NCBI GenBank assembly: GCA_024636785.1
Contig: JAGXGK010000025.1
Coordinates: 19,476 to 83,475 of the forward strand
Reading direction: 5' to 3'
Source: Gammaproteobacteria bacterium
Lineage (GTDB): Bacteria > Pseudomonadota > Gammaproteobacteria > SZUA-229
DNA: 64,000 nt
Part shown: positions 1 through 64,000 of the stretch, one piece after another
Numbering within the stretch: position 1 is the stretch's first letter
How the letters are laid out: the number at the start of each line of letters is the position of its first letter
The notes under the pieces: generated by a model
What the model was told of the DNA's origin: nothing
Seen by the model: the letters and a program-made list of their open reading frames with translations, nothing else
Database searches by the model: none
Made by a program: the position numbers and the translations under genes

Positions 1-2
1 TG

Positions 3-3000
3 CGACTGGAAGAGGCTTTTTTTGCGCTGGCTCCGGTTAATTCGTTGCTACGCTGGACACCCACTGTCGGGGACGTAAGTCTGGTAGGCGCAGATCTTTA
101 TATCGAACGTTATGCCGACAACCGATGGCGAATTCAGGGTGTTGAATTTAGCGCCAATGCGGCAGAGGTCTCCGGTAATAATGATTCCAGCGAACTCATT
201 GCGGCAATAAAAAACACCAGTTTTTCCTTACTGGAAAGTGATATTCACTGGCAGGATTATCGGCTGCAATCCGAGCCGCTGGATTTTATCGGTGCCAATA
301 TCTATGTTGAAGAGTACTTCGGTGATCATGCACTGGAGATAAATCTACAGTTGCCGAAAATTTACGGGGAATCACTTCGGCTGGTGGTTAAGACCAGCGA
401 TGATATCGAGTATCTAGCAGACGCGGATCTGGATGTTTATATACAGGGCAAGTCGATCAATATAGATCAGTGTCTGTCAGTGCTGGATATGGCAGAGGTG
501 CCTGAAGTCAAAGGTATTCTCAGCGGTGAATTATGGCTGACCATGCAGAGCATGCGTGTATCTGACATCAGCGTCGATGCCCTGGTGAAACAGCTGGAGG
601 TCAACCGGGAAAATCGTGGGCGCTTCGCTGTCGATAGTCTTGAGGGCAAGATTGACTGGGCGAAAACAGCGGGCGGCTGGCGGCTCAATGGCCGTGATCT
701 TTATCTGGTGAAGCAGGCCAATGCCTGGAAACAGCCTGCCAATGTTGCCCTGGTGCAGGACAGGGCGGGTTTATCCGCCAGTGCAAACTATCTGCGCACG
801 CAGGATTTAATCAGCATCGCCGGCGTTTTTTTAGATGAAGCGCAGGCCGATATTGCCGACGCTTATCAGCTTAATAATTTCGGGGGTGACCTCTATAATT
901 TATCACTGTTTCTGCCCGCTGAAGACAGCGCAAACATCGAGCTCTCTACGGTTTTTGAGAACCTCTATTTGCAGGTGCCCGACAGTGACATCTCTTTCAG
1001 CGGTATAGATGGTTCCCTGCTGTACAGTGACGCACAGGCCAGCATCCAATTGCTGTCCGAGAAGGTGGTCATGGATTTTGGCGAGCTGTTTCGCCAGCCG
1101 CTGAAGGTTGATCGGGCTTCAGGCGTGGTGCATGTCGAGCATGAAAACAATCGCTGGCAGATCCGCACGGATAATTTCTATGCGTTGAATTCCGAGGTGG
1201 AGATAGATACCCGTCTGGAACTGCTAAAAAATGAGGACAGCGCATGGTTCGCTGATATTCAGTCTGATTTCAGAAATGCCAGCGGTGCATCTATTCAAAA
1301 ATATTATCCGGTGCCGATCATGTCGGCGGATCTGCTCCAGTGGCTGGACACTGTGGTCACTGACGGCGCTGTTGATTCGGGCAGTTTCATTATCCACGGT
1401 GATTTAAACCGTTTTCCTTATAAGAAAAATGAGGGGGTTATGCAGGCGGTTTTTGATGCCCGTGATTTGAACATGAAGTTTCTCCGGGGCTGGCCCAGCC
1501 TGAATAAAGTAAATGCGCATGTTCGTTTTTATAACTCGTCAATGGCCATTACCGACGCCGGCGGTGAAACTTACCGGGGGAAAATGACGGGGACGGAGGT
1601 GCTCATTCCGGATCTGAATAAACCGCGCTTGTTCATCAATGGCACTATTAACGCACCGGCTCAGGATCTTCAGCAATACGTCTGGGACAGCGGCCTGAAT
1701 AATATTTTAGGCGCCACCATGAAACAGTTTCAGGCCAGCGGTGAAATCGAAATCCAGCTGGCACTGGAAGTGCCACTAAATAAAAGCGATGACAAGATAC
1801 AGGCCAGAGGTAATGTGCAGTTCAGGGATAATGAACTGTATTTTCCAGTCATAGATTATGCCCTTGACAATGTTTCGGGGCGACTACTTTTTAACGGAGA
1901 TCAGTTGCTGGCCAGTAATGTAAAAGCGACCTTTGAGACGGCGCCGGTCAGTATTGATGTGGTTACCAGCGGTGAAGATAAAGCCGGTTCCGAAACCATT
2001 TTTTATATTAGAGGTCTTCTGCCTGCGGATGGCTTGCTGAAAAAATTTGCATGGATTCCACAGGGCTGGATGGAGGGTGCTTCATACTGGGATGTGGCGG
2101 TGCATCTACCGGCAGTGGTTGATGATTACGAGGTGCATGTTGAGATGAGTTCAGAACTTGAAGGCACCAGTATCCATTTTTCAGATGCGGTGAGTAAGGA
2201 TGCGGTGGCTTCACTGCCGGTTGAACTTGAGCTGAAGGCGTTGCTAGGTGTTCTGCATCTGGATATAAAAGCCGGCGAAAAATTCTCTCTATTTGCCGGC
2301 AGAGATGAAGAAGCGTTCTGGAACTTTGTGCTGGACTCAAGTCTGTTGCGAGGTAAAGGCTCACTGGCAGAGGATCTTGATAAAGCCTCCACAGTAACCA
2401 TGGATCTTGAATATGTTGAACTGTACAACTTGTTTAATAACAGCAAGAAAAGTGGAGATTCAGTCTCCCTGTTGCCGATTTTTTTCCCCTCACTTAATCT
2501 TAAAGCTGGAGTGCTGGTGTGGAATGACTGGAAATTCAATAATGTTAAACTTGAAACCAGCTGGCATTCTCACGGCATGCTGATTAACTCCTTGAGCCTG
2601 CAGAGTCCTTCGTTGCAGATTACCGGTCGGGGTAGCTGGCTGACCTCCTGGCAGAACAGGCATGAATCCAATTTTAAATTTTTTATAAACAGTGATGATT
2701 TTGGTCATGCCCTGTCTGCGTTAAAACTGGGCGACAGTATAAAAAGCGGCAAGCAACAGGCGACGGTGGACTGGCGATGGTTTGATGAACCTTATAATTT
2801 TTCCTGGCAGACTGTTCAGGGCAGTTCATATTTTAAAATTGAGGAAGGTGAAATCAGCGAGCTGGACCCCGGTACCGGCGGCAGATTTGTAGGTCTGTTT
2901 AATATCTTTAAGCTATTTGACCGTTTATCGCTGAATTTCAAAGATGTATCCGGCGAGGGTTTCGTTTTTGATTCGATTGAAGGTGATTTTGAATTCAATG

Positions 3001-3281
3001 ACGGGTATGCTTCCACCCGGAATGTAGAAGTAGACGGGGCGGTGGCGGCTATGAAGCTCGGTGGAAAAATCGGCATGGTGAATAAAGATTATGATCTGAC
3101 CATGCAGGTGAAACCGCATTCATCCGCCGCTGTATTTACCACCGGCACATTAGCCGGAGGGCCGGTTTTGGGTGCGGGTCTTGTGCTGTTAAATAAGCTG
3201 TTCGGTTTGGAGAAAGGCTCTTATAATGAGTATGAGATAACGGGTTCATGGATTGATCCGAAAATAGAAAAAAACCGGTGA
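3..3281 (+). CDS. yhdP: YhdP/AsmA-like large envelope protein, 5'-truncated by window edge
   Basis: Frame is open from nt 3, with no stop upstream of the listed TTG at 45. More than 1078 aa. C-terminal tail YEITGSWIDPKIEK is typical of the YhdP/AsmA2 family. Followed by a C-N hydrolase, as in many gammaproteobacteria. Confidence 0.7.
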   Translation, partial: RLEEAFFALAPVNSLLRWTPTVGDVSLVGADLYIERYADNRWRIQGVEFSANAAEVSGNNDSSELIAAIKNTSFSLLESDIHWQDYRLQSEPLDFIGANIYVEEYFGDHALEINLQLPKIYGESLRLVVKTSDDIEYLADADLDVYIQGKSINIDQCLSVLDMAEVPEVKGILSGELWLTMQSMRVSDISVDALVKQLEVNRENRGRFAVDSLEGKIDWAKTAGGWRLNGRDLYLVKQANAWKQPANVALVQDRAGLSASANYLRTQDLISIAGVFLDEAQADIADAYQLNNFGGDLYNLSLFLPAEDSANIELSTVFENLYLQVPDSDISFSGIDGSLLYSDAQASIQLLSEKVVMDFGELFRQPLKVDRASGVVHVEHENNRWQIRTDNFYALNSEVEIDTRLELLKNEDSAWFADIQSDFRNASGASIQKYYPVPIMSADLLQWLDTVVTDGAVDSGSFIIHGDLNRFPYKKNEGVMQAVFDARDLNMKFLRGWPSLNKVNAHVRFYNSSMAITDAGGETYRGKMTGTEVLIPDLNKPRLFINGTINAPAQDLQQYVWDSGLNNILGATMKQFQASGEIEIQLALEVPLNKSDDKIQARGNVQFRDNELYFPVIDYALDNVSGRLLFNGDQLLASNVKATFETAPVSIDVVTSGEDKAGSETIFYIRGLLPADGLLKKFAWIPQGWMEGASYWDVAVHLPAVVDDYEVHVEMSSELEGTSIHFSDAVSKDAVASLPVELELKALLGVLHLDIKAGEKFSLFAGRDEEAFWNFVLDSSLLRGKGSLAEDLDKASTVTMDLEYVELYNLFNNSKKSGDSVSLLPIFFPSLNLKAGVLVWNDWKFNNVKLETSWHSHGMLINSLSLQSPSLQITGRGSWLTSWQNRHESNFKFFINSDDFGHALSALKLGDSIKSGKQQATVDWRWFDEPYNFSWQTVQGSSYFKIEEGEISELDPGTGGRFVGLFNIFKLFDRLSLNFKDVSGEGFVFDSIEGDFEFNDGYASTRNVEVDGAVAAMKLGGKIGMVNKDYDLTMQVKPHSSAAVFTTGTLAGGPVLGAGLVLLNKLFGLEKGSYNEYEITGSWIDPKIEKNR

Positions 3282-3308
3282 GCGTGGTGCAGAGAAAAAT
3301 TAGAAGCA

Positions 3309-3755
3309 ATGAACAGGTTCAAGACAGTGTCTAATATCGAATCCGCTATACCGGCTGCCGGTAACACTCTAAAATCTTTCCTGCTGCTGTTTGTCTTTGT
3401 TTCGGGCATGTTGTCGGCAACGATGGTACACGCCGAAATCGGTGCCGGCTTGCAGCACTTCGAAACCCGGGGTTGGAAGCTGGCAGAAGAGCAGTGGGAT
3501 CTGGTGAAACAGGGCGAACATCTGCTGAAAATGCCGATGATGCATGAGGTGGTCGAGGCCTGGTCACTGCGAAAGGGGCAGGTCATCGAGTTGCGTTACC
3601 CCGGCGGTGAAGAAGGGGAGTTATGGGTTGAAGAGCTGATGGACTGGCTGATCTCGTTAGGCATTGCCTCGCAATACTTGCTTGCCGTACCCGGTAGCGG
3701 CGAAGCAGATGTTATTATGATAAAAATATTAAAAACTGGAGATATATCGCGGTGA
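3309..3755 (+). CDS. hypothetical protein with N-terminal hydrophobic segment
   Basis: 148-aa ORF with hydrophobic stretch FLLLFVFVSGMLSATMVHA. 4-nt overlap with the next gene. No family recognised. Confidence 0.45.
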   Translation: MNRFKTVSNIESAIPAAGNTLKSFLLLFVFVSGMLSATMVHAEIGAGLQHFETRGWKLAEEQWDLVKQGEHLLKMPMMHEVVEAWSLRKGQVIELRYPGGEEGELWVEELMDWLISLGIASQYLLAVPGSGEADVIMIKILKTGDISR

Positions 3756-4582
3756 CTAAGGTAGCGGCCATACAGATGGCATCAGGTCCAAATGTACAGG
3801 CAAATTTGGATGAGGCTGAAAAATTTATCAAAATTGCAGTTCTGCAGGGCGCGGAACTGGTGGTTCTGCCGGAAAATTTTGCCATTATGGGGATGTCTGA
3901 AACCGACAAGGTAGACATTGCCGAGGTCTATAAGGAAGGCTTAATTCAGAACTTTCTGAGTGAGCAGGCAGCTAAACACGGTATCTGGCTGGTAGGCGGC
4001 ACCATACCCGTTCAATCGCGGGATGCCAGAAAAGTTTCTGCGGCGTGCCTGTTGTTCAATGATGCCGGCGCGGTGGCGGCGCGGTATGACAAAATTCATC
4101 TCTTTGATGTGACGCTGGCGGAGAGTGGCGAAAGCTATACTGAATCAGAGACCATCGCTTCAGGGGATGAAGTTGTGGTTATCGAAACCCCTTTCGGTCG
4201 TCTGGGCCTGGCTGTCTGTTACGATCTGCGGTTTCCTGAAATATTCAGGGCCATGTCTGACTCGGGAGTCGATATTATCGCTCTACCTTCATCGTTCACC
4301 AGTTTGACCGGGAAGGCGCATTGGGAAACGCTGATTCGGGCGCGGGCCATTGAGAATTTATCGTATGTGGTTGCCGCGGCACAGGGCGGTTATCATGTTA
4401 ACGGGCGGGAAACCCACGGTGACAGCATGATTGTTGATCCATGGGGGATGGTGCTCAACCGTCTGCCTCATGGTACCGGCGTCGTGGTTTCAGAGGTTGA
4501 TCTTGGCAAACTAAAGAAAACCCGCAAGCTGTTCCCGGCACTGGAGCACCGGCGTCTGAACTGTAAAATAAATTTTGGTTAA
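3752..4582 (+). CDS. carbon-nitrogen hydrolase (nitrilase superfamily)
   Basis: The Glu/Lys/Cys catalytic blocks are visible: LVVLPENFA, ARYDKIHLFD, LGLAVCYDLRFPE. GTG start. Confidence 0.85.
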   Translation: MTKVAAIQMASGPNVQANLDEAEKFIKIAVLQGAELVVLPENFAIMGMSETDKVDIAEVYKEGLIQNFLSEQAAKHGIWLVGGTIPVQSRDARKVSAACLLFNDAGAVAARYDKIHLFDVTLAESGESYTESETIASGDEVVVIETPFGRLGLAVCYDLRFPEIFRAMSDSGVDIIALPSSFTSLTGKAHWETLIRARAIENLSYVVAAAQGGYHVNGRETHGDSMIVDPWGMVLNRLPHGTGVVVSEVDLGKLKKTRKLFPALEHRRLNCKINFG

Positions 4583-4625
4583 GCGTCTATCCAGAGGCTG
4601 ACATATTATTCAGTCAGTTTTCGCT

Positions 4626-5129
4626 TTACAGATCGCGCAGGTATTTGAACAGCTTGCGCGCTGAAGTCGGTGGTTTTTCCTGGAGCCGTTCACGTTTGGC
4701 CTGGCGAATCAGCTGGTTGATATGCTGACGGTCAATCTGGGGGTAGGCGTCGATAATCTCACTGAGCGCGGCTTTATCCTCTTCCAGTAGACGGTCACGC
4801 CAGCGCTCTATTTTTCTGAAGTGGGCGCTGTTGGTATCGTGACTGTGCTGGAGATGTTCAACCTGCTTTTTTAATTCTTCACTGTCGATCTGGCGCATGA
4901 TTTTTCCGATGTACTGACGCTGTCGTTTAAGCCCGCCACGGGACTGTATTTTACGCGCGGTGCGCAGAGCATCATCCAGTACCTCAGGCAGGTTCAGGGC
5001 ATCCAGCTCACTCTGTTTCATGCCGATCAGATCTTCGCCCAGCTTTTGCAGTGCATCGCACTCGCGTTTTACCTGTGACTTGCTCGGCGGCAGGTCTGTA
5101 TCAAATTCGTCTTCAGTAGTCACGGTCAT
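4626..5129 (-). CDS. darP: ribosome-associated protein YjgA/DarP (DUF615)
   Basis: 167 aa, with PSKSQVKRECDALQKLGEDL and a charged helical body typical of YjgA. Confidence 0.75.
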   Translation of the reverse strand: MTVTTEDEFDTDLPPSKSQVKRECDALQKLGEDLIGMKQSELDALNLPEVLDDALRTARKIQSRGGLKRQRQYIGKIMRQIDSEELKKQVEHLQHSHDTNSAHFRKIERWRDRLLEEDKAALSEIIDAYPQIDRQHINQLIRQAKRERLQEKPPTSARKLFKYLRDL

Positions 5130-5904
5130 TGAATCCTTGAATGGTATCCATGGCGGATTTAAATTTCATGGTTTTATCGGATGGAAATTGTACTTGATCA
5201 AGTAGCATGGAGAGTTGCAGCTTGCCGTCTTTCCATTTATCAACTTTGACCGGTAAATTGTTCAGGCTGGGCGCCAGCCACATAAAGATGGGGCTTTTGT
5301 CGGGCGCACTCTCTCTTTCCACTTTTATCGCTCGAATGCTGTTGCCGTTAACTTCAATTTTTTCGATGCCATGGGTAATGAAGGTGTAACTTTTAAACTC
5401 GCCCTTCACCATCATGGTGTATTGCTGGGGCGGCCCATTTTCTGTGGTGTTGAGCATTAGGGGAATCAGGTAGCTGCAAGTGTCCCAGACCGGTTCATCG
5501 ACACTGAGGCTGAGTGCTTCTCCATAGGCGGTGCCGGTCACGTTACCTTCCAGCTCGCCGTCGGATCGGGACCAGTTTATTTTGATCAGGATATCGCGAT
5601 TTTTATCATCGGGTGAATCCTGCCGGTAGCTGAATTCAGTGAGCAGCAATTGTTCATGGGGCCTGGAGATAAAGCTGCTTTCATCCAGCTGATCACTGCG
5701 TAGCAGTGCGGCCAGGCCGACGGCTTCGCTGTGTTGCGATATACGCAGGCCATTGTTTTCATGTTGCAGCGTGTAGTCGCTTCGAGCCATAACGATGCCG
5801 TATTTTTCCAGGTTGTAGCTGGCGGTAAATTCGAGTGGCAGGGCAGACGCTGTCGAAGACAGAAACGCCAGTAGCAGCAAAATCGTGCTGAATGTGATTT
5901 TCAT
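5113..5904 (-). CDS. DUF3108 domain protein (secreted)
   Basis: Signal peptide MKITFSTILLLLAFLSSTASA when started at the internal Met. TGATG overlap with the purN stop. Conserved position downstream of purN. Confidence 0.6.
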   Translation of the reverse strand: MKITFSTILLLLAFLSSTASALPLEFTASYNLEKYGIVMARSDYTLQHENNGLRISQHSEAVGLAALLRSDQLDESSFISRPHEQLLLTEFSYRQDSPDDKNRDILIKINWSRSDGELEGNVTGTAYGEALSLSVDEPVWDTCSYLIPLMLNTTENGPPQQYTMMVKGEFKSYTFITHGIEKIEVNGNSIRAIKVERESAPDKSPIFMWLAPSLNNLPVKVDKWKDGKLQLSMLLDQVQFPSDKTMKFKSAMDTIQGFNDRDY

Positions 5905-6566
5905 CAGGGTAAGGTAAGCGTTTCGTGTTGCCATAATGCGGCTTCTTTTATAAGTTTGTTATCAAAGTGTATGTGATTGTCGATCAGCCTGAGTCGGCCT
6001 TCAATAAACCACGCAATGGCGAGCGGATAAATGATGTGCTCCAGTTCTAACACCCGACCGGCAAGCGCCGTTTCGTCTTCATCATCGAGTATCTCTAACT
6101 TAGCCTGTATGACCACGGGGCCGCTATCAAGTTCGTTGCTGACAAAATGAACACTGGCACCGTGCTGATCATGGCCGGCTTCGAGCGCGCGGCGGTGAGT
6201 GTGCAGGCCTTTGAATTCGGGCAGTAATGAAGGGTGAATATTAAGAATGCGCCCCGTAAAGTGGTCAATAAAAGCCGCCGGCAGGATGCGCATAAAGCCG
6301 GCAAGCACAATGAGGTCGGGTTCCAGCTCGGCTACCTGTTGAGATAAGGCGGCATCAAATTGCCGGCGTTCCGCAAACCCGGTATGGTCGATAACAATGG
6401 TCTTAATGCCCGCCGCCGCTGCTTTTTTCAGACCCAGAGCATCGGGGCGATTACTGATAACGGCGCTGATGCGGGCGCGGATTTTCTTTTCGACCACGGC
6501 ATCAATAATCGCCTGAAGATTGCTGCCCGAGCCTGAAATCAATATGACGATTGAGGGGGTGCTCAC
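5904..6566 (-). CDS. purN: phosphoribosylglycinamide formyltransferase
   Basis: ISGSGSNLQAII and NIHPSLLPEFKG motifs. Located downstream of purM. Confidence 0.93.
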   Translation of the reverse strand: MSTPSIVILISGSGSNLQAIIDAVVEKKIRARISAVISNRPDALGLKKAAAAGIKTIVIDHTGFAERRQFDAALSQQVAELEPDLIVLAGFMRILPAAFIDHFTGRILNIHPSLLPEFKGLHTHRRALEAGHDQHGASVHFVSNELDSGPVVIQAKLEILDDEDETALAGRVLELEHIIYPLAIAWFIEGRLRLIDNHIHFDNKLIKEAALWQHETLTLP

Positions 6567-6578
6567 TATTAGTTTCGA

Positions 6579-7634
6579 TTATTTGAAAATAACGTCGGCT
6601 TTGCCCGAGGTCTGAACAATTTCACCCAATCGCCAGGCTTTTTCGCCCGCCGCATTGAAGGCGCTGATGATGTTGCCGGCATCTTCCTCAGCGACGATGA
6701 TGGCCATGCCAATGCCGCAGTTGAAGGTTCGGTACATCTCGTTGATTTCGACATTGCCATTTTTCTGCAACCACTCAAACACCGGCGGTAACTGACAGCT
6801 CTGCTGGTCGAGGATCGCCCGGGTGTTTTCGGGCAGTACTCGTGGAATGTTTTCCAGCAGGCCGCCACCGGTAATGTGCGCCAACGCATGCATGGGAATA
6901 GTTTTTAATACTTCCAGAATCGAGGCCACGTAGATGCGCGTCGGTGCCAGCAGTGCCTCGCCCAGCGTGGTTTTGCCGCAGGCCTGATCCAGTGAAGCGT
7001 CGCTGACTTCGATGATTTTTCGGATCAGCGAATAGCCGTTGGAGTGCGGGCCGCTGGAAGCCAGGGCGATGATGGCATCACCGGCTTTGACTTTCGAGCC
7101 ATCGATAATGTTCTCTTTCTCCACCACGCCGACGCAGAAGCCCGCCAGATCGTAATCATTCTCGCTGTACATGCCGGGCATTTCAGCGGTTTCACCGCCG
7201 ATAAGCGCCGCACCGGACTGGCGACAGCCTTCGGCAATGCCTTCAATGACGCTGGCGGCTATCTCCGTATTCAATTTGCCGGTGGCATAGTAGTCGAGGA
7301 AGAACAGCGGTTCGGCGCCCAGCACCAGAATGTCATTGACGCACATGGCCACCAGATCGATGCCAATGGTGTCGTGTTTGCCCAGCTCTATCGCCAGCTT
7401 CAGCTTGGTGCCGACCCCGTCGGTGCCGGAAACCAGTACCGGCTGTTTGTAGCCTTCAGGAATTTCAAACAGGCCGCCAAAACCGCCGATGCTGCCCATG
7501 ACGCCGGGACGTCGGGTGCTGGCGACGCTGCCGCGAATTTTCTCGATCAGCTGGTTGCCGGCATCGATATCGACACCGGCATCGCGGTAACTGAGGGAGG
7601 GAGAGCTGTTCTTGCTGTGAGTATTATCCGACAT
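6579..7634 (-). CDS. purM: phosphoribosylformylglycinamidine cyclo-ligase (AIR synthetase)
   Basis: 351 aa with [12 protein letters not shown] and GGFGGLF motifs, and full-length PurM-like sequence. Confidence 0.95.
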
Positions 7635-7690
7635 GGGTTAAAACCGGTTTTTGTTGGCGATTAGTGCATCACGATGTTTTGATGGTTTAA

Positions 7691-7793
7691 TAGGAGGCTG
7701 TCGGATTCAGGATGAATTGGCTGCGGAAGTGGAAGATTTGTGCTCACTCTCCCACTCCCTCGCTTCAATTCCCCTAAACCCGACAGCCTCCTA
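7691..7793. repeat. palindromic intergenic repeat element, copy A (103 bp)
   Basis: Termini TAGGAGGCTGTCGGATTCAGGATGAATTG ... CAATTCCCCTAAACCCGACAGCCTCCTA are inverted repeats. Homologous copies lie at 11344 and 47454. Confidence 0.85.
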
Positions 7794-7884
7794 GAGCATT
7801 TTAATGGTGCGATATTGTACACGCTCCTTGCTGTGGGATTGTATAATCTATCGAAATAATCCTCTAGTTAATAATAGTGTGTCT

Positions 7885-9147
7885 ATGGTTTCTCAAAAAA
7901 TAAGCAATCTTACCGGCTCAGGATCAAAAACAGGGCTGACAATGCTTCTGTTCGCCTTCTGGGCATGCCTGTTGTCTCCGATGTCTGCCTCTGCGGTGGC
8001 GGTTGCAGGGCTGTTTGAAGTCCAGATGACCGTTCTCGATGAAAGCACCGAGGTTCGGCGTGCGGCGTTGAACGACGGTCTGCTCGAAGTGTTGATCCGG
8101 ATTTCAGGTGATAGTGAATTGCTGCAAAAAATCGAGCAGCCCCCGGCTGACGATTACGTGCAGCGGTTTGAGTATTCGGAGCAGGATGCTGCGCTGAGCG
8201 GCGGCGTGGCGGGTGAGAAATTGCAGCGGCTCTGGGTGCGTTATAACGCGACCAGAGTGATGGATTTTCTGCGCCGGCAGAACATTCCTATCTGGGGCGA
8301 ACACCGCAGTCAGGCGGTGATCTGGCTGGCGGTGCGCGATGGCGGGCAGCGCTATGTTCTGAAAGAGAGCGATAAATCGCCGATTAAAAACAGCGTCGAT
8401 GCAGCTTTCAGTCGCCGTGGTATTCCGGCCATCTGGCCGAAAAATGATGAAGCCGATCAGCAGATCATTCGCTTCGCGGATGTCTGGGCAGGGTTTGCCG
8501 AACCCCTGCAAAAAGCTTCAAAGCGTTACTCAGCGGGATCTATTATCACCGCCAATCTGGGCTGGAATGGCACTGAGTGGAAAGGTGAATGGTCATTATT
8601 GATGGCTGGTGAGCTTAAAAAATGGAGTCTGAGCGGGGCTGATTATGCCAGCGTGATTGTAAAAGCCGCTGATTTGATCGCTGATACTATGGGGCAAAAA
8701 TTTGCGGCACTGCAATCTTTCGATATCTCACAGCAGAAAAAGGTAATGATGGAAATAGACAAGATCAGAAGCGTGGAGGCCTTCCGCGCCATTGAAAACT
8801 ATCTCTCCAGCCTGTCGGCCGTGCAGTCGGTGCAGCTTTCGCAGGTAGAGCCGGAGCGGGTCTTTTTCGAACTTGCGCTGCGCACCAAAATCGATGATCT
8901 GATCAATCTGATACAGTCGGGCTCAACCCTGGCCCGGCTTCCCGACAGGGTTGTCACGCTGCCTGCTGATGAAAGTGTTGCTAATACTGATGCGGTTGCA
9001 GCCACGGTTACGCCGGCTGAGGATGTTGACACGAAATCTATAGCTGACCCCGGCACTGAAACCGCAGTAGTCACGGCTGACGGTACCGTGGTGGTGCAGC
9101 CTTCTGCTGTGGTGCAACGAACCATCTATCGCTTCGAGTTACGTTAA
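7885..9147 (+). CDS. DUF2066 domain protein (secreted)
   Basis: Lies between purM and hda, the conserved position for DUF2066. Signal-like LLFAFWACLLSPMSASA. Start uncertain (7885 or 7942). Confidence 0.6.
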   Translation: MVSQKISNLTGSGSKTGLTMLLFAFWACLLSPMSASAVAVAGLFEVQMTVLDESTEVRRAALNDGLLEVLIRISGDSELLQKIEQPPADDYVQRFEYSEQDAALSGGVAGEKLQRLWVRYNATRVMDFLRRQNIPIWGEHRSQAVIWLAVRDGGQRYVLKESDKSPIKNSVDAAFSRRGIPAIWPKNDEADQQIIRFADVWAGFAEPLQKASKRYSAGSIITANLGWNGTEWKGEWSLLMAGELKKWSLSGADYASVIVKAADLIADTMGQKFAALQSFDISQQKKVMMEIDKIRSVEAFRAIENYLSSLSAVQSVQLSQVEPERVFFELALRTKIDDLINLIQSGSTLARLPDRVVTLPADESVANTDAVAATVTPAEDVDTKSIADPGTETAVVTADGTVVVQPSAVVQRTIYRFELR

Positions 9148-9149
9148 TC

Positions 9150-9890
9150 GTGTCTCTGTCCAGCAAGGTGGATCAAACATTCAGGCAGTTGCCGCTGCAT
9201 TTTGGTGTGCGCAATGTGCTGAGTTTCGATACGCTGGTGGCGGGTGCTAACGCGGTGGCGGTGGGCATTGTGCGGCAATGTGCCCTGGGCGAGGGCGAGA
9301 AGCAGGTCTACATCTGGTCGGCCGAGAGTGAGGGCAAGGGTGGCGGAAAAAGTCATTTGTTACAGGCCGCCTGCCATCTGGCGGCAAAAAATCAGCGCAC
9401 GGTGTGTTATCTGCCTGCCGCAGAGATTCTCAATCTGCCGGTGCAGGTGCTCGATGAGCTGGAGCAGCTGGATCTGGTCTGTCTGGATGACATCGAGTTA
9501 ATGGCGCAATCGCCCGACTGGGAAGAGGCGCTGTTCGATTTGATCAACCGCATGCGCGAATCCGGCAACAGTCTGTTGCTGGCGGCATCGGTCTCGCCGG
9601 AAGCTATGGCTGTGAAATTGCCCGACCTGCGCTCGCGTCTGGCCTGGGGGCCGGTCTTCCAGCTGCAACCGTTGAGCGATGCCGAGAAGCTCGAAGCCCT
9701 GCGCATTCGAGCCGGATTGCGCGGTCTGGAACTGCCCGACAACGTGGCCGACTACCTGATACGCCATTACCCGCGCGACCTGTTCGGCCTGTTCGAACGG
9801 CTCGATGTGCTGGACACCGCCGCCATGGCGATGCAGCGGCGACTGACGGTGCCTTTCGTCAAATCCGTGCTGGATGATATTGATAGTTAA
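9150..9890 (+). CDS. hda: DnaA regulatory inactivator Hda
   Basis: DnaA domain III-like AAA+ protein of 246 aa (GKSHLLQAAC, DLVCLDDIE) in the conserved purM-hda neighbourhood. Confidence 0.85.
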   Translation: MSLSSKVDQTFRQLPLHFGVRNVLSFDTLVAGANAVAVGIVRQCALGEGEKQVYIWSAESEGKGGGKSHLLQAACHLAAKNQRTVCYLPAAEILNLPVQVLDELEQLDLVCLDDIELMAQSPDWEEALFDLINRMRESGNSLLLAASVSPEAMAVKLPDLRSRLAWGPVFQLQPLSDAEKLEALRIRAGLRGLELPDNVADYLIRHYPRDLFGLFERLDVLDTAAMAMQRRLTVPFVKSVLDDIDS

Positions 9891-9906
9891 CTGAGAAAAA
9901 ACATTC

Positions 9907-9977
9907 ACCGCAGAGGAAAAGCTTTTAATTATGGTTTTACCTATAATTTTTTAAGGTTTTCTCCGCGCCTCTGCGGT
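9907..9977. repeat. inverted repeat between convergent genes (possible bidirectional terminator)
   Basis: ACCGCAGAGG (9907-9916) pairs with CCTCTGCGGT (9968-9977). Each arm is followed by AAAAGCTTTTA. The loop is long (~51 nt), so terminator function is uncertain. Confidence 0.4.
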
Positions 9978-9993
9978 AAAAAGCTTTTATCTA

Positions 9994-10374
9994 TCATTTT
10001 TCTAAATCTACAGCATCTTCTTTCTGCTTTCTTGCGCTCAGCCGGGTGTAGAGGACGGTGCCGACAAAAAACAGCAGGCTGAATGCGGTAACGTAGAGGC
10101 CGATCATCAGGGTTTCGTCAGCACCGGCGTACCAGATTCCGATAATAAAATAGAAGATCGCCAGATAAATTGACCAGGCGTGGGTATAGGTTTTGCCGTG
10201 GAGCAGGCCGCGCAGCGGGAACATGAGCGGGCCGAGTTGCGTCAGGATGATGATCGAGATCAGATGCGCTTCGGTCTTGTTGATCAACAGATGCCAGGCG
10301 AAAAGTCCGATCATTAGTCCGAAATAACCGGTCAGGGTTAGCCAGCGGGAGAGCATGAGGTTTGATGTCGACAT
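9994..10374 (-). CDS. DUF2069 membrane protein
   Basis: Four hydrophobic helices. Internal start MSTSNLMLSRW lies immediately after the wrbA stop. The upstream part of the listed ORF overlaps wrbA and is probably spurious. Confidence 0.6.
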   Translation of the reverse strand: MSTSNLMLSRWLTLTGYFGLMIGLFAWHLLINKTEAHLISIIILTQLGPLMFPLRGLLHGKTYTHAWSIYLAIFYFIIGIWYAGADETLMIGLYVTAFSLLFFVGTVLYTRLSARKQKEDAVDLEK

Positions 10375-10378
10375 AAGT

Positions 10379-10972
10379 TTAATCTTTAAGTTTTTTTGCG
10401 GTAGTAGCCACGCGGCGACCCAGTGCGAGGCAGAGTGCGCGCTCTTCCTGGCTGAGCACGTTGGGTTCGCTGTCACTGGTGACCCGGCTGGCGCCATAGG
10501 GTGTGCCGCCGGTGCGGGTACTGAGCAGTTCAGTCTGTGTGTAGGGCAGGCCGGTAATCAGCATGCCGTGGTGCAGCAAAGGCAGCATCATGGTGAGCAG
10601 GGTACTCTCCTGGCCGCCGTGCAGGCTCATGCTGCCGGAAAAAACGGCTGCGGGCTTATCCACCAGCTTGCCGCTCATCCACAGAGGAGTGGTGCTGTCG
10701 ATAAAGTATTTCATGGCCGCGGGCATATTGCCGAAGTGAGTCGGACAGCCCATGACCAGGCCATCACACTCTTCAAGATCCCTGAGGCTGGCGTAGAGCG
10801 GGCCGTCATCGGGAATGGCGTTCTCGATCTGCTCGGTATTGGCCGATACCGACGGTACGGTACGAATGCGCGCCTCCATGCCTTCAGCCTCCTCGATACC
10901 GTGGGCGATGACATTGGCCATTTCGGCGATGGTGCCGCCGGGGCTGTAGTATAAAACCAGTATTTCAGACAT
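10379..10972 (-). CDS. wrbA: NAD(P)H:quinone oxidoreductase WrbA (flavodoxin-like)
   Basis: ILVLYYSPGGTIAEMA, PTHFGNMPAAMKYFID and GGTPYGAS blocks align with WrbA. Confidence 0.88.
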   Translation of the reverse strand: MSEILVLYYSPGGTIAEMANVIAHGIEEAEGMEARIRTVPSVSANTEQIENAIPDDGPLYASLRDLEECDGLVMGCPTHFGNMPAAMKYFIDSTTPLWMSGKLVDKPAAVFSGSMSLHGGQESTLLTMMLPLLHHGMLITGLPYTQTELLSTRTGGTPYGASRVTSDSEPNVLSQEERALCLALGRRVATTAKKLKD

Positions 10973-11323
10973 TTAAAGTATATCCAGAATTTTTTCAGGG
11001 GGGCGGCCAATGGTGGCCTTGCCGTTGTGAATAACAATCGGGCGCTCGATGAGAATGGGGTTCTCGACCATGGCCTGAATCAGTGCATCACGGCTCAGGC
11101 TCTCATCAGCCAGATTCAGCGCTGTATAAGGGGCTTCCTGTTGGCGCATCAGATCGCGGGGCTCGAGCGAGAGCAGATCCAGAATTTCCCTGAGTTCGTC
11201 GACGCCGGGTGGCGCGCTCAAATATTCGACAATGTCCGCCTTAATACCCTTGCTTTCAAGCAGTTGCAGGCTGGAACGGCATTTTGAGCAGTTGCGATTC
11301 AGATAAATACGTGTTGAACTCAT
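10973..11323 (-). CDS. ArsC/Spx-family reductase (YffB-like)
   Basis: The internal start gives MSSTRIYLNRNCSKCRSS with the family's N-terminal Cys motif. The upstream extension of the ORF runs into repeat copy B. Confidence 0.7.
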   Translation of the reverse strand: MSSTRIYLNRNCSKCRSSLQLLESKGIKADIVEYLSAPPGVDELREILDLLSLEPRDLMRQQEAPYTALNLADESLSRDALIQAMVENPILIERPIVIHNGKATIGRPPEKILDIL

Positions 11324-11343
11324 GATTAACTCCTGAATTAAGC

Positions 11344-11423
11344 TAGGAGCCTGTCGGATTTGGGATGAATTGGCCGCTCTCCCGCTCCCTCGCTTCAATC
11401 CCCCTAAGCCCGACAGGCTCCTG
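11344..11423. repeat. palindromic intergenic repeat element, copy B (80 bp)
   Basis: Sequence runs TAGGAGCCTGTCGGATTTGGGATGAATTGG...CAATCCCCCTAAGCCCGACAGGCTCCTG. It lacks the ~25-bp central insert of copy A. Confidence 0.85.
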
Positions 11424-11579
11424 TAGAAGCTTACTGGAAGTGACACAGGGGGAAAAGCTAAATGTAAAATTTAGTCTCTAGTTTGCAGTAGGCGGTTACA
11501 TTCTCAAATTTTTGTGGCTATAATCGGTAGCCAATTGAGACGAACAACAATAAATTTTTTTTTAATACTGGAGTACTAC

Positions 11580-12236
11580 ATGATGCGAACAACAGCCATA
11601 CAAACAACAACACGACTGCTTTTTGCAGCCCTTTTAAGTCTGGGTCTGATGACAGGTTGCGCAACTACCGGCGAAACAGGACCCACTGCTGAAGAAGCCA
11701 TTGCAGCTGCCAAATCAGCGAATGCAGAAGCCAGGGCTCTGGGTTTTGAATGGAACACGACTCAAGGTCTTATTGATTCAGCCGAAAAAGCCCTCGCCGC
11801 AGGCAAAGAAGACGAAGCTAAATCTTTAGCCGATGAAGCCAGAAGACAGGCTGAGAATGCGATAGCACAAGGTATGCTTGCAGAAAAAGCGATGAACGAT
11901 GCTGCATTAGTCGGTGCTGAGTCAGATATGTCTGATAGCAAGCAGATGGACGCAGCGGCAGGTGTAACCAGTTACTCTGTTGTAGGCGGCGATAACTTGT
12001 GGAATATTTCAGGCAAAGAGCAGGTTTATGGTAATTCTTACCAGTGGCCACTGATTTACAAAAACAACCGAAACAAAATCAAGGATGCCGATCTGATCTA
12101 TCCCGGTCAGGTATTTGATATTGATCAAAACCCTTCATCTTCAGCAGTTGATGCAGCCGTTAACCATGCTAAAACACGTGGTGCATGGTCAGTGGGTGAT
12201 GCAGAAGAATCTGATCTAGATTATCTGGCGCGTTAA
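11580..12236 (+). CDS. LysM domain lipoprotein
   Basis: Lipobox LGLMTGC. C-terminal LysM block YSVVGGDNLWNISGK...YPGQVFDI. Confidence 0.75.
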   Translation: MMRTTAIQTTTRLLFAALLSLGLMTGCATTGETGPTAEEAIAAAKSANAEARALGFEWNTTQGLIDSAEKALAAGKEDEAKSLADEARRQAENAIAQGMLAEKAMNDAALVGAESDMSDSKQMDAAAGVTSYSVVGGDNLWNISGKEQVYGNSYQWPLIYKNNRNKIKDADLIYPGQVFDIDQNPSSSAVDAAVNHAKTRGAWSVGDAEESDLDYLAR

Positions 12237-12260
12237 TTTGATCCCGGATATGTGATTGAA

Positions 12261-12287
12261 AAAGGCTCGCTTGCGAGCCTTTTTTTT
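12261..12287 (+). terminator. rho-independent terminator
   Basis: GGCTCGC-TT-GCGAGCC stem followed by T8. Confidence 0.8.
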
Positions 12288-12376
12288 CGACCTGAAAATG
12301 TTGTATCCTGAAATAGTTCAATGAAAATCTATTTGCCCATTTCACAAACAACCGCTCGTTTATAGGAGTGTAATTG

Positions 12377-12661
12377 ATGTTATGCAAACGCTATTTGATT
12401 TCCGGGCAGGTGCAGGGCGTCTTTTACCGCAGCAGCGCGCAGCATCAGGCAAACCTGCACGGCCTGCGCGGCTGGGTGCGAAATTTGCGCGATGGTCGGG
12501 TCGAGCTGCTGGCCTGTGGCGATGAGACGGATCTCATTGAAATGGAAAAATGGCTACAAATAGGCCCGGAAGACGCAAAAGTGTCTAATATAGAACCAAT
12601 AGAAGAAACGCCGGAAACGATTCCCGATACTTTTGAAGTAAGACCAACCTCATCACTGTGA
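12377..12661 (+). CDS. acyP: acylphosphatase
   Basis: ISGQVQGVFYRSSAQHQANLHGLRGWVRNLRDGRVE matches the acylphosphatase signature. Confidence 0.88.
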   Translation: MLCKRYLISGQVQGVFYRSSAQHQANLHGLRGWVRNLRDGRVELLACGDETDLIEMEKWLQIGPEDAKVSNIEPIEETPETIPDTFEVRPTSSL

Positions 12662-12680
12662 CTGTCACAGAGCGAATATT

Positions 12681-14462
12681 ATGAATGCCGTGGTAAAAAA
12701 TACAATGAATCACAAACTGGACGTGCACGAAATTCTGACCTGGCTGGAACAGGATGGAATGGTGACAGCCGAAAATGCGCACATGCTGCGTATGCTGGCA
12801 GAAGGTAAGGCGTTCAAGGGCAAGCATCCGCTGGAAATTATTGCTGAACGAAACTGGGCGGATGAGAAAAAACCGCGCCACCTGACATTGGACACCTTAA
12901 CCGAGTGGTTCGCCGAGCGCGTGGGGCTGCCCTATTTAAGAATCGACCCCCTGAGCGTGGATGTCTCCGGCGTCACCGGGGTGATGTCTTTTGCCTATGC
13001 GGAGCGTTTTAATGTGCTGGTGGTCAAGGTGGAGCCGCACTTCATCACGGTGGCCACCGCTCAGCCTTTCGATCGTGACTGGGAGGGCGAACTCAGCCGT
13101 TTACAGAATAAGGAATTCAAACGGGTGATTGCCAGCCCGGAAGAGATTCGCCGTTATCGTATGGAGTTTTATACCGTATCGAAATCGGTGTTTGGCGCGC
13201 AGAATGACATGCAGCCGGGGCCGGGTAATCTACAGAATCTGGAATCGCTCATGGAGCTGGGACGTGTCGGCAAGCTGGATGCGAATGATCAGCACGTGGT
13301 CAATATTGTGGACTGGTTGCTGCAATACGCCTATGACCAGCGCGCCAGTGATATCCATCTGGAGCCGCGCCGTGAAATGAGTATCGTGCGTTTCCGCATT
13401 GATGGTGTGCTGCACGAGGTTTATCAGATACCGACGCCGGTGATGGCGGCGGTATCCAGCCGCATAAAAATTCTGGGGCGCATGGATGTTGCCGAAAAGC
13501 GCCGTCCTCAGGATGGCCGCATGAAAACCCGCAATCCGGACGGGCAGGAGATTGAGCTACGTCTGTCCACCATGCCTACCGCTTTTGGCGAGAAGCTGGT
13601 GATGCGTATTTTTGACCCCGAAGTACTGGTGCGTAATTTTCAGGAGCTGGGTTTCAGCAGCCGGGATGATGAGATGTGGCAGGCCATGATCCACCAGCCC
13701 AATGGCATCATTCTGGTCACCGGCCCGACGGGTTCGGGTAAAACCACCACGCTGTACTCGTCGCTCAAGCAGCTGGCCAAACCGGATGTAAACGTCTGCA
13801 CCATCGAAGACCCGATCGAGCTGGTCGAGCCCGCTTTTAACCAGATGCAGGTGCAGAAGAACATCAATCTGGATTTTTCCAGTGGGGTCAAGACCCTGCT
13901 GCGACAGGATCCGGATATCATCATGATCGGTGAGATTCGCGATATGGAGACTGCTGAAATGGCTATTCAGGCCGCACTCACCGGGCATCTGGTGCTGTCC
14001 ACGCTGCATACCAACGACGCGCCTTCGGCCATTTCCCGGCTGATGGATATCGGCGTCGCGCCCTACCTGATCCAGTCTTCGGTGATCGGGGTGATGGCGC
14101 AACGGCTGGTGCGAACCCTGTGTCCGCACTGCAAGCAGCCGGTTGAAATTGATGACGATGTCTGGCGTACACTGGTCGCGCCCTGGAAATCCAAAAAACC
14201 CGAGACCGCTCAAAAGCCGGTAGGCTGTCTGGAATGCCGCAACACGGGTTATCAGGGGCGTATCGGTATCTATGAGATGTTCACCTTCAGCAAGGCGATC
14301 AAAAAACTCATCACCGTGAACTGTGATGTTGGAGCCCTGCGCCAGCAGGTGCTCAAAGACGGCCTTATCCCCATGCGCCTTAGTGGCGCCAACAAGGTGG
14401 CGAGCGGTGTCACCACCATTGAAGAGGTGATGCGAGTCTCACCTCCACCCCTGGACAGCTGA
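12681..14462 (+). CDS. GspE/PilB-family secretion ATPase (orphan)
   Basis: Walker A GPTGSGKTT, Walker B DPDIIMIGEIRD, His box TGHLVLSTLHTND and tetracysteine CPHC...CLECRNTGY. No other T2SS/T4P genes nearby. Confidence 0.85.
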   Translation: MNAVVKNTMNHKLDVHEILTWLEQDGMVTAENAHMLRMLAEGKAFKGKHPLEIIAERNWADEKKPRHLTLDTLTEWFAERVGLPYLRIDPLSVDVSGVTGVMSFAYAERFNVLVVKVEPHFITVATAQPFDRDWEGELSRLQNKEFKRVIASPEEIRRYRMEFYTVSKSVFGAQNDMQPGPGNLQNLESLMELGRVGKLDANDQHVVNIVDWLLQYAYDQRASDIHLEPRREMSIVRFRIDGVLHEVYQIPTPVMAAVSSRIKILGRMDVAEKRRPQDGRMKTRNPDGQEIELRLSTMPTAFGEKLVMRIFDPEVLVRNFQELGFSSRDDEMWQAMIHQPNGIILVTGPTGSGKTTTLYSSLKQLAKPDVNVCTIEDPIELVEPAFNQMQVQKNINLDFSSGVKTLLRQDPDIIMIGEIRDMETAEMAIQAALTGHLVLSTLHTNDAPSAISRLMDIGVAPYLIQSSVIGVMAQRLVRTLCPHCKQPVEIDDDVWRTLVAPWKSKKPETAQKPVGCLECRNTGYQGRIGIYEMFTFSKAIKKLITVNCDVGALRQQVLKDGLIPMRLSGANKVASGVTTIEEVMRVSPPPLDS

Positions 14463-14561
14463 AACCGGTCGCCATCATCAAATAAAGGCATACAAAAAAC
14501 CTGATTTCTTCTTTATTAGCAAAAGGTTATAATTCAGCTCCAAATGAATATGGAGTTGATT

Positions 14562-14948
14562 ATGTCTTACTATTTCTCAAAAATTGTTGATGATTCCTTT
14601 GATGATGCGATTGAGCGTGTTACCGGTCTGCTGAGTGAAGAGGGTTTTGGTGTACTCACCACCATTGATGTCGCCGGCACATTGAAAAAGAAACTGGATG
14701 TGGATTTTCAGCGTTACACCATACTGGGCGCCTGTAATCCCGGCTATGCGCATAAAGCATTAAGCGCCGAAGATAAAATCGGCACCATGCTGCCGTGTAA
14801 TGTCATTGTTCAGGAAACCAAGGATGGCAAGACTGAGATCGCTGCGGTTGATCCGATGGCCTCGATGATGGCGATTGAGAACCCGGCTCTGGGTGCCATT
14901 GCCACTGAAGTTCGCGAAAAACTGAAAACCGTGATTGATCGTTTATAA
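14562..14948 (+). CDS. DUF302 domain protein
   Basis: ~128 aa whose sequence pattern (FGVLTTIDV...YTILGACNP) is typical of DUF302. GGAG lies 8 nt upstream of ATG 14562. Confidence 0.7.
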   Translation: MSYYFSKIVDDSFDDAIERVTGLLSEEGFGVLTTIDVAGTLKKKLDVDFQRYTILGACNPGYAHKALSAEDKIGTMLPCNVIVQETKDGKTEIAAVDPMASMMAIENPALGAIATEVREKLKTVIDRL

Positions 14949-15051
14949 GTCGGTCGCTTATAACGGCAGGGTCGCCGGATATTGTTGTGGCACTAAATAT
15001 CCCGGCGACCTGCTCAAATTTAATTTATATACATTCTTACCGGAAATAAAT

Positions 15052-15315
15052 ATGGCTCAACCAGAAATTACAATTTATTCAAGCAAATTTTGCGGCTTTT
15101 GTGTAGCGGCGGAAAGGCTGTTCAAGAGCAAAGACATTGAATATAAACTGATTAAGGTCGACGAAGATCCTTCCCAGTTTGAGCACATGGTAGAAATTAC
15201 CGGGCGTCGCACAGTGCCGCAAATATACATTGGTGAGCACCACGTCGGTGGCTTTGATGAGCTTTCAGCAATTAACCAAACGGGCGAATTAAAAGCTCTG
15301 CTTGAGTCTGAATAG
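15052..15315 (+). CDS. grxC: glutaredoxin (Grx3-like) with CGFC active site
   Basis: 87 aa with TVPQIYIGEHHVGGFDEL. The active-site position reads CGFC instead of CPYC. Confidence 0.85.
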   Translation: MAQPEITIYSSKFCGFCVAAERLFKSKDIEYKLIKVDEDPSQFEHMVEITGRRTVPQIYIGEHHVGGFDELSAINQTGELKALLESE

Positions 15316-15348
15316 CTCTAATCAGACATTAAAGCGCGGAGAAGATTA

Positions 15349-16776
15349 ATGAATTACCTGCCCATATTTGTTCAGATAAAACAACGTCCCTGTCTGGTGG
15401 TGGGCGGTGGTTCAATCGCTGCGCGCAAAGTCGCGCTGCTGCGAAAAGCGGAAGGCGACGTTACCGTGGTTTCGCCGGAACTGTGTGCTGAGCTGAGCGA
15501 GCTGGCTGCAACCGGCAAGATTCAGCATAAAGCCAAAACCTTTTCGCCCGAAGATATGGATGACAGCGTTATTGTCATCGCCGCAACCAATCAGCGCGAA
15601 GTTAATCAGCAGGTTTCAGCGCTGGCGCATGAGAAAAAACTGCCGGTGAATGTCGTCGATAATCCGGCGCTGTGCAGTTTTATCATGCCCTCAATGATCG
15701 ACCGCTCACCGGTGCAGATTGCCATTTCAACGGGCGGGGTTTCACCTGTACTGGCACGACTGATCCGCACCAAACTGGAAGGTACGATTCCCGCCGCCTA
15801 CGGCAGGCTGGGTGCGCTGGCTGAAAAATTCAGGGATAAAGTCAAAGCGGCGTTTCCCAATACCGAAGCCCGGCGTAGTTTCTGGGAAAGTATTCTGGAA
15901 GGGCGGGTTGCAGAACTGGTCTTTACCGGCCACGAAGATGAAGCCGGAGCCTTGCTGGATAAAGCCATTACCGAAAAATCCGCACAGCCTGAATTGCCGG
16001 GCGAAGTATTTCTGGTCGGTGCCGGTCCCGGTGATCCTGATCTGTTAACGTTTCGTGCACTGCGGTTAATGCAGCAGGCCGATGTGGTGGTATACGACCG
16101 GCTGGTATCGCCTGCGATTATGGAAATGGTGCGCCGTGACGCCGAGATTGTGTATGTTGGCAAAGAGCGTGACAAGCACATCATGCAGCAGGAAAATATT
16201 AACCAGTTATTAGTGCGCCTGGCCAAAGAGGGTAAACGGGTACTGCGTTTAAAAGGCGGCGACCCCTTCATTTTCGGTCGCGGCGGTGAAGAGATCGAAC
16301 TGCTGGCACAGGAAGGCGTGGCCTTTCAGATCGTACCCGGTATTACCGCCGCCAGCGGTTGCGCCTCTTATGCGGGCATCCCCTTAACCCATCGTGATTA
16401 CGCCCAGTCCTGTGTCTTTGTCACCGGTCATTTGAAAGATGGCTCAGTGGATCTCAACTGGAAAGCGCTGGCGCATCCTAATCAGACCGTGGTGTTTTAC
16501 ATGGGGCTGCACGGTGCACCGACCCTGTGCAAAGAGATGGTGGCGCATGGTTTGCCGGGCACCACCCCGGTCGCGCTGGTCGAGCAGGGCACGACCCCGC
16601 AGCAGCGTGTTTATATCGCCACGCTGGATACCTTGCTCGACACCATCAAGAGCGAGGATATCAAGCCACCGACGCTGATCATTGTCGGTGATGTTGTTAA
16701 TTTGCACGACAAGCTCAAATGGGTAAAAGAGCATCATAGCGAAGATAAAGACAGCGTGTTTGCATATAAAGGTTAA
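15349..16776 (+). CDS. cysG: siroheme synthase (precorrin-2 dehydrogenase/ferrochelatase + SUMT)
   Basis: 475 aa. N-terminal Rossmann VVGGGSIAARK and C-terminal SUMT blocks VGAGPGDPDLLT and LKGGDPFIFGRGGEE. Confidence 0.92.
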   Translation: MNYLPIFVQIKQRPCLVVGGGSIAARKVALLRKAEGDVTVVSPELCAELSELAATGKIQHKAKTFSPEDMDDSVIVIAATNQREVNQQVSALAHEKKLPVNVVDNPALCSFIMPSMIDRSPVQIAISTGGVSPVLARLIRTKLEGTIPAAYGRLGALAEKFRDKVKAAFPNTEARRSFWESILEGRVAELVFTGHEDEAGALLDKAITEKSAQPELPGEVFLVGAGPGDPDLLTFRALRLMQQADVVVYDRLVSPAIMEMVRRDAEIVYVGKERDKHIMQQENINQLLVRLAKEGKRVLRLKGGDPFIFGRGGEEIELLAQEGVAFQIVPGITAASGCASYAGIPLTHRDYAQSCVFVTGHLKDGSVDLNWKALAHPNQTVVFYMGLHGAPTLCKEMVAHGLPGTTPVALVEQGTTPQQRVYIATLDTLLDTIKSEDIKPPTLIIVGDVVNLHDKLKWVKEHHSEDKDSVFAYKG

Positions 16777-16804
16777 GTCTAAATTACATTCTTCCTTACT
16801 AAAT

Positions 16805-16840
16805 AAAACCGCGCAGTCAGTCATGGCCGCGCGGTTTTTT
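16805..16840 (+). terminator. rho-independent terminator
   Basis: CCGCGC...GCGCGG stem followed by T6, downstream of cysG. Confidence 0.75.
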
Positions 16841-17061
16841 ATGCTTAGAGCCGGGCGCAATCGCCTTCATCCAATTGTTTTTAAAGGGCTTTTTTCAAGA
16901 TGTTAGCTGTTATCATGAGCGGTGTATGCGCTGTATTATTTGTGCATTGAGTATTACCCGGCTGTGGTAACTTATTTATAATAGTACTTGACTGAGTGTT
17001 TCTGAAGGCTGCATCAGTGAGCTATTTGACCATTTTTCTATCCGGGGTGATTAGATCTGGC

Positions 17062-17676
17062 ATGAAAAAAATATCCCTGTTTTTGTTTTGGACGCTGTCT
17101 GCACAATGCCTGCTTAATGCCGCAGTGGCAGAGCAAAGTATTGTAGATTGCGACCCGATTGTTCATCTGGATGGGCAGGCAACAACCTTGCAAAAGGCTT
17201 TAAGTCAGCTGGCGGAGAAATACCATTTCGTGCTGACTTTTCCCGTGGATGCGGACCGGCTCGTGGAGCCGGTAGATTCAATGACATTGAGTCAGGCGGT
17301 GAAATATCTGACCGCCGAGGTCAATACAGTTTTGCAATATGAGAAAATTGAGGGCTGTGCAAAACCGCAACTGGTCTTACTGGAAGTGTTGCCGGTGGGT
17401 GAGGATACCGAATATGTCTATGTGAAACCGGTGGAAGAGTCGCCTGAACTTGTTCAGCCGCATATCCAGCCAGCGCCGGCACCGGCGCCCCATCAACCTC
17501 CTGCAGCTGAGCCGGTTCATATCGATGATATGGAGCTGTACGCCGAGGAGGTGCTTTTGAATAAACGTAAGATGGATGCCTCGCTTGCCCCCGAGCAGCG
17601 GCTGGAATTAAACCAGATGATGCAACAGGTCAGAGCGCGGCTGGAAGCCGAAGGCCTGCTGGAGCCAGGCAGATAA
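17062..17676 (+). CDS. hypothetical secreted protein with Pro/Ala-rich segment
   Basis: Signal peptide MKKISLFLFWTLSAQCLLNAAVA. PAPAPAPHQPPAAEP linker. No family recognised. Confidence 0.5.
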   Translation: MKKISLFLFWTLSAQCLLNAAVAEQSIVDCDPIVHLDGQATTLQKALSQLAEKYHFVLTFPVDADRLVEPVDSMTLSQAVKYLTAEVNTVLQYEKIEGCAKPQLVLLEVLPVGEDTEYVYVKPVEESPELVQPHIQPAPAPAPHQPPAAEPVHIDDMELYAEEVLLNKRKMDASLAPEQRLELNQMMQQVRARLEAEGLLEPGR

Positions 17677-17688
17677 ACGGGGCGGTTT

Positions 17689-18099
17689 TTATCCCGGGCT
17701 TTCTGTGCCCGGATGCTCGCCGTCGAGATAAACCCAGCGATCGTCACTTCGGCTAAATCGACTGATTTCATGTAACTGTAAAGCGCGACCATTGATTTTA
17801 TAGGTGGCGATAAATTCAACGCTGCCCTGTTCGTCATCGACGCACCCCTCTGCGGTATTCTTTATGCGCAACCGAATCCATTTTATCTTCGGATCGAATT
17901 CGATGTTCTCGGGTCGGGTCTTTTTGTGCCAGGTCTTTTTCAGATAAGACTCATTTCCATTTATATAGGCGCTGTATCTTGAACGCATTAACTGCTCGGC
18001 GGTTTCAGCATTGCTATCGCCGTTCAGGTATTTTTCACAGCATTGTGAAAAAGATTTTTCCGAGCCGCAGGGGCAGTTTTCGCGATGATAGATACTCAT
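17689..18099 (-). CDS. ychJ: YchJ family protein (SEC-C motif, UPF0225)
   Basis: N-terminal CPCGSEKSFSQCC motif and LMRSRYSAY block. Confidence 0.8.
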   Translation of the reverse strand: MSIYHRENCPCGSEKSFSQCCEKYLNGDSNAETAEQLMRSRYSAYINGNESYLKKTWHKKTRPENIEFDPKIKWIRLRIKNTAEGCVDDEQGSVEFIATYKINGRALQLHEISRFSRSDDRWVYLDGEHPGTESPG

Positions 18100-18243
18100 A
18101 AGCTGTGAATTATACGGTGGTTTCAGATATTCATGGCTTTTCTGAGGGCGTCGGAATTTTATATAAGTAAAATCATAAAGACGGGTGCTCGCCGGGTTAA
18201 TAAAGTAACGTGCTATTTCGAATTAGTTGAGTCGTTTCAAATA

Positions 18244-18281
18244 AAGAGAAAAAAGAAGCCCGGTCTAACCGGCTTCTTTGT
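18244..18281 (-). terminator. rho-independent terminator after napC
   Basis: AGAAGCC(C)GGT / ACCGGCTTCT stem followed by a T-run on the minus strand. Confidence 0.7.
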
Positions 18282-18306
18282 TTCTACAATATTTAAAGTC
18301 TGTTAT

Positions 18307-18939
18307 CTAATTACTGCCGATGACTCCGGTTGGATCAATCGAATGCATATCCGGCAATTCATGAGCGATACCCTTGTGACAGTCGATACAGGTCTTGCCT
18401 TCATCAAGCGCAGTTGAGTGCTGCCTGATCGCGCGTCGCCCCTGTGTGCCGAAGTCCATGAATTCAAAGTCATGACAGTTTCGACACTCTCGTGAATCTG
18501 TTTTTTTCATCGCCGTCCAGACATTGCCAGCAAGTTTGAGACGTTTGGCCTCAAACTTCTCGCGTGTGTCGATGGTGCCAAGCGCTTTGTGCAATAGCTC
18601 GTTACTGGCCTGTATCTTGCGCACGATTTTATGCTGCCACTCTTTCGGTACATGGCAGTCAGGGCAGGTGGCGCGAACACCGGTGCGATTGCTGTAATGA
18701 ATGGTTTGCTTGTACTCTTCATAGACATTGTCTTTCATTTCATGACACGAGATACAGAAATCTTCAGTATTGGTCATCTCCATCGCGGTGTTGAAACCAC
18801 CCCAGAAGATGATACCCGCGACAAAGCCGACGGTGAGCAGAGCGCCCAGTGAATATCGGAGAGAAGGCTTCTTCAATTTCTCCCATAAGCGGCAGATAAT
18901 ATTGCACTCGGTAGATTTGTTGCTATTCATAACGGACAT
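18307..18939 (-). CDS. napC: NapC tetrahaem quinol dehydrogenase (NapC/NirT family)
   Basis: N-terminal TM helix and four CXXCH motifs (CISCH, CPDCH, CRNCH, CIDCH). Last gene of the nap operon. Confidence 0.93.
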   Translation of the reverse strand: MSVMNSNKSTECNIICRLWEKLKKPSLRYSLGALLTVGFVAGIIFWGGFNTAMEMTNTEDFCISCHEMKDNVYEEYKQTIHYSNRTGVRATCPDCHVPKEWQHKIVRKIQASNELLHKALGTIDTREKFEAKRLKLAGNVWTAMKKTDSRECRNCHDFEFMDFGTQGRRAIRQHSTALDEGKTCIDCHKGIAHELPDMHSIDPTGVIGSN

Positions 18940-18965
18940 CCATAAACAGGTTGCTAATTGAGTTG

Positions 18966-19424
18966 TTATTCACCGGAAATCGCGGTTATCGGCTCAAATT
19001 CGTTTTCCACCAGCGCAGGTGCATTAACCTGGGGTACATGGCACTGTGTACAGAAATACCGACGTGCTGATACATTGGCCAGGACATGTTTATCTCTGTC
19101 CTCGAAATGGGTCTGGCTGATTTTTGTCGCGCCCGCTTCGCGGTAATTTTTCCAGCTGTGACAGGACATGCACTTATTGGATTTAAGATTGATTCTGTAA
19201 TTGTCGATTTTATGTGGAATCAGCGGGGGCTGTTGTACATAGTCGCGTGCAATGGGGCGACCATCTTTGGCGTATCTTTTATGCTCAGGTGCCGAGGAAG
19301 TGCGATCCAGTTCCGAAGCGCCGCGCAGTGATTCAATTTCAGCCGAGTGAGATTGCAGTGAAGTGGTAACTGCAAGCACGCCCAGCGTAATGGATGCGAT
19401 TATGGATAGTTTGTTGATCATCAT
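18966..19424 (-). CDS. napB: NapB dihaem cytochrome c subunit
   Basis: Signal peptide and two CXXCH motifs (CMSCH, CTQCH). 152 aa. Confidence 0.9.
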   Translation of the reverse strand: MMINKLSIIASITLGVLAVTTSLQSHSAEIESLRGASELDRTSSAPEHKRYAKDGRPIARDYVQQPPLIPHKIDNYRINLKSNKCMSCHSWKNYREAGATKISQTHFEDRDKHVLANVSARRYFCTQCHVPQVNAPALVENEFEPITAISGE

Positions 19425-20365
19425 AGGACCTCTGCTTCAGTAGCTTGATTGGTGTGTTCGTTAATAGGGTGTTTGTTTTCGTGTTTATTATTCTCAGCGG
19501 TGTCATCAGTGCTGTTATTAAAGCGTAAGCCGAAATGAAAAACCTGCTTACTACAGACATCGATGCAGCGACCACAATTTGTGCAGTTGGGCGATGTGAT
19601 CACCGGGCCGATACCCTTTTCAGCGCCTTTTAATGCGGGGCGTATCACCTGCTGCTCGGGACAGACCATAAAACAGTCCATGCAGTCATTGCACTGAGCA
19701 CGGGCATCTGCGCGAATCCGTAAAGGGCTGTGCGTACCCAGCAGGCTGTAGAAAGCACCGACCGGGCACAAATGACTGCACCAGCCGCGCCGGCTGATAA
19801 TAAAATCGAAAACAAAGACGGCGAGCAATACAATCCAGGCCATGCCCATGCTGAAGATAAGACCGCGATGCATCATTGAGACCGGGTTGACCGTTTCCCA
19901 TGCTATGTTGCTGACAGCGAAGGCCAGCAGAAGGGTGACCGCGAGCAGCCAGTAGCGGGTATTTTTTGAGATGTTTGATGCGCTCTTAATGCCAAGGCGC
20001 TCACGTAACCAGTGCGCCAGATCGGTAATCATATTGACCGGGCAGACCCATGAGCAATATACCCGGCCACTGACTAACAGATAAAACACCAGAATGATAA
20101 CCGCGCCGATAATGGCGGCTGTTTCCGGCAGATGGCCGGCGAACAGCGATTGCAGTAATACATAGGGATCGGTCAGTGGCAGCGTGTCCAGGGTCAGACT
20201 GGCGTTGAGGTTACCCTTGACGATCCAAAGGCCAAACCACGGCCCGAGCATAAATACAGTCAGGATCGACAGCTGACTAAAGCGCCGTACCAGTAGCCAC
20301 TTGTGAGCCACCAGCCAGCCTTTGCCCTGTACCGCTTCTGCACCGGGATAGCGGAGTGTTTTCAC
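19421..20365 (-). CDS. napH: NapH membrane Fe-S quinol dehydrogenase component
   Basis: Polytopic. CX3CP motifs (CSWVCP, CSHLCP) and two C-terminal 4Fe-4S motifs. Confidence 0.9.
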
Positions 20366-21279
20366 GGCGACTCCTCCATGCTCCGGTTTAATGTTTCCAG
20401 AGGATCACTGGCAAACGGGGTCTCATCCGAACGGCCTTTGGAACTCTCCCTGTCACGCTCATCAAAAATCAGCCCTTCACCTTCGTAATCGTAACGCTGG
20501 CCTTCGGGCAGATTGTATTTGTGTTCGATATCAGGGCTGACCAGACTGTGACCGGTCTTCTCTTTCTCTTCCCAGCCCCAGCGATAGTGCTGCCCCAATT
20601 CGCCTTTGGCCAGGCGCAGAGGCAGTACCTTGATGGCAGCCTCTTCGAGTACACAGCCGTATTCGCACTTGCCGCAGCCGGTGCAGTGCTCGGAATGTAT
20701 TGTGGGGATGAACATGGCATGTTTGCCGGTGCGCACGTTGGAGACATGCTCCAGAGTGATCGCCTGATCGATGGCCGGGCAGATGCGATAACAGACATCA
20801 CAACGCAGCCCCTTAAAGTTGAGGCAGGTTTCTTCATCCAGCAGTACCGCCAGACCCATGCGGGCATTATCGATCTCTTCCAGACTGTGATCCAGTGCAC
20901 CGGTGGGACAGGCTTTGACGCAGGGGATGTCGTCGCACATTTCGCACGGTATCTCCCTGGCAGTGAAGTAGGGTGTACCCAGCGTGGCCGGGCCGCCCAA
21001 TTTTGCCAGACTGAGTGTGTCAAACGGGCAGTCGCGTACGCACAGGCCGCAACGTACGCAGGCACTGTTAAAATCCTTCTCGATCAGGGCGCCGGGCGGA
21101 CGCAATGCCTCTGCCGAGAGGGAAACCGATTGCCGTGAATACAGGCCGACGCCCAGCCCTATGAGCGCTGCTACGCCGGCAGTTCGTGCGCCGCTCACCA
21201 GGAAGCGTCGACGACTGACCGATGCGGGTATGCGCGATGAGGTCTGTTGGGAAAGCATCTTTTTCCTGTTCCGGTTCAC
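20362..21279 (-). CDS. napG: NapG periplasmic ferredoxin-type protein
   Basis: Twin-arginine SRRRFLVSG and four Cys clusters ([12 protein letters not shown] etc.). Confidence 0.9.
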
Positions 21280-21292
21280 GTCAGCTCAGGCT

Positions 21293-23833
21293 TCAGGCTT
21301 TGACCACCTTGATGGCGCACTTCTTGTAATCCGTCTCTTTCGATAACGGATCAGTGGCATCCAGAGTGACCTTGTTGATCAGGCGGCTGGCATCGAACCA
21401 GGGCACAAAGATCAGCCCTCTAGGCATCTTATTGCGGCCCCGGGTTTCAACTCGCGCTGTCATTTCACCCCGGCGACTGACCACCTTGGCGGGCAGTCCG
21501 CGACGCAGACCACGCGCCTTGGCATCATCGGGGTGCATGAAGATCACCGCATCGGGAAAGGCCTTGTACAGCTCGGGCACACGGCGGGTCATGGAACCGG
21601 AATGCCAGTGTTCGAGCACCCGACCGGTACATAGCCACAGATCATATTCTTCATCCGGGCTTTCCGCAGCAGGCTCGTAGGGCGCGGTGATGATATTGGC
21701 GCGACCATCTGCCTGGCCGTAGAAATTGACGCCTTCACCGGCTTTTACATAGCTGTCATAGCCTTCGCGATAACGCCACAGCGTCTCCTTGCCATCAATC
21801 ACCGGCCAGCGCAGACCGCGTACCTTGTGATAGGTATCGAATTCGGCCAGCTCGTGGCCTTTTTTAGGACCTTCCAGCTGGAAGCGGCGGTACTCTTCGA
21901 ACAGGCCTTTCTGCACGTAGAAGCCGAAATCTTCCATTTCGTGGTTGCCGTATTTATTGCCGTCGCTGTCCTGCACGGTCACTTTCGGGAACTTGTCGAC
22001 CTGGCCATTGGCGTACAGCACTTCGTAAAGAGTTTTGCCACGCAGCTCGGGTTTTTTGGCGATAATCTCTTCCGGCCAGACATCTTCAACCTTGAAGCGT
22101 TTGGAAAATTCGATCACCTGCCACATGTCCGATTTGGCTTCACCGGGTGCCTCTACCTGCTGGCGCCAGAACTGGGTGCGGCGTTCGGCGTTGCCGTAAG
22201 CACCCTCCTTTTCGGTCCACATGGCGGTGGGCAGAATCAGGTCAGCCGCCATGGCGGTGACCGTGGGGTAGGGGTCGGAGACGACGATAAAGTTCGCCGG
22301 ATTGCGGTAGCCGGGGTAGGTCTCCTCGTTCATGTTGGCGCCGGCCTGCATGTTGTTATTGCACTGCACCCAGTAGGCGTTGAGCTTGCCGTCTTTCAGC
22401 ATGCGGTTCTGTAACACCGCGTGATAACCGGGCTTGCCGGGAATGGTGCCTTCGGGTAGCTGCCAGATTTTTTCCGCCAGGTCGCGGTGGTCTTTTTTCT
22501 TCACTACATAATCGGCGGGCAGACGGTGCGAAAAGGTACCTACTTCGCGCGCGGTGCCGCAGGCGGAAGGCTGGCCGGTCAGCGAGAACGGGCCGTTGCC
22601 CGGCTCGGAGATTTTGCCGGTCAACAGGTGCACGTTGTACATCAGGCCATTGGCCCAGACACCGCGGGTGTGCTGGTTGAAACCCATGGTCCAGAAAGAG
22701 GTGATCTTCTTATTGGGATCAGCATATAGCTTGGCCAGACGTTCCAGCTTTTCTTTCGGCACGCCGGATAATTCTGCGGTGTATTCCAGCGTATAGGGTT
22801 CGAGGGATTTGGCATACTCTTCGAAAGTAATGCCGGAAAGCTTGCCTTTGTTGGCGTTTTCGGCCTTTTTCTGCAGGACATGTTCCGGGCGCAGGCCGTA
22901 ACCGATATCGGTCGGGGTCTTTTTGAAATTGACGTGCTTGTCGATGAAATCCTGATTGTAGGCCTTATGCTGAACGATGTAGTTGGCGATGTAGTTCAGA
23001 ATAGCCAGGTCGGTCTGGGGCGAAAATATCATGTTGTTATCGCCAAGATTGAAACAGCGGTGCTCAAACGTAGATAACACGTGGACTTCACTGCCTGCTT
23101 TGGTCAGACGGGTATCGGTCAGGCGCGACCACAATATGGGATGCATCTCTGCCATATTCGAGCCCCATAAGACAAAGGCATCGGCGTGTTCCAGATCATC
23201 ATAGCAGCCCATGGGTTCATCAGCGCCAAAGGCGCGCATAAAACCGCCCACCGCGGAGGCCATGCAGTGGCGTGCATTGGGGTCAATGTTGTTGGAGCGG
23301 AAACCGGCCTTGTAGAGTTTGGAGGCGGCATAACCTTCCCATACGGTCCACTGACCGGAGCCGAACATGCCTACCGTGGAGACAATCTCTTCCGGTGGCT
23401 TGCCCTTGTTGGTTTCCAGATCGTTTTTCAGTGCAGCCTTGAATTTCTCCTCCATGACATCAAACGCCTGCTCCCAGCTAATAGGGGTGAAATCACCATC
23501 CTTGCTATAGTTGCCGTTGCGCATGCGTAGCAGTGGCTGTGTAAGTCGATCCTTGCCGTACATGATTTTGGAGAGAAAATAGCCCTTGATACAGTTGAGC
23601 CCGCGGTTGACCGGGGAATCAGGGTCGCCCTGAGTCGCGACGATGCGGCCACCCTTGGTGCCGACCAGAACGCTGCAACCGGTCCCGCAAAAGCGACACG
23701 GGGCTTTGTCCCAGCGAATGGAATCTTTAGACTGTGCCAGTGCTTCTTTGACACCGGGTATGGTGATACCCGCTGCTGTTGCGGTGGCGGCTATCGCATT
23801 GGATTTAATAAAATCGCGTCGGGTCAGTTTCAT
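21293..23833 (-). CDS. napA: periplasmic nitrate reductase catalytic subunit NapA
   Basis: 846 aa. Tat signal [14 protein letters not shown]-terminal CRFCGTGCS 4Fe-4S motif and molybdopterin oxidoreductase body. Confidence 0.97.
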
Positions 23834-23879
23834 TATCAGGCCTCCTGTTGACCGGTGTACCTCTGTATAAACAGAGATC

Positions 23880-24131
23880 TTAATTATCTGTTAATGGCAA
23901 ATCATCAAACTGGTGGTAAATCATTGAGGTGGATAAAACGCCGGGGACATCGTGCATGAGCACCAGCAGGTCGGACATTTTTCCGGCATTCTCCTGTTCG
24001 ACGGTGACCACGATGCGGCCATCCTCATTACTGCCGTGAACTTCAACCCCTTCCATCAGCGCCAGTGCCTGCTGCACCGACTGGCTGTTTTCAGGGTAGG
24101 ATCGAACAAGTACGCCACTGATATCCATCAT
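23880..24131 (-). CDS. napD: NapD chaperone
   Basis: 83 aa, immediately upstream of napA. NapD-like sequence (ISGVLVRS...VEVHG). Confidence 0.85.
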
Positions 24132-24146
24132 AATTCCTGTCGTTAA

Positions 24147-24641
24147 TTAGTGTTCATGGTTCATGCTAATGGCCTGGGTCGGGCAGATAGCCACACAGGC
24201 GCCGCAGCCGGTACATGATTGAAGATCGAATCCGGGTACAGAGACGCCGCCGAGGCGCGGCGTCATGCTGATACTGCCTGCTTCGCAGGGGTCGTAGCAG
24301 CTGCGACACTCCACACCTTTAAAGGCGAGGCAGTTGTCTGGATTGAGCGCGGCGATCACTGCCCACGGTTGCTGCCCCTCAATTATTGTTAACGCGCCTG
24401 TCTTGCAGGCTTTGGCGCAGTCACCACAGAACAGGCATTCCCCGGCATTAAAGTTGATGACGGGATAATTGCCGCGCCCTTTTTGAATGATGTTGGTCGG
24501 GCAGCGTTCAATGCAGTCACCACAACCATCGCAGCTGTCCAAAAATTGATTTTCAGTGCCGGACCAGGGCGGCCGAACGGGAGAAGCTTTTCCCGAGTAA
24601 TCGCCGCGTAAAAACTGCGTTCTGTTGATGGCTGTATTCAC
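24147..24641 (-). CDS. napF: NapF ferredoxin-type protein
   Basis: 164 aa with four Cys clusters (CDGCGDCIERCP, CLFCGDCAKAC, CRSCYDPC, CTGCGACVAICP). First gene of the operon. Confidence 0.88.
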   Translation of the reverse strand: MNTAINRTQFLRGDYSGKASPVRPPWSGTENQFLDSCDGCGDCIERCPTNIIQKGRGNYPVINFNAGECLFCGDCAKACKTGALTIIEGQQPWAVIAALNPDNCLAFKGVECRSCYDPCEAGSISMTPRLGGVSVPGFDLQSCTGCGACVAICPTQAISMNHEH

Positions 24642-24705
24642 TTCCGTTATTAGTCCGTGCGAATAATAAGTGAATCTAGAGTAGGCTTTTTAATATAAGA
24701 AAATG

Positions 24706-24719
24706 ATGATGTAAATCAA
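24706..24719. promoter_or_regulatory. FNR-type box upstream of napF
   Basis: ATGAT-GTAA-ATCAA matches 9/10 of TTGAT-N4-ATCAA. It is centred ~70 nt upstream of the napF ATG. Confidence 0.6.
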
Positions 24720-24943
24720 GTTCCTTAATTTTTATTGAAGATGAATTGACCAGCCGTAGCTGGAGCAAGCCATTTCATTTTGTTTTTAATTAAACGCGGC
24801 TGTCTGATTCTAAGTAAATAAGCTAAGATACTGATGTATGGACATGGTGTTCCGGCGTTGCGTAAAACCAGAAAAAAGCAAACGCTAAAAATTTGTGCAC
24901 AATGCTGTTGTCCAGACATAAAAACAACGACTAGACCTGTTAA

Positions 24944-25180
24944 ATGAAAAATTCATTACCAAATTATCGCGATTCCGGTGAGCCAAAAACACCCGCTCTT
25001 CTGGTTCAGCCAGCAACAGAGTCGGTGCCGAGTCAAATGCAGCCAGTGTCAGCAGCAGCAGAAGAAGGCGGCTTGATGGTTTTCTTCGGTATCGGGATGG
25101 TTATTAATGTTGTCATGATTTTGGCATTCTTTATATGGGCAATTAAGCAGTGGAGAAAACATGATGCCGCAAAGAAATAG
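24944..25180 (+). CDS. small membrane protein
   Basis: 78 aa with one strong TM helix (MVFFGIGMVINVVMILAFFIWAI). Overlaps the start of the SCO gene. Confidence 0.45.
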   Translation: MKNSLPNYRDSGEPKTPALLVQPATESVPSQMQPVSAAAEEGGLMVFFGIGMVINVVMILAFFIWAIKQWRKHDAAKK

Positions 25181-25805
25181 AGGTCTGTATCGGGGTACTA
25201 TACTGCTTGTTCTGTTGTTATCGGTAACAGGGGTCTGGTACGTCAGTACGTCGCCTTCGAGTCCACCGCCCGAGCTGGTGGGAGTGCTCCGGCCAGCGCC
25301 GAAAATACTTAAACCGGTTGAGCTCATTGATCAGAACGGAGACGTGGTCAACACGCAGCTATTTAAGGACAAATGGTCTTTTGTTTTCTTCGGCTACACA
25401 TCCTGTCCCGATATCTGTCCGACTACCCTGCATGTATTAAATGCCGTCACCGATATACTCGGAAAAGATAAAGCCGAGCTGTTTCCGGATACCCAGGTGG
25501 TATTTATTTCAGTGGATCCGGAGCGCGATGCGGTAACTGATCTTGCCGATTACGTGAAATTTTTTAACAGGGATTTTGTGGGATTGACCGGCGATAAAAA
25601 AGATATCGATAATATTGCGCAGCAATTTGGGGCGGGTTATGTCCTCGAAGAAGAAACAGCGCCCGGGCAATACACGGTCGCCCATACCAGCGCTGTTTTT
25701 CTGGTTACACCTGAGTTAGAACTGGTCGCTGCTTTTTCGCAGCCGCACAATCCCAAAACTATTGTCGCTCAGTATGAAAAAATTCGAGCCTATATCTCAG
25801 AATAA
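25161..25805 (+). CDS. SCO/SenC family copper chaperone (copy 1)
   Basis: N-terminal TM anchor, FFGYTSCPDICPTT (CxxxC) and downstream His (VAHTSAVFLV). Confidence 0.88.
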   Translation: MMPQRNRGLYRGTILLVLLLSVTGVWYVSTSPSSPPPELVGVLRPAPKILKPVELIDQNGDVVNTQLFKDKWSFVFFGYTSCPDICPTTLHVLNAVTDILGKDKAELFPDTQVVFISVDPERDAVTDLADYVKFFNRDFVGLTGDKKDIDNIAQQFGAGYVLEEETAPGQYTVAHTSAVFLVTPELELVAAFSQPHNPKTIVAQYEKIRAYISE

Positions 25806-25849
25806 CGGTGTTTTTAACCGGCTATCCTGATGCAGTAATTGTCGTATCG

Positions 25850-26350
25850 TTATTTGGTGACGTGGTCGAACTTAATAAGATGCTCGTTGATAATACCGGA
25901 TTTCACCAGTTCTATATAGTTATCGTAAAATCTGATGGCGCAAGGGTTGAGTGAGCCGCACTGGAACTGAAGCTGACCTTCTACCATTTCATACTTCTCT
26001 ATATGTACTGTTGCAGCCTGATCAAGAATGTCGAATTTGCTTCTTGTAAAGGCGCCTGTGTCTGATTTACGGCCAACTTTTTCAAAAACCCCGTCAATCA
26101 TATCCGGCGTAACGCTGCTTGCATAAGGGTAGGGGACATACAGTATCGCTACCCACTGTTCCGGGTAGAGTTTTATATAGATATTGTTATTGGTCTCTTT
26201 TGCCGCTGAAGTATTATTGCCTTCTCGGGCAAAGTGACCAGAGAGGATGTCCATCTCTCCCGCAGTCTGTTGAGCGAGCGCACTCCCGGACAGCATAGTG
26301 AGTAGTGCAATCAGGCTTGCGGATAGATAACCGGGCAGAATATTTTTCAT
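25850..26350 (-). CDS. hypothetical secreted protein
   Basis: Signal peptide ending SALAQQ. 166 aa. No family recognised. Confidence 0.5.
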   Translation of the reverse strand: MKNILPGYLSASLIALLTMLSGSALAQQTAGEMDILSGHFAREGNNTSAAKETNNNIYIKLYPEQWVAILYVPYPYASSVTPDMIDGVFEKVGRKSDTGAFTRSKFDILDQAATVHIEKYEMVEGQLQFQCGSLNPCAIRFYDNYIELVKSGIINEHLIKFDHVTK

Positions 26351-26393
26351 TAGATGAGTTTCTCTTTAGAGGTTTGTAGACGACATAATATAT

Positions 26394-26765
26394 TTAGTAA
26401 AATGACATTGGATTGCGCGTGAGTGCGACAGAAACTATGTAGCTAAAACAGAGTAATGCGGCGAGCCACGCGGCTATGCGGATTTTTTTCGTTGCTCCGT
26501 AATGAAGTGCAATCATACCAAGTGCTATGTAAATGACCAGTGCTAAAACTTTGGCGGTTAACCAGTCATGTGTGAAAGGGTACTGGTTTATTTTCATGGT
26601 CAGGACGATGGCACTGGCGAGCAGTAGACTGTCAATGCCAGCCGCCAGTATTCTTACCCATTTTTTCTTCAGAACTTTCGAATCCATAATCATCCACAGA
26701 CCGCGGATGATAAAAAATATCAGCGTGAGAATGACAGTGGATACATGAATGTACTTAAACAGCAT
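26394..26765 (-). CDS. SirB2-like small membrane protein
   Basis: 123 aa with four TM helices. The N-terminus IHVSTVILTLIFFIIRGLWMI resembles the SirB family. Confidence 0.5.
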   Translation of the reverse strand: MLFKYIHVSTVILTLIFFIIRGLWMIMDSKVLKKKWVRILAAGIDSLLLASAIVLTMKINQYPFTHDWLTAKVLALVIYIALGMIALHYGATKKIRIAAWLAALLCFSYIVSVALTRNPMSFY

Positions 26766-26792
26766 TTTTCAGAAGTTCTGGCCTGGCCGTTG

Positions 26793-27836
26793 TTACTGGC
26801 TGCGCAGCTGGTGATTTACAAATAACGCAGCGGTCAGAAGCATTACTGCTCCGCCCTGATGCGCCGCAGCCAGTGCAACAGGAACGATCATCAGCAAAGT
26901 GGAAATGCCCAGAGTGATCTGCAGAGCCAGCGCAGCCAGCAATACATAGATACTGATGTGAGTCATCGCTTCCAGTTCCAGTTTCCTTGTTTTCAGCCAG
27001 AAAGCAGGAATGATTAAAAAAAGCAGGGTCGCCAGTACACGGTGATCAAATTGTACGGTGATAATATTCTCGAAAAAGTTACGCCAGAAGGGCTCCAGTA
27101 AAAACAGTCCATCGGGTATTAATTGTCCATTCATTAAAGGGAATGTATTGAAGGCGAATCCGGCTCGGGTGCCGGCAACAAAGCCGCCAGAGACGATGGT
27201 GATGAAAATAACAGTGGTGATGATTGAGGCCAGCCGGGTGAGTTTTGGCTCGTTCACACGGATTGCAGAGCGTTCTTTTGGCCGCAGTAAATCCAACGCG
27301 ATCCAGAACATATAGGCATAGATAATAATGGCCAGAGTCAGGTGCGCGGTGAGGCGATACTGACTGACATGCGGGTTATCCACTAGGCCGCTTTTTACCA
27401 TATACCAGCCCATTAACCCCTGAAGCCCGCCGAGTACAAACAGGGTGAGCAGTTTGGGGGTAAGCGCTTTGTCGATTTTTCGGGTAAGCAGAAAATACAT
27501 GAATGGAATAAAGAACAGCAGACCAATGCCTCTACCCAGAAGTCGATGTGCATATTCAAACCAGAAAATAGCTTTGAATTCATCCAGTGACATGTGGAAA
27601 TTTTTTAGCTGGAACTCGGGGTATTGCTGGTAAAGATAGAAGGTATGCTGCCAGGCTTCCTGATTAAGCGGTGGCAATATGCCCATTAGTGGTGCCCATT
27701 GCACCATGGAAAGACCCGAGCCGGTTAGGCGTGTTACCCCGCCCAGTACCACCATGCCAAAGATTGTTGCGCAGCAAATAAGTAGCCAGATGGCAATAGC
27801 CTTATTTGAATCATGGTTATCAAGTAATTTAGTCAT
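26793..27836 (-). CDS. ctaA: heme A synthase (COX15/CtaA family)
   Basis: Polytopic, with conserved His blocks FEYAHRLLGRG and VQFDHRVLATL. The ATG at 27836 overlaps the hemerythrin stop (ATGACTAA). Confidence 0.82.
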   Translation of the reverse strand: MTKLLDNHDSNKAIAIWLLICCATIFGMVVLGGVTRLTGSGLSMVQWAPLMGILPPLNQEAWQHTFYLYQQYPEFQLKNFHMSLDEFKAIFWFEYAHRLLGRGIGLLFFIPFMYFLLTRKIDKALTPKLLTLFVLGGLQGLMGWYMVKSGLVDNPHVSQYRLTAHLTLAIIIYAYMFWIALDLLRPKERSAIRVNEPKLTRLASIITTVIFITIVSGGFVAGTRAGFAFNTFPLMNGQLIPDGLFLLEPFWRNFFENIITVQFDHRVLATLLFLIIPAFWLKTRKLELEAMTHISIYVLLAALALQITLGISTLLMIVPVALAAAHQGGAVMLLTAALFVNHQLRSQ

Positions 27837-28239
27837 AAGGTGAATGTGATTTTTCGGCGTTATGCAGATGTGTATCATGAGTTTTGAAGTGCGCCAGAAA
27901 CCAGTTGTTCAGGCGCTCGCGTAATCGTTCGGTGTCAAGCTTTGTACTGGCTTCAACGTCATCGGTGATTTCGCCGATTTCGTCAAGTAGGCGCTCGTGG
28001 TCGGCTCGATGGGCTTCATAATCCTCGTAATTATGTTGTTCCATCCAGCGTTCTTCAAGTGCGAAATGGGAGGATATGCTGCCATAGATGTCACCCAGGC
28101 AACTGATGATGCCATTTTTATCCGCTGTATCGCCCAGCATCTCATAGGCTGTATTAATTAAATTTATTAGTTCCTGATGTTCGTGGTCAACACCGGGAAT
28201 TCCCGTGGAATATTCTTCGCGCCATTCAATTAATGTCAT
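27829..28239 (-). CDS. bacteriohemerythrin
   Basis: Hemerythrin His/Glu/Asp ligand pattern: GVDHEHQELINLIN, HFALEERWM, HRADHERLL, WFLAHFKTHD. Confidence 0.9.
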   Translation of the reverse strand: MTLIEWREEYSTGIPGVDHEHQELINLINTAYEMLGDTADKNGIISCLGDIYGSISSHFALEERWMEQHNYEDYEAHRADHERLLDEIGEITDDVEASTKLDTERLRERLNNWFLAHFKTHDTHLHNAEKSHSPYD

Positions 28240-28545
28240 GTCCAGGCCTCTATCATGATTATCGAATTCGTAATTATTTGAAAACAGTCACTTGAGTAAA
28301 TAAATTCTCAAGCATTGCCTGCCCTCAGCGAGTGGTAAGGATCAAATTGTAATCTTTTTGACAATCAGATGTAATCCGGACTCTATCTAAATAAGCAAAG
28401 TTGCATATATTTATTGGCAGCGTTATTGCGGGAAGATCTCGTGTTGTGTAATTTATATATAATTGTGCATGTAAATAGTGCGTAATTACATTCTATATGA
28501 TATCGTAAAACGAATGAACGACTATATATTTACTAAATAGTTCTA

Positions 28546-28559
28546 TTGATATAGATCAA
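28546..28559. promoter_or_regulatory. perfect FNR/CRP-family palindrome TTGAT-ATAG-ATCAA
   Basis: Exact consensus 14-mer in the ~490-bp AT-rich divergent region between the hemerythrin-ctaA and HCO operons. Confidence 0.65.
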
Positions 28560-28731
28560 GTCCCGTATTCTGAGATTCTATATCCTTTTGCTTATTGCAG
28601 AAGAGTGGCTATTAAACATTAGTGTTGTGTATTTGTTTGGTTCAAAGTGGCGATTTGAACTACAGGGAAGTGAGTAGTCGGCAAAAAATAATAACTTAAA
28701 TAATATAATTGCTTTAAGAGGACATTCCATT

Positions 28732-28893
28732 ATGACAGAAGAGATTCATATACCCAAACCAGAGCGGATTCCGTTTTTCCAGCGAATGCTGGATAACCCG
28801 TTTTTATTACTCTTTATAGGTGTGGCGATGCCCACGGTTTTCTACGTTCTTTGGGGCGTTATGGAAGTCGCAACAATACCTATCGCCAAATAA
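28732..28893 (+). CDS. 53-aa single-TM micro-protein, candidate HCO subunit IIa-like (absent from ORF track)
   Basis: The ATG is preceded by AAGAGGA. Translation is MTEEIHIPKPERIPFFQRMLDNPFLLLFIGVAMPTVFYVLWGVMEVATIPIAK. It ends 20 nt before subunit II. Confidence 0.6.
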   Translation: MTEEIHIPKPERIPFFQRMLDNPFLLLFIGVAMPTVFYVLWGVMEVATIPIAK

Positions 28894-28913
28894 AAAAATA
28901 AGAGGATAATCTT

Positions 28914-29459
28914 ATGAGCTCATTTTTACCCCCTGCTGACAGGATATGGTGGAAGGTTCCCGTTGGCCGTCAGGAAATTGTCTGGATCAGCATCGCGCTG
29001 GTCTGGTGTTTAATTATGTTTTTTATGATGCCTTACTGGCATGTATACGGGAAACAGAACCTTTCCAGCGAGGCCTACCAGACCAATGCTGAGAAGTTTG
29101 GTGCATCAGTAGAAACTTTTGTTGAGAAATATCAGACTCGTATAGACGAACAATCGGGTATACCAGTCGTAACGCCACCCGCCGGCAGTGATATCTATAT
29201 GCTGGGCAGGCTCTGGCAGTGGTACCCCATTCTTGAACTGGAAAAAGATAAAACCTATCGACTTCATTTAGGTTCGATGGACTGGAACCACGGCTTCTCA
29301 TTGCAGCCGGTTAATATCAATTTACAGGTCGTTCCGGGCTATGAAATGGTTATCAAGATAACCCCTGATCAAGCGGGTGAATATACAGTAGTTTGCAACG
29401 AATTTTGCGGCATCGGTCACCATACCATGGTCGGCAAAATCTACGTGAAGGAGAATTAA
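28914..29459 (+). CDS. heme-copper oxidase subunit II-like (single TM + CuA cupredoxin); norS-like
   Basis: Complete CuA motif: H in DWNHGF, then CNEFCGIGHHTM (CxExCGxxHxxM). One N-terminal TM helix. Confidence 0.85.
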   Translation: MSSFLPPADRIWWKVPVGRQEIVWISIALVWCLIMFFMMPYWHVYGKQNLSSEAYQTNAEKFGASVETFVEKYQTRIDEQSGIPVVTPPAGSDIYMLGRLWQWYPILELEKDKTYRLHLGSMDWNHGFSLQPVNINLQVVPGYEMVIKITPDQAGEYTVVCNEFCGIGHHTMVGKIYVKEN

Positions 29460-29460
29460 G

Positions 29461-31194
29461 ATGGCGAAATTCAGAGTTTGTCCCGATTCGGGCTTCTATT
29501 TTGACAAATCGGCTGAGAGCCTGATGAAAGTCAATGCGGTAGCGGGTGCTGTCTTCCTGCTTATCGCGGGTATACTGGCACTGGGCGTTATCCTGACGCG
29601 CTGGCAGGAAGTACATTTACTACCCGCAGATCTGTTCTATCAGGTATTGACCGCACACGGCATCAATGCCTTGATTTTCTGGGTTATCTTTTTCGAGATA
29701 GCGATTCTTTACTTTGCATCATCGACCTTGTTACGAAGTCGACTGGCTGCGCCTGGTTGGGCATGGGCAGGCTTCGCTTTGATGATCATTGGCGCGGTGA
29801 TGAATAATGTTGCTGTCTTGCAAGGTAATTCCAGTGTTATGATGACATCCTATGTGCCGATGCAGGCGGCCCCGCATTTCTATCTGGGGCTGATACTGTT
29901 CGCGGTCGGCGCACTGATCGGATGCTTTGTGTTTTTGGGGACCTTAGTGATAGCTAAGGACGATCAAACTTACCAGGGATCAGTCCCGCTGGTGACCTTC
30001 GGTGCCTTAACCGCTTGCATTATCGCCATCTTTACGATCGCATCGGGTGCCATTATTCTGTTCCCGACATTTCTCTGGTCGATTGGTTATATCAATCACA
30101 TTGATGCTGAAATGTACCGGATTATCTGGTGGGCATTGGGCCATTCGTCGCAGCAGATTAATGTGGCTGCACACGTTTCAGTCTGGTATCTCATTATCGG
30201 TATCCTGTTTAATGCACGTCCGATGTCTGAGAAGGTCAGTCGCTTTGCCTTCCTGCTCTACATCTTCTTCCTGCAACTGGCCAGTGCCCACCATATTCTG
30301 GTTGACCCGGGTGTAAGTACAGAGTGGAAGATCTTCAATACCAGTTATGCGATGTATCTGGCGGTATTGGCCAGTATGATCCACGGTTTGACCGTACCTG
30401 GCGCGATGGAAGTAGCTCAGCGCGGCAAGGGTTACACCAAGGGTCTGTTCGAATGGTTGCGTAAAGCCCCCTGGGGGAACCCGGTGTTCTCCGGCTTCTT
30501 CTTTGCATTGGTCATTTTCGGCTTCATCGGTGGCATCACCGGTGTGGTTATGGGTACTGAGCAGATTAATCTGATCATCCATAACACCATTTATGTACCT
30601 GCGCATTTCCATGCCACGGTAGCGGTGGGTACGACTCTGACCTTTATGGCCTTGACCTATCTGCTAATTCCGGTGCTGTTCAGACGCGCTCTGTTCCTGC
30701 CCTGGGTGGCCAAAATGCAGCCTTATGTATTTGCCGGCGGCATGACCATCATGATCCTGTTCCTGCTGGGTGCAGGTACTCTGGGCGTCTCACGTCGTCA
30801 CTGGGACATGGACTTCACTGGCGCGGCGCTGAGTTTTGAATACCCGGGTACGGCCTATATGATGATGGCTGTCGGCGGTATTGGCGGTGTACTGGGCGTG
30901 CTTGGTGGTGCTATGTATCTGGTCGTTACCGTGGGATCGTTGCTCTTTGGTAAGAAACTGGAGCCTTCTGCCGGTCTGTTTCAGAGCTTTGGTGTACCTT
31001 TGGCCGCTTCAGCCTACAATATTGACCAGCCAGATCAGTTACAGATGGCACCTAAGCTGGCTGTAGAGGAGCATGGTAGTGGTGGTTTCGAAGCACCGGG
31101 AACGTTTGTTCTGGCTTTGGCCCTGCTGGTCTGCTTCGTTGTTTACTACGCAATCAACTGGGATTATCTGGCCTCAGTCTGGCCAATGGGCTAG
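29461..31194 (+). CDS. heme-copper oxidase subunit I-like, putative sNOR-type NO reductase catalytic subunit; norY-like
   Basis: All six canonical His are present (LTAHGINA; WWALGHSSQQ; LASAHHILVDP; VPAHFHATV). The Tyr of GHPxVY is absent (GHSSQQ). Confidence 0.75.
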   Translation: MAKFRVCPDSGFYFDKSAESLMKVNAVAGAVFLLIAGILALGVILTRWQEVHLLPADLFYQVLTAHGINALIFWVIFFEIAILYFASSTLLRSRLAAPGWAWAGFALMIIGAVMNNVAVLQGNSSVMMTSYVPMQAAPHFYLGLILFAVGALIGCFVFLGTLVIAKDDQTYQGSVPLVTFGALTACIIAIFTIASGAIILFPTFLWSIGYINHIDAEMYRIIWWALGHSSQQINVAAHVSVWYLIIGILFNARPMSEKVSRFAFLLYIFFLQLASAHHILVDPGVSTEWKIFNTSYAMYLAVLASMIHGLTVPGAMEVAQRGKGYTKGLFEWLRKAPWGNPVFSGFFFALVIFGFIGGITGVVMGTEQINLIIHNTIYVPAHFHATVAVGTTLTFMALTYLLIPVLFRRALFLPWVAKMQPYVFAGGMTIMILFLLGAGTLGVSRRHWDMDFTGAALSFEYPGTAYMMMAVGGIGGVLGVLGGAMYLVVTVGSLLFGKKLEPSAGLFQSFGVPLAASAYNIDQPDQLQMAPKLAVEEHGSGGFEAPGTFVLALALLVCFVVYYAINWDYLASVWPMG

Positions 31195-31211
31195 CGTTAG
31201 TAACATCTCAT

Positions 31212-31251
31212 AAAAAACGCGGGAAAGCCTCTGGCTGTCCCGCGTTTTTTT
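31212..31251 (+). terminator. rho-independent terminator after HCO subunit I
   Basis: ACGCGGGA...TCCCGCGT stem followed by T7. Confidence 0.85.
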
Positions 31252-31490
31252 ATGCTTAAACCTAAATCCGTGGCTTAACCGAGGCGTCTGGCACAAGCCC
31301 CTGGCTCCACAGCGGATCAAAAAATGCCCGCTTAACCTAAGGGTGAAGCTAAGATTTTTTGAAACCCCTGTGAAACCAATATCTTGCACCATGCATCTAC
31401 GTTTAAATCACGGATTCAGCTTTAAAGAAATCTGTTTTCACACTTTTATGATACCCTTTTCAAATTATTCCACTTTGAGCTTAGATAAGT

Positions 31491-32342
31491 ATGAAGTTAT
31501 TTCTGGTTTTCAGCTTTTTACTGAATTTATTGTTCTTTCACCTTTCTGCTTATGCAACTGCACCGCTGGAGAAAGAAATTCCCATCCAAAAACGGGCGGA
31601 TGCAGCAGCAAGCTTTGACTACGATAGCGCCCTTAGAATTAGTCGAGAGGCTATTGATAACCAATTAGGGGAATATGCATTTACCAATGCCGAAGGTCAG
31701 GCAGTTGCAATGAGTGATTTCGCGGGCAAGCCGCTGGTCTTAAGCATGGTTTTTACCAGCTGTTATCAGATCTGTCCGATGACAGCCCGGCATCTGTCCA
31801 AGGTGGTGGAAAAGGCACGTGACGCCCTGGGCAAGGACAATTTTGCTGTCGCCATTGTCGGTTTTGACACTCCCGTTGATACGCCCGAAGCCATGCAGTA
31901 TTTTGCCAACAAGCAGGGCGTTCATAACAAGGATTGGCACTTATTGAGTATTTCCGCTGATGATGTAAAAGCCCTGTCGAAGGATACTGGCTTTATATAT
32001 TTTCCTTCGGCCAGTGGATTTGATCATCTGATTCAGACCACCATCATTGATGCAGAGGGAAAAGTTTATCGGCAGGTGTATGGTCAGGTATTTGATACGC
32101 CCATGTTAATTGAGCCACTGAAGGAGTTGATATTAGGTCGGCCACAGCCGGATCAGACTTTTCTTTCTGATCTTTCTAACAAGGTCAGGTTTTTCTGTAC
32201 CACCTATGATCCGGTTCGTGATAATTATTATTTTGACTATTCGTTGTTTCTGGGTATTCTAATAGGTGGCTCAATTATTTTGTTCACATTTGTGGTTATA
32301 TTCAGAGAGTGGCGTAAAGGTAATCAACGCTCTCATACTTGA
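31491..32342 (+). CDS. SCO/SenC family copper chaperone (copy 2) with C-terminal TM anchor
   Basis: Signal peptide, thioredoxin-fold FTSCYQICP (CxxxC), His in GFDHLIQT and C-terminal TM helix LFLGILIGGSIILFTFVVIF. Confidence 0.8.
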   Translation: MKLFLVFSFLLNLLFFHLSAYATAPLEKEIPIQKRADAAASFDYDSALRISREAIDNQLGEYAFTNAEGQAVAMSDFAGKPLVLSMVFTSCYQICPMTARHLSKVVEKARDALGKDNFAVAIVGFDTPVDTPEAMQYFANKQGVHNKDWHLLSISADDVKALSKDTGFIYFPSASGFDHLIQTTIIDAEGKVYRQVYGQVFDTPMLIEPLKELILGRPQPDQTFLSDLSNKVRFFCTTYDPVRDNYYFDYSLFLGILIGGSIILFTFVVIFREWRKGNQRSHT

Positions 32343-32413
32343 TATGTATCATTAGAGACTAATATAGCAAAGTGCTAAAATTCATCCGTCCATTCATTTG
32401 AGAGAAAAATTCT

Positions 32414-33976
32414 GTGTTGATCAATCCTATGAAGAGAGCCTATCTGGCTCTGGAATCCTGGTTCAATATTTCTTTTGGCACACATTGGAATCCAATGTAC
32501 CATCTGGGCACATTGACATTTTTTTTGTTCTGGATCATTCTGGTTACGGGTCTTTATCTGTTTGGGTTTTTTCATGGCAGTATCGATGGCGCTTATGACT
32601 CTGTCGAATATATCACTCACGATCAGTGGTATGCGGCAGGTGTGATGCGAAGCCTGCATCGTTACGCTTCCGATGCGGCGATTATTACCATTCTGCTGCA
32701 CCTGTTCAAAGAGCTGGCCTCGGGCCGTTATCACGGTGCCCGCTGGTTTTCCTGGGTATCAGGCTTGCCAACACTCTGGCTGGTAGTGACACTGGGTATA
32801 ACGGGCTACTGGCTGGTATGGGACGAACTGGGGCAATACGTGGCCATTGGTTCTGCTAGGCTGCTGGACTCCCTGCCCATATTTTCCGGTTCCATGGCCA
32901 GCAACTTCCTGCAAGGGCAGATGACAGATCGCTTCTTTATTCTTATAGAATTTTTGCATCTACTGGGTCAGCCGCTAATACTGTTTTTTCTGTTATGGCT
33001 GCACGTCAAACGACTTTCGAACGTCAATATAAATCCACCACGCGGTCTGGCTATAGGTTGTTTTTTAGCCCTGCTGGCATTGTCATTTATCAAGCCTGCG
33101 GTGAGTCATGCCCCGGCTAATTTGAGTTCAATGCCAACAGTGCTGGAGCTCGACTGGTTCTACCTGAACGCCTATCCATTGATGGATTACTGGTCAGAAG
33201 GTAAAACATGGTTGTTGGCAACCGCCATCACAGTTATATTGATGCTGCTGCCATTGCTACCGACAAAGAAAGCTGTCCCCGCTGCGGTGGTTGATCTCGC
33301 GCACTGCAATGGTTGCGAATTGTGTTTTGATGACTGCCCCTTTGAAGCAATCTCAGTGCAGGCGCGTACTGACGGCAGAAAATTTGAAAAGGAAGTTGTT
33401 GTCGATCCCTCCCTATGTGCATCCTGTGGAATTTGTATGGGCTCGTGTCCCTCCTCAAATCCATTTAGACAGTCCAATGAAGAGCTTAAAACGGGTATTG
33501 ATATGCCGTCGTTGCCGGTCGACAAAGTGCGTACCTTGACCGAACAGGCGGTAACATCAATGACCGGTTCCGCCAATGTTCTTCTGATCGGCTGTGAGCA
33601 CGGGTTTAATGTCAAGCAGCTTGATAATAATGAAACCGGAAGTGTGAAGTTAATTTGTAGCGGTATGATTCCACCCTCACTGATTGAATATGCATTAAAG
33701 AAAGGCGCAGACGGTGTGATGATTGTAGGTTGTCGCCACAATGACTGCTTCTATCGTTTTGGCAATCTCTGGATAGACAAGCGATTTTCCGGTGAACGCA
33801 AGCCGATACTCAGGAGCCGTGCAGATCGGCGTCGTATTAAAGTATTTGGCGGCGCTGAAACGGATAAAAAACTAATTGAAAAAGAACTGGAAGTTTTTCG
33901 CCATGAATTACTGGCGATAACCGAGCAAACTGATCTGCCTGAACAGGCTGAAATTAAAGAGTCTCCAGATGTTTAA
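32414..33976 (+). CDS. fusion protein: dihaem cytochrome b N-domain + 2x[4Fe-4S] ferredoxin + MvhD/FlpD-like domain
   Basis: Haem b His pairs are SLHRYASDAAIITILLH (H-x13-H) and FLHLLGQPLILFFLLWLH (H-x14-H). Fe-S motifs are CNGCELCFDDCP and CASCGICMGSCP. The MvhD-like block is KLICSGMIPPSLIEYALKKGADGVMIVGCRHNDCFY. Confidence 0.8.
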   Translation: MLINPMKRAYLALESWFNISFGTHWNPMYHLGTLTFFLFWIILVTGLYLFGFFHGSIDGAYDSVEYITHDQWYAAGVMRSLHRYASDAAIITILLHLFKELASGRYHGARWFSWVSGLPTLWLVVTLGITGYWLVWDELGQYVAIGSARLLDSLPIFSGSMASNFLQGQMTDRFFILIEFLHLLGQPLILFFLLWLHVKRLSNVNINPPRGLAIGCFLALLALSFIKPAVSHAPANLSSMPTVLELDWFYLNAYPLMDYWSEGKTWLLATAITVILMLLPLLPTKKAVPAAVVDLAHCNGCELCFDDCPFEAISVQARTDGRKFEKEVVVDPSLCASCGICMGSCPSSNPFRQSNEELKTGIDMPSLPVDKVRTLTEQAVTSMTGSANVLLIGCEHGFNVKQLDNNETGSVKLICSGMIPPSLIEYALKKGADGVMIVGCRHNDCFYRFGNLWIDKRFSGERKPILRSRADRRRIKVFGGAETDKKLIEKELEVFRHELLAITEQTDLPEQAEIKESPDV

Positions 33977-34481
33977 TTCACAAAATAAATTTGTCAGGTA
34001 TGCTTTACAGGCGATTAATTATGCCGTTTTTATCGCGATAGTTGGCTACTTCTCAACCTCACCTTCGTATCGGCAGTTAGCTGATGATGAAGCAATCATC
34101 ACTATTTCTATTAGCCATGCGGGTGAGTTAAAAGAGCTGTGTCAGAGGCGTAGCCAGGAAGAATTGATGGCATTACCACCTAACATGAGAGCACCTATGG
34201 AATGCTCACGGGAACGCTCACCGGTCATTATCGAGGTACTGCTTGATGGGCAGCCGATGTATTCACATAAGGCTGAAGCACCGGGACTCTACAATGATAG
34301 CGGTATTGATATTTACCATACTTTAAAGGTGTCTGCAGGCAGCCATCATCTCGCTCTCAAGATGGATGACAGCGTGCTTAAGGAGGGCTTCACCCATCAT
34401 TTCAGCCAGGATGTGGAGATTGCACCAGCTGAGATATTGTTGATTGGTTTTGAATCCGGCCGGGGTTTTGTTATCAGATAA
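33969..34481 (+). CDS. hypothetical single-TM protein co-transcribed with the cyt b-FeS fusion
   Basis: 8-nt overlap with the upstream gene. N-terminal TM helix INYAVFIAIVGYF. No family recognised. Confidence 0.55.
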   Translation: MFNSQNKFVRYALQAINYAVFIAIVGYFSTSPSYRQLADDEAIITISISHAGELKELCQRRSQEELMALPPNMRAPMECSRERSPVIIEVLLDGQPMYSHKAEAPGLYNDSGIDIYHTLKVSAGSHHLALKMDDSVLKEGFTHHFSQDVEIAPAEILLIGFESGRGFVIR

Positions 34482-34512
34482 ATCGTGTGTTATAAATCCT
34501 GATAACAGTCTT

Positions 34513-34696
34513 AGGGATCCGGAACATACTAATATACCATCACGAATCCCGTCTTCAGGCCATCTTTGGCCGCGCCTCAATCGCAAAATCCTCGCCCTAG
34601 TAGCCCTGCTACGCCTACGATTTTGTTCAATTGGCGCGACCAAATATGACCTAAATTCGGGCGCGATCCAGGTACATTAGTATGTTCTGGGTCCCT
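34513..34696. mobile_element. 184-bp palindromic MITE-like element
   Basis: 25-bp terminal inverted repeats AGGGATCCGGAACATACTAATATAC / GTACATTAGTATGTTCTGGGTCCCT match at 22/25. The interior is also self-complementary (GGCCGCGCCTCAATCGCAAAATC vs GATTTTGTTCAATTGGCGCGACC). No coding capacity. Confidence 0.7.
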
Positions 34697-34878
34697 TATT
34701 TAGTGGCCAGATATTGAATTAAATTAAATGAACTCACGGCCAGAACAAAAATAATAGCAAAGAACACCAGATCCCGATGTTTGAACTGTTTTCCTCGAGC
34801 CTGTTCAACGCGGGTAAGAATCCAGCTTGATCCAAAGTAGAGCACTAAGCCTGCTGTTGTAAAATAAACAAATTCCAT
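34696..34878 (-). CDS. possible small membrane protein
   Basis: 60 aa with two hydrophobic helices. Weak support. Confidence 0.3.
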   Translation of the reverse strand: MEFVYFTTAGLVLYFGSSWILTRVEQARGKQFKHRDLVFFAIIFVLAVSSFNLIQYLATK

Positions 34879-34951
34879 AATTAAAAACTCTCGTCTTATT
34901 TAAATGATTCATCCAGGAGCCGCATGCTCGTCTGGAAATTTTGTTTGAGTT

Positions 34952-35392
34952 TTATAGCTGTTGCGGATACATATGGAAAACGAACAGATATATCACGACC
35001 CCGGTAATCGAAACATACAACCAGACAGGTAAGGTCCAGCGCGCTATGCGAGGATGTTGTTTGATGTTGCCCCGTAATGCAAGTGTCGCGGTGGTAATAA
35101 CCAGAGGTACGAGTAGCATGGCGAGAATGACATGCGTACTGAGAATTGTAAAATAAACAGGCCTTATTATTCCCGTTCCGGCGAATGGGTGGAAGCCAAC
35201 ATTAATATGATATATGGAATAGGACAGTAAAAAAATGGCAGAAGTAATCAGGGTTGCAGTCATGCATATCTGGTGGGCACGGAGGTTCTTCTTTTTTATA
35301 TGATAAAAGCCGCTCAATAGCAAAATGGCTGCCAGCGCATTTAATAATGCCTGCACGTGCGGAAGATAAGGGATTAATGTTTCGATAGTCAC
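34952..35392 (-). CDS. DUF420 membrane protein (CtaM-like oxidase assembly factor family)
   Basis: 146 aa with four TM helices. HIKKKNLRAHQ and HPRIARWTLPVWLYVS blocks are typical of DUF420. Confidence 0.7.
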   Translation of the reverse strand: MTIETLIPYLPHVQALLNALAAILLLSGFYHIKKKNLRAHQICMTATLITSAIFLLSYSIYHINVGFHPFAGTGIIRPVYFTILSTHVILAMLLVPLVITTATLALRGNIKQHPRIARWTLPVWLYVSITGVVIYLFVFHMYPQQL

Positions 35393-35571
35393 GATAGATT
35401 ATGCAATGCCGGTTATCATTAAAATTTATAGTTGGTTTCAAGGGGATGTTATTAGTTTTTGATTATACCTGCTTTTTACAATGTAACCCTGATCATGGCA
35501 TAGACATAAACTGACAGTTTATTCGAACTTGAAAAAATGTAACTTATAACGAATAATAAAAACTAATCGGT

Positions 35572-36771
35572 TTAGCTATTGAAGCACACTCGGCGCGAAT
35601 AGGCGGTGAGTTGCAGGCGTTGCTGATCTTCATCTACCCCGATCTCATCATTGTCGAGATAACAACCGGGGTCTTCCGCCCAGAAATTATTGGTGAGCTG
35701 CCAGGCGCGTGTGCGCGTGTTCCCGCCGCAGATACTGCGATAAGCGCAGGGCGCGCAGCGGCCTTCGACCGGGCGCTCCTTGAGCTTGAGACCGGCCATT
35801 AGCGGGTCGCTTGTATCCATCCATATTTCCGAGAACGGACGTTCCTTGATATTACCGATGGTGTATTCCCACCACATGGTGTCCGGATGGACATTACCGA
35901 TGTTATCGATATTGGAGATGTTCACACCCGACGAATTTCCACCCCACTGCATTAACAGCTGTTCGAGGTGGTCGGCATGTTCGGGCATATTTTTTCTTGC
36001 CCACAGCAGCATGTAGGCACCATCGGCGTCATTGTTACCGGTGACAAATTCGCGTTGGCGTCCGGCTTTGATGTCGGCGAGGCAGGTTTCAAACATCAGG
36101 TCCATGGCATCGCGCGTCATCTGATGATGTAAATCATCGCGCCGGTTCTTGTTGCCGCGACCGGCGTAGTTGAGGTGCGACAGATAGAACTTGTCGATGC
36201 CTTCGTCGTCCATCAATTTGAGCAGAGCTGGGAAGTCCTGTTTGTTGTCCTGAGTCAGGGTGTAGCGCAGCCCTACTTTTATGCCCGCCTGATGACATAA
36301 ACGAATACCCTGCATGGCTTCATCGAAGGAGCCCTGTTTGCGTCTGAATTTATCGTGGGTTTCACGCATGCCGTCGATGCTGATGCCGACGTAGTTATAG
36401 CCCACGTCGACGATATCCTGAATGTTGTCTTCAGAGATCAGAGTGCCGTTAGTTGAAAGACCGACATAAAAACCCATATCCTTGGCATGGTGGGAAATTT
36501 CAAAAATGTCAGGGCGCATTAATGGTTCGCCACCCGAGAGGATGAGCACCGGTACACCGAAGGACTTGAGATCATCCATGACGCTGAACACTTTTTCGGT
36601 GTTTAATTCACCCGGAAAGTCTTTGTCCGCAGAGGTGGCGTAACAGTGTTTGCAGGTCAGGTTACAGCGTCTAATCAGATTCCAGATAACAACCGGGCCG
36701 GTGGGTTTGCGCGGGGCCGGGGTCTCAGTGGGACTAACCAGTTGTTGCATGTACTGTGAGATACGAAACAT
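35572..36771 (-). CDS. nirJ: heme d1 biosynthesis radical SAM protein NirJ
   Basis: CNLTCKHCY radical-SAM motif. 399 aa. Last gene of the nir biosynthesis operon. Confidence 0.9.
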   Translation of the reverse strand: MFRISQYMQQLVSPTETPAPRKPTGPVVIWNLIRRCNLTCKHCYATSADKDFPGELNTEKVFSVMDDLKSFGVPVLILSGGEPLMRPDIFEISHHAKDMGFYVGLSTNGTLISEDNIQDIVDVGYNYVGISIDGMRETHDKFRRKQGSFDEAMQGIRLCHQAGIKVGLRYTLTQDNKQDFPALLKLMDDEGIDKFYLSHLNYAGRGNKNRRDDLHHQMTRDAMDLMFETCLADIKAGRQREFVTGNNDADGAYMLLWARKNMPEHADHLEQLLMQWGGNSSGVNISNIDNIGNVHPDTMWWEYTIGNIKERPFSEIWMDTSDPLMAGLKLKERPVEGRCAPCAYRSICGGNTRTRAWQLTNNFWAEDPGCYLDNDEIGVDEDQQRLQLTAYSRRVCFNS

Positions 36772-36777
36772 TGTTTG

Positions 36778-37305
36778 TTATCCTTTGTCTTTCAGGCGTA
36801 AGCCGGTTTTTTTGAGTATGCGCGTGCTGAACAGTATATCGTGCTTGCGGGCCTTACTGCCCAATAAATCCGCGATCTGTGACACTTTCTGCAGCACCTC
36901 GTCACGGTCGTGACCGTGCACCATGGCGAATAAATTGTATGTCCATTCGGGTGGGAAACGCGGGCGCTGGTAGCAGTGGGTGACCATATCGAGCTGCCCC
37001 AGCTGTTCGCCAGCCTCATCAATAAAGGTGTCATCCACATCCCATACCGACATGCCATTGGCGGTATAGCCCAGTTTGTAATGATTGGGGACAACACCGA
37101 TGCGGCGAATGCGGTGATCAGCTTTCATGGTCTCCAGTCTGTCCATGAGCAACTGCGTATTAATGCCCAGCTGTTCGGCGATGATGCGATAGGGCTCAGC
37201 CACCACCGGTAGGCCGGACTGTGTGGCCAGCACAATGCGACGGTCAAGCTCTGCAAGTTGCCGTTCATCCTTCTTCAGTGGATTGTGTTTTACCGTCTGG
37301 CTCAT
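36778..37305 (-). CDS. nirH: siroheme decarboxylase subunit NirH (AsnC-like)
   Basis: Internal start MSQTVKHNPL. LDRRIVLATQSGLPVVAEPY with a C-terminal NirD/G/H/L-type domain. The upstream extension overlaps nirG. Confidence 0.8.
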   Translation of the reverse strand: MSQTVKHNPLKKDERQLAELDRRIVLATQSGLPVVAEPYRIIAEQLGINTQLLMDRLETMKADHRIRRIGVVPNHYKLGYTANGMSVWDVDDTFIDEAGEQLGQLDMVTHCYQRPRFPPEWTYNLFAMVHGHDRDEVLQKVSQIADLLGSKARKHDILFSTRILKKTGLRLKDKG

Positions 37306-37321
37306 CTCAGTCACCCTGTCT

Positions 37322-37768
37322 TCAGGCTTTGAAGTGCAGGCCGACAAAGAATTCCTTTTGCTTGGGCATGTTGTAGACGGGAATGCCGGTGTGGTCTGCA
37401 ACGGCAGCGAGTGTGTTTTCAAGTTCCTGCTGGGTTTCAGTCGCGAGCACGAACCACATATTCATCTCATGATCGCGCTGGTAATTATGGGCGACCTCGG
37501 CAAAAGCGTTGACCTGTGCGGTGACCTCATCGAAGCGCTCTTCAGGCACCTTCATGGCGCACAGGCTGAGCGCGCCACCCATATTCACCGCGTTGTACAT
37601 CGGGCCAAAGCGGGTCAGCAGGCCGCTGTCCAGCATCGTTTGTACGCGGGCTATCAGCTCATCTTCAGTGCTGTGCAGGGTTTCAGCCAGTACCGCAAAA
37701 GGGCGATCACAGACGGGAAAATCGTGCTGTAGCGTGTTGATAATATTTCTGTCCAGCGCGTCCATCAT
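37322..37768 (-). CDS. nirG: siroheme decarboxylase subunit NirG
   Basis: 148 aa (LDRNIINTLQHDFPVCDRPF), a paralogue of the neighbouring subunits. Confidence 0.8.
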   Translation of the reverse strand: MMDALDRNIINTLQHDFPVCDRPFAVLAETLHSTEDELIARVQTMLDSGLLTRFGPMYNAVNMGGALSLCAMKVPEERFDEVTAQVNAFAEVAHNYQRDHEMNMWFVLATETQQELENTLAAVADHTGIPVYNMPKQKEFFVGLHFKA

Positions 37769-38781
37769 CAGTGCCGGAGTTGCGGCTGGTTGTTACGGTA
37801 AATCGCGCCACGCTGTTTGAAGCGTCGACCACTGAAGAGCACGGTGTGCGGGATGTTTTCCAGGGCCAGGCCTTCGATCATAGTGTCGATGCATTCGAGC
37901 ACCTCTTCGCGGTCACGGCCATGCACCATGCAGAACAGGTTGTAGCGCCACGCGGGCAGCATGCGCGGGCGTTGATAGCAGAGGGTGACGCAATCCTGCC
38001 TGCCCAGTTTTTCGCCAAGGCTATCTACTTCATCGTCAGGCACATCCCAAACCACCATGGCGTTGGCGCGATAACCGAGTTCATGGTGACGCACCACGAT
38101 ACCGAGGCGTTTGATCACGCCGCCGTTGATCATGGTTTGCAGTTTTTCAATTACTAGCTGCTCCGACCAGCCCAGACGCTCGGCAATTTCCTGATAGGGG
38201 CGGGCCACCAGTGGCAGGCCGCGCTGGATGACTTCGATTAAATCCTCGGCACTGGCGAGCTGTGTTTCAACGGCCGGAATAGCGGATGCTGCATTTGACG
38301 AGGCGGCTTTAATTTCGTCGACATCATCCCGGTCTTCCAGATTCATGCGAAAGCCGAGGTCGATGTGGTATTCCTTGAGCAGCGGCAGCGACAGCACTTT
38401 GTAGCCGGTTTGTTGTTCAATATCAACCAGAGTGTGTTGTAAGGTATCTTTGTTTTCAGCCGTGGCCACAAACCATAGATTGAAGTCATGCTCGCGCTCA
38501 TAATTATGATTCACCTGCTGATAGGCGCTTACCTGTGCGGCCACCTGCACAAGCTTGTCGGCGGGTACCGCCATGGCGGCGAGGGTGCTGACACCGACTG
38601 TGTTCGGGCTGAATACCGGACCCACGCGGCTGACCGCGCCTCTGGCCTGCAGCTCTTTCAGTTTTTCGATAACCACTTCGGTCGTGGTGTTCAACGCCAG
38701 CGCAATCTGCTCAAACGGCAGGGGGTTCAACGGAAAATTACGTTGAAAGTCGTTGAGCAGTTTTTCGGTCAGGTCTTCCAC
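37768..38781 (-). CDS. nirDL: fused siroheme decarboxylase NirD-NirL
   Basis: 337 aa containing two tandem AsnC-like/NirDGHL modules (LLNDFQRNFPLNPLPF... and VIQRGLPLVARPY...). Confidence 0.8.
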   Translation of the reverse strand: MEDLTEKLLNDFQRNFPLNPLPFEQIALALNTTTEVVIEKLKELQARGAVSRVGPVFSPNTVGVSTLAAMAVPADKLVQVAAQVSAYQQVNHNYEREHDFNLWFVATAENKDTLQHTLVDIEQQTGYKVLSLPLLKEYHIDLGFRMNLEDRDDVDEIKAASSNAASAIPAVETQLASAEDLIEVIQRGLPLVARPYQEIAERLGWSEQLVIEKLQTMINGGVIKRLGIVVRHHELGYRANAMVVWDVPDDEVDSLGEKLGRQDCVTLCYQRPRMLPAWRYNLFCMVHGRDREEVLECIDTMIEGLALENIPHTVLFSGRRFKQRGAIYRNNQPQLRH

Positions 38782-38809
38782 GATAGTGATCTCTGTTTAA
38801 ATTGACTGT

Positions 38810-39982
38810 TTAAAGGCCGGTTTTGTGCGCGCGCACGGTGGCAAAAATGCCGCTGGGTTTGTTGGCCGGCAAGCGCACGCGTTCTTCAAAGCTTTCAGTG
38901 TCATAAACCACCAGCTGGTCGTCATCACGAATCGATGCCCATAGCTCTTCACCGCGAGGTTCAAACTCCATGTGCAGCACGCCCTTGCCGGGCTGTAATT
39001 TTTTGATGATCTTCAGCGACTGTGTATCAATCACTTGCAGGGTGTCGTTGTTCGGTATGGCAAAGTTGACCCAGACGTGGCGGCCATCAGGGCGGGCCAT
39101 GACAAAAATCGGCTGGCCGTGTACTTTAATGCGACCGGCTTCGGACCAGTTCCGGGTGTCGATCACCAGCACTTCGTGGCGACCCACGGCAGGTACAAAT
39201 GCATACTGTCCAGCCATCGCCCAGCCTTCCAGATGGGGCATTTTATAAACCGGCAGCTTCTGCTCGCCTTTACCGTAGTGGTCCAGTATACGTTTCACCC
39301 CGGCATCGAGATTCCATAGATCAAGGAGCGCCATGCCGTCTTCTCCAAACAGGCCGGCAATGTAATAACGGCCATCGGGTGAAATCAGCGCATCGTAGGG
39401 ATTGCGGCCGATGTCCTTGAATTTCTGAATCGAGGGTTTGTCTGGCCGGGACATATCGGCCACCCAGATTTCATCCGCATCCCACAGGCTGAAAACAAAC
39501 TTCTGCCCGGGGGCATCAACCAGGCCGATGACTTTTGAAGTCTGTTTCGTATCGCCATAGCTTGCCGGAATATCGGCCACCAGTGCCAGTGTTGCGGCAT
39601 CAAATATCTTCACGCCACCGGGCTCGTAATTGGAAACTGCCACCAGCGAGCCGTCCTGGGAGATGGCACCGCCGATGCTGTTACCCGCCTGCATAATGCG
39701 CTTGACGATTTTTCGCGTCAGCATATCCACCTTGGTGAGGCCGCCATCACGGCCAAAAATGTAGGCGTAACGCTCGTCGCGGGAATAGACCGCCGAGGCG
39801 TGCGACAGATCGCCCAGACCTTCAATGCGACCCAGGCTGGAGTTGCCGGTGGTTTCGATAATCTGAATACTGCCGCTGGCGCGTTCGATCACCAGGGCAA
39901 GATCACCGGTGCCGCGTAAATCCGCTGCATGCACCGGGATAAGCAAGACCAGTAAGAGTGAAAAGAGGGTGGTGCGGATCAT
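38810..39982 (-). CDS. nirF: NirF, cd1-like beta-propeller heme d1 biosynthesis protein
   Basis: Internal start MIRTTLFSLLLVLLIPVHA (signal). GTGDLALVIERASGS and a propeller body with no haem c motif. ATGA overlap with the nirC stop. Confidence 0.85.
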   Translation of the reverse strand: MIRTTLFSLLLVLLIPVHAADLRGTGDLALVIERASGSIQIIETTGNSSLGRIEGLGDLSHASAVYSRDERYAYIFGRDGGLTKVDMLTRKIVKRIMQAGNSIGGAISQDGSLVAVSNYEPGGVKIFDAATLALVADIPASYGDTKQTSKVIGLVDAPGQKFVFSLWDADEIWVADMSRPDKPSIQKFKDIGRNPYDALISPDGRYYIAGLFGEDGMALLDLWNLDAGVKRILDHYGKGEQKLPVYKMPHLEGWAMAGQYAFVPAVGRHEVLVIDTRNWSEAGRIKVHGQPIFVMARPDGRHVWVNFAIPNNDTLQVIDTQSLKIIKKLQPGKGVLHMEFEPRGEELWASIRDDDQLVVYDTESFEERVRLPANKPSGIFATVRAHKTGL

Positions 39983-40329
39983 TGGGAAATCCCCTGTTTG
40001 AGCTGCCTGGCGATCCACAGCGCATCGTCGGCGGAGAGCATGGTCTTCCAGCCGGGCATGGCGGTATTGGCATGGCCTTCGAGAATAGTGACCACCAGAT
40101 ACTCGGTCGGTTTGCCTTCGAGCTGTGCCGGCAGCAGGGCGGGGCCGAGGCCGCCTTTCAGGGTCATACCGTGGCAGGAGCCGCAATCCTGTTTCAGCAG
40201 GTGCATCAGCTCGCTCTGGCGCGATGCCGCGACCTCTGCCAGTGCCGGTTCCGAGATTAATCCTGAAACCAGCATCAGACTAACTAAGAACAGCGGTGTC
40301 TTCAACAAAATCAGACTCCTGTAGTGCAC
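39979..40329 (-). CDS. nirC: NirC monohaem cytochrome c55X
   Basis: Signal peptide and a single CGSCHG. 116 aa, between nirE and nirF. The listed start overlaps the nirE 3' end by 50 nt. Confidence 0.8.
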   Translation of the reverse strand: MHYRSLILLKTPLFLVSLMLVSGLISEPALAEVAASRQSELMHLLKQDCGSCHGMTLKGGLGPALLPAQLEGKPTEYLVVTILEGHANTAMPGWKTMLSADDALWIARQLKQGISQ

Positions 40330-41074
40330 ATTGAAACCAGTCGAGTTCTTCGGCCAGCGAAACCACTTCGCCGATAATAATCATCACCGGCGCTTTCAGT
40401 CCAGATTGGTTCACGTCACTCTGCAACTGGTCGAGGCGGGAGAGAACGCGCTGTTGGCTTTTGGTGGTACCGTTTTCAATCGCCGCCGCCGGGGTCGAGG
40501 CACTCAGGCCGGCCTCGATGAGTGAATTGCAGATTTGCGACAGATTGGACAGCCCCATGTAGATGACCAGCGTGCAGTCGGGATCGGCCACATAGTGCCA
40601 GTTGATGTCGAGCGGTTCATCATTTTTAAAGTGACCGGTGATGAGGCGAACGCTGCGGCTCAGGCCGCGGTGGGTCAGCGGGATGCCGCTATAGGCGCTA
40701 CAGCCGGAGGCAGCGGTAATGCCGGGCACCACTTCAAAAGCGATATGGTGCTGTTTCAGCGCCAGAACTTCCTCTCCGCCGCGCCCGAAAGTGTAAGGGT
40801 CGCCGCCTTTCAGGCGTACAATTCTGCGACCGGCTTTGGCCAGGTTGACGATGGTCTCGTTGATCTGCTCCTGCGGAACGCAGTGTTTGCCCACTTCCTT
40901 GCCCACCGACACGCGGCTGACGCCCGTGGGGATCATGTCCAGAATTTCAGAAGAGACCAGGCGGTCATAGACCACGATATCAGCCTCCTGAAGCAGGCGT
41001 AGCGCCTTGAGGGTCATCAGTTCCGGATCTCCCGGTCCGGCCCCCACCAGTGAAACGAAGCCATGATTATTCAT
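40280..41074 (-). CDS. nirE: NirE uroporphyrinogen-III C-methyltransferase (SUMT)
   Basis: Internal start MNNHGFVSLVGAGPGDPELMT. LKGGDPYTFGRGGEE block. Confidence 0.88.
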   Translation of the reverse strand: MNNHGFVSLVGAGPGDPELMTLKALRLLQEADIVVYDRLVSSEILDMIPTGVSRVSVGKEVGKHCVPQEQINETIVNLAKAGRRIVRLKGGDPYTFGRGGEEVLALKQHHIAFEVVPGITAASGCSAYSGIPLTHRGLSRSVRLITGHFKNDEPLDINWHYVADPDCTLVIYMGLSNLSQICNSLIEAGLSASTPAAAIENGTTKSQQRVLSRLDQLQSDVNQSGLKAPVMIIIGEVVSLAEELDWFQCALQESDFVEDTAVLS

Positions 41075-41167
41075 AAAAAACCGCCAGTCGTTATTTTTTG
41101 CAAGTCTTACATCATGGATGTTTTGCTTACACGAAACCAATATTGACCTGCCTGAAGCAAAGTGTCA

Positions 41168-41181
41168 TTGATGTAAGTCAA
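41168..41181. promoter_or_regulatory. DNR/NNR-type box TTGAT-GTAA-GTCAA upstream of nirE
   Basis: Centred ~100 nt upstream of the nirE ATG and downstream of the nirS1 terminator. Confidence 0.6.
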
Positions 41182-41233
41182 GCTCGTCTATTGTATCTAA
41201 AATCAGTATCTTAAGAGAGGAAAAAATTGAGGG

Positions 41234-41276
41234 AAAATAAAAAACGCCCGCAGGAGAGGCTCTCCTGCGGGCGTTT
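41234..41276 (-). terminator. rho-independent terminator after nirS (copy 1)
   Basis: 16-bp stem AAACGCCCGCAGGAGA / TCTCCTGCGGGCGTTT followed by a T-run on the minus strand. Confidence 0.88.
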
Positions 41277-41288
41277 GGTTCTAGCTGC

Positions 41289-43073
<1,785 letters not shown>

Positions 43074-43169
43074 TCAATAATTTATTAGTTGTTAATATAG
43101 ATGCGTTATTAATACTTTTTGAGGTGCATTTAGAGTTGAAGAGTCTGTTCGATAGTTGGAGGAATTTTT

Positions 43170-43183
43170 ATGACCTAGATCAT
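43170..43183. promoter_or_regulatory. weak FNR/DNR-like palindrome upstream of nirS copy 1
   Basis: ATGAC-CTAG-ATCAT keeps the TGA-N6-TCA core but matches only 7/10 of consensus. It lies ~145 nt upstream of the ATG. Confidence 0.3.
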
Positions 43184-43260
43184 GTAAGCCTGAATTACCT
43201 GCATTAAGAGGTACTAAAATAATAGCTGGTTTGGTAATTGTTAATTAGAGTGAGTACAGT

Positions 43261-43302
43261 TGTTATTTGTTATTTGTTATTTGTTATTTGTTATTTGCTG
43301 TT
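43261..43302. repeat. heptanucleotide tandem repeat (TGTTATT)x5 plus one degenerate unit
   Basis: Read directly from the sequence. The stop codon of the NosR/NirI-like gene lies inside the array. Confidence 0.95.
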
Positions 43303-44820
43303 TGTGGAGGCAACTGTTTCTTTTAATGTTTTGCGTTTTTCCTGTCGTTTGCGTTTATCCACCAATGGCGGACACTTTTTGTCATTCCAGTAAGTAACCT
43401 GACAATCCAGGCAGTAATGGCATTCCTGACTGATGATTTCGCCGGTTAAACGAATCGCGCCGACTTCACATTCTGTCCGGCAGGTCTGGCAGGGGCGGCC
43501 ACATTCCTTGCGTCGGCGTAACCAGTCAAAGATTTTAAATTTTGAAGGGAAGGTGAGGGCGGCACCCAGTGGACAGAGATAACGACAGTAAAATTTCCGG
43601 TTCCATATTGAAATAAGGATGAGGCCGGCGGCGTAAACCACGTAGCCCCATTCACGTTGAAAATGTAATGTAACGGCGGTTTTGAAAGGCTCGATTTCGG
43701 AGAACACTTCGGCCTGCGCCAGTGACTGCAACGACAGGCCGAAAAGGCCCAGCATGATTAGGTATTTAATTGCCCACAGGCGTTCGTGCACGACAACGGG
43801 GAATTCGTAAGAGCGGATGCCGAGCTTCTCTCCCAGTTTGTAGACGATTTCCTGAATGGCGCCGAAAGGACAAAGCCAGCCACAATAGACGCCACGACCC
43901 CACAGCAATATGGTCATGGCTACGAAGGTCCAGAGGATAAACATCATCGGGTCAATCATGAAGGTTTCCCAGCTGAAGCCGTGTATCACCGAACTGGTAA
44001 AAGTCAGTACATTGACGATGGAAAGCTGTGCGAGAGAATACCAGCCGATAAAAATGACGGTATAAACCAGATAGCCGTAACGCAAATATATGAGCAGTGA
44101 TGGATGATGAGCCAGCCAGTCCTGGAAAATAAGAATGAAAAGCAGCAAGGACAGCCCTATTAACAGCACGATGATCTGGAACGTTTTATCGCGCCAGGCA
44201 TAAACCCAGATAGGCTCCTCTGCTTCAAGATCGGCCGTGTGCTGTGTGGCTCCCTCTCCGATCAATCCACGTGATATGGCGATTTTCCGTAACGGCTTCA
44301 TGATGGTGGCATTCAGCACCATAGCGGTAATGGTGGCGCCGGATATGCCGTCCAGAGTGACGTAGCCTTCACGTCCACTGCCACCCAGCTGGACACGGTT
44401 ACCGGCATTCAGGCCCAAATACTGGTTTTTGAAATCCGACAGATCCTGTTCGGAAACGCCAGCCAGTAAAATCGGCTCCTGATGTTTGACAATTTCAACA
44501 CCGGTGATTTTCCCGCTTAAATCAAAACCGACCAGAGTATGAATCGGTTTGCCCGAATAGGCCGGTATGGGCATGACATGATCAGTGAAAAACACATAAC
44601 CCAGCAAGCGTTTACCCTGATAAACCGCTGCCGATTCGGGTTCCCCCTCAAATGGCCCCAAATTGTCAGCAGCGGGGAAAAATTGCAGAGCAAAAGGCGT
44701 AGCTTCCGCTACCGGGTTGTTTTTAGTGAAGGTGTTTGCGTCGGCCGTTCCGAATAGAAGGCATGATATTACGACAATACACACCAGGTAACTTCGGCAG
44801 GGTTGAGTGTTCATGAACAT
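43291..44820 (-). CDS. short NosR/NirI-family membrane FMN/Fe-S protein
   Basis: Periplasmic FMN-bind-like GISGATIT, 5-6 TM helices, CX3CP motifs (CGWLCP, CRYLCP) and C-terminal Cys clusters CGRPCQTCRTEC and CHYCLDCQ. Confidence 0.75.
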   Translation of the reverse strand: MFMNTQPCRSYLVCIVVISCLLFGTADANTFTKNNPVAEATPFALQFFPAADNLGPFEGEPESAAVYQGKRLLGYVFFTDHVMPIPAYSGKPIHTLVGFDLSGKITGVEIVKHQEPILLAGVSEQDLSDFKNQYLGLNAGNRVQLGGSGREGYVTLDGISGATITAMVLNATIMKPLRKIAISRGLIGEGATQHTADLEAEEPIWVYAWRDKTFQIIVLLIGLSLLLFILIFQDWLAHHPSLLIYLRYGYLVYTVIFIGWYSLAQLSIVNVLTFTSSVIHGFSWETFMIDPMMFILWTFVAMTILLWGRGVYCGWLCPFGAIQEIVYKLGEKLGIRSYEFPVVVHERLWAIKYLIMLGLFGLSLQSLAQAEVFSEIEPFKTAVTLHFQREWGYVVYAAGLILISIWNRKFYCRYLCPLGAALTFPSKFKIFDWLRRRKECGRPCQTCRTECEVGAIRLTGEIISQECHYCLDCQVTYWNDKKCPPLVDKRKRQEKRKTLKETVASTNSK

Positions 44821-44882
44821 AGGGATTCGTTGAACTTTCTTATCAGGGTCTATAAATCATAAGATTATCAGAGTGTAAATAA

Positions 44883-45209
44883 TTAAGCGGATATCATAGC
44901 TGTAGACCATATTGGCCAGAAGCTGCCAAGCAATAATGCACCGGCAACAGTGCATAAAATGCCCATTCGTAGCTTCTGGGAATACATGAGCAGTAAGCCA
45001 CCATACATAAGCCATCCCCAGGGGGTTAGCAGTGACATCAGCAGTCCCAGAGGGTAAGTGATTATCATTGTTTCCATATCGAGAATCTTGTCTGATGGTA
45101 GCAGCTGTTTAAAACCATACCAAATGGCAAGAGAAAGCAGGAAAGCCAGCACAGGGCCTAAAATCAGCCAGGCTGTTGTTATTTTTATTTTGTCGTATAT
45201 CATAAGCAT
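44883..45209 (-). CDS. hypothetical membrane protein
   Basis: 108 aa with three or four hydrophobic helices. No family recognised. Confidence 0.4.
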   Translation of the reverse strand: MLMIYDKIKITTAWLILGPVLAFLLSLAIWYGFKQLLPSDKILDMETMIITYPLGLLMSLLTPWGWLMYGGLLLMYSQKLRMGILCTVAGALLLGSFWPIWSTAMISA

Positions 45210-45497
45210 CTTCAGTTTGAAGCAGTCAGAAAAGTTAAATAAAAATATTCATTAAATGCCGGTATTTATGCTCTAAATCAACTCGTTTTTTATCAAGCTG
45301 CTGCAAAATAATGGTGTGGATTAATGAGTGGAGCTTAGCATGAACCTTATTATACTTAGGGATTTTAAAGTAACTTTCATCGGATATGAGAAATGAAGCT
45401 AAAATTTCATAGTTACAGACTATAATAACTTAATATTGTATGGTGTAGGCGGTGAAGTCACTCCGGTAGTCATACCGCTTTTTACAAGAGATTTTTA

Positions 45498-46064
45498 ATG
45501 AATCAAAATACAACTATGTTCGGTGTTTCACTAGTTCTCCTCACGCTCATCGTGGCGGTCATATTGGGTTTCATGACGGGGCCAACCAGCCCTCTAACCT
45601 GGTTGCTACTGGCAATATTGATTGCGGTTCCGTTTTTGTACCGGAAAATTGCGGCCAAAGATTTTCTCGAATGGAAGGGTTCATACAGTGTCGGTATTGA
45701 TTCCATCGATCAGCAGCACAGAAGATTAGTCAATCTGATTAACCAGTTACAGACAGCGGTGAAGTACTCCACCGGTGAAGAGTTTGAGCGCGAAGCACTG
45801 GATGAACTGGTGGACTACACCAGAACCCACTTTAAGTACGAAGAAAAGCTGATGGAGCAGAATGATTATCCTGACTTCGAACAGCACAAAGCGCAGCACG
45901 AAATGATGATCAAAAAGGTAAAGCAGGTGCTGGCCGAGTACGAACATGAACCCGAGACGGCCATGAACAATGCCGTTAGCTTTCTCAAAGGATGGCTAAT
46001 CAACCACATCAATGGTACCGACCAGCAGTACAGTCGCTACCTGATTGATAAAGGCGTGAAGTAA
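45498..46064 (+). CDS. membrane-anchored bacteriohemerythrin
   Basis: Two N-terminal TM helices followed by the hemerythrin ligand pattern (IDQQHRRLVNLIN, HFKYEEKLM, HKAQHEMMI, WLINHINGTD). Confidence 0.85.
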   Translation: MNQNTTMFGVSLVLLTLIVAVILGFMTGPTSPLTWLLLAILIAVPFLYRKIAAKDFLEWKGSYSVGIDSIDQQHRRLVNLINQLQTAVKYSTGEEFEREALDELVDYTRTHFKYEEKLMEQNDYPDFEQHKAQHEMMIKKVKQVLAEYEHEPETAMNNAVSFLKGWLINHINGTDQQYSRYLIDKGVK

Positions 46065-46101
46065 ATATAGTCAGGCTCGCATTTAGCAACAGGTTGCGCA
46101 A

Positions 46102-46485
46102 GTGAAAATACTTTTTCTGTTGGTGGTGCTGACGCAAAATGGCGCCGGTGATATCAACGTTTCGTTTGTAAATACCGACTCTCACGAGCAATGCCGGCAA
46201 AAAATATCAATGGTGGAAAATATTTTTTCCGCCGCAAATATCCCGATTATCGAAAGCCGTTGCCTGCAAAGTGATCTCAGCTTCTCCGAATTTGATCATG
46301 CCTCTTCCTCCCGCATGATCAAAAATTTTTATCTGATTCATCTGGACCGGGATACACTACAAATAAAATCTATGCCAGACTGGCGCAGCTGTAAACATCT
46401 GGAGAAAACAGCGGCCGGTCAGGGTAAAACATATTGCAGCAGTTCTGTGCAATCTCTTATTCCTGTTAGCTCTCATAATAAATAA
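46102..46485 (+). CDS. hypothetical secreted protein
   Basis: 127 aa with a hydrophobic N-terminus. No family recognised. Confidence 0.4.
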   Translation: MKILFLLVVLTQNGAGDINVSFVNTDSHEQCRQKISMVENIFSAANIPIIESRCLQSDLSFSEFDHASSSRMIKNFYLIHLDRDTLQIKSMPDWRSCKHLEKTAAGQGKTYCSSSVQSLIPVSSHNK

Positions 46486-46540
46486 TATTTCTCTCTTACC
46501 AGTCAGGACTTTTTCTGCGTTTATTCTTTAGGTATTTAGT

Positions 46541-47452
46541 ATGCGAGTTAAGCTGTTATTGCGTTACACCAACGTCGCCATTATTGTTCTGGTCAGCTGT
46601 GTTGTCGCTAGGGCCACGGCGGCTGCACAGTCGCCGATAAACTTTGCTGAAATCAGGGAGTTTGCCATTTTGGCCAATGCTGCCTATCAGCCGCTGCTAA
46701 AAATTCGCACGCTCAGCGCATTAAAAAAATACCTGCTTTCTCATTACAGCAACATCCCTGAAATTGAAATTTCATATTTCCTGATCACCGATGATGTTGC
46801 CAAAACTCAGATTATTGTCGTACGTGGAACCTCCAATGTTGAAAATGCAATGGTCAATGCAGCGCTCAAATTGACTCTGGACAGTCACCTGGGCGTGCGC
46901 CTGCATAATGGTTTTTCACGATCGGCACGAGCCATTTACACAGAAATAAGGCCGCTGTTAAAAACCGATTATGCCATCAGCGTCACCGGTCACAGTCTGG
47001 GCGGTGCTGTCGCCCTGATTCTAGCTATGCATCTGGACGTTGATGATTTTACGGTTGGAAAAGTAGTTACTTTTGGTCAGCCCAAGGTTACAAATATAGC
47101 CGGCACGGATGCATTTAAGCATCTCGATGTCATTCGAGTAGTGACGCCAAAAGATATGGTGCCTCTGGTGCCCCCATTTGATCCTGTAGATTTATACGAT
47201 CTGGATATTTACTGGCATTCGGGTAGAGAGATAATCCTCCTGGCTGACGCCACGTATGCGCTGCTGGAGGGTGTCAACAGCCTGCTGCGCGCCACCCGAT
47301 TCACGCAGGAGCCGCTTAATGATAAAAATTTACAGGAGCATCAAATGACGCTGTATATGCTGTTGCTGGACAAAAAAATCCCTGCGGCCAGTTTGGTGTC
47401 GTACACAAACAGCTTCAACCTGTTTAACCTGTTTGGTGCCGAAGAAAAGTAG
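46541..47452 (+). CDS. class 3 lipase family protein
   Basis: Signal peptide and nucleophile elbow VTGHSLGGAVA, with upstream IIVVRGTSN. Confidence 0.75.
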   Translation: MRVKLLLRYTNVAIIVLVSCVVARATAAAQSPINFAEIREFAILANAAYQPLLKIRTLSALKKYLLSHYSNIPEIEISYFLITDDVAKTQIIVVRGTSNVENAMVNAALKLTLDSHLGVRLHNGFSRSARAIYTEIRPLLKTDYAISVTGHSLGGAVALILAMHLDVDDFTVGKVVTFGQPKVTNIAGTDAFKHLDVIRVVTPKDMVPLVPPFDPVDLYDLDIYWHSGREIILLADATYALLEGVNSLLRATRFTQEPLNDKNLQEHQMTLYMLLLDKKIPAASLVSYTNSFNLFNLFGAEEK

Positions 47453-47453
47453 C

Positions 47454-47533
47454 TAAGAGGCTGACGGATTTAGGATGAATTGGCTGCTCTTCCACTCCCT
47501 CTCTTTAATTCCCCTAAACCCGACAGCCTCCCA
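47454..47533. repeat. palindromic intergenic repeat element, copy C (80 bp)
   Basis: Sequence runs TAAGAGGCTGACGGATTTAGGATGAATTGG...TAATTCCCCTAAACCCGACAGCCTCCC. Homologous to the copies at 7691 and 11344. Confidence 0.85.
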
Positions 47534-47770
47534 GGTAACATATAAAACGCTGAAGCGGCGTATGTGTAGTGAGCCTTCCAGCTGTCGACTCAACAAAAAC
47601 CCGGCATGAGGTACATTACGTTATGTCTCCAGACAACTCCAATAAAAATAAAAACTCAAAAATAACCCGCGAAAGACAAAAAAGACGTCAAAAATCCTTT
47701 TAAGTTGTTTTTTTAATTTTTCGCAGATAGAGCTTTCGCTTTTGTCAGAGGTTCTCAGCGGTGAATAATC

Positions 47771-49360
47771 TTAGTGGCTGGTGCCTTCCAGATATCGGGT
47801 TTTGTTGTAGACATTGTATTTGCCCGAGGGTTTGTTCATTGGCAGGCGCTTGATTTCTTCGAGGCTGTTGGCGTCGTAAACAATCACTGCGCCGTCGGTA
47901 TCCCAGATGCTGAGCAGGGCGTATTTGCCGTCGCGGGTGAACTCGACGTGAGCGGCGGTTTTGCCGGGGGCGGGGCGCAGGGTTTTGACGATTTCCAGGG
48001 TGCTTTTGTCGATTACATGCACGGCATCTTTATTCGGGCCGAAGAAAACATCAACCCAGGCGTAGGGACTGTTTTTATGGCTGCGCATGAAGAAGCCGGG
48101 TCCGAGGGTTTCGATGTTTTTGATGGTTTTCCAGCTTTCCATATCGATGACGCTGACGTTATTAGCTTTCAGGTTGGGCGTGGCCAGCACGGTGCGGCCC
48201 TGATATTCCCAGGTAATGCCGGAGCCGAGGTGGGGCATGCCGGGCAGCGCCAGATCAGGCACGATGACGCGACCGACATCCAGATTGACCACCTGACCCT
48301 TGCCTTCGCGCGAGGCACCGATCAGGTTCACGTAGTCCTGGTCGAAGAAAAAATCATCCAGATAATCGCTGACTTCGATTTTTCTTACCGGGAAGGGATC
48401 CGGCGTGATTTTCTCGCCGGAATCTTCGCGGTAATCGTGTACCCAGAAACCAAAGCCGGCAGGCGGATTATCATCGTAGGAGATTTCCCACAGTTCGGGG
48501 ATATCCTTTAAGGCGGCGATGAAACTGTTGCGTGGTGGTGCGGTATAGACGGCGCTGACGCGGGAAGTTTTGCCGGTATGGTCTTTGGCTTCGAACAATT
48601 TGATCGGGCTTAGGTCTTTGGCATCGAGCAGTACCAGAGTGTGCGGCAGGTAATTGGCGACCATGACATAGCGACCATCAGCAGAGACCGCCTGATTACG
48701 GGTGTTGATGCCGGCACGGATTTCGGCGACCAGTTTCAGGTTGTAAATATCGTATTTGCTGATCCAGCCATCGCGTGAGGCAAAGTAGACGAAGCGGCCG
48801 TCCGGTGAATATTTGGGGCCGCCGTGCAGGGCAAAGCGCGACTTGAAGCGGTGGATGGGTTCCAGTTTATCGCCATCGAGCAGGGTGACGTGGTGGTCGC
48901 CCAGCTCAACCACCAGAAACAGGTTCAGCAGATCGGCGACTTCAAACACGGGCTTGTCGGAGAGTTCGCTTGCTTTGTTATGAATGATCTGGCTGGCTCT
49001 GATTTCAGCCATGCCCCACACCGGCATCTGTTCCAGCGGTGTATAGATATAGTCAACCAGTGACCGGGTTTCTGTCTCGGAAAGCTTTTCCCTGAAGGCC
49101 GGCATCTGGGTGGCGACGCGGCCATTGGTAATCACTGTAGCCGCGTCTTTCATTTTCAGTCGTTTAAGATTTTCCGGCAGCAGTGCAGGCCCCATGCCGC
49201 CAAGGCGATGTTCATTGTGACATTCAGCACAATGATCCCGATAGAGTTGCTGTGTCTTGTTGACAGTCTTAGCCTCGGCCGATTCAGCCTGTGCCGGAGC
49301 CGAAAGTGTTGTTGCCAGCAGGCAGAAAGTGCAGAGCGTAAAAAAGGTTTTGTGGTTCAT
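47771..49360 (-). CDS. nirN: NirN-like cytochrome cd1-family protein
   Basis: 529 aa. Signal peptide, CAECHN haem c domain, cd1-type propeller and C-terminal KPSGKYNVYNKTRY. No other nirN candidate in the window. Confidence 0.65.
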   Translation of the reverse strand: MNHKTFFTLCTFCLLATTLSAPAQAESAEAKTVNKTQQLYRDHCAECHNEHRLGGMGPALLPENLKRLKMKDAATVITNGRVATQMPAFREKLSETETRSLVDYIYTPLEQMPVWGMAEIRASQIIHNKASELSDKPVFEVADLLNLFLVVELGDHHVTLLDGDKLEPIHRFKSRFALHGGPKYSPDGRFVYFASRDGWISKYDIYNLKLVAEIRAGINTRNQAVSADGRYVMVANYLPHTLVLLDAKDLSPIKLFEAKDHTGKTSRVSAVYTAPPRNSFIAALKDIPELWEISYDDNPPAGFGFWVHDYREDSGEKITPDPFPVRKIEVSDYLDDFFFDQDYVNLIGASREGKGQVVNLDVGRVIVPDLALPGMPHLGSGITWEYQGRTVLATPNLKANNVSVIDMESWKTIKNIETLGPGFFMRSHKNSPYAWVDVFFGPNKDAVHVIDKSTLEIVKTLRPAPGKTAAHVEFTRDGKYALLSIWDTDGAVIVYDANSLEEIKRLPMNKPSGKYNVYNKTRYLEGTSH

Positions 49361-49386
49361 GAAAGTTATTTTCTATAAAAATATGA

Positions 49387-49716
49387 TTAATCGACAACGT
49401 GGACTGTGCCCGTCATTTTCGGATGCGGGCCACAACGGTAGGGAAAGGAGCCGGTCTGTTTGAAGGTGCGCTCGTAGGTGTCGTCGGGGAACAGATAATC
49501 AGCCGGCTCTTCCTCCCCCAGCGCCTCAAACCAGACGCTGTGGTACTGGCGCTTTTCATGATTCTCCCAGCGTACGGTCTGGCCGCGTTTGATGGTGATT
49601 TCCTGAGGAATGAATTTGTATTCTTCAAGGACTACCAGCGGTGTTTCATCAGTTGCCATCGCTGCGCTCAGGCTGAGTGTCGAGATAAAGATCAGTAACA
49701 ATGACTGCCATTTCAT
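49387..49716 (-). CDS. amicyanin/plastocyanin-like type-1 cupredoxin
   Basis: Signal peptide. Type-1 Cu ligands are H in QYHSVWF and CGPHPKM (C-x2-H-x2-M). Confidence 0.8.
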   Translation of the reverse strand: MKWQSLLLIFISTLSLSAAMATDETPLVVLEEYKFIPQEITIKRGQTVRWENHEKRQYHSVWFEALGEEEPADYLFPDDTYERTFKQTGSFPYRCGPHPKMTGTVHVVD

Positions 49717-49772
49717 GATTTTGCCCTCTTATATGAATATGATTAGTCCCATCATAACCGAGGTCCGGCCCA

Positions 49773-49806
49773 CAAAAAAGGCCGCAGAGTTTATACCCGT
49801 GCGGCC
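49773..49806 (-). terminator. rho-independent terminator after the nirT-nirB-like gene
   Basis: GGCCGCA...TGCGGCC stem followed by T6 on the minus strand. Confidence 0.7.
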
Positions 49807-49825
49807 TGTATGGATAAAGCTCGGC

Positions 49826-51595
49826 TTATTTCCCTACGGCATTAATTTCCGCATCGTCATTATCAAAGCCCAGTATCAGCCCCAGTGAGACATGATGGAA
49901 ACGGCTGTTGCTGTAATCATCGTGTATGGCAAAACCGATGCTGTACATCTGGTCGGTGCTCATGCTGATGTCACCGGCTTTGTCCGAGCTGAGCTTACGG
50001 GTCATTTCAACCGTCCATACGCCATTTTCAAGGCTGCCGGTGAAATCCACTCCCTGACCGCCAGTCATGACGCGCTCGGCCAGAATGTAACCATCTTCAG
50101 ATTCACCTGTACCCGCTTTGTAGCGCAGCAGATCCATAAATGAACCATTTTCCAGCGCGGCCTGAATCTCGCCAGCCTCTTTCAATTTGTCCCAGCCGCC
50201 GCGTTTGGCATCATTTTTACCCTCGATCTCGATCTCGGTACGGCTCTCTTTAAGGTACTTGGTGAAGCCATTGCTGGAGTCGAGTCGACTGTCGGCCAGC
50301 GCTGACTGATCGGGCTGGTCAGGCATATCGTTGACATCGTGATGACAGCTTTGCCAGCAACCGGCACGCTCCGTGTATTCTACTTTGGGGTCGTCCTCAT
50401 TAATCGCCGCGAGCATAATTGCCAGCTTGATCGGATTTTTCGGATCCATCTTGCCGCCTTCTGCAAAAGGAATAGCTGCATGTTCACCGTCCGGCCACTG
50501 GAAGCGCATGTACAGATTTTCGCCATCGTGTTTGGCCTGCACGTTAACGTCAATGCTGCCGCGCTTGCCGGGAATAGGGGTAGGTTCGAGTTTCTCGCCG
50601 GAAACAATCAGTTTCCCGATACTCATTCCTTCACCTTCATGACAATCGAAGCAACGGTCACCGTATAAAAATCCACGTTTGCCGCCGTGGTCGCTGCCCT
50701 TGAGTACCCACTCCATAGAGGCCTGACCCGGATAAAAGAGGGTGACTTCTGCGGCTTCAATGCCTGACCAGTCGACACCCGTGACCGATTTTGTGCCGGT
50801 AGCGGCGGGTGCGGTATCAGCCTGACTTGAAGCTGGTGCTGCCAATTCGGTTTTGGCGGGCGTAGCATCCTCAGTTGTTTCAGTCTCAATAGCCGCCGCT
50901 GTTCCAGCCGGGTCATCTGTTGTGGTGACCAGCTTTTTATCGTTATCGATAAAAGCCTGCCACTGTGGCGCTATGGGGCGTTTGTTTTTTTCAACTGGTT
51001 TTGAAAGCTCTTCCAGCTCGCTTTCGCTCAACTGATCATGAACCTTGCTGTGCGCAATACCTTTGTGGCAATCGATGCAGGTATTGCCCCTTTCCATGGC
51101 GCCGGCATGCTGCCTACGCGAACGTTTCTTTTGATCTTCCGGCTTCATCGAATCGAAATTGTGGCAGTTTCGGCATTCGCGTGAATCTGTCTCCTTCATC
51201 GAACGCCAGACATTTTTGGCCAGGAATAAACGCTTGGCATTGAATTTTTCCGGGGTGTCGATGGTACCAAGCACCTTATGCAGGACCTCGTTACTGGCCT
51301 TTATTTTGCGCACGACTTTGTGCACCCAGGGGTCGGGTACATGGCAGTCTGAGCAGGTGGCGCGCACGCCACTACGGTTGGTGTAATGAATGGTTTTTTT
51401 GTATTCCTGATAAACATTCTCTTCCATCTCATGACAGGAGATGCAGAATTCCAGGGTATTGGTGACTTCCATGGCGGTATTGAAACCACCCCAGAAGATG
51501 ACACCGACAATCATGAAAAACAGGGCCGCGCCCAGTGTGGTTCCCATCAGGACCTTGCGCGACATTAAACCGAATTTCCTAGATGTATTAGTCAT
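49826..51595 (-). CDS. nirT: NirT (NapC/NirT tetrahaem) fused to a C-terminal NirB/EB_dh-like haem domain
   Basis: The N-terminal ~190 aa are highly similar to NapC at 18307 and carry four CXXCH motifs. An Ala/Thr/Pro-rich linker follows. The C-terminal ~330 aa carry CFDCH and CWQSCH (CX3CH). Confidence 0.75.
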   Translation of the reverse strand: MTNTSRKFGLMSRKVLMGTTLGAALFFMIVGVIFWGGFNTAMEVTNTLEFCISCHEMEENVYQEYKKTIHYTNRSGVRATCSDCHVPDPWVHKVVRKIKASNEVLHKVLGTIDTPEKFNAKRLFLAKNVWRSMKETDSRECRNCHNFDSMKPEDQKKRSRRQHAGAMERGNTCIDCHKGIAHSKVHDQLSESELEELSKPVEKNKRPIAPQWQAFIDNDKKLVTTTDDPAGTAAAIETETTEDATPAKTELAAPASSQADTAPAATGTKSVTGVDWSGIEAAEVTLFYPGQASMEWVLKGSDHGGKRGFLYGDRCFDCHEGEGMSIGKLIVSGEKLEPTPIPGKRGSIDVNVQAKHDGENLYMRFQWPDGEHAAIPFAEGGKMDPKNPIKLAIMLAAINEDDPKVEYTERAGCWQSCHHDVNDMPDQPDQSALADSRLDSSNGFTKYLKESRTEIEIEGKNDAKRGGWDKLKEAGEIQAALENGSFMDLLRYKAGTGESEDGYILAERVMTGGQGVDFTGSLENGVWTVEMTRKLSSDKAGDISMSTDQMYSIGFAIHDDYSNSRFHHVSLGLILGFDNDDAEINAVGK

Positions 51596-51690
51596 GGTTA
51601 GAGCTCACTTAGTTTTATTATGGTGTATTAAAAAAGTAACCTTGTTATAAAGTTACTTGTGTAATACGTGTCCTAATCTGTTTAGAAGCA

Positions 51691-51718
51691 GGGCGGACAT
51701 ACATGTTGTAGTCCGCCC
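51691..51718 (-). other. GC-rich hairpin between nirS copy 2 and nirT
   Basis: GGGCGGAC...GTCCGCCC stem. The U-tract on the minus strand is poor, so it may be an attenuator or stabiliser rather than a strong terminator. Confidence 0.5.
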
Positions 51719-51743
51719 CATTTCATTTATGTCGTAACTTTTA

Positions 51744-53408
51744 TTAAGTTACATGGTTAACGCGGTTATACACGTTGAACTTACCTGTTGGAGCGTAAAG
51801 TCCTTTAATACGTGCTTTTTCTTCCAGTGTTTTAGCATCAAAGATGATGATTTCACCGTTAGGTTTCAGACTGTCTGAACGATTCCATACAGATGCCCAT
51901 ACTTCGGTGCCATCTTTGTTGAACTCGAAGTGAACGGCTGCGTAGCCCTTTTTATCAGTTAGCTGAATAGTCTTAACAATCTTACGAGTTTTCTTGTCAA
52001 GAACTTTAACTGACTGCTGGATAGCAGGTTCAGGGTGTTTAGTCTGGTCTATCCAGACGTAATCACTCTTGGGATGGGTGCGCAGGAACACGCCTGCACC
52101 GTCGGTGTCAACGGTGTAGCAGAGTTTCCAGGCCTGATCTTTATGACCTTTTGGATCATTGCCCCAGACTGAGACTTTGCCCACGCCAAGATGCGTTGTA
52201 CCTGCTACAGGACCACACTTGTCATCGTTCCAGTTTGCACCAGGACCTGGGTGAGGTTTGCTGGCAACATCGATCATTGCTTCTAGCTTGCGATCCACGG
52301 TATCGATGACTACCATCTTGTCAGAAGCGTTAGCCGCGATCTGGAAGTAACGGCCTGTTGGGTCGAAGAAGCCATCATGCAGGTACTTGGCAGAATCGAT
52401 TTCGGTGATCTGCAGGTTATCAAGATCACTGTAATCAACCTGCCACATCTGACCTAATTCCTTCGCAGCCACTAACCAGGTAGGAGCCAACGGTGTGTCA
52501 TAGATCGCAGCAACACGTGACTCGTTAACATACTCACCATCAACGTTAACACCACGAGTAGAAACGACTTTCAGAGGTTCCATGGTTTTAGCATCAGCGA
52601 TAACGAAGTGGGGAGGCCAGTAACCGCCACCGATAACGTACTTGCCATCACCTGATACGGCAACGTCACGTGCGTCATAAGCAACCTGTACCTGAGCGAC
52701 TTTCATCTTGTCAGGGTTAGCCCATAGATCGATTTTAGTCATCATGCCATCACGACCCATGATGTACCAGAAACGGCCAGCGTCTTTAGCATGCAGGGTT
52801 TGATGATGTTCGACTGTTTTCAGTACGTGTACTGCATATCCGGTAGAAATGTGGGCAAGCACTTCTTTTTTATCACCGTCGATGATAGCGATCGAACCTT
52901 TATCACGTTCGATAGCGATGAAAAAATTCTCCCAGTTACGGCCATGCATTGGCTTGCTAGGATAATCTTTTGGTTCTATATAAACCTTCCAGCGTTCTTT
53001 CATTAATGCCAGAGACATTTCGGGTGGTACTGGGGGCTCCATCTGGATATACCGGGCCAGCAGGTTTATTTCCTCTTTGCTGAAGATATCATCAAAGTTG
53101 TTCATGCCGCCTTCGGTACCGAGGGTAATAATTCGCTCCAGACGTTTTGTGCCCAGTTTGAGAGTGCCTTTGGTGTTTTTGGCTTTATTGGGTTTTGGTT
53201 CCAGGTTTTTACCCGTGGCACCGACGCGTAAAACACCATGACAACCGGCACAACGCTGGAAGTACATGCTCTTTGCGGTTTCAAATTCAGCCTCGTTAAG
53301 AGGTACGAATTCATCTTTTTTGGCGAAGGCTACACCCGAAGATGCGGCCATGCCCACGCATGCGGCAACGAGTGCTGCACCGTATTTTAACTTATGTTTC
53401 GTGCTCAT
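51744..53408 (-). CDS. nirS: cytochrome cd1 nitrite reductase NirS (copy 2)
   Basis: 554 aa. Signal peptide, CAGCHG, d1 propeller and C-terminal TGKFNVYNRVNHVT. Its codon usage is distinct from neighbouring genes. Confidence 0.93.
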   Translation of the reverse strand: MSTKHKLKYGAALVAACVGMAASSGVAFAKKDEFVPLNEAEFETAKSMYFQRCAGCHGVLRVGATGKNLEPKPNKAKNTKGTLKLGTKRLERIITLGTEGGMNNFDDIFSKEEINLLARYIQMEPPVPPEMSLALMKERWKVYIEPKDYPSKPMHGRNWENFFIAIERDKGSIAIIDGDKKEVLAHISTGYAVHVLKTVEHHQTLHAKDAGRFWYIMGRDGMMTKIDLWANPDKMKVAQVQVAYDARDVAVSGDGKYVIGGGYWPPHFVIADAKTMEPLKVVSTRGVNVDGEYVNESRVAAIYDTPLAPTWLVAAKELGQMWQVDYSDLDNLQITEIDSAKYLHDGFFDPTGRYFQIAANASDKMVVIDTVDRKLEAMIDVASKPHPGPGANWNDDKCGPVAGTTHLGVGKVSVWGNDPKGHKDQAWKLCYTVDTDGAGVFLRTHPKSDYVWIDQTKHPEPAIQQSVKVLDKKTRKIVKTIQLTDKKGYAAVHFEFNKDGTEVWASVWNRSDSLKPNGEIIIFDAKTLEEKARIKGLYAPTGKFNVYNRVNHVT

Positions 53409-53522
53409 TGATTTAACTCCTAAAGTTTCCCAGTGGGTAAGTGTGTGTTCAATAATCTGGAAGTTTTGTTGTGTTTAAAAATCATACGAGTATTAAGATA
53501 TTCTTAAATGCGTCGAATGACT

Positions 53523-53536
53523 TTGATGTATGTCAA
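53523..53536. promoter_or_regulatory. DNR/NNR-type box TTGAT-GTAT-GTCAA upstream of nirS copy 2
   Basis: Centred ~121 nt upstream of the ATG. Confidence 0.6.
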
Positions 53537-53561
53537 CTAAAAAATAGATAGTGCTGATTTG

Positions 53562-53575
53562 CTGATATACGTCAA
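53562..53575. promoter_or_regulatory. second DNR/NNR-type box CTGAT-ATAC-GTCAA
   Basis: Lies 39 bp (centre to centre) upstream of the first box. Confidence 0.5.
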
Positions 53576-53783
53576 GTAATCTTGATGCTCAGGCCATGAA
53601 ATTTAAGCTTGAAGATTCAGGTTGAGAGTGCATGAACGTATTGCCACGCAGGGAGAAAAATTTCAGAGAGGTCAGACTGAGTGTGTCAGGGACGTGAGCT
53701 CAACGCAGTTTTTGTGCGGAGAGCATATTAGAGAGGTATTGTTAAGTTAAAAGAGCGGTGGGTACTCTAGTAACTGCTGACAG

Positions 53784-54788
53784 CTAACCGCCGGTCATAT
53801 TCATGAAGCGTACAATCTGGTCGGGCTTGTCACGAAATTCATGTTTTTCCGGTTTGATGGCAATGGCTTCGATAATGGCGTTTTTAAGTCCGTCGTTACT
53901 GATGCCCTGGCGCAGCAGAGGGCGAAGTTCGAATTTATGTTCCTGACCCAGACACAGATACAGAGTGCCATCAACCGACAGTCGTACCCGGTTACAAGTT
54001 TCACAAAAGTGCTGTGAGATGGGGGTGATGAAACCGATGCGCAGATTGGTGCCTTTAACCCGAACATAACGGGCCGGGCCACCACCGGGCATGACACCGG
54101 GGATCAAATCAAAGCGCTGCGCCAGACGGGCTTTAACTTCGGCCAGATTGATGTAGTGGTCGGTGGCCTTGAGGCCGGTGCCGCCGACGGGCATGGTTTC
54201 TATAAAGCGCAGGGTGAAATCTTGCTCAATACAATATTCAACCATCTCTTCGAATTCATCATCATTAATGCCTTTCATCGCCACCATGTTGATTTTGACG
54301 GGGCTGAAACCGGCTTCTTTTGCCGCCATCAAGCCATCGAGGACGGGTTGCAAATCGCTGCCGGTAATCTTCTTGAAGCGCTGAGGTCTGAGTGAGTCCA
54401 GGCTGACGTTGAGGCGGGAGACGCCGGCATCGTGCAGGGAGCGGGCATGTCGGGAGAGCAGGGATGCATTGGTGCTTAACGACAGGTCTTCAACGCCGGG
54501 CAGTTGATTGATGCGGTGTACCAGTGCGTTGAGATTTTTGCGTACCAGTGGCTCGCCGCCAGTGACCCGGATGCGCGAGACACCGAGTTCGGCAAAGGCG
54601 CTGATGACCCGCTCAATTTCATCAAAGTTTAACCAGTGCTCAGGTTGTTCGAAGTCTTTGAAATGCTCGGGCATACAATAGAAGCAGCGCATATTGCATT
54701 TGTCTGTAACGGACAGGCGTAGATATTCGATCTTTCTCTGGAAAGGATCAATCAGCTCTACTTTGTGGTCAGATGTTCCAGGGTTCAT
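53784..54788 (-). CDS. moaA: GTP 3',8-cyclase MoaA
   Basis: Radical SAM CNMRCFYCMP. 334 aa. C-terminal Cys cluster CETCNRVRLS and GG terminus. Confidence 0.95.
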   Translation of the reverse strand: MNPGTSDHKVELIDPFQRKIEYLRLSVTDKCNMRCFYCMPEHFKDFEQPEHWLNFDEIERVISAFAELGVSRIRVTGGEPLVRKNLNALVHRINQLPGVEDLSLSTNASLLSRHARSLHDAGVSRLNVSLDSLRPQRFKKITGSDLQPVLDGLMAAKEAGFSPVKINMVAMKGINDDEFEEMVEYCIEQDFTLRFIETMPVGGTGLKATDHYINLAEVKARLAQRFDLIPGVMPGGGPARYVRVKGTNLRIGFITPISQHFCETCNRVRLSVDGTLYLCLGQEHKFELRPLLRQGISNDGLKNAIIEAIAIKPEKHEFRDKPDQIVRFMNMTGG

Positions 54789-54975
54789 AAGATATCAGGC
54801 AGGCTCTGGTTACTTATGATGATACTACAGACTCAAGAGAGATATAAACATGATCCAGCTCAATAATAGAAACACAACAGAAGAGGATTTGCCGGACGAA
54901 GCCGCAATTGTTGCGCAAAGACGATGGTTTGAGGCCGAATTTTCGGGATTTGAAGCGTCGCGTGAGCGACCTGCT

Positions 54976-54989
54976 TTGATTTACATCAT
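54976..54989. promoter_or_regulatory. FNR-type box in the moaA / moaB divergent region
   Basis: TTGAT-TTAC-ATCAT is the exact reverse complement of the napF box 14-mer. Confidence 0.55.
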
Positions 54990-55079
54990 TGCAAAGAGCC
55001 GCGATAATGCAACAATACAATGACCATGAATTTAATCCACTTTTGAATAACAGGTCAATAACCGGGAAGTATTTTGATA

Positions 55080-55598
55080 ATGAATGAACGTAAGCTAATC
55101 CCCGTGAATATCGCTGTGATGACCGTTTCTGACAGCCGCACAGAGGAAAATGACAGCTCTGGCAAGGCCCTGGTTGATCGCCTGATCGAAGCGGGTCACC
55201 ACTGCACCGAGAAGGCGATTGTGGTCGATGATGTCTATCAAATCAGAGCCGTGGTTTCGCGCTGGATCGCGGATGCCGGGGTCAACGTCATCGTCACCAC
55301 CGGTGGCACCGGCCTGACCGGACGCGATATCACCCCGGAAGCCGTCAAACCGCTGCTGGACAAGGAGATTGAGGGCATCGGTGAGCTGTTTCGCTGGATC
55401 TCCTATCAGGAAATAAAAACCTCCACCGTGGCCTCACGGGCGCTGGGTGGCACCGCCAATGGCACCTTTATCTTCTGCCTGCCGGGTTCCACCGGCGCCT
55501 GCCGCACAGGCTGGGACAATATCATCGGGCCGCAGCTGGATTACCGCAACGGCCCCTGCAATATGGTCGAGTTAATGCCCCGCCTGCTTGAGAAATAG
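55080..55598 (+). CDS. moaB: molybdenum cofactor biosynthesis protein MoaB
   Basis: MoaB/Mog fold with [11 protein letters not shown] motif. Confidence 0.88.
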
Positions 55599-55635
55599 TA
55601 TTGGCCCACCCTTCGCTAGAAAAGAGGATATAAGC

Positions 55636-56865
55636 GTGTCAGAAGATTGTTGTGCATCACCATCGTTAATTTCTGTTGATCAGGCCAGGGCGCTGATTCT
55701 TGAGCCGGCTACCGCTGTTGCGCAGTTTGAGGCGATAGAGATTGAAAATGCACTGAGCCGGATACTGGCGGAAGACGTGCGCTCCAACATTAATGTGCCC
55801 GGTTATGACAACAGTGCCATGGACGGTTATGCGCTTTGCAGTGCCGATTGCAGCGAGGTCGGCGCAGCCCTGGTGGTGACGCAACGCATTCCCGCCGGGC
55901 AGGTGGGCAGCGCGCTGGAGGCGGGCACGGCGGCGCGAATTTTTACCGGCGCACCGATACCGGCGAATACCGATGCGGTGGTGATGCAGGAGCATTGCCA
56001 GCGCGACGGTGATCGGGTCATCATCAACAAAGCCATTAAGGCGGGACAGAATATTCGCCGCGCCGGGGAAGATATCGCGCAGGGCAGTGTAATACTCGAA
56101 GCCGGGCATCAGCTGCGAGCGCAGGAACTGGGTTTGCTGGCTTCGGTCGGGCTGGCGGAAGTGGCGGTGAAAAGAAAACTAAAAGTGGCGACTTTTTTTA
56201 CCGGCGACGAAATTGTCGAACCGGGCCATGAGCTGGCGCAAGGTCAGATTTACAATTCCAACAAATACATCATCAAGGGCTTGCTGAAATCACTGGACTG
56301 CGAAGTCATTGATCTGGGCATTGTTCCCGATACTCTGGATGCTACGCTCGAGGTTTTGCAGCGGGCCTCCGCCAGTGCCGATTTGATCGTGACCAGTGGC
56401 GGCGTTTCGGTGGGCGAAGAGGATTACGTGCGACTCGCGCTGGAACAACTGGGAGAATTAAAAATGTGGCGCATCGCCATGAAACCCGGCAAGCCCGTAG
56501 CTTATGGCAAAGTCGGTAAGGCGACTTTTATGGGGCTGCCCGGAAACCCGGTTTCGACTTTTGTCACCTTTTTATTATTTGTAAAACCGTTAATTTTAAA
56601 ATTGCAGGGCGCGGAAAAATACCTGCCGGTAAAAATGCCCGTGATTGCAGACTTCGAATGGCCGAGTCTGAAAAGGCAGGAATACTTACGCGTGCGTTTG
56701 ATTGAATCCGAGCAGGGCCTGCGGGCAACACTGTACCCACACCAGGGTTCGGGAGTGTTGAGCTCAGCCTGCTGGGCGGACGGGCTGGTGGAAGTGCCGG
56801 TAAGCAAGGTCATTGAAAGAGGTAGTAATGTTAGATGTATTCTGTTTGAAGGAGCATTGGCCTGA
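55636..56865 (+). CDS. moeA: molybdopterin molybdotransferase MoeA
   Basis: The GTG at 55636 is preceded by AAGAGGA. Blocks PGYDNSAMDGYA, TSGGVSVGEEDY and MKPGKP are present. Confidence 0.9.
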   Translation: MSEDCCASPSLISVDQARALILEPATAVAQFEAIEIENALSRILAEDVRSNINVPGYDNSAMDGYALCSADCSEVGAALVVTQRIPAGQVGSALEAGTAARIFTGAPIPANTDAVVMQEHCQRDGDRVIINKAIKAGQNIRRAGEDIAQGSVILEAGHQLRAQELGLLASVGLAEVAVKRKLKVATFFTGDEIVEPGHELAQGQIYNSNKYIIKGLLKSLDCEVIDLGIVPDTLDATLEVLQRASASADLIVTSGGVSVGEEDYVRLALEQLGELKMWRIAMKPGKPVAYGKVGKATFMGLPGNPVSTFVTFLLFVKPLILKLQGAEKYLPVKMPVIADFEWPSLKRQEYLRVRLIESEQGLRATLYPHQGSGVLSSACWADGLVEVPVSKVIERGSNVRCILFEGALA

Positions 56866-57344
56866 ATAAAAAATTGGCAAGAAACGGAAAATCGGCTTGT
56901 GCGACTTCAATGAAGCGAGGGATTCAATATTAATACATGATAGGACGCTTAATAATAAATAAGGAGGGTTACATCGAAGATTAATAATTACAAAGATCAG
57001 CTTATAGGTGACACTAGTATCTTTCTATTCAAAACGGTTGTTAATTACTGATTGACATAAATCTGAGTAAAGTGCTTAATATTCGCAAATATTAGGCATA
57101 CGGAATGTCGAGGGAGTTTCTGGATAAGTATTAATAATTACTCTCCTCCAATGTAATGATCTTCGCTATCCGGCTTTTAACGGCCAAATATTACAAAAGA
57201 TAATTCCCTTGACACTAAGTTGTTTAGTGGTTTTTTTGATTCGATAACCAGTGTGATTATCGATCAAACATTGCTGATATATCGCACCAAATGCATTGAT
57301 AAATAATAAAACTACAGTTTACGAACGAAAAAAGGATATAAAAA

Positions 57345-58286
57345 ATGACAATTACAAAAATAATACCACTTTTCTATTTCCTACTCATAAGTGGATGCTC
57401 CACTGGCACGATGGAAGTTATTAACAAGCCTGATTCGCAGCCACAAGTTAGCAAATCAATTATCTCAGAAGACGTTAAAGGCCTAAAAAGAAAGGTCGCA
57501 ATTGCTCGCTTTAGCAATGAGACTAAACATGGTAATTCATTTCTTTTAGACGAAAATAACGACCGTATTGGTAAGCAGGCAAGCGATATTCTTGCCGCCC
57601 GTTTGACTGAATCGGGTAAGTTTTTGATGTTTGAGCGACAGGACCTAAATAAAATTAAAGCCGAGCAGGATTTGGCAAACATCACGACAAAAACTGTTGG
57701 CGCAGATTTTCTTATCATCGGCTCTGTTTCAGAGTTTGGACGTACCACCGTAAGTGAGGTCGGCATCTTTAGTCGTAACAAGAAACAAAAAGCAAATGCT
57801 ACTGTAAATGTACGTCTGGTAGATGTAAAAAGTGGACAAATTATTTTTTCACAAGAAGGTAGCGGTGAAGCTCTATCAGAGGCTAATCGGGTATTCGGCG
57901 TTGGTGAATCGGCAGGCTATGACTCTAAATTAGATGATGAAGCATTATCAGCAGCTATTTCTAAATTAGTCAGTAACCTGATCGAGAATCTTCTTGATAG
58001 GCCCTGGTTGGCATATATTCTTGATGTGCAACAGGATCAGATCATTATATCAGGCGGAAAGTCACAGGGCCTTACTCAAGGAGATGAATTAAGAGTCATG
58101 AAAAGCGGGCGGAAAGTGAAGAATCCACAAACAGGTCTGGAAATTGAATTGCCAAGAGAAGAGATTGCAAAGATAAAAGTGATGTCTTTTGCAGGTGAGG
58201 GCAATAATGAAGTTGCTATTTGCAGGCTGTCTTCAGGAAAGATTGCTGGTTTAAAAACCAGCCAACTAATTGTTCAGGAGTTTTGA
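57345..58286 (+). CDS. CsgG/HfaB-family outer-membrane lipoprotein with extra C-terminal beta domain
   Basis: Lipobox LLISGC. KVAIARFSNETK and ADFLIIGSVSEFG blocks are typical of CsgG-like proteins. A ~90-aa C-terminal extension is present. Confidence 0.7.
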   Translation: MTITKIIPLFYFLLISGCSTGTMEVINKPDSQPQVSKSIISEDVKGLKRKVAIARFSNETKHGNSFLLDENNDRIGKQASDILAARLTESGKFLMFERQDLNKIKAEQDLANITTKTVGADFLIIGSVSEFGRTTVSEVGIFSRNKKQKANATVNVRLVDVKSGQIIFSQEGSGEALSEANRVFGVGESAGYDSKLDDEALSAAISKLVSNLIENLLDRPWLAYILDVQQDQIIISGGKSQGLTQGDELRVMKSGRKVKNPQTGLEIELPREEIAKIKVMSFAGEGNNEVAICRLSSGKIAGLKTSQLIVQEF

Positions 58287-58287
58287 G

Positions 58288-58614
58288 ATGATGTATATGA
58301 GAAACATATTGTTGATTATCGGTGCTCTATTTTTGCTGGTAGGGTGTGGCACATATAGTCAATCAGTGCAGGTAGATGATAACGCCTACCTACTATTGAT
58401 TGGTGATCCTACTGGCCATATAGTAACAATTGATACAGGTCAGCCAATTAAACTTAGCAATGAAACAACGTCGTTCAACCTAAATGGAAAAACAGCTACA
58501 AAAATACAGGTTCCAACTGGAACACATAGCGTAAAAATCATAAAAGACGGAGTTCTTGTCATTAACAGAAAATTTTACGTATCAACTGGGACATCATTCG
58601 AGGTGCAATTATGA
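58288..58614 (+). CDS. small lipoprotein (beta-rich, unknown family)
   Basis: Lipobox FLLVGC. CAGGAG lies upstream of ATG 58288. 4-nt overlap with the next gene. Confidence 0.6.
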   Translation: MMYMRNILLIIGALFLLVGCGTYSQSVQVDDNAYLLLIGDPTGHIVTIDTGQPIKLSNETTSFNLNGKTATKIQVPTGTHSVKIIKDGVLVINRKFYVSTGTSFEVQL

Positions 58615-58964
58615 AAAAGTTACCATTCTATGTTCTGATGTTATTTATTTTTAGCGGCTGCGCGACTGTTAGTCAATCTAATCTTTATTGGGGAGATTAT
58701 TCACATACTCTCTATAACGTAAAAAAGAATCCTGGAGAAGCCTCTAATGCAGAACATGAGAAAGAGCTTCATCATATTGTCGAGAAATCAAAATCTATGA
58801 ATCTGAGAGTCCCACCCGGAATTTATGCTGAGCTTGGTATGTACGCAAAGGAACGGGGAGAGAACAGCGCTGCCAATAATTACTTTGCACTTGAACTGGC
58901 AACATATCCCGAAGGAGAGGCTTTAATAAAGCGTGCTCTTAAAAACAAATCAAGCGATTCATAA
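58611..58964 (+). CDS. DUF4810-type lipoprotein
   Basis: Lipobox FIFSGC. LYWGDYSHTLY and ELATYPE blocks. Conserved partner of DUF799 (family name recalled from memory). Confidence 0.6.
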   Translation: MKKLPFYVLMLFIFSGCATVSQSNLYWGDYSHTLYNVKKNPGEASNAEHEKELHHIVEKSKSMNLRVPPGIYAELGMYAKERGENSAANNYFALELATYPEGEALIKRALKNKSSDS

Positions 58965-58976
58965 GAGGCATAACCA

Positions 58977-59648
58977 ATGAAAGCTAAGTTACTAATTCTA
59001 AGTACGATTGTTCTGTTTAATACTGGCTGCATGATGCAAACGACAACCAAATCTGAAGCATTTACAGAGATGTATAATGAGAAACCTGTTTCGGTTTTAG
59101 TCATCCCTGCGATCAATCAAAGCACCGCCGCTGATGCACCGATACTGTATTCATCAACAATCAATGAGCCACTGTCCAATGCAGGATATTATGTCTTGCC
59201 AATGGAATTAACTGATCGTTTTTTACGTAACGAAGGCCTATCCGAAGGAGAGGTTCTGAAAGATGTACCAGCGCAGAAATTTGCGCAATTCTTTGGTGCG
59301 GATGCAGTTCTTTACGTAACTATTGAGAAATGGGACACTAATTACTATGTAATCGGGGGCAACGTTACTGTTGGTGCACATTTTCAAATGAAATCATGCA
59401 AAACAGGTGAGACTCTATGGGCATACAGAAACGAAATGGTTTTAGACACCAGCGGCAACAATAACAATGGCGGGGGCTTGCTCGCTGCTTTGATCAGTAC
59501 TGCTATCGCCACGGCTACACAGGATTATGTCCCAGTTGCACGTAACGTCAACGTTCTATCATTGCAAGCTATACCTTTTGGAAAATATCATAAATTACAT
59601 GGCAAAGATCAGGCTGTAGCCATAGATGCGAGCAAAGTAACAAAATAG
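58977..59648 (+). CDS. DUF799 (GNA1162-like) lipoprotein
   Basis: Lipobox LFNTGC. VLVIPAINQSTAADAP...PLSNAGYYVLPMELTDRFLRNEG is typical of DUF799. Confidence 0.7.
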   Translation: MKAKLLILSTIVLFNTGCMMQTTTKSEAFTEMYNEKPVSVLVIPAINQSTAADAPILYSSTINEPLSNAGYYVLPMELTDRFLRNEGLSEGEVLKDVPAQKFAQFFGADAVLYVTIEKWDTNYYVIGGNVTVGAHFQMKSCKTGETLWAYRNEMVLDTSGNNNNGGGLLAALISTAIATATQDYVPVARNVNVLSLQAIPFGKYHKLHGKDQAVAIDASKVTK

Positions 59649-59709
59649 GCACAAGAAGGTTTAAGTAATCAAATCATGCATATTTAAGCTAATAAAGTAT
59701 ATAAGCTTC

Positions 59710-60056
59710 ATGATTAATGTGCTCAACAGGGTAGGTTTTTTCGCAATTACTTTATTATCAACCAATAGTGTAGTTGCTGATCACGTAGAGGGCAGTAATT
59801 ATATAGGCGTACAATATGCAAAGACTGCATATAATAATGACGGCGCATAAGATGAAACTAATCTAGTTGCATTAGTTGGTCGCATGGGCGTTAATGTTAC
59901 TAACGGTTTTCTATTGAAAGAAGGTTAGGTCTAGGCTTACAGGATGATACTGTAAGCATACTTGGTTCTAATGAGAAAATAGAAGTTGAGTCACTTGTTG
60001 GTGTATCTGCCTCAGCGCATATGAATGTTATTAGAAAACTTGCTGTAATTTCATAA
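59710..60056 (+). pseudogene. decayed outer-membrane beta-barrel protein gene
   Basis: Signal peptide followed by YIGVQYAKTAYNNDGA, then an in-frame TAA at 59848. It continues DETNLVALVGRMGVNVTNGF and needs a +1 shift to read RLGLGLQDDTVSILGSNEKIEVESLVGVSASAH. The terminal aromatic residue is missing. Confidence 0.7.
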
Positions 60057-60129
60057 TATGTTTCACAAGTCGCTAAGGTTCTAAAAACATTCTTAATAAT
60101 GCTTCTATCTTCATTTCAATTCCTAATGC

Positions 60130-60156
60130 AAAAAAAGCCCCGGCATAGACCGGGGC
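60130..60156 (-). terminator. rho-independent terminator after the porin gene
   Basis: GCCCCGG...CCGGGGC stem followed by T7 on the minus strand. Confidence 0.8.
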
Positions 60157-60215
60157 AAAAGGAAGAATTAGAGTTGTTATGTTTATTAGCAACTGATGAC
60201 TTAGAAGCGCTCGCT

Positions 60216-61532
60216 CTAGAAAATAATCAGAAGCTGAGCGGAGAGGCGATCATCCATGCCATCAAGAATCTGGTTGGCTGCGTGTGCTGATGCCAGATTA
60301 GGCGCTTCTGCATTTCTGGCTTCATAATTGACGATCAGTCGACTCTTCTTGTTAAAGAAGTACTGCGCACCCACTGTCAGGGTGTCGAATTTACGTTCTT
60401 TTGCCGCCACATCGGTCATACGATTGTAAACGTCGTAACGCAGATCCAGTTCCAGCTCGTTAGTCAGTGCATAACCATAATGCAGATAATAGCCGTCAGC
60501 TTCGCCAGTGGTCTCGACATTGAACGATGCTGTGGCTGTACCAAGGTTGTTTAAAGTACCCGGAACAGCGCCACCATCGCTACCATTGAAGATCATGCCA
60601 TCAGCGGTAATATATTCAAAGCCTGCGCGTTGTTTGCCTTTTTTGAAAGTCGTACCCAGGCCTGAGCGGGTACGATCATATTCACCGGCACCGGCAGCTG
60701 TCAGCGTCCGTTTACCGTCCTGATTCCAGGCAAACAGCTTCCAGCCTTCGCGACGTGCTCCTGCACCGGCATAAACCTGTTCAGAAGACCAGTACAGGTA
60801 GGTCTCCATGCTGTCATTGTTGTCGGCACGATTGATGCCGTTGCCGTTACCCAGCATCACCGCATAACTGTGTTCCCAGTCATTAACCTTGAAGGTGTCA
60901 AACATCTGGATACCAATATCACGGAAGGCGCCAACCGAACCATTGGGCCTATTAGCATCACCTGCGGCTGAGCCATCCCCGTCGAAAAAGCGCTCTAATA
61001 ACAGGCCATTGGTTGCTCCCGTGAAGTTGATGTAGTCAAACACATGGATTGCCTGCAAGCCTTCTTCCGAGCCCGGAGTTTTGAACTGGCCCACCCGAAA
61101 ACGAGCGCCATCGATATGATTGAGTGTGACGCTGGCATCGGTAAGTTTTGCGCTGCCGTTGTCGCCGGCGGTAATGCCATTGTTACCAAATTCAGCCAGT
61201 AAAAAGTAGTTGACATTGCTGTCCAGCGGAAGGCCGGTACCGCGTACACCCAGACGGGCACGAAGGACGTTGAAACCCTTGTTGGACTTCAAATTAGGTC
61301 TCATCTGGTTGAAGATGGCGTCCTGTCCTTTCCAGGGGCCCGCCTGAAGAGGCGTATTACTGGTAGAGCTGTATTCAGGCTGTATGAAGCCCCATACTTT
61401 TGCTCTCGGTGCGGCTGCGTCGCGTTCTGTGCCCTGTAGCATTAGCCAGTTCGCAGCCTGTGCGGTTGAGGCTGCCATTGTGCCTATTATCGCGGCAACA
61501 ATTAATATTTTTTCCGATGGTTTTTTTATCAC
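60216..61532 (-). CDS. outer-membrane porin (beta-barrel), specificity unknown
   Basis: Signal peptide ending TAQAA. Alternating beta-strand pattern, Gly/Asn/Asp-rich loops and C-terminal LLIIF. Confidence 0.7.
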   Translation of the reverse strand: MIKKPSEKILIVAAIIGTMAASTAQAANWLMLQGTERDAAAPRAKVWGFIQPEYSSTSNTPLQAGPWKGQDAIFNQMRPNLKSNKGFNVLRARLGVRGTGLPLDSNVNYFLLAEFGNNGITAGDNGSAKLTDASVTLNHIDGARFRVGQFKTPGSEEGLQAIHVFDYINFTGATNGLLLERFFDGDGSAAGDANRPNGSVGAFRDIGIQMFDTFKVNDWEHSYAVMLGNGNGINRADNNDSMETYLYWSSEQVYAGAGARREGWKLFAWNQDGKRTLTAAGAGEYDRTRSGLGTTFKKGKQRAGFEYITADGMIFNGSDGGAVPGTLNNLGTATASFNVETTGEADGYYLHYGYALTNELELDLRYDVYNRMTDVAAKERKFDTLTVGAQYFFNKKSRLIVNYEARNAEAPNLASAHAANQILDGMDDRLSAQLLIIF

Positions 61533-61608
61533 GCTTATCTCTCCCGAAATTTTTTATAAGTACTGTTTATCAGTACTGCTGGTTGCAGTACCCAGGTAAA
61601 AATATTGA

Positions 61609-62040
61609 TTATGGTTTTATCAGTGTGTAGCCTTCTTCGACTAAATCAATGATGCGCACAACACCGGCTGGCACCGGTTTGGCAGCAGCGTGTAATGTTG
61701 GTGTGTGCCCTAATATTTTGGTCATAGACGCAATGGTGTTTTCGCAGGCAGAGAACGTGACATTGTTGGTTATCAGGCCATCAATGCGTTGACTGTTTGC
61801 ATTCTTTTCAAATAAGAGTCGTAAGCCGGGGCCGAAAGCCACAATTTCAACGGCTACTTTATTCTGGCCATAATGTTTTATCAGGTTGTTGGCAACATTG
61901 AGTACCAGCGTTTGTTTGAAAGGATCGTTGTCGCTAATTTGCAATACGATCTTCTTCTCAGCAAAATCGTTTGCGGCATGCACAGGAAATATGAATGCCA
62001 TCGCTGCCAGCATTATCAGTGATTTATAAAATTTTCTCAT
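61609..62040 (-). CDS. secreted DsrE/DsrF-like (COG1416-type) protein
   Basis: Signal peptide. KKIVLQISDNDP..., VTFSACENTI (conserved Cys) and EEGYTLIKP are typical of the DsrE-like fold family. Confidence 0.65.
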   Translation of the reverse strand: MRKFYKSLIMLAAMAFIFPVHAANDFAEKKIVLQISDNDPFKQTLVLNVANNLIKHYGQNKVAVEIVAFGPGLRLLFEKNANSQRIDGLITNNVTFSACENTIASMTKILGHTPTLHAAAKPVPAGVVRIIDLVEEGYTLIKP

Positions 62041-62339
62041 TGTGACTCCACTCGTAATTATTTAAATACGCTTAATGAATGCCGTAACGCTGGCATCTAA
62101 TATAAAGACGGAGCTAATATGAATTTATTCACTGGAATTTGTTTTACTGGCTTAATTATTTAGTAGATTCACGTTATCATTGAAAATGCTGGCGAAAGTA
62201 TCCATGCTAAGCTTGATTAAAGAGTGCTGTTTTTGAACTTACGGCAACAATGTGTTAATTAAAATATAACAATATATTAATTAACTTATGTGAATAAATG
62301 GTCGATTGCATCGTCTCTACTTAAGGCGGGAGTTTTATT

Positions 62340-62888
62340 TTGAAAAAAGTTACAAATATGCTGGCTGCGTTCTCGCTGAAATCGGAATTCGCGGCGCGAC
62401 GTAATAAACTGTATCGCATCGCTTATTCATGGTGTCATAGCTCCGCCCTGGCAGACGATTTGGCTCAGGAAACGATTTATAAAGCGATGAAAAATGCCGC
62501 CGGCCTGCGTGACCCTGGCACTATTGATACCTGGTTGTATCGAATATTGTTCAATTGCTGGCAGGATTATTTAAGGGTTAAAAACCGAAATGTTGAATTT
62601 GTTGAAATGCACGACGAGGTACAGGCTGAGCATGCTGAAAGTTATCAGCAATCTCAGATCGTCAATCGTGTGCGCTCAGCAATCGAATTATTACCTATGC
62701 CGCTACGGGAAGTGGTGACACTGGCAGATTTTGCGGGATTAAGTTATGCGGAAATTGCTGAGATCATCGATGTACCAATAGGCACAGTCATGAGTCGGTT
62801 ATTCCGGGCACGAAAAAATCTAAAGCAGCAGTTGCTGGACTTCGGTGTAGATGAGCTTTCCGGCTGCAAGTTGCGGAGTATTAAGTAA
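62340..62888 (+). CDS. ECF-type RNA polymerase sigma factor
   Basis: Region 2 is DDLAQETIYKAMKN...WLYRILFNC. Region 4 is LSYAEIAEIIDVPIGTVMSRLFRARKNL. TTG start with an upstream GGGAG. Confidence 0.85.
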   Translation: MKKVTNMLAAFSLKSEFAARRNKLYRIAYSWCHSSALADDLAQETIYKAMKNAAGLRDPGTIDTWLYRILFNCWQDYLRVKNRNVEFVEMHDEVQAEHAESYQQSQIVNRVRSAIELLPMPLREVVTLADFAGLSYAEIAEIIDVPIGTVMSRLFRARKNLKQQLLDFGVDELSGCKLRSIK

Positions 62889-63622
62889 TGAGTGTTAATG
62901 AAATTACGGAAGAAAAATTAAATTTATTTGTCGACAAGCAACTCGATGCTGATGAGATGAATGAAATTCATCAGTTGTTGCTGGATGACAAGGTATTGCG
63001 TGAGCGTGTCTGTCAGCTAAAAGCAGTACGTGAGCTGGTCGGTTACGCCTACAGTGAAGTGCCACCTTCACGCTATGAGAAGGTCGGGGTAAAAAGTTCG
63101 CGCTCAATTTATGCAAAAGCGATGGCGGCCTCGGTAACGCTGGCTATAGGGGTGTTATTAGGCTGGGGAACTTACCAGTATAGCCCCGGCGCAAAAGGAA
63201 TTATCTCTGCTGAAAATACTTTTCAATATGTAGCTAATCAGGCAAGCGTGGATCATACGCAACGCAAAATTGTGCTGCATATCGATTCGGGCGATGTGCA
63301 GGTGGTAAATGCCGCCTTAACTGAAGCTGATCAGTTACTGGCGACTTATCGCAAAGCCAATACGCCAATGAAACTGGATATTGTCACTAATAAATCAGGT
63401 ATTAATGTTTTAAGGCCGGGTGTATCGCCTTATATAGAGCGTTTACAAAAAATGGCCGCTGACGGTAATGTATCGTTTTTTGCCTGCAAGCAATCTATTG
63501 CTAAAGCCCATAACATTGAAGGTGTTGAAATTGTTTTGATGCCCGGTGTGGTGGTTGACAGAACGGCCGCAGACATAATTCCACAGCGCCTCAAAAAGGG
63601 CTGGGTGTATATAAAAGCCTAA
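62888..63622 (+). CDS. anti-sigma factor with periplasmic DsrE-like domain
   Basis: Start overlaps the sigma stop (TAATG). N-terminal anti-sigma helix region, one TM helix (AASVTLAIGVLLGWG) and a C-terminal domain homologous to the 143-aa protein at 61609. Confidence 0.7.
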   Translation: MSVNEITEEKLNLFVDKQLDADEMNEIHQLLLDDKVLRERVCQLKAVRELVGYAYSEVPPSRYEKVGVKSSRSIYAKAMAASVTLAIGVLLGWGTYQYSPGAKGIISAENTFQYVANQASVDHTQRKIVLHIDSGDVQVVNAALTEADQLLATYRKANTPMKLDIVTNKSGINVLRPGVSPYIERLQKMAADGNVSFFACKQSIAKAHNIEGVEIVLMPGVVVDRTAADIIPQRLKKGWVYIKA

Positions 63623-63682
63623 CTTTATGAAACATCCGGTCTAATAAATTCTGGCAGTTGAAAGTTTGGTTTTTAACTGCCC

Positions 63683-64000
63683 TTAAGCCGCAACACTCTC
63701 CGCAAATAGAACCGTTTCAATCTGCCAGTGGCTTTCAGAGGCGTGCAGTATCAGGCAGGAAGGGCCGCCGTGGTTTCTGACCTTGCCGGCTGCACCGGGG
63801 TTAATCACCCAGGGTTCAGCTGTCTGGTCGATAATGCGTTTGTGGGTATGGCCATAAATCACCAGTCTGGCTTCAGCATGATCCCAGCGAAACTGGTCAT
63901 GGTCAGGATGATGGCCCAGACGATGACCGTGTTCGATAATGATTAAACCGCCGGGTAATTGCAATTGAGTGGAATAAGGCAGGGCAGCGACGATCTCTGC
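63683..64000 (-). CDS. metallophosphoesterase (YfcE/MJ0936-like), N-terminus beyond window
   Basis: Frame is open to nt 64000. IIIEHGH, VIYGHTHK and NPGAAG motifs. Confidence 0.7.
   Translation of the reverse strand, partial: AEIVAALPYSTQLQLPGGLIIIEHGHRLGHHPDHDQFRWDHAEARLVIYGHTHKRIIDQTAEPWVINPGAAGKVRNHGGPSCLILHASESHWQIETVLFAESVAA

Follow-up and report, generated by a model that had tools for sequence, protein, structure and literature searches.

A haem-copper oxidase-like gene cluster between the nap and nir genes of a marine gammaproteobacterium is probably an eNOR operon

When analysing a 64-kb stretch of gammaproteobacterial DNA (the window), we asked whether a haem-copper oxidase-like gene cluster lying between napFDAGHBC upstream and nirJ, nirDLGH, nirF and nirS downstream encodes an oxygen reductase or a nitric oxide (NO) reductase, and of which family. 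A first-pass annotation had placed the cluster between nap and nir genes and proposed an sNOR of the norSY-senC-orf1 type. All six of its co-oriented open reading frames (ORFs) were found where it had located them, and the flanking genes for a second SCO, CtaA, a hemerythrin and DUF420 were confirmed by Pfam or NCBIfam matches. It had also taken subunit I as the only NO reductase candidate of the window, which agrees with our Pfam COX1 search: among the scanned window ORFs of at least ~400 aa, a cutoff that assumes the size of NorB, this was the single match, and no norB or norZ was found. We consider the cluster a proteobacterial eNOR operon, of a family descended from B-type haem-copper oxygen reductases, with a probability of about 0.83. 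The features are as follows.

25161-25805, plus strand: second, canonical SCO1/SenC copper chaperone (Pfam SCO1-SenC, 3e-40)
26394-26765, minus strand: SirB-family membrane protein, same direction as hemerythrin-ctaA (Pfam SirB, 2e-38)
26793-27878, start probably 27836, minus strand: haem A synthase CtaA (Pfam COX15-CtaA, 4e-114)
27829-28239, minus strand: bacteriohemerythrin, divergent from the operon (NCBIfam bacteriohemerythrin, 3e-27)
28546-28559, plus strand: predicted FNR/Dnr/NnrR-type box TTGATATAGATCAA, a perfect palindromic match
28732-28893, plus strand: gene 1, 53-aa peptide with a single transmembrane (TM) helix (ORF confirmed)
28914-29459, plus strand: probable eNOR subunit II, 181 aa, CuA cupredoxin (Pfam COX2)
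29461-31194, plus strand: probable eNOR subunit I, 577 aa, catalytic subunit of the haem-copper superfamily (Pfam COX1 PF00115, E = 2e-60)
~31209-31254, plus strand: terminator-like hairpin, then U7, directly 3' of subunit I (RNA fold)
31491-32342, plus strand: SCO1/SenC-type copper chaperone, 283 aa (Pfam SCO1-SenC, 2.6e-14)
32414-33976, plus strand: fusion of Cytochrome_B, two Fer4 and FlpD/MvhD, 520 aa (Pfam Cytochrome_B, Fer4_7, FlpD)
33969-34481, plus strand: 170-aa protein of unknown family (no Pfam or NCBIfam match)
34696-34878, minus strand: 60-aa TM protein, convergent with the operon (tblastn co-conservation with DUF420)
34952-35392, minus strand: DUF420 membrane protein (Pfam DUF420, 2.9e-39)

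The phmmer alignment with Thermus thermophilus ba3 oxidase showed that subunit I retains all six histidine ligands, as the first-pass annotation had read them: H66, H228, H277, H278, H382 and H384 align with ba3 H72, H233, H282, H283, H384 and H386. The cross-link tyrosine is indeed missing, Q232 of the motif GH228-S-S-Q-Q232 being aligned with ba3 Y237. All 239 full-length homologues examined carry this H-x-x-Q-Q motif, including the neighboring Gln231, which replaces ba3 V236. According to a published key to the Tyr position (PMC8756737, Table A4 and Fig. 6 legend; Table A4 follows Hemp & Gennis 2008), Gln marks eNOR, Asn sNOR and bNOR, Glu cNOR and qNOR, and Tyr the O2 reductases. Y243, S305, H308 and T311 align with ba3 Y248, S309, T312 and T315, and both examined groups of sequences keep S305 and H308. 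The K-channel-like residue set is conserved together with its S309 equivalent, S305, a serine missing in sNOR and kept in eNOR (Murali et al. 2024, PMC11214002). Because Gln at the Tyr position and S305 are both eNOR traits, we assign subunit I to eNOR and not to sNOR.

The gene order II-I-SCO-extra ORFs does resemble norSY-senC-orf1 of ammonia oxidisers, and sNOR is likewise a proposed NO reductase that lacks the Tyr, derives from the B family, has a CuA subunit and is encoded next to an SCO/SenC gene. By its published description, however, sNOR carries Asn in place of the Tyr and no S309 serine, whereas the protein here has Gln and a conserved serine. An alignment of full-length sequences from the 150 nearest representatives contained no H-x-x-x-N protein, and with it no sNOR-type sequence. 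No ammonia oxidiser is among the best 80 genomes, and the clade of subunit I holds eNOR taxa. We therefore give the sNOR reading next to no credence. What stands of the first-pass assignment is a Tyr-less, B-family-derived haem-copper enzyme with a CuA subunit; the family name does not.

Phylogenetic analysis by neighbour-joining put subunit I outside the ba3-type clade (100% support) and inside a "QQ" clade (99.5% bootstrap). The QQ clade comprises Natrarchaeobius, Ardenticatenales, Thermomicrobium, Thermus megaplasmids, Magnetospirillaceae, Burkholderiales and Woeseiaceae, and its haloarchaea, Chloroflexi, Thermus megaplasmids, Magnetospirillaceae and Burkholderiales match the published eNOR distribution. 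Membership in eNOR is taken from the signature residue, the clade taxa and literature descriptions, and the distance from sNOR is one that we infer, the tree having been built from sequences other than the biochemically characterised R. marinus eNOR and sNOR references. The thermophilic and archaeal branch of eNOR shares ~39-46% identity with the protein here. Relatives are encoded by at least 590 GTDB species-level genomes, the same order as the 547 eNOR genomes of the published count.

A high-affinity B-type terminal oxidase for microaerobic respiration, with NO reduction as a side reaction, would be the oxygen-reducing alternative, and Sedlacek et al. argued similarly for sNOR in Nitrosomonas. 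The best solved-structure matches of subunit I are ba3 oxidases (E ~1e-38 to 1e-42), the nearest relatives outside the QQ clade, archaeal GHxxQY proteins, keep the Tyr, O2 is required to make haem A and a hemerythrin gene lies alongside, and an FNR-type box suits low-oxygen induction as well as denitrification. Against this, the His-Tyr cofactor is lacking in 239/239 homologues, and the ba3 Y237 and V236 are both Gln here, in a separate clade; an oxygen-reductase function is not expected. In C-family enzymes an alternative Tyr lies six residues before the HH pair. Sequence inspection showed no Tyr at this position of subunit I but L271, and the invariant Y267 would be about three turns away. 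The R. marinus eNOR, in purified form, reduced NO at 0.68 per second and, with several donors, did not reduce O2 (Murali et al. 2024, PMC11214002), which also overturns the first-pass remark that the family has little biochemical characterisation. Together with the nap and nir context, this makes the terminal oxidase very improbable. The R. marinus enzyme carries haem As in both sites (PMC11214002); it is characterised biochemically, and the eNOR here is known from sequence.

Other traits of the eNOR family (Hemp & Gennis 2008; Murali et al. 2024) are shared as well: Gln for the cross-link Tyr, a CuA subunit II directly upstream and a small peptide before it, K-channel-like residues including the S309 equivalent, an adjacent CtaA, a denitrification context and, as reported, database misannotation as "cytochrome c oxidase subunit I" or "cbb3-type." Subunit II has one TM helix and a CuA cupredoxin domain, the same architecture as in the ba3-type oxidases of T. 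thermophilus and Aquifex aeolicus, and its best PDB matches are ba3 subunit II or CuA domains (E ~1e-14). The CuA ligands H125, C161, C165, H169 and M172 are present and conserved in 74 orthologues. The TM helix has a conserved residue, E21, at its cytoplasmic end; we equate E21 with ba3 II-E15 by the local E-x-x-W pattern and not by alignment.

The 53-aa peptide and subunit II occur together in 74 of the 80 related loci with upstream DNA, and the peptide has the conserved motif LDNPFxLLFxG...PTVFY..WG. In Thermus, Thermomicrobium and Defluviimonas, subunit II likewise follows an equivalent small ORF (41 to 61 aa). The ba3 operon has the order cbaDBA, that is, small peptide-II-I as here, and K-path positions are partly shared. 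We liken the peptide to the IIa of that operon, and by this analogy it is probably a subunit-IIa-like third subunit.

In 53 of 60 proteobacterial loci, eNOR comes with the three proteins encoded here downstream of subunit I: the SCO, the cytochrome b-2[4Fe4S]-MvhD fusion and the 170-aa β-sandwich protein. This trio is a dedicated eNOR companion. The SCO, located 3' of subunit I in most related loci, starts with a signal sequence and, unusually, ends in a C-terminal TM anchor; its 57 orthologues conserve C91-x3-C95, the histidine of GFDH and "FCTxYDP" before the C-terminal helix. The 520-aa fusion combines a cytochrome b6-like dihaem membrane domain, a 2x[4Fe-4S] ferredoxin and an MvhD/FlpD-like domain (PDB matches: cyt b6, FwdF and MvhD), with H82, H96, H182, H197, two CxxCxxCxxxCP motifs, C393, C415, C440 and C444 conserved. 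Its sole full-length homologue in the plasmid collection is in the Defluviimonas eNOR operon. The 170-aa gene overlaps the fusion gene by 8 nt and is fused to it in L050, L064 and L080. The protein has an N-terminal TM helix and a β-sandwich (AlphaFold model, pLDDT 90.9) with invariant H50, C58, C79, R74, R81, R83 and D134. It matches no Pfam or NCBIfam family, its model has no Foldseek PDB match at E <= 0.001, and every one of its 415 homologues is unnamed or "hypothetical"; two distant ones (three contigs) both lie within eNOR operons. Our best guess is that the trio forms a transmembrane redox or maturation module.

As the first-pass annotation had it, the cluster comes with Cu and haem-A assembly genes among the nap and nir genes. 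CtaA is part of many eNOR operons (Murali et al. 2024, PMC11214002) and adjoins eNOR in ~30 of our related loci; gene calls of the identical contig make it 347 aa long, with the hemerythrin gene overlapping its start by 8 nt. The hemerythrin is also found in the Defluviimonas eNOR operon and in L093, the canonical second SCO near eNOR in ~25 related loci and the SirB-family protein in a minority. The 60-aa TM protein gave tblastn matches on the same relative strand in ~30 related loci. DUF420 adjoins eNOR in ~20 related loci, also in L093, and we take it to be CtaM-like; in Staphylococcus, CtaM is required for haem-A oxidase function. Thermus homologues adjoin nirS, nirK and an Rrf2 regulator, and NnrS and a Crp/Fnr regulator were found in other related loci.

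The first gene begins 186 bp after the start of the FNR/Dnr/NnrR-type box. Of 71 related loci, 46 also have such a box, with no more than one mismatch, in the 320 bp preceding the orthologous small gene, compared with 3.9% of random 320-bp windows. The hairpin at 31209-31254 has a folding energy of -26.6 kcal/mol (z = -7.45; none of 200 shuffles was as stable). As it stands between the structural and the accessory genes, the six genes may form two transcription units. A simple terminator scan overlooked this hairpin, which we attribute to its long loop region.

The enzyme could instead serve mainly in NO detoxification or act on another, unrecognised substrate, with a cNOR or qNOR encoded elsewhere doing the main work. 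The visible genome is 64 kb, several NOR types occur side by side in many organisms, and the characterised eNOR has a low turnover. Moreover, in most proteobacterial relatives a gene for haem O synthase separates subunit I from SCO, and most (many of the proteobacterial eNOR operons) also carry a second, degenerate COX1-like gene; the operon here has neither. However, the cluster is flanked by nap and the nirS/haem-d1 genes, similar FNR-type boxes precede each of these, and eNOR is the sole NOR in the denitrifiers R. marinus and Ferrigenium (Murali et al.; bioRxiv 10.64898/2026.01.22.701106), which leaves this alternative unlikely.

A close described parallel to the eNOR operon here is that of Ferrigenium straubiae (bioRxiv 10.64898/2026.01.22.701106), with eNOR II, eNOR I, sco1 and a cytochrome b-[Fe-S] fusion, which is expressed under nitrate-reducing (denitrifying) conditions. 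Its haem O synthase, its "scaffold" gene and its second cyt b-FeS-FAD-NADH protein have no counterpart in the window. The preprint describes the cyt b-FeS genes as "rather unusual," whereas most of the proteobacterial eNOR loci counted above carry them. In one estuary study, 860 of 1486 nor genes were enor (PMC13592168), and eNOR is now routinely annotated in metagenomes.

The cluster is, on this assignment, an ordinary member of the already described eNOR family in the denitrification locus of a marine gammaproteobacterium. Its operon may be under low-oxygen or NO control via the FNR/Dnr-type box, jointly with nap and nir. The CuA site would be loaded by the two SCO proteins, and the haems are probably of A type, products of the adjacent O2-requiring CtaA, for which the hemerythrin may supply or buffer O2; DUF420 would help assembly of the haem-A enzyme. 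A periplasmic cytochrome c, one of which is encoded in the adjacent nir cluster, would reduce CuA, from which electrons would pass to the low-spin haem (H66/H384) and on to a binuclear site of high-spin haem (H382) and a non-haem metal on H228, H277 and H278. There two NO would be reduced to N2O, while four-electron O2 reduction is not expected because the Tyr is absent. NO reduction would be electrogenic, because the protons would be taken from the cytoplasm via the K-channel-like path of II-E21, I-Y243, S305, H308 and T311.

The ORF list of the window bore out a run of six co-oriented genes, and Pfam and NCBIfam gave the flanking genes the identities described in the first-pass annotation.

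Genes of the cluster, with window coordinates, strand, and Pfam/NCBIfam matches
28732-28893, + strand: small peptide, 53 aa; no Pfam or NCBIfam match
28914-29459, + strand: subunit II, 181 aa; Pfam/NCBIfam COX2/cupredoxin
29461-31194, + strand: subunit I, 577 aa; Pfam COX1, E = 2e-60
31491-32342, + strand: SCO1/SenC protein (SCO283), 283 aa; Pfam/NCBIfam SCO1/SenC
32414-33976, + strand: cytochrome b-iron-sulfur-MvhD fusion (cyt b-FeS-MvhD), 520 aa; Cytochrome_B, two Fer4, and FlpD (MvhD)
33969-34481, + strand: 170-aa protein (p170); no Pfam or NCBIfam match

The subunit II gene stops 2 bp short of the subunit I start, and the cyt b-FeS-MvhD and p170 genes overlap by 8 nt. Upstream lie napFDAGHBC, a canonical SCO, a 166-aa unknown protein, SirB, CtaA, and a bacteriohemerythrin; downstream lie a 60-aa TM protein, DUF420, nirJ, nirDLGH, nirF, a small cytochrome c, SUMT, and NirS, followed further on by a NosR-like protein, two additional cd1 proteins, and a NirT fusion. 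CtaA (Pfam, 4e-114), which also occurs in about 30 related loci, adjoins the cluster, and the hemerythrin stop overlaps the ctaA start by 8 nt. Of the ORFs scanned in the window, which were about 400 aa or longer, subunit I alone has a COX1 match, so that no norB or norZ was seen among them.

The nir region has several features of its own. One locus holds three full-length cytochrome c plus cd1 proteins (41289-43031, 47771-49360, and 51744-53408 (-)) together with NirF (38810-40186); these three are candidates for the catalytic NirS and for NirN-like proteins. A NapC/NirT tetraheme cytochrome fused to an ethylbenzene-dehydrogenase-type (EB_dh) domain (589 aa, 49826-51595 (-)) sits between two of the cytochrome cd1 paralogues. 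The NosR-like protein (509 aa, 43291-44820 (-)) adjoins nirS; its match to the NosR model is confined to the C-terminal 300 positions, with an FMN_bind domain in addition, and no nosZ was found among the window ORFs scanned. Behind a second, longer hemerythrin-domain protein (188 aa, 45498-46064 (+)) come an unknown 127-aa ORF and then a class-3 lipase.

In a phmmer alignment with the Thermus thermophilus ba3 oxidase, the six ba3 ligands correspond to H66, H228, H277, H278, H382, and H384 of subunit I. Where ba3 has its cross-linked tyrosine (Y237), four residues past the first CuB/FeB histidine, stands Q232, the second Gln of the motif GHSSQQ, and this Gln231-Gln232 pair (QQ) is invariant in all 239 of 239 full-length homologues. 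Subunit II has the complete CuA set (H125, C161, C165, H169, and M172). The initial observation therefore held in each detail that could be checked (ORFs, six His ligands, Tyr position, and CuA set). Further along the channel, Y243, S305, H308, and T311 align with ba3 Y248, S309, T312, and T315, and S305 and H308 are kept in the proteobacterial group and the Chloroflexi group alike.

The residue at the Tyr position separates the heme-copper families: it is Y in O2 reductases, E in cNOR and qNOR, N in sNOR and CuANor/bNOR, D in gNOR, and Q in eNOR, for which Gln is diagnostic (PMC8756737 Table A4, after Hemp & Gennis 2008, and Fig. 6). The serine at ba3 S309 is retained in B1 oxidases, eNOR, and bNOR and absent from sNOR, which would instead have a conserved Glu at another place in the channel region (Murali et al. 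2024, PMC11214002). The first-pass annotation had called the cluster an sNOR-type candidate. Its proposal of a Tyr-less NO reductase candidate with its own assembly genes stands, while the family does not: sNOR should have Asn where Gln232 is found and should lack the serine that is present and conserved as S305, and these two residues speak for eNOR and against sNOR. Consistent with eNOR are the six His ligands, Gln at the Tyr position, the adjacent CuA subunit II, and the K-channel-like residues, including the S309 equivalent. An alignment of the full-length sequences from among the 150 best representatives contained no H-x-x-x-N protein, and no nitrifier was among the best 80 genomes. Plasmid-borne homologues from Geobacillus, Deinococcus, and Methylobacterium, considered as possible sNORs, are all ordinary GHPxVY ba3-type oxidases.

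The other families fit no better. A B-family O2 reductase of the ba3 type would have GHPxVY instead of GHSSQQ, and the ba3-type proteins form a separate clade with 100% bootstrap support. cNOR and qNOR have Glu at the Tyr position with a NorC heme c subunit or a fused quinol domain, and here Gln and a CuA subunit are found instead; in a PDB search with subunit I, the best matches were ba3 oxidases, and no NOR structure was matched at E <= 1e-3. In gNOR, an active-site His is replaced by Asp and subunit II lacks CuA ligands; all three His and the CuA ligands are intact in our proteins. bNOR (qCuANOR) has Asn rather than Gln and is restricted to Bacillales, in contrast to the relatives found here, which belong to Proteobacteria, Chloroflexi, Thermus, and Halobacteria. 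No NCBIfam model names the eNOR family, the only matches being CtaD and SoxB far below cutoff. Judged by its sequence, the cluster is a recognizable, ordinary eNOR operon.

A homologue search against 1.84 billion cluster representatives returned few full-length neighbors, which fell into four motif groups. GHxxQQ is found in subunit I, P0121, P0124, and P0130, the last from the haloarchaeon Natrarchaeobius. The Tyr is retained as GHxxQY in P0132, P0134 (Hodarchaeales), P0139 (Thermoproteota), and P0155. Three sequences, one named Dehalococcoidia, have FH[VI]xHY, and the fourth group consists of ordinary GHPxVYFW ba3-type oxidases. By tblastn against plasmids, QQ proteins were found on a Defluviimonas plasmid (58% identity), on a Thermomicrobium roseum megaplasmid (46%), and on T. 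thermophilus megaplasmids (41-46%), where they lie beside nirS, nirK, and an Rrf2 regulator. The Thermus accession of the published eNOR tree, WP_015717644.1, was not found on Thermus plasmids, which carry close QQ homologues. With the Thermomicrobium homologue as query against a set of 5.8 billion proteins, the best 120 matches were Chloroflexi-type, including Ardenticatenales, with no Rhodothermus-named protein among them, and the tie to the characterized R. marinus enzyme is an indirect one.

We built a neighbor-joining (NJ) tree, not a maximum-likelihood one, from 41 sequences and 531 columns with 200 bootstraps. In this tree, which contains no sequence labeled eNOR (such as that of Rhodothermus marinus) and no sNOR/NorY reference, subunit I lies within the QQ clade with 99.5% NJ support, apart from the ba3 clade. 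The QQ clade comprises Halobacteria, Chloroflexi, Thermus, Magnetospirillaceae, Burkholderiales, and Gammaproteobacteria, which match the eNOR taxa of the literature, membership here going by taxon and not by a labeled eNOR. The GHxxQY sequences are the nearest Tyr-retaining grade to the QQ clade and may represent the O2 reductase stock from which eNOR arose. The FH[VI]xHY group branches next. A GTDB scan found relatives in at least 590 species; Table 1 of Murali et al. 2024 (PMC11214002) has 547 eNOR genomes.

We investigated operon make-up by tblastn of the window proteins against 80 genome loci and the plasmid loci. In 74 of the 80 loci, subunit I comes after the small peptide and subunit II. 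SCO283, cyt b-FeS-MvhD, and p170 (hereafter the trio) follow subunit I on the same strand in 53 of the 60 proteobacterial-type loci with enough downstream DNA; 50 of these were found by script, and L047, L054, and L062 have all three genes outside the positional filter. Deviations from the full trio occur in Parabeggiatoa/Thioploca, Magnetococcales, L052 (no SCO), and L071, and the trio is wholly absent from the Thermus and Thermomicrobium loci. Of the related loci, 62 have a gene for heme O synthase, which typically separates subunit I from SCO. The 64-kb window has none anywhere, and the relative L035 also lacks it at this place.

The published operon of Ferrigenium straubiae consists of eNOR II, eNOR I, heme O synthase, sco1, a "scaffold" gene, and cyt b-[Fe-S] fusions (bioRxiv 10.64898/2026.01.22.701106), and differs from the window operon in having heme O synthase. 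About 40 related eNOR loci carry another COX1-family gene, degenerate and about 460-473 aa long (e.g., L093:8449-9870, L091:9725-11104, and L022:13881-15137), of which the window has no copy. Its motifs are WGGGH-T-L-Q-F, "EHRH" replacing the HH pair, and HYH, and it lies after the 170-aa gene or, in the closest relatives, upstream on the opposite strand. The product may be the Ferrigenium "eNOR scaffold protein." A fusion of cyt b, Fer2, FAD, and NAD-binding domains (L091:12728-14614), near a distant eNOR operon and absent from the window, matches the "quinol:NAD+ oxidoreductase" candidate of the Ferrigenium operon.

A perfect FNR/Dnr-type box, TTGATATAGATCAA, is present at 28546-28559 and starts 186 bp ahead of the first ATG of the cluster. 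Boxes with one mismatch also stand ahead of napF, of the nirE/nirS region, and of a further cd1 gene, and the box scan gave 10 sites where 3.6 would be expected. In 46 of 71 loci, the 320 bp ahead of the small gene contain a box with no more than one mismatch, compared with 3.9% of random windows, and this recurrence supports control of the operon by an FNR/Dnr/NnrR-type regulator, whose binding we infer. After subunit I, a strong terminator-like hairpin with U7 (about 31209-31254; -26.6 kcal/mol, z = -7.45) lies in the 297-bp gap (31195-31490) where relatives typically have heme O synthase. Expression of the accessory genes is probably weaker or driven from a start of their own. An FNR-type box with one mismatch (TTGATATGTATCAT) at 32339-32352 overlaps the SCO stop codon and ends about 60 bp ahead of the start of cyt b-FeS; the match may be due to chance or may mark an internal promoter.

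The cyt b-FeS-MvhD protein has four conserved His (H82, H96, H182, and H197) spaced as in cytochrome b6, two conserved CxxCxxCxxxCP motifs, and four conserved Cys in the MvhD-like part; we read it as a diheme cyt b joined to two [4Fe-4S] clusters and an MvhD-like [2Fe-2S] domain. Six TM segments, predicted by inspection of the sequence, would put its FeS domains in the cytoplasm. SCO283 retains CxxxC and the Cu-binding His, and a conserved FCTxYDP motif precedes its C-terminal TM anchor. The structure of p170, modeled with its database homologues, is a TM helix and a β-sandwich (pLDDT of 90.9), with H50, C58, C79, and an R-x-R-E-R patch invariant. Foldseek against PDB gave no specific structural relative, only generic β-sandwich matches with E > 0.001, and with Pfam and NCBIfam also searched, the p170 family is without known relatives in sequence or in fold; a chaperone role like that of Cox11 or PCuAC would be an analogy only. 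In three genomes, cyt b-FeS-MvhD and p170 form a single fused ORF (L050:10646-12697, L064:10655-12724, and L080:5286-7382), which argues that they act together. Two distant p170 homologues, looked up on three contigs, are both in eNOR operons that also hold NnrS, a Crp/Fnr regulator, hemerythrin, DUF420, and SCO. The one full-length homologue of the cyt b-FeS fusion on plasmids is in the Defluviimonas eNOR operon.

The trio might carry electrons across the membrane, linking the quinone pool or the cytoplasm with the periplasmic face. This transfer could serve the loading of CuA or of the non-heme metal, or heme A synthesis at vanishing O2. Alternatively, the trio could belong to a supercomplex in which the oxidation of quinol is coupled directly to that of NO reduction; a supercomplex has been proposed by the Ferrigenium authors (bioRxiv 10.64898/2026.01.22.701106). 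Our preferred guess is a transmembrane electron or maturation role. That the trio is an eNOR-specific transmembrane redox machine, mechanistically undescribed so far, is a tentative reading to which we give less than even odds, at roughly three in ten; co-inheritance with eNOR in 53 of 60 proteobacterial loci, the fusion of two of the genes in three genomes, and the lack of relatives of p170 are compatible with it.

Purified R. marinus eNOR is active with NO (0.68 per second at 25 °C) but not with O2, and both of its sites have heme As; its expression requires microoxic conditions, CtaA is part of many eNOR operons, and proton uptake was proposed to use a K-channel-like path, making the reaction electrogenic (PMC11214002). 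NO reduction without O2 reduction is known for the R. marinus enzyme only. [quoted passage not shown] Protons would enter from the cytoplasm through E21 of subunit II and Y243, S305, H308, and T311. CtaA, with hemerythrin, would supply heme A when O2 is low, copper loading would fall to the SCO proteins, and DUF420, which we liken to CtaM, would aid assembly.

Correct naming matters for nitrogen cycle inference. In public annotation, subunit I and thousands of near-identical proteins are called "cytochrome c oxidase subunit I" or "cbb3-type," and a host whose enzyme is misnamed in this way seems to be a denitrifier that lacks an NO reductase. Metagenome studies now call eNOR routinely, and in an estuary study it accounted for 860 of 1486 nor genes and was the most abundant and most transcribed type (PMC13592168). 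If the protein is an eNOR, the nap-nirS locus is a coherent nitrate-to-N2O pathway, which may include an energy-conserving NO reduction step still dependent on traces of O2 for heme A. Since the published view of eNOR already says so, the cluster adds a member and not a concept to a known family that by now has a biochemical anchor. The main interest lies in the accessory trio, which is near-universal in Proteobacteria.

Follow-up and report, generated by a model that had tools for sequence, protein, structure and literature searches.

A PDWF-FeS cytochrome b encoded with eNOR: a probable electron wire across the membrane predicted from sequence

Haem-copper oxidoreductases of the eNOR type are thought to carry a sizeable part of environmental NO reduction and N2O formation. 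In a Gammaproteobacteria bacterium (SZUA-229), the genes of such an enzyme lie beside one that encodes a cytochrome b fused to ferredoxin and MvhD-like domains, and the question raised by this locus is what a protein of this composition does in the company of eNOR. The stretch of DNA that was analysed, called the window here, comprises 64,000 nt (JAGXGK010000025.1, positions 19,476-83,475, forward strand). The role of the protein, be it that of an electron donor, a biogenesis reductase or a bifurcating quinol oxidase, bears on the energy yield of aerobic and microaerobic denitrification and would reveal the use that is made of a complete Qo-type cytochrome b without a Rieske protein. As judged from sequence, the PDWF-FeS cytochrome b is probably an electron wire across the membrane for eNOR; electron supply to this enzyme is the favoured function, a reductase acting in biogenesis is a close rival, and a lower likelihood is given to a bifurcation of quinol electrons that would reduce NAD(P)+. 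The features of the locus are collected in Table 1.

Table 1. Features of the eNOR locus in the window (nucleotide positions of the window; aa, residues of the fusion protein).
Feature	Position	Strand	Basis or remark
ctaA (haem A synthase)	26793-27878	-	Divergent from operon
Bacteriohemerythrin	27829-28239	-	Divergent from operon
53-aa single-helix ORF ahead of subunit II	28732..28893	+	Homologue at the equivalent place on a Defluviimonas plasmid
eNOR subunit II, complete CuA motif (C161, E163, C165, H169, M172)	28914..29459	+
Haem-copper oxidoreductase subunit I, eNOR type (GHSSQQIN)	29461..31194	+	Signature table PMC8756737
SCO1/SenC-like copper protein, specialised	31491..32342	+	Pfam; conservation in 75 sequences
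Fusion gene: cytochrome b (helices A-F), 2x[4Fe-4S] ferredoxin, MvhD-like domain	32414..33976	+	ORF; Pfam, NCBIfam, PDB matches
Cytochrome b6-like four-helix bundle, aa 24-200	32483..33013	+	Pfam PF00033; b6 alignment
Helices E and F with ef loop, aa 205-292, b6f subunit IV homologue	33026..33289	+	Profile, Foldseek
Qo-type motif L246-D-W-F-Y250	33149..33163	+	Aligned on PEWY
2x[4Fe-4S] ferredoxin domain, aa 292-348, two CxxCxxCxxxC motifs	33287..33457	+	Pfam Fer4_7, Fer4
MvhD/FlpD-like domain, aa 388-498; candidate [2Fe-2S] ligands Cys394, 415, 440, 445	33575..33907	+	Pfam FlpD
orf170: N-terminal membrane helix and periplasmic beta-sandwich	33969..34481	+	ORF overlapping fusion gene
DUF420 membrane protein	34952..35392	-	Pfam; convergent with operon

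Architecture of the fusion protein and of orf170

The fusion gene encodes 520 aa from a GTG start, which is about right since the alignments of relatives begin at residues 1-3; promoter and terminator scans gave no signal above background by which the ends of the operon could be defined. The AlphaFold2 model of the whole protein has a pLDDT of 91.4 and a pTM of 0.88. A first-pass annotation had proposed the order dihaem cytochrome b, two [4Fe-4S] clusters and MvhD/FlpD domain, and this was borne out by Pfam and PDB matches: Cytochrome_B, Fer4/Fer4_7 and FlpD were all recovered in the domain scan, and each motif quoted was found in its place.

In the membrane the protein forms a b6/subunit-IV-type bundle with two b haems. 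Pfam Cytochrome_B (PF00033) is matched with an E-value of 2e-16 (60.8 bits, cut-off 27.2), and the solved cytochrome b6 (2zt9_A) with 4.8e-18 for the single sequence and 6e-42 for the family profile. Two bis-His pairs, His82-x13-His96 within SLHRYASDAAIITILLH and His182-x14-His197 within FLHLLGQPLILFFLLWLH, align on the ligands of b6, giving His82/His182 and His96/His197 as haem ligands. These histidines, whose loss among homologues had been considered as an argument against the assignment, are invariant in 120-121 of 121 representatives. The two helices that follow, noted previously only as such, are by profile comparison homologues of b6f subunit IV and of the C-terminal part of cytochrome b, of which the protein keeps helices E and F only. 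With the profile of residues 198-296 alone, the E-values were 5.7e-5 for subunit IV and about 3e-4 for cytochrome b, and in Foldseek some 290 columns of the model align to the cytochrome b of complex III. In these alignments elDWFylf of the fusion profile falls on lPEWYlyp and kPEWYFLFAY (E 5.7e-5), and Asp247 of this Qo-type motif is found in 119 of the 121 representatives. The PEWY-like motif on helices E-F had been overlooked in the first-pass annotation. The CxGG cysteine that serves haem cn in b6f is absent, His30 standing at the position of Cys35 of b6, a position that varies among H, Q and Y in the representatives.

The loops of the protein contain nine Lys and Arg on the n-side and one on the p-side, and according to the cytochrome b alignment helix F ends on the n-side; both observations support a cytoplasmic Fe-S/MvhD part, in agreement with the helix count and placement originally proposed. 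On this side the two [4Fe-4S] clusters and the [2Fe-2S] site of MvhD type are attached directly to helix F, and the periplasmic side is formed by the conserved Qo-type pocket (xDWF) and by the beta-sandwich head of orf170. A Rieske box (CxHxGC...CxxH) was found in none of the six frames of the window or in 86 loci, and Rieske is likewise missing from the Pfam lists of the inspected neighbourhoods.

The ferredoxin domain, covered by Pfam Fer4_7 and Fer4 over residues 292-347, contains the motifs C298NGCELCFDDCP and C335ASCGICMGSCP (C298-C308, C335-C345), the eight cysteines of which are about 97% conserved among the 121 representatives. Residues 408-498 match Pfam FlpD (PF02662) with an E-value of 3.1e-14 (53.5 bits, cut-off 22.3), and the solved MvhD (9sw2_D) matches at E 6.5e-11. 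Cys415, Cys440 and Cys445, within the MvhD-like motif KLICSGMIPPSLIEYALKKGADGVMIVGCRHNDCFY (residues 412-446), correspond in the alignment to those cysteines of the solved protein that belong to its MCSG and GCxxxDC motifs, and Cys394, conserved to 93%, would be the equivalent of the fourth MvhD ligand; the candidate [2Fe-2S] cysteines as a set are 78-93% conserved in the same representatives. The ferredoxin-MvhD unit as a whole matches the NCBIfam model of the HdrA2 C-terminus (E 8e-24). Both MvhD and this HdrA2 unit resemble the fusion in having 2x[4Fe-4S] followed by the MvhD fold with matching cysteines; in contrast to these, the fusion comes without hydrogenase, HdrA flavin domain or HdrBC and its unit is tethered to a membrane cytochrome.

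The start of orf170 overlaps the stop of the fusion gene by 8 nt (ATGTTTAA), and the two genes are translationally coupled. The product is membrane-anchored with a periplasmic head, for which the structure model has a pLDDT of 91.7. The gene is present in 76 of the 80 closest genome loci and its counterpart is fused in frame to the C-terminus of the fusion protein in 57 of 150 representatives, so that orf170 can be regarded as the fourth module of the system. This membership had escaped the first-pass annotation. Conserved His, Cys and Met residues lie in the head, although the Cys and His are not universal, and the candidate metal ligands are only 59-82% conserved across the family. No Pfam family was matched by any of 31 relatives at E-values up to 1, and Foldseek gave no structural match below 1e-3, the best (1.7e-3) being to unrelated beta-sandwiches. 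Neither Pfam nor Foldseek thus supports orf170 as a recognisable cupredoxin, copper chaperone or FixG_C domain, and its putative ligands are only partly conserved.

The eNOR cassette and the spread of the family

Subunit I of the window has GHSSQQIN where oxygen reductases have GHPVVYFW, with Gln at the site of the cross-linked Tyr. This position is occupied by Gln in eNOR and by Asn in sNOR (PMC8756737), and the neighbouring oxidase, initially described as sNOR-type, is on these residues an enzyme of the eNOR type. Further marks of an eNOR are a CuA-type subunit II and nearby genes for haem A/O synthase (on CtaA, PMC11214002); in the window the CuA motif is present in subunit II and ctaA lies upstream, and ctaB was found in 64 related loci. 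NO reductase activity without O2 reductase activity has been shown for the Rhodothermus marinus eNOR only (PMC11214002). Nap and NirS are encoded in the window along with eNOR, the only NOR seen there, which makes it a denitrification island. An explanation of the locus by the norSY-senC-orf1 cluster of AOB was rejected since the oxidase is an eNOR and since, in the Bacillus cluster, a CbaD with six helices is found instead of the present protein.

The specialised SCO1-like protein of the window has a CxxxC motif (C91, C95) and His179, and its C-terminal region contains both a conserved motif and a membrane helix; in every variant with visible flanks its gene adjoins the cytochrome b module or stands one gene away. 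Among the 80 closest genome loci the SCO1-like gene occurs in 75 and subunit I in 69, and the loci without orf170, SCO1-like gene or subunit I are, as far as checked, at contig ends. Accessory genes are less constant: DUF420 was found in 40, hemerythrin in 36 and ctaA in 16 of the 80 loci.

The fusion family comprises hundreds of 50%-identity clusters, with relatives in 464 species genomes. The eNOR cassette and the specialised SCO1 surround the fusion gene in 88 loci (30-97% identity), wherever the contig is long enough, and remote members, those of SAR324 among them, keep the same context at identities of 30-47%. Wherever subunit I could be read near the fusion gene it has GHS[SA]QQ (60 of 60); the expected linkage to a haem-copper oxidoreductase cluster is conserved, and the partner is not the sNOR-type subunit I that had been anticipated. 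Many hosts are sulfur- or iron-oxidising autotrophs, and likely heterotrophs (Defluviimonas, Haliangium, Competibacteraceae) are found as well. In spite of being a constant companion of eNOR, the family bears the NCBI name "hydrogenase iron-sulfur subunit", a mislabel, and has been overlooked in metabolic reconstructions. Paralogues in the same context have the same six-helix module (47-56% identical) with the cytoplasmic part exchanged, Flavodoxin-FAD-NAD (P450-reductase-like) or Fer2-FAD-NAD modules taking the place of ferredoxin-MvhD. Flavoprotein modules of this kind oxidise NAD(P)H. A "COX1-cytochrome b" fusion (P0187) was discarded as a sign of physical contact between oxidase and cytochrome b, the gene calls of locus L086 being overlapping, split and frameshift-like.

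Relation to known systems

The fusion is real, whereas the description "unusual" that it first received does not hold, as the family is large and already has a name. A "PDWF-FeS" clade of cytochrome b was named by Kao and Hunte in 2014 from three sequences in a phylogeny, with a PDWF Qo motif, C-terminal non-Rieske Fe-S domains (4Fe-4S and MvhD) and no Rieske in the cluster (PMC4122944). The window protein, matched to the three named proteins by description, is a member of this clade that differs in having Leu, not Pro, before the Asp. No function was proposed for the clade at that time and no link to eNOR, SCO1 or orf170 was drawn (PMC4122944); the family and similar genes of Ferrigenium were known before, and the association of eNOR, SCO1 and orf170 is absent from the 2014 work. 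The eNOR operon described for Ferrigenium straubiae includes sco1, a gene for haem o synthase and two genes of cytochrome b type, of which one encodes cytochrome b with Fe-S and the other cytochrome b with Fe-S, FAD and NADH domains; both proteins, called "rather unusual", were seen in the denitrifying proteome and a quinol:NAD+ oxidoreductase was proposed (preprint, bioRxiv 10.64898/2026.01.22.701106). This operon is alike by description, and in the present survey such proteins are the rule across many phyla. Rieske/cytochrome b complexes of anammox bacteria likewise have a small cytochrome b that anchors a cytoplasmic Fe-S (flavo)protein, and where one of the subunits is an Fe-S oxidoreductase that binds NAD(P), NAD(P)H generation was proposed (PMC5600118; PMC12954380); unlike the fusion, they consist of separate subunits, contain Rieske and multihaem c proteins and are not associated with eNOR.

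With b6 and subunit IV of b6f, and with the cytochrome b of bc1, the fusion has in common helices A-F, the four His (x13, x14), the cd-loop sequence and the Qo position, but Rieske, cytochrome c1/f and helices G-H are missing and Fe-S domains are attached on the n-side. The cupric reductases CcoG/FixG and CrpH, which support haem-copper oxidases, are likewise redox proteins of the membrane, and their genes accompany those of oxidases or of copper proteins (PMC13038864). CcoG combines a cytoplasmic 2x[4Fe-4S] with a periplasmic beta-sandwich, a layout parallel to that of the fusion and orf170 taken together, and unlike the fusion has no b haems. No homology to the FixG membrane, ferredoxin or FixG_C domains was detected by Pfam in the fusion, or at E-values up to 1 in the 31 relatives of orf170, and Foldseek gave no likeness of orf170 to CcoG/FixG.

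Electron supply to eNOR and alternative functions

The reading favoured here, though tentatively, is that the Rieske-less PDWF-FeS cytochrome b together with orf170 constitutes the transmembrane electron wire of the eNOR cassette. A cytoplasmic reductant, which in the paralogues would be NAD(P)H acting via the fused flavoprotein modules, would feed electrons to the Fe-S clusters, from where they would pass to the n-side haem and the p-side haem; at the periplasmic face, copper proteins of the eNOR system would receive them, with CuA of subunit II as the favoured acceptor. NO reduction would in this way receive a dedicated electron input, possibly fed by quinol too at the Qo-type pocket. Flow from cytoplasm to periplasm is favoured because the paralogues carry NAD(P)H-flavoprotein modules instead of ferredoxin-MvhD, and flow towards the haems would be downhill since the ferredoxin-MvhD unit matches the HdrA2 C-terminus, whose clusters are of low potential in their known setting. 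The wire is also favoured by the constant company of the eNOR genes, by the overlap and in-frame fusion of orf170, by the detection of related proteins in the Ferrigenium straubiae proteome (preprint, bioRxiv 10.64898/2026.01.22.701106) and by the denitrification genes of the window. Several points weigh against an electron wire. Two bands were seen for purified eNOR of Rhodothermus, which reacts with TMPD/ascorbate as donor (PMC11214002 and its preprint), so that the fusion, if that organism has it, is neither needed for catalysis nor a tightly bound subunit there. A dedicated donor is not obviously required either, as CuA enzymes are normally fed by cupredoxins or cytochrome c of the periplasm; if NO reduction were driven by NAD(P)H in this way, hardly any energy would be conserved; the fusion gene sits among the biogenesis genes ctaB, sco1, ctaA and DUF420; and a pure wire leaves the near-invariant Qo Asp unexplained.

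The position among biogenesis genes leads to the possibility, held with somewhat less confidence than electron supply, that the same outward wire serves the assembly of eNOR rather than its turnover, as a counterpart of CcoG and CrpH. For copper insertion, the wire might reduce Cu(II) to Cu(I) or maintain the SCO1 CxxxC or CuA cysteines in the reduced state; alternatively, haem A synthase (CtaA) might draw on it for the electrons used in making the haem As of eNOR. Such a role would suit the SCO1 gene that is adjacent or one gene off in every variant with visible flanks, the ctaB, ctaA and DUF420 genes of the cassette and the PCuAC-like and CtaG genes added in locus L087, and the sequence of membrane part, cytoplasmic 2x[4Fe-4S], last helix and periplasmic beta-sandwich may be read as parallel to CcoG. 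Mitochondrial Cox15 requires ferredoxin and its reductase, which favours the variant involving haem A synthase, and haem oxygenases classically work with modules of the Fdx/FNR and P450-reductase types. Haem-dependent CrpH and ccoG, which support haem-copper oxidase function, provide a precedent (PMC13038864), and the activity of purified eNOR without the fusion protein (PMC11214002) also agrees with a role in assembly. This reading is weakened by orf170, which has no sequence or structural likeness to FixG_C, PCuAC or any copper chaperone and whose candidate ligands are incompletely conserved, and by the occurrence of the module with eNOR-type subunit I only, while copper insertion is needed by all these oxidases. 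Moreover, a canonical SCO1 is already encoded elsewhere in the window (25161-25805), the conserved Qo motif is left unexplained, and relatives were seen in the proteome (bioRxiv 10.64898/2026.01.22.701106).

Far less probable than electron supply or biogenesis is a quinol-oxidising bifurcation, or reverse electron transport, in which the Rieske-less Qo site passes one electron to the high-potential eNOR branch and the other, by way of the b haems and Fe-S clusters, to cytoplasmic ferredoxin or NAD(P)+. It is equally doubtful that xDWF is a working Qo site where the first quinol electron is accepted for eNOR by the orf170 head or by one of the cassette's copper proteins while the second is driven inward over the b haems and the Fe-S relay. 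If it were true, NO reduction would pay for reduced ferredoxin or NAD(P)H by a new type of quinone-based bifurcation, and the protein would be a natural model of how cytochrome b6 and ferredoxin/FNR exchange electrons on the n-side. Quinol oxidation with electrons going to the cytoplasm was proposed before, both for the Ferrigenium relative (bioRxiv 10.64898/2026.01.22.701106) and for those anammox complexes whose Fe-S subunits bind NAD(P) (PMC5600118; PMC12954380), and it would account for the conserved Qo-type motif with its near-invariant Asp, for the need of reverse electron flow in the many sulfur- and iron-oxidising autotrophs among the hosts, and for the Rieske-like build of orf170, anchored at its N-terminus and carrying conserved His, Cys and Met in the periplasmic head. 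On typical potentials, however, an electron that moves on from the n-side haem into clusters of ferredoxin type would have to climb a steep gradient and to work against the membrane potential as well, and the P450-reductase-type paralogues are of a kind only known to oxidise NADPH. Likely heterotrophs among the hosts, the lack of a Rieske or other proven high-potential acceptor in the window and the 86 loci, and Cys and His of orf170 that are not universally conserved also speak against it. The reading implied by public annotation, that the fusion is a hydrogenase or heterodisulfide-reductase subunit, has the FlpD/MvhD domain and the names of the public records in its favour and can be dismissed almost entirely, as it is contradicted by context, no hydrogenase or Hdr genes having been found in the window or in any of the neighbourhoods that were inspected, and the name was propagated from the domain alone. 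From the analogy with Hdr and hydrogenase drawn originally, the shared ferredoxin-MvhD relay holds and the accompanying genes do not.

The role of the family is accessible to experiment, since the cassette with the same gene context is found on a plasmid (NZ_CP156080.1) of the cultured Defluviimonas sp. SAOS-178_SWC and cultured carriers also include Magnetospirillum magneticum AMB-1 and Alicycliphilus denitrificans BC. The 53-aa ORF probably opens the operon and encodes a small third subunit: on the Defluviimonas plasmid, a 60-aa homologue of it occupies the same position as in the window, and in loci L081-L084 this position is taken by ORFs of 49-70 aa.

Architecture and family of the fusion protein

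The first-pass annotation had read the gene as a dihaem cytochrome b followed by two [4Fe-4S] clusters and an MvhD-like C-terminus, and had proposed a domain scan, in which cytochrome b (Pfam Cytochrome_B, 60.8 bits vs a cut-off of 27.2), Fer4 (several models) and FlpD (53.5 vs 22.3 bits) all exceeded their curated thresholds by a wide margin. Both histidine pairs (His82-x13-His96 and His182-x14-His197) were found where they had been placed, together with the two CxxCxxCxxxCP motifs (residues 298-309 and 335-346) and, at residues 412-446, the MvhD-like stretch. NCBIfam matches at the N-terminus are b6-like cytochromes, and residues 290-504 resemble the C-terminal ferredoxin-MvhD unit of HdrA2 (E 8e-24). 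Residues 23-187 matched solved cytochrome b6 (E 4.8e-18; 6e-42 with the family profile) with the four His on the b6 haem ligands, and the C-terminal domain matched solved MvhD (E 6.5e-11), Cys415, Cys440 and Cys445 falling on MvhD cysteines. An AlphaFold2 model built from 36 sequences (pLDDT 91.4, pTM 0.88) superposes over its first ~290 residues on complex III cytochrome b. Among 121 full-length representatives, with identities down to ~30%, the four haem His are conserved in 120-121, the eight ferredoxin Cys in ~97%, and Cys394, Cys415 and Cys440 of the MvhD domain in ~93%, Cys445 in 78%. Unlike in b6, the position of the haem cn cysteine is occupied by His30, which is not conserved.

The cytoplasmic placement proposed for the Fe-S domains was supported by the observation that predicted n-side loops contain 9 Lys+Arg vs 1 in p-side loops, and because helix F of cytochrome b ends on the n-side. 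The two further helices noted earlier are present and are of a recognisable type: a profile restricted to residues 198-296 matched b6f subunit IV (E 5.7e-5) as well as mitochondrial cytochrome b in its C-terminal half, aligning the family's elDWFylf on lPEWYlyp and kPEWYFLFAY, with Asp247 (119/121) at the place of the Glu in PEWY. The protein therefore retains the elements that shape the quinol-oxidising Qo site, namely helices E and F with the ef loop.

The fusion had been called unusual, a description that did not hold, as relatives number thousands in a large protein collection, 486 of the 50%-identity representatives have E below 1e-30, and a one-genome-per-species pattern scan found relatives in 464 stretches. 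The best 120 matches (67-100% identity) all have the three domains; public names among them are 'hydrogenase iron-sulfur subunit' and 'coenzyme F420-reducing hydrogenase delta subunit/ferredoxin', and a hydrogenase-subunit assignment was dismissed. Named hosts include Gammaproteobacteria, SAR324, Thermodesulfobacteriota, Nitrospinota, 'Deltaproteobacteria', a Haliangium MAG and an alphaproteobacterial isolate. The architecture is also in the literature: a PDWF-FeS clade of cytochrome b, without a Rieske protein encoded alongside, has been named, with an Alicycliphilus denitrificans member fused to ferredoxin and flavin oxidoreductase (Kao & Hunte 2014, PMC4122944), and two such genes, with products in the proteome, occur in the eNOR operon of Ferrigenium straubiae, where a quinol:NAD+ oxidoreductase role was proposed (bioRxiv 10.64898/2026.01.22.701106). 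The initial observation was correct and its interpretation partly so; the protein belongs to this known, uncharacterised clade and the finding as first stated is a rediscovery. What goes beyond these two mentions is how widely and constantly the family is linked to eNOR and SCO1, the E-F homology to subunit IV with its near-invariant Qo Asp, the split or fused fourth module encoded by orf170, the occurrence of Fe-S versions alongside flavoprotein ones, and the cassette on a plasmid of a cultured strain; the family touches open questions on eNOR supply and assembly.

Other cytoplasmic ends also occur on the six-helix module (47-56% identity to the window protein), either Flavodoxin, FAD_binding_1 and NAD_binding_1 (P450-reductase-like) or Fer2, FAD_binding_6 and NAD_binding_1. 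In two loci, L087 and L088, a SCO1 gene lies directly 5' of each flavoprotein version. L087 carries ferredoxin-MvhD and flavoprotein versions side by side, in agreement with the Ferrigenium gene pair, together with PCuAC-like, CtaG and NnrS genes.

Linkage to the eNOR cassette

The window is a denitrification island, which further contains haem d1 genes, nirS and paralogues, a NosR/NirI-like gene, a NirT-EB_dh fusion and molybdenum cofactor genes. The operon order is 53-aa ORF, subunit II (CuA motif complete), subunit I, SCO1-like, fusion gene and orf170.

Features of the window around the fusion gene
Feature	Position	Strand	Remarks
nap genes	18.3-24.6 kb
SCO1, canonical	25161-25805
ctaA (haem A synthase) and bacteriohemerythrin	26793-28239	-	overlapping; divergent from eNOR operon
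53-aa single-helix ORF	28732-28893	+	just upstream of eNOR subunit II
SCO1-like gene of operon	31491-32342	+	protein divergent in sequence; CxxxC and His179 kept
Fusion gene	32414-33976	+	520 aa; GTG start
orf170	33969-34481	+	starts 8 nt ahead of the fusion gene's stop, at ATGTTTAA
DUF420 membrane protein	34952-35392	-	convergent with operon; in 40/80 loci
Cytochrome d1-domain proteins (four)	38810-40186, 41289-43031, 47771-49360, 51744-53408	-
NapC/NirT tetrahaem-EB_dh fusion	49826-51595	-

Subunit I has GHSSQQIN at the place of GHPVVYFW of B-family oxidases. At the Tyr site Gln is the eNOR signature and Asn that of sNOR (PMC8756737), and eNOR uses haem As (PMC11214002), which the ctaA/ctaB linkage of the cassette fits; the earlier 'sNOR-type' label therefore finds no support. 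GHS[SA]QQ occurs in 60/60 readable subunit I genes. Based on tblastn with the window proteins over the 80 top-ranking genome loci (identities of 58-97%), orf170 was found in 76, the SCO1-like gene in 75, subunit I in 69 and subunit II in 53, and in the loci inspected missing genes coincide with contig ends. The suggested neighbourhood survey thus revealed a constant haem-copper oxidoreductase linkage, the partner being eNOR and not sNOR. Five remote members (30-47% identity) also adjoin genes for COX2-like, COX1 and SCO1 proteins, and ctaA, ctaB, nirS and a TPR-protein gene are frequent in these neighbourhoods. A Rieske box is absent in every frame of the window and 86 related loci.

In most loci (some 64) ctaB (UbiA) lies between subunit I and SCO1; in the window and in the loci most similar to it (L001-L009) this gap (31195-31490) is only ~300 nt and lacks ctaB, and no UbiA homologue was found anywhere in the 64-kb window. 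In cultured Defluviimonas sp. SAOS-178_SWC the entire cassette is plasmid-borne (NZ_CP156080.1 13852-20598; plasmid of 165 kb), in the order small ORF, subunit II, subunit I, cyoE, SCO, 'cytochrome b N-terminal domain-containing protein', 172-aa hypothetical and hemerythrin, and is apparently mobile. Public names there are misleading, subunit II being called hypothetical and subunit I a 'cbb3-type cytochrome c oxidase subunit I'. The 53-aa ORF is clearly homologous to the annotated 60-aa gene in the same place on this plasmid, ORFs of 49-70 aa occupy that place in remote loci, and it is probably a small third eNOR subunit.

Of the 150 best representatives, 57 (products of ~690-720 aa) carry an in-frame orf170 homologue as a C-terminal extension, making orf170 a fourth module, split or fused. 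Its model (pLDDT 91.7) has a single membrane helix followed by a beta-sandwich, which should be periplasmic because the helix comes after the cytoplasmic domain and two cysteines are conserved. No Pfam family matched orf170, and a structural search with the model gave no convincing relative. In close relatives His50, Cys58, Met73, Cys79, His126 and Asp134 are invariant; family-wide only Gly106, Asp110, Gly124 and Arg83 reach ~90% or above, with Arg74, Arg81, His126 and Met73 at ~80% and the cysteines at 59-68%. A metal site is possible. The SCO1-like protein ends in a conserved FCTxYDPxxDxYxFDYSxF motif followed by a membrane helix (71/74 sequences).

Direction and destination of electrons

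Potential redox centres line up in the protein from the cytoplasmic [2Fe-2S] and pair of [4Fe-4S] clusters, via two b haems, to a Qo-type pocket that faces the periplasm. The protein is coupled to a periplasmic head and associated exclusively with eNOR cassettes and SCO1, with no Rieske partner. Ferredoxin- and MvhD-type clusters are of low potential in known settings, and the Flavodoxin-FAD-NAD and Fer2-FAD-NAD reductase modules that take their place in the paralogous versions oxidise NAD(P)H. On these two grounds we favour an outward flow, from cytoplasm to periplasm; direction and acceptor are inferred. Transfer to the haems would be downhill and assisted by the membrane potential, the reverse steeply uphill.

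Two readings of the acceptor are nearly equal. Tentatively, electrons would pass from the Fe-S/b-haem chain to CuA of eNOR as a dedicated input route, possibly with quinol at the Qo pocket feeding too, as the exclusive eNOR tie, the proteome detection and the conserved Qo pocket suggest. Somewhat doubtful is a biogenesis reductase delivering electrons to copper/SCO1 or CtaA, by analogy with CcoG and CrpH (PMC13038864), a reading supported by the setting among assembly genes, SCO1 as constant neighbour and the activity of purified two-subunit eNOR (PMC11214002 and its preprint). Quinol bifurcation or reverse electron flow (bioRxiv 10.64898/2026.01.22.701106; PMC5600118; PMC12954380) would be the most interesting outcome if true but is improbable on energetic grounds.

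Other genes of the loci

CtaM, without which haem-A oxidases do not function in Staphylococcus, belongs to the DUF420 family. In 36/80 loci and on the Defluviimonas plasmid the cassette comes with a hemerythrin; speculatively, this protein may supply haem A synthase, an O2-dependent enzyme, with O2 at low oxygen. Directly 3' of the orf170 homologue, two loci encode a second COX1-like protein of 491-498 aa (L083 9077-10552; L087 3020-4516), 27-28% identical to eNOR subunit I, with the motif WGGGHVLQ[FY]T, no clear HH copper-ligand pair and no subunit II of its own. An apparent COX1-cytochrome b fusion (P0187) on a metagenome contig (L086 1-3780) was rejected, as the gene calls there for COX1, cytochrome b and Fer2-FAD-NAD are split and run into one another, and frameshift errors look likely. 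The fusion of NapC/NirT tetrahaem and ethylbenzene-dehydrogenase-like (EB_dh) haem domains adjoins cd1-type genes both in the window and in a remote locus (L082 13209-14927). Three of the four d1-domain proteins bear an N-terminal cytochrome c domain, and the nirS-like paralogues of the window exceed the needs of a standard nir cluster.

Follow-up and report, generated by a model that had tools for sequence, protein, structure and literature searches.

The nirTB gene encodes a genuine single polypeptide, in which a membrane-anchored tetrahaem module of the NapC/NirT type is joined to a NirB-type module carrying two further haem c motifs. This architecture is common and has been reported previously. 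The gene is located directly downstream of a second copy of nirS, and its product probably carries electrons from quinol to the cd1 nitrite reductase NirS independently of cytochrome bc1, either directly or via a cupredoxin encoded next to it. The stretch of DNA analysed, referred to here as the window, is 64,000 nucleotides long and derives from a 1.94-Mb metagenome-assembled genome (MAG) that is 72.6% complete. No other EB_dh gene is encoded in this MAG.

Gene Organization of the nirS2-nirTB Block

The block consists of four genes, all located on the minus strand, with nirS copy 2 at its beginning and the gene of a NirN-like protein at its end. The first gene (nirS2, 51744..53408) encodes a cd1 nitrite reductase of 554 aa, which matches the Pfam Cytochrom_D1 profile with an E-value of 4.7e-115 and also contains a cytochrome c domain. 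It is followed after 148 bp by nirTB (49826..51595), an open reading frame with an ATG start whose 589-aa product is the fused NirT-NirB cytochrome, for which six c-haem sites are predicted. The earlier note is correct in placing an in-frame NirT-NirB fusion immediately behind the second nirS. The third gene, separated from nirTB by 109 bp, encodes a secreted type-1 copper protein of 109 aa (49387..49716; Pfam Cupredoxin_1 3.5e-8, Copper-bind 7.2e-8). Its type-1 copper motif, H...CGPHPKM, is intact, and the cupredoxin is a candidate electron shuttle. The last gene begins after a spacer of 26 bp and encodes a NirN-like cd1-family protein of 529 aa (47771..49360), composed of a c-haem domain and a d1-type propeller (Cytochrom_D1 1.1e-119) and sharing about 27% identity with NirS homologues. 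The other copy of nirS in the window (41289..43031) is situated beside nirE, nirF, nirDL, nirGH, and nirJ. In its GC profile the block does not stand out as foreign DNA.

Within the spacer between nirS and nirTB, a GC-rich hairpin can be read from the sequence (51691..51719, minus strand), with the arms GGGGCGGAC and GTCCGCCC and a loop of 12 nt. No T run stands behind it, and the consensus scan did not call a terminator at this position. The scan for promoters and terminators between the genes of the block also returned nothing significant. Such a hairpin could uncouple the expression of nirS from that of nirTB.

The NirT Half and the Linker

The N-terminal end of the protein carries a predicted transmembrane anchor at approximately residues 17-37 (51485..51547, minus strand). 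The Kyte-Doolittle hydropathy reaches its maximum of 2.28 over the 19 residues starting at residue 15, and the AF2 model places a helix across residues 13-45. The NapC/NirT tetrahaem domain occupies residues 22-185 (51041..51532, minus strand) and is recognized by the PF03264 (Cytochrom_NNT) profile with an E-value of 2.8e-72 and a score of 242.5 bits against a cut-off of 24.1, which assigns it to the NapC/NirT family. NapC/NirT proteins act as quinol dehydrogenases. The domain contains four CXXCH motifs, CISCH at residue 51, CSDCH at 81, CRNCH at 141, and CIDCH at 173, all of which are invariant in 48 full-length homologues. The earlier note considered this part a paralogue of the NapC encoded in the same window (18307..18939, minus strand); the alignment of the two has 67% identity over 171 residues (E 1e-84) and contains all four of the identical runs quoted there.

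The more specific NCBIfam models define the position of the protein within the family. The napC_nirT model TIGR02161 gives 260.4 bits (9.1e-78), under its trusted cut-off of 310.6, and the NapC equivalog model NF007906 (2.7e-73) also remains under its cut-off. The TorC model TIGR02162 gives 237.6 bits (2.7e-70) against a cut-off of 478.2 and matches residues 28-205 only. Since these scores lie below the NapC and TorC cut-offs, the protein is a member of the family, yet neither a NapC nor a TorC equivalog.

The tetrahaem domain is connected to the C-terminal part by a low-complexity linker at residues 186-272 (50780..51040, minus strand). The Ala/Thr/Pro-rich composition that had been ascribed to it was found as claimed, with Glu, Asp, and Lys also abundant. 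The linker is around 85 residues long here and 59-106 residues long in the 48 homologues, a spread which agrees with a flexible tether. In the full-length AF2 model, residues 225-269 have a pLDDT below 50, so disorder is predicted for this region. The pLDDT of 62.6 and the pTM of 0.56 for this model as a whole are too low for reading inter-domain geometry or docking from it.

The NirB-Like Domain

The C-terminal part is a NirB-like domain at residues 275-570 (49886..50773, minus strand), and the profile search assigns it to PF09459 with an E-value of 2e-31 and a score of 110 bits against a cut-off of 33.3. This agrees with the EB_dh type that the earlier note had proposed from sequence blocks. 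The InterPro entry holding PF09459 presumably has 'cytochrome c-552' in its name, and several homologues are named 'cytochrome C552' by NCBI. The two haem motifs reported for this region, one CXXCH and one CX3CH, are both present. The fifth predicted haem c site of the protein is CFDCH at residues 315-319 (50639..50653, minus strand), and the sixth is CWQSCH at residues 413-418 (50342..50359, minus strand), a CX3CH site of the pattern CW..CH.

Both sites are retained in all 92 homologous domains that were aligned, in which the mean column identity is 66%. In the CFDCH site the two cysteines and the histidine are invariant, and in the CWQSCH site the tryptophan is invariant together with both cysteines and the histidine. 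Such conservation of both extra haem motifs is far above chance. Across the 48 full-length homologues, too, these two motifs are invariant, as are the four of the NirT half. The invariant residues also include candidate axial ligands, which in domain numbering are His42, Lys121, Met133, Met163, His297, His306, and His307. The CW..CH motif is not restricted to the fusions and also occurs in free-standing NirB as well as in NirB-like proteins whose genes are not part of a nir cluster.

The AF2 model of the domain alone has a pLDDT of 83 and a pTM of 0.87, and in this model the C-terminal domain adopts the EB_dh fold. The best PDB matches found by Foldseek were 7b04 (2.7e-9) and 2ivf_C (9e-9), the haem subunits NxrC of the Kuenenia nitrite oxidoreductase and EbdC of ethylbenzene dehydrogenase, respectively. 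These were followed by CBM9 modules. The sequence search of the PDB gave weak matches to NrfH and NrfB only for the whole protein and a weak match to NxrC only (E 0.0023) for the domain profile, and no structure of the NirB type was found there. The literature searched on PF09459/EB_dh and on CX3CH motifs with NirB returned nothing on NirB-type domains.

Membership of the domain among the haem b gamma subunits represented by EbdC and NxrC was considered and rejected. The motifs of the domain are of the c type, and the TIGR03477 model gives only 22 bits against a cut-off of 169.85. The genes beside nirTB are nirS, the cupredoxin, and the nirN-like gene, with no gene for an alpha or beta subunit of a molybdenum enzyme among them.

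Relationship to Unfused NirB

As a stand-in for the NirB of Pseudomonas stutzeri, an unfused cluster of the nirSTB type was used (L096, from genome G245 of the class sample described below). In this cluster, nirS is followed by nirT (an ORF of 221 aa), nirB (an ORF of 336 aa), and then nirC and nirF. The free-standing NirB has 40% identity to the NirB domain of the window (E 9e-73), which upholds the earlier assignment of the C-terminal domain as NirB-like, and its NirT has 62% identity to the NirT part. The haem motifs of the L096 NirB, CAACH and CWASCH, are found at matching places. The NirB domain of the window contains an insert of some tens of residues, which is absent from the L096 NirB.

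In the maximum-likelihood tree, the NirB domains linked to nir genes, fused and unfused, form one clade with an SH-aLRT support of 100%. The NirB-like proteins whose genes follow a nirT-like gene at loci remote from nirS (L093, L095, L097, and L098) fall outside this clade. The protein of the window belongs to a clade with 99% support, which contains 37 single-domain fusions and one split-off ORF for a NirB domain (L042). The forms with two NirB domains arose repeatedly according to the tree, and in several lineages their first and second domains are sisters.

Distribution of the Fusion

The fused reading frame is preserved among the relatives of the source genome. An uninterrupted full-length ORF is present in eight of the nine other genomes of the same genus, with 79-92% identity, and a fused ORF occurs in five of the nine other genera of the same family, with 63-66% identity. 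A search of species-representative genomes found at least 527 stretches encoding a relative of the C-terminal domain. Among the best 80 of these loci, all from other species, 79 encode the NirT part in one open frame with the domain, and the single exception begins at the end of a contig. The same best 80 loci encode one NirB domain in 58 cases and two in 21.

In the protein database, 3519 whole-protein matches were found among the 8000 candidates scored, many of them named 'NapC/NirT family cytochrome c', and the fusion is annotated as one CDS on complete RefSeq plasmids of Azospirillum brasilense, Ruegeria, and Aliiroseovarius. An even sample of the class, comprising 401 genomes, contains 35 with a NirB-like match (E <= 1e-10). 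Approximately 22 of these 35 matches lie in fused frames, of either 567-638 aa with one domain or 919-998 aa with two, and for approximately 5 the frame is a stand-alone one of 320-346 aa. Across the genomes searched, nir-linked NirB occurs predominantly in the fused form. The rarity of nirT-nirB fusions that the earlier note implied is not supported by these numbers, and the fusion is not new in kind: it is common, annotated in RefSeq, and already on record, as a fused NirTB is noted in PMC13086519.

The gene order around the fusion is strongly conserved. Among the best 80 of at least 527 loci, a gene of the nirS2 type (identity above 60%) lies directly upstream in 52 of the 55 with enough upstream DNA, and a cupredoxin lies directly downstream of nirTB in 59 of 73. 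The cupredoxin is followed by a NirN-like gene in 30 of 64 of these loci, and the remainder continue mostly with nirC-nirF. Many of the carriers are sulfur oxidisers, such as Sedimenticola, Chromatiaceae, and symbionts of invertebrates. The cupredoxin is a near-constant neighbour, which hints that a copper shuttle operates in many of the marine sulfur oxidisers.

Proposed Electron Transfer Function

In the proposed mechanism, the N-terminal helix would hold NirTB in the inner membrane, and quinol would be oxidised by the periplasmic NapC/NirT tetrahaem domain. The flexible tether of around 85 residues would bear the NirB-type domain of the EB_dh fold, which would bind two more c-haems, one at the CXXCH and one at the unusual CX3CH motif. 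Electrons could then pass from the NirB domain to NirS2, either directly or via the co-encoded periplasmic cupredoxin. As an outcome, the quinol pool would be linked to nitrite reduction, with cytochrome bc1 bypassed. The 6-haem wire towards NirS that the earlier note proposed is an inference, as are the occupancy of the haem sites, the direction of electron flow and its partners, and the use of the cupredoxin as a shuttle. We regard such a bc1-independent route from quinol to NirS as the probable function of NirTB, and the fusion itself speaks for NirT and NirB functioning as a single unit. The MAG also encodes cytochrome c1, and NirTB would accordingly run alongside bc1 as a separate branch and not be the sole route.

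A 2026 study of Stutzerimonas describes NapC/NirT proteins as electron-transfer cytochromes and states that NirS of clade 1b is always accompanied by nirT and nirB (PMC13086519). Strain ZoBell needs NirT for nitrite reduction (Jungst 1991; Hartig and Zumft 1999, both as cited in PMC13086519), and no biochemical study of a fused NirTB was found in the literature searched.

The presence of cytochrome c1 in the MAG also bears on an alternative role, in which the bulk of the electrons would reach NirS via bc1 and soluble carriers and NirTB would mainly be a reductive activator or regulator of the cd1 enzyme, switching NirS on or gating it against nitrate respiration. NirT may reductively activate cd1, according to Zajicek 2004 as cited in PMC13086519, and the nitrate-dependent arrest of nitrite reduction in Stutzerimonas has been connected with NirTB (PMC13086519). 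We nevertheless consider this role unlikely. A membrane protein with six or eight haems, encoded together with a cupredoxin beside nirS in dozens of lineages, seems excessive for a catalytic activator, and strain ZoBell no longer reduces nitrite in vivo when nirT is mutated (PMC13086519).

The unusual nature of CX3CH sites, of which the one in the window is invariant, leads to a further possibility, namely that this haem is a ligand-binding or catalytic centre, for example for the binding of NO or nitrite or for a peroxidase activity, tethered to a quinol-driven source of electrons. Several of the invariant Met, Lys, and His residues could provide a non-standard axial ligation. The pairs of NirT and NirB-like proteins encoded away from nir genes (L093, L095, L097, and L098) indicate that the NirB-like domain is not tied to NirS. 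This possibility appears improbable to us, given that no catalytic motif is known in the domain and that its solved fold relatives, NxrC and EbdC, are electron-transfer haem subunits.

The operation of the module in the reverse direction, with the quinone pool receiving electrons from donors in the periplasm, for instance those of sulfur oxidation, could be expected from the frequency of sulfur oxidisers among the carriers, and some NapC/NirT proteins, for example ImoA, have been proposed to work inward (PMC9600427). The conserved and tight linkage of nirTB is to nirS, which encodes a terminal reductase, and not to donor-oxidising enzymes, which makes reverse flow highly improbable. An assembly or frameshift artefact joining a separate nirT and nirB, which might be suspected in a MAG when unfused pairs occur elsewhere, was rejected as having practically no probability, as the frame is intact here, in the eight other genomes of the genus, in 79 of the best 80 (of at least 527) loci, all from independent assemblies, and on the complete RefSeq plasmids, and the linker is kept as a linker of 59-106 residues; the gene is one continuous frame, as the earlier note assumed.

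The reading of NirTB as a quinol-to-NirS route can be extended to the whole block. The genes nirS2, nirTB, cupredoxin, and nirN-like might together form a self-contained, horizontally exchanged, bc1-independent cassette, in which the blue copper protein replaces cytochrome c551, the CX3CH haem is special, and the presence of one or of two NirB domains has a tuning effect. We consider this extension possible but doubtful. If it were true, the special ligation or potential of the CX3CH haem would set the rate or the gating of nitrite reduction. The route by which electrons reach the cd1 nitrite reductase affects the energy yield, because the bypass of bc1 conserves less energy, and it also bears on nitrite accumulation and thereby on N2O and NO emissions and on the supply of nitrite to anammox.

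Comparison with Known Systems

The nearest described arrangement of separate proteins is the nirSTBM cluster of P. stutzeri, in which the tetrahaem NirT and the dihaem cytochrome c552 NirB are encoded in the like order directly after nirS (Jungst et al. 1991, as cited in PMC13086519). In the window, these two modules constitute one polypeptide with a linker of around 85 residues, and a cupredoxin gene follows in the place where P. stutzeri has cytochrome c551 (nirM).

TorC/DorC pentahaem cytochromes are built on the same design, in which a tetrahaem quinol dehydrogenase of the NapC/NirT type is extended at its C-terminus by a further haem domain and serves one periplasmic reductase. The C-terminal domain of the window's protein differs in being a dihaem domain of the EB_dh fold lying beyond the match to the TorC model, which ends at residue 205. 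The identity of the protein as TorC/DorC was rejected on this difference in the type of the C-terminal domain and on the TIGR02162 score (237.6 against 478.2). The gamma subunits EbdC, NxrC, DdhC, and SerC of the type II DMSO-reductase family have the fold and the PF09459 profile in common with the NirB-like domain. These subunits hold one non-covalent haem b and have a Mo-bisMGD alpha-beta partner, whereas the domain of the window has two motifs for covalent c-haems.

The remaining counterparts are fused proteins. The NirT-NirB-NirB proteins of around 900-990 aa from Sedimenticola, Chromatiaceae, and sulfur-oxidising symbionts have the N-terminal module, the linker, and the NirB-type domain in common with the protein of the window, with 53-60% identity and a like nirS context. 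They differ in having tandem NirB domains and eight predicted haems, compared with one domain and six predicted haems in the window. The 'fused NirTB' of Halomonas sp. 2A (Li et al. 2018, Environ Sci Technol 52:10665, as cited in PMC13086519) shares the fusion architecture. An identical block of nirS, nirTB, cupredoxin, and cd1-like genes is located on plasmid p4 of Azospirillum brasilense Sp7, where the four products are annotated as cytochrome D1 protein, NapC/NirT family cytochrome c, plastocyanin-azurin family protein, and cytochrome D1 protein. The fused protein of this strain is WP_059399791.1, named 'NapC/NirT family cytochrome c' in RefSeq, and its C-terminal domain has 51.6% identity to that of the window. 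Unlike the carriers in Halomonas and Azospirillum, the nirTB of the window comes from the MAG of an uncultured marine gammaproteobacterium.

Intergenic hairpin in the nirS-nirTB spacer

The spacer between the second nirS gene of the window (nirS2) and the fused nirT-nirB gene (nirTB) contains a GC-rich hairpin on the minus strand (window 51691-51719), in which the arms GGGGCGGAC and GTCCGCCC enclose a 12-nt loop. The hairpin is not followed by a T tract on its 3′ side. The hairpin might act as a stabiliser of the nirS transcript or as a partial transcription terminator, an effect that would determine the NirS-to-NirTB ratio.

Possibly split or duplicated forms of the NirB domain, and unfused forms

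Four RefSeq proteins of 388-413 aa (P0187, P0198, P0231 and P0239), named 'ethylbenzene dehydrogenase-related protein', come from Alkalimarinus, Marinobacter halophilus, Colwellia and Thalassotalea. Their N-termini fall within the linker sequence (for example, MLSEEELERLEAPDPE...) and they have no signal peptide. These entries look like the downstream half of nirTB, either split or mis-started, rather than true stand-alone NirB proteins.

In the related locus L042 (5143-8123), a 603-aa NirTB with one NirB domain precedes a separate ORF of 360 aa. This ORF is an extra NirB domain, nearly identical to that of the adjoining NirTB, and the two are sister branches in the maximum-likelihood tree, with lengths of 0.025 and 0.029. 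Either a tandem duplication has occurred very recently and is divided by a stop codon, or this is a two-domain gene carrying a frameshift. The upstream nirS of this locus is fragmented over several frames.

A second, unfused pair, with no nirS nearby, is present in a genome of the same genus as the window (L093, 7426-10382). Here a nirT-like gene (203 aa) is paired with one for a secreted NirB-like protein of 320 aa, which has the motifs CKECH and CWSACH and shares 38% identity with the window's NirB domain. Similar nirS-less pairs occur in L095, L097 and L098, and these pairs form an outgroup in the tree. Downstream of the L093 pair, the contig end truncates a large protein that has a signal peptide and a single CXXCH and that, from its sequence, looks like a putative outer-membrane porin.

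Possible horizontal spread of nirTB

NirTB sequences from metagenome-assembled genomes labelled Alphaproteobacteria (L050, L072, L077, L085 and L094) are nested within a gammaproteobacterial clade, where they belong to a seven-sequence group supported at 97%. Binning errors possibly underlie these labels. The nirTB gene is found on plasmids in Azospirillum, Ruegeria and Aliiroseovarius, and in Azospirillum the entire four-gene block is plasmid-borne. The nested position and the plasmid-borne copies together hint at horizontal spread.

Other genes of the window and the cupredoxin in the place of nirM

Elsewhere in the window, a 520-aa ORF (32414-33976, plus strand) combines an N-terminal cytochrome b domain, 4Fe-4S dicluster motifs and an FlpD (methyl-viologen-reducing hydrogenase delta) domain, and a SCO1/SenC-like gene (31491-32342) lies just upstream of it.

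Within the block between nirS2 and the NirN-like gene, no cytochrome c551 gene (nirM) was seen. The place where nirM would be is occupied by a cupredoxin gene, which together with the NirN-like gene spans 47771-49716 (minus strand) and holds the same position in 59 of 73 related loci (among the best 80 of at least 527).

Follow-up and report, generated by a model that had tools for sequence, protein, structure and literature searches.

An AT-rich, Mobile Operon of Four Outer-Membrane Lipoproteins Around a CsgG-Family Protein in a Gammaproteobacterium

Introduction

Four tightly packed lipoprotein genes in a member of the gammaproteobacterial lineage SZUA-229 raise the question of which function a CsgG-family protein may serve together with DUF4810 and GNA1162-like partners, if no curli or holdfast genes are encoded nearby. 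The window referred to in the following is the whole stretch of DNA analysed, which comprises 64,000 nucleotides of contig JAGXGK010000025.1 (assembly GCA_024636785.1).

Clusters of genes for CsgG-family, DUF4810 and GNA1162-like proteins are found very frequently in Gram-negative bacteria, Neisseria and Acinetobacter species among them, with their products figuring as vesicle antigens and in a link to biofilms. The homologues from Neisseria are abundant lipoproteins of outer-membrane vesicles. In Acinetobacter baumannii UPAB1, the corresponding genes code for a "curli-like" CsgG homologue (D1G37_12595), Ab12600 and Ab12605. This three-gene cluster, consisting of genes for a CsgG homologue, a DUF4810-type protein and a GNA1162 homologue, is repressed by H-NS and has been called widespread, and PNAG, Cup pili and biofilm are all reduced when it is deleted (bioRxiv 10.1101/2021.05.19.444899). 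The deletion phenotypes are pleiotropic, and a general envelope defect could account for them.

The initial annotation regarded the system as functionally undescribed, which was overstated: the three-gene relative from A. baumannii has been studied, and RefSeq already annotates the four-gene form, naming three of the four proteins ("CsgG/HfaB family - hypothetical - DUF4810 - GNA1162 family"). A literature search under DUF4810 found no publications, and searches under DUF799 and the NMB locus tags led only to lists of antigens, vesicle components and expression data. The copy in the window is an ordinary member of a widespread and already annotated operon type, and the interest therefore lies in the operon family rather than in this particular copy. 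The present analysis shows that the four-gene form represents a distinct and strictly conserved entity, which combines CsgG-specific elements with a second, FlgT-like domain and whose architecture yields a concrete structural hypothesis.

Results

Organization of the Operon

The operon and the two features flanking it are located as follows.

56866..57344, + strand: AT-rich spacer of 479 bp, presumed promoter/regulatory region (GC 0.326)
57345-59648, + strand: operon of four lipoprotein genes (ORF calls, lipoboxes, Pfam)
57345..58286, + strand: gene 1, CsgG-family lipoprotein of 313 aa (Pfam CsgG)
58288..58614, + strand: gene 2, beta-sandwich lipoprotein of 108 aa from its ATG (AF2 fold, lipobox)
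58611..58964, + strand: gene 3, DUF4810 lipoprotein of 117 aa (Pfam DUF4810)
58977..59648, + strand: gene 4, GNA1162-like (DUF799) lipoprotein of 223 aa (Pfam, PDB 4HRV)
59710..60057, + strand: probable remnant of a small outer-membrane beta-barrel gene (three-frame translations)

The four genes constitute an intact, AT-rich and horizontally mobile operon coding for outer-membrane lipoproteins around a CsgG-family protein. The tight packing, the lipoboxes and the sequence motifs previously quoted for them were all found as described, with a gap of 1 nt between genes 1 and 2, an overlap of 4 nt between genes 2 and 3, and a gap of 12 nt between genes 3 and 4. The overlap recurs in many other loci, which suggests that genes 2 and 3 are co-translated in fixed proportions. 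The Shine-Dalgarno sequence of gene 2 (AGGAG) sits within the 3' end of gene 1, and an alternative TTG start at 58270 would extend the product to 114 aa.

The lipoboxes of the four products read LLISGC, FLLVGC, FIFSGC and LFNTGC, the last of them atypical in carrying Asn at position -3. Position +2 is Ser in protein 1, and Asp is absent from this position in all four proteins, as it is in most of their homologues. These lipoboxes lacking Asp at +2 back the proposal that, after export and lipidation, all four proteins are sorted to the outer membrane.

The CsgG-Family Protein

The assignments to the CsgG, DUF4810 and DUF799 families made in the initial annotation agree with the profile searches. 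Protein 1, which contains both the KVAIARFSNETK and the FLIIGSVSEFG motifs, matches Pfam CsgG (PF03783) with E=2.1e-34 and 119.1 bits (cut-off 20.8) over residues 47-218, corresponding to profile positions 8-199 of 210, and aligns to E. coli CsgG in hhalign with a probability of 96% (E=1e-9). The core (~47-218) is of the alpha/beta type and comprises an equivalent of the lumen loop and two beta-hairpins, elements which are specific for CsgG, are retained in protein 1 and are absent from simpler relatives of the fold. The additional C-terminal beta domain noted in the initial annotation corresponds to residues 219-313, which are all-beta in the AF2 prediction, FlgT_C-like, and conserved throughout the full-length relatives. 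For protein 1, AF2 gave a monomer model of only moderate confidence (pLDDT 72).

A true CsgG-type (type VIII-like) pore, exporting an unfolded cargo encoded elsewhere and gated or capped by proteins 2-4 in the manner of CsgE and CsgF, is a possible but rather unlikely reading of these data. Apart from the strong Pfam match, it would be in accord with the loop around residues 57-76, which equals the constriction loop of CsgG in length and aligns to it without gaps in hhalign, and with the retention of both hairpins; the loop and hairpin segments are among the best conserved parts of the family (0.80-0.84, compared to 0.73 overall). The two long hairpins are built from AF2 strands at 122-139, 143-160 and 166-183, and these 18-residue strands reach past the core. 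Hairpin 1 is close to TM1 of E. coli CsgG in composition, and the CsgG homologue HfaB functions outside of curli formation.

Several features of protein 1 argue against such a pore. The score against the NCBIfam equivalog for curli CsgG (NF011731) amounts to 19.6 bits, far below the cut-off of 505. The constriction residues Tyr/Asn/Phe of CsgG pair with Leu/Asn/Asn in the hhalign mapping, and therefore only the Asn is kept. Compared with their transmembrane counterparts in E. coli CsgG, the hairpins are shortened by 6 residues each. No hydrophobic face is evident in hairpin 2, whose best alternating-face hydropathy is 0.8 compared to 2.5 for TM2 of CsgG and which contains fewer aromatic residues; the TM2 region was left unaligned by hhalign. 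Membrane insertion of protein 1 is therefore doubtful. Moreover, the best full-length structural match, FlgT, forms no pore, and genes similar to csgA/B/E/F or hfaA/D are absent from the neighbourhood of the operon, both in the window and in the 80 loci surveyed. The outer-membrane pore of the initial annotation thus stays putative, and with the failed equivalog, the hairpins and the FlgT match weakening the evidence for it, the notion of a novel secretion machine should be regarded as hypothetical.

The resemblance to FlgT might indicate an accessory component of the flagellar basal body (H-ring or disk), with protein 1 as a FlgT-like subunit and FlgO- or FlgP-like partners. The top Foldseek matches of the protein 1 model are indeed FlgT (3w1e) and the LPHT ring of Vibrio (8z5n), which cover both domains (E=1e-12, 286-291 columns), whereas CsgG is matched with approximately E=1e-10 across ~200 columns; FlgT takes the top full-length position because of the C-terminal beta domain. 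The docking of the C-terminal tail of FlgP on FlgT also resembles what the conserved tail of protein 4 might do. However, the Pfam matches to FlgT_M (E=0.024), FlgT_C (E=0.02, C-terminal domain alone) and FlgO all stay below their thresholds, flagellar families are missing from the conserved and the most frequent neighbours across the 80 loci, as they are beside the operon in the window, and copies of the module occur on plasmids as well as in many lineages in which no flagellar context is seen. A flagellar role is therefore highly improbable.

The Partner Proteins

Protein 2 is predicted as a small all-beta sandwich of the PEGA/Ig/CBM-like type (AF2, pLDDT 86.8). Its score against Pfam PEGA (PF08308) is 17.2 bits (cut-off 20.8), no family was assigned, and Foldseek returned generic sandwich matches alone (best E=6e-4).

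Protein 3 belongs to DUF4810 (PF16068, E=3.4e-21, 76 bits, cut-off 34.7). It is helical and contains one TPR-like motif (VPPGIYAELG...A..YF..E...YPE), and a profile search of the PDB retrieved TPR proteins, including the TPR of CpoB (E=1e-5). The latter is the best natural match over a single stretch.

Protein 4 is a GNA1162-like protein (PF05643, E=5.1e-38, 130.9 bits, cut-off 25.9) and matches the crystal structure of GNA1162 (PDB 4HRV) with E=1.1e-22. A TolB-N/LpoB-type alpha/beta domain, which matches the LpoB profile weakly, is followed by a Gly/Asn-rich linker and a C-terminal tail that is highly conserved in the alignment (GLLA..I.TAI.TA..DYVP.AR..N...P.GKYH). Searches of the PDB with the single sequences of proteins 1, 2 and 3 gave nothing significant, and only profile and fold searches were informative for these proteins.

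These similarities also bear on a different reading of the operon as an envelope-homeostasis module of the LpoB/TolB-N/CpoB type, which would tether or regulate the peptidoglycan or the outer membrane and affect the matrix only indirectly. Protein 1 scores above the Pfam threshold for TolB_N (29.5 bits, cut-off 22.4) and exactly at that for LpoB (22.3 bits, cut-off 22.3), which adds to the LpoB match of protein 4, the CpoB match of protein 3 and the pleiotropy of the A. baumannii phenotypes. Nevertheless, what these matches have picked up is a generic alpha/beta fold and a generic TPR, and for protein 1 the CsgG family scores far higher than any other (119 bits). In addition, the operon is accessory, patchy, mobile and AT-rich, unlike core housekeeping genes of the envelope, and families of peptidoglycan synthesis are not enriched among its neighbours. 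A homeostatic role is thus distinctly unlikely.

Composition, Distribution, and Mobility

The impression that the block and its upstream spacer are far more AT-rich than their surroundings is borne out by the numbers. GC3 values of genes 1-4 are 0.341, 0.339, 0.322 and 0.375, compared to a window mean of 0.545 (sd 0.095, 62 ORFs), and are the lowest in the window save for one other ORF. The GC content of the operon is 0.401, as opposed to 0.508 upstream and 0.461 downstream. An AT shift of the operon relative to its flanks was likewise observed in 24 of 50 other genomes, and a GC shift in none. The AT-richness is compatible with xenogeneic silencing.

Among 80 loci compared, the CsgG-like gene is present in 80, the gene for protein 2 in 78, that for the DUF4810 protein in 76 and that for the GNA1162-like protein in 74. 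Gene order and strand are constant in about 74-80 of these 80 loci, which represent at least nine bacterial phyla or classes, and the genes are thus syntenic rather than scattered. The genomic context differs from genome to genome, plasmid-borne copies occur in Novosphingobium and Polaromonas (adjoining an IS5 element in one case), and sequence identities between phyla (~50-53%) equal those within a class. Together with the recurrent AT shift, these observations bear out the horizontal acquisition postulated earlier. No convincing direct or inverted repeats flank the operon, and no tRNA genes were found in the window.

No further gene travels regularly with the four. All-against-all clustering of the neighbours in the 80 loci yielded no other family in more than 11 of them, and a Pfam census of the immediate neighbours gave maxima of 4 of 70 downstream and 4 of 71 upstream, with no cargo or partner among them. 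Families of peptidoglycan synthesis or of flagella were not enriched in these 80-locus surveys, and the neighbours in the window (moaA, moeA, porin and sigma factor genes) adjoin the operon in no other locus. The module is self-contained and mobile, and moves between phyla as a unit without linked cargo. A phage origin was considered on account of PHROG matches and two "Acinetobacter phage" records, and was rejected, as the records show a three-gene cluster between housekeeping genes and are most likely bacterial contigs. PADLOC returned zero matches to anti-phage defence systems.

Flanking Regions

Upstream of the operon lie moaA/moaB/moeA and a nir denitrification cluster, downstream genes for a Porin_O_P protein and an ECF sigma factor. 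As noted in the initial annotation, curli and holdfast genes are lacking: neither csgE/csgF/csgA/csgB nor hfaA/hfaD was found within ~16 kb upstream or 10 kb downstream. Promoter-like hexamers in the upstream spacer are no commoner than in shuffled sequence, the spacer matches no Rfam family, and the upstream regions of the relatives have no motif in common with it. No terminator was found on the + strand 3' of gene 4. Two weak sRNA matches at 60130-60186 were rejected, since they correspond to the terminator hairpin of the porin gene.

The sequence at 59710-60057, previously interpreted as a decayed gene for an outer-membrane protein, can be read as a signal peptide and an N-terminal half-barrel with one in-frame stop and one frameshift. 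This interpretation is weakly supported, as the repaired translation matches OMP_b-brl below the threshold (E=0.007, 17 bits, cut-off 28.7). Intact OMP_b-brl genes on the same strand occupy this position in four relatives (L003, L005, L007 and L027), which represent 4 of the 70 downstream neighbours overall. The translation of the remnant shows no detectable similarity to these intact genes, and any homology is therefore positional only. The probable remnant is a lineage-specific accessory outside the core of the module.

Discussion

A Proposed Role in the Surface Matrix

As our preferred, if still tentative, reading, we propose that the mobile operon codes for four lipoproteins sorted to the outer membrane, likely forming one periplasm-facing complex, which would be accessory to the export or anchoring of a surface matrix. 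The four proteins would assemble into one hetero-oligomeric complex, in which protein 1 oligomerises into a CsgG-type ring with the loop at ~57-76 lining the central lumen. This proposal is backed by the ring-forming relatives of the fold, CsgG, PelC and FlgT. The hairpins would point toward or into the outer membrane and form a barrel that is shorter and more polar than that of CsgG, while the FlgT_C-like domain would represent a periplasmic skirt. Protein 4, which has the same alpha/beta fold class, may dock via its conserved C-terminal tail, and proteins 3 and 2 may serve as adaptors via the single TPR-like motif and the beta-sandwich, respectively. Since the complex would comprise neither an enzyme nor a linked substrate gene, it may, in an accessory capacity, conduct or anchor components of a matrix encoded elsewhere, i.e., host-encoded exopolysaccharide or fibre subunits. 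Such a matrix-related role would agree with the phenotype of the three-gene relative in A. baumannii.

A bolder version, which we consider unlikely, is that the four-gene form represents an unrecognised class of mobile outer-membrane machine, in which a CsgG/FlgT hybrid ring with three dedicated lipoprotein partners would act as a pore or gated platform for the export or anchoring of surface polymers of the host and thus as a "type VIII-like" plug-in that spreads among phyla while its cargo stays behind.

Comparison With Known Systems

The three-gene clusters are the relatives closest in organization. The A. baumannii cluster and the Neisseria loci NMB1124-1126 and NMB1162-1164 show the same order of CsgG, DUF4810 and GNA1162 genes on one strand, as does the Acinetobacter locus among the 80 (L085). 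The CsgG homologue from Acinetobacter is 35% identical to protein 1 (residues 12-221) and has similarly short hairpins, but stops just past a conserved Trp, which is W221 in protein 1. Compared to this short form of ~220 aa, protein 1 adds the conserved C-terminal beta domain of ~95 aa. The second difference is the extra lipoprotein gene for protein 2, which follows the CsgG-like gene and precedes the DUF4810 gene in 78 of the 80 loci and is missing from the three-gene clusters. Like the Acinetobacter cluster, the operon in the window is accessory, and its AT-richness fits the H-NS repression reported for that cluster.

E. coli CsgG and protein 1 are both N-terminal lipoproteins of the Pfam CsgG family with superposable alpha/beta cores; at the position of the CsgG constriction loop, protein 1 has a loop of equal length, and it has two beta-hairpins at the positions of the transmembrane hairpins. 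Protein 1 differs from CsgG by an identity of only ~24%, by lacking the 14-aa helix insertion, by its additional C-terminal domain and by the absence of csgE/F/A/B nearby. If a pore were formed nevertheless, the concept of type VIII secretion would be broadened, and new nanopore scaffolds might become possible.

PelC, PqiC and LptE have the alpha/beta fold in common with protein 1, and PelC is among its Foldseek matches, as is CsgG. These proteins have dedicated co-encoded partners (PelB, PqiAB and LptD, respectively), whereas the operon links none. PelC, which is a dodecamer, and PqiC both assemble into rings beneath the outer membrane in the service of export systems.

Unlike FlgT, protein 1 is a lipoprotein, belongs to the CsgG family by sequence and has no flagellar gene context. 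Still, Vibrio FlgT is similarly composed of a TolB-N/CsgG-class alpha/beta domain and a C-terminal beta domain. It forms a large ring beneath the outer membrane, being present in 26 copies in the flagellar H ring, and the C-terminal tail of the lipoprotein FlgP docks onto it. If the operon codes for a non-pore ring, the curli channels and the H-ring proteins of flagella would represent versions of one lipoprotein ring scaffold.

Operon Organization and Family Assignment

The four genes form a compact operon: genes 1 and 2 are separated by 1 nt, genes 2 and 3 overlap by 4 nt, and genes 3 and 4 are 12 nt apart.

57345-59648, forward strand: four ORFs of 313, 108 (114 from an upstream TTG), 117, and 223 aa

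All four products (proteins 1-4) carry a signal peptide ending in a lipobox cysteine (LLISGC, FLLVGC, FIFSGC, and LFNTGC), the Asn at position -3 of the last being unusual. The Lol sorting rule is used to predict the membrane destination of lipoproteins from residue +2, and because Asp is absent from this position in all four proteins, they should be sorted to the outer membrane. The family calls of the initial annotation are backed by Pfam profile searches, with protein 1 matching CsgG (PF03783, E=2.1e-34, residues 47-218), protein 3 DUF4810 (PF16068, E=3.4e-21), and protein 4 the GNA1162-like (DUF799) family (PF05643, E=5.1e-38). Protein 4 is also matched by the solved GNA1162 structure 4HRV (E=1e-22) and consists of the GNA1162 domain, a Gly/Asn-rich linker, and a strongly conserved tail (GLLA..I.TAI.TA..DYVP.AR..N...P.GKYH). 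Protein 3 is helical and, according to a profile search, has one TPR-like repeat as its conserved C-terminal motif. Protein 2 is confidently modeled as a small beta-sandwich (pLDDT 86.8) with only generic structural neighbors and a sub-threshold Pfam match to PEGA as its sole profile match.

Fold of the CsgG-Like Protein

In its AF2 model (pLDDT 72), protein 1 has an alpha/beta core, with residues 122-139, 143-160, and 166-183 as long strands, and then an all-beta domain (222-312). This C-terminal domain was searched against 1.84 billion representative proteins, yielding 164 clusters; nearly all of these are proteins of ~300-340 aa that end with this domain, so that it is essentially specific to this architecture. 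In a PDB fold search, protein 1 is best matched over its full length by Vibrio FlgT (3W1E) and, from the LPHT-ring structure 8Z5N, by a chain that is presumably also FlgT (E=1e-12 each, 286-291 columns). FlgT is a subunit of the flagellar H ring, present in 26 copies, and the lipoprotein FlgP docks onto FlgT with a C-terminal tail. The C-terminal domain alone matches FlgT_C weakly (E=0.02), and we regard a role as flagellar ring accessory as very improbable. GNA1162, CT253, PelC, HpaA, LpoB, PqiC-like proteins, and LptE rank below FlgT and CsgG; a function in envelope homeostasis like that of LpoB, TolB, or CpoB appears unlikely.

A genuine CsgG-type protein pore is a somewhat better candidate, if still a doubtful one. 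Protein 1 aligns with E. coli CsgG by hhalign (probability 96%, E=1e-9), contains a loop that equals the constriction loop in length and position, and retains both hairpins, the first with a composition similar to that of TM1, and these segments are among the best-conserved parts of the family. However, each hairpin is 6 residues shorter than in CsgG, and the second has fewer aromatic residues and no hydrophobic face (best alternating-face hydropathy 0.8 vs 2.5). The hhalign alignment ends ahead of the second transmembrane hairpin, and CsgG structures match only the core in the fold search (~E=1e-10, ~200 columns).

Distribution and Synteny

The database contains 2,740 relatives of protein 1 at E<1e-5, the best 120 of which are nearly all full-length (~313 aa), and relatives turned up in 404 species when one genome per species was scanned. 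The best 80 loci include Gammaproteobacteria, Bacteriovoracaceae, Nitrospirota, Desulfobacterota, Ignavibacteriota, Bacteroidota, Campylobacterota, Magnetococcales, Calditrichota, and Spirochaetota. Families 1-4 are present in 80, 78, 76, and 74 of these 80 loci, respectively, missing members being mostly due to contig ends; gene order and strand are invariant, and many loci share the 4-nt overlap between genes 2 and 3. The four genes move together with fixed order and coupling, and the copy in the window is an ordinary member of the four-gene form. No additional gene family is linked in more than 11 of the 80 loci, the commonest Pfam families among immediate neighbors reach 4/70 downstream (OMP_b-brl) and 4/71 upstream (response regulators), and none of the window's own neighbor genes adjoins the operon at any other locus surveyed.

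A 2.7-kb contig of a MAG labeled "archaeon" (DAOVNB010000181.1) carries homologues of gene 1 (CsgG-like, 50% identity) and gene 2 as well as the DUF4810 gene; a binning artefact is the probable explanation, transfer into archaea the less likely one.

Base Composition and Mobility

The AT-rich character first noticed by eye is clear, with GC3 values of 0.32-0.375 in the four genes vs a mean of 0.545 (sd 0.095) for the 62 ORFs of the window, a GC content of 0.401 for the operon vs 0.508 upstream and 0.461 downstream, and one of 0.326 for the 479-bp upstream spacer. Flanks were usable for comparison at 50 loci; in 24 of these the operon falls short of its flanks by 3 GC points or more, in 10 by 8 points or more, and in none does it exceed them by more than 3 points. 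Protein 1 shares 52-53% identity with homologues from Nitrospirota, Ignavibacteriota, and Desulfobacterota, as much as with those of Colwellia and Shewanella (50-53%). Complete four-gene modules occur on plasmids (Novosphingobium pLA5 and Polaromonas pPNAP04, the latter next to an IS5 transposase), labeled in RefSeq as [quoted passage not shown]. The proposed horizontal acquisition is therefore well supported by cross-phylum identity, AT shift, and plasmid copies. The window contains no tRNA, integrase, or flanking repeat as island marker.

The CsgG-like protein of the alphaproteobacterial plasmid pLA5 (5857-6810) has a signal peptide without lipobox cysteine, and its module adjoins an outer-membrane beta-barrel gene and LPS/capsule-type sugar genes (glycosyltransferases, kdsA, kpsF, and kdsB).

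Genomic Surroundings

The operon is flanked upstream by moaA/moaB/moeA and a nir denitrification cluster and downstream by genes for a Porin_O_P protein and an ECF sigma factor; as initially stated, these flanks contain no curli or holdfast genes within the window.

11514-12236, forward strand: lipoprotein-like product (LMTGC) with an Ala-rich helical region and LysM-like C-terminus
41289-53408, reverse strand: denitrification cluster
59710-60057: "decayed OMP" with signal peptide and half barrel, one stop, and one frameshift
60137-60156, reverse strand: porin gene terminator, a strong GC-rich hairpin followed by a T-run
61609-62040, reverse strand: secreted protein of 143 aa
62340-62888, forward strand: ECF sigma factor
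62888-63622, forward strand: putative anti-sigma protein of 244 aa

The denitrification cluster encodes three NirS-like cd1-type paralogues (Cytochrom_D1), a NirT/NapC-type cytochrome fused with an EB_dh domain, a cupredoxin, and a NosR-like FMN/4Fe-4S protein, with hemerythrin and lipase genes on the opposite strand. The ORF at 11514-12236 is the only other one in the window as AT-rich in codon composition as the island (GC3 0.353), and its product has no Pfam match at E<=1e-4. The 143-aa protein, transcribed divergently from just upstream of the sigma factor gene, and the 244-aa protein show the same weak DsrE/DsrF-like match (E=0.023 each), a hint that the two may form a sulfur-related sensing pair. 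GC is likewise low (0.398) at 62-63 kb. Weak Rfam matches at 60130-60186 (Hrs1, E=0.14; anti-hemB, E=0.84) are accounted for by the terminator hairpin, and an sRNA was rejected.

The reading of the downstream remnant as a decayed OMP gene is plausible from its features but statistically weak, its OMP_b-brl match (17 bits) falling under the cut-off. The closest relatives carry small intact OMP_b-brl genes 3' of the operon on the same strand, to which the remnant has no detectable similarity:

L003: 2947-3552
L005: 8683-9267
L007: 8084-8770
L027: 8644-9240

Between operon and OMP_b-brl gene, L003 (2632-2928) and L005 (8331-8663) encode a secreted protein of ~100-111 aa with several cysteines (57% identity between both) and no Pfam family.

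Possible Function and Relation to Known Clusters

All four components are lipoproteins with a protein-interaction or ring-forming fold, and the operon encodes no enzyme and has no linked substrate gene. Our preferred, still tentative proposal is that proteins 1-4 would assemble into one hetero-oligomeric complex, with a ring of protein 1 as its base and an anchor in the outer membrane, and that this complex may act as accessory conduit or anchor for surface-matrix components encoded elsewhere in the host.

Acinetobacter, Neisseria (NMB1126/NMB1164), Ralstonia, and Proteus have a shorter form. Its CsgG-like protein lacks the C-terminal domain, matching only residues 14-221 of protein 1 (30-35% identity), and gene 2 is absent as well from the Acinetobacter locus examined. 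Two records of "Acinetobacter phage MD-2021a" (CAKLQH020000025.1 and one database hit) also contain the three-gene cluster, in the former, the one examined, between the housekeeping genes paaJ and aroP; given these flanks, they look like misfiled bacterial contigs, and a phage origin is improbable. PHROG families 17898, 17414, and 18664, which match proteins 1, 3, and 4, may derive from such records.

Our literature search found no paper on DUF4810 by name or on the four-gene form. In A. baumannii UPAB1, an H-NS encoded on a plasmid represses the three-gene cluster, and deleting the cluster leads to less PNAG, Cup pili, and biofilm; the authors of that study describe the cluster as widespread, with additional genes in some species (bioRxiv 10.1101/2021.05.19.444899). 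In Neisseria, outer-membrane vesicles contain these lipoproteins in abundance (PMC10097807; PMC6168680). The four-gene system is not new in kind, but a distinct variant of a known, poorly understood cluster type.
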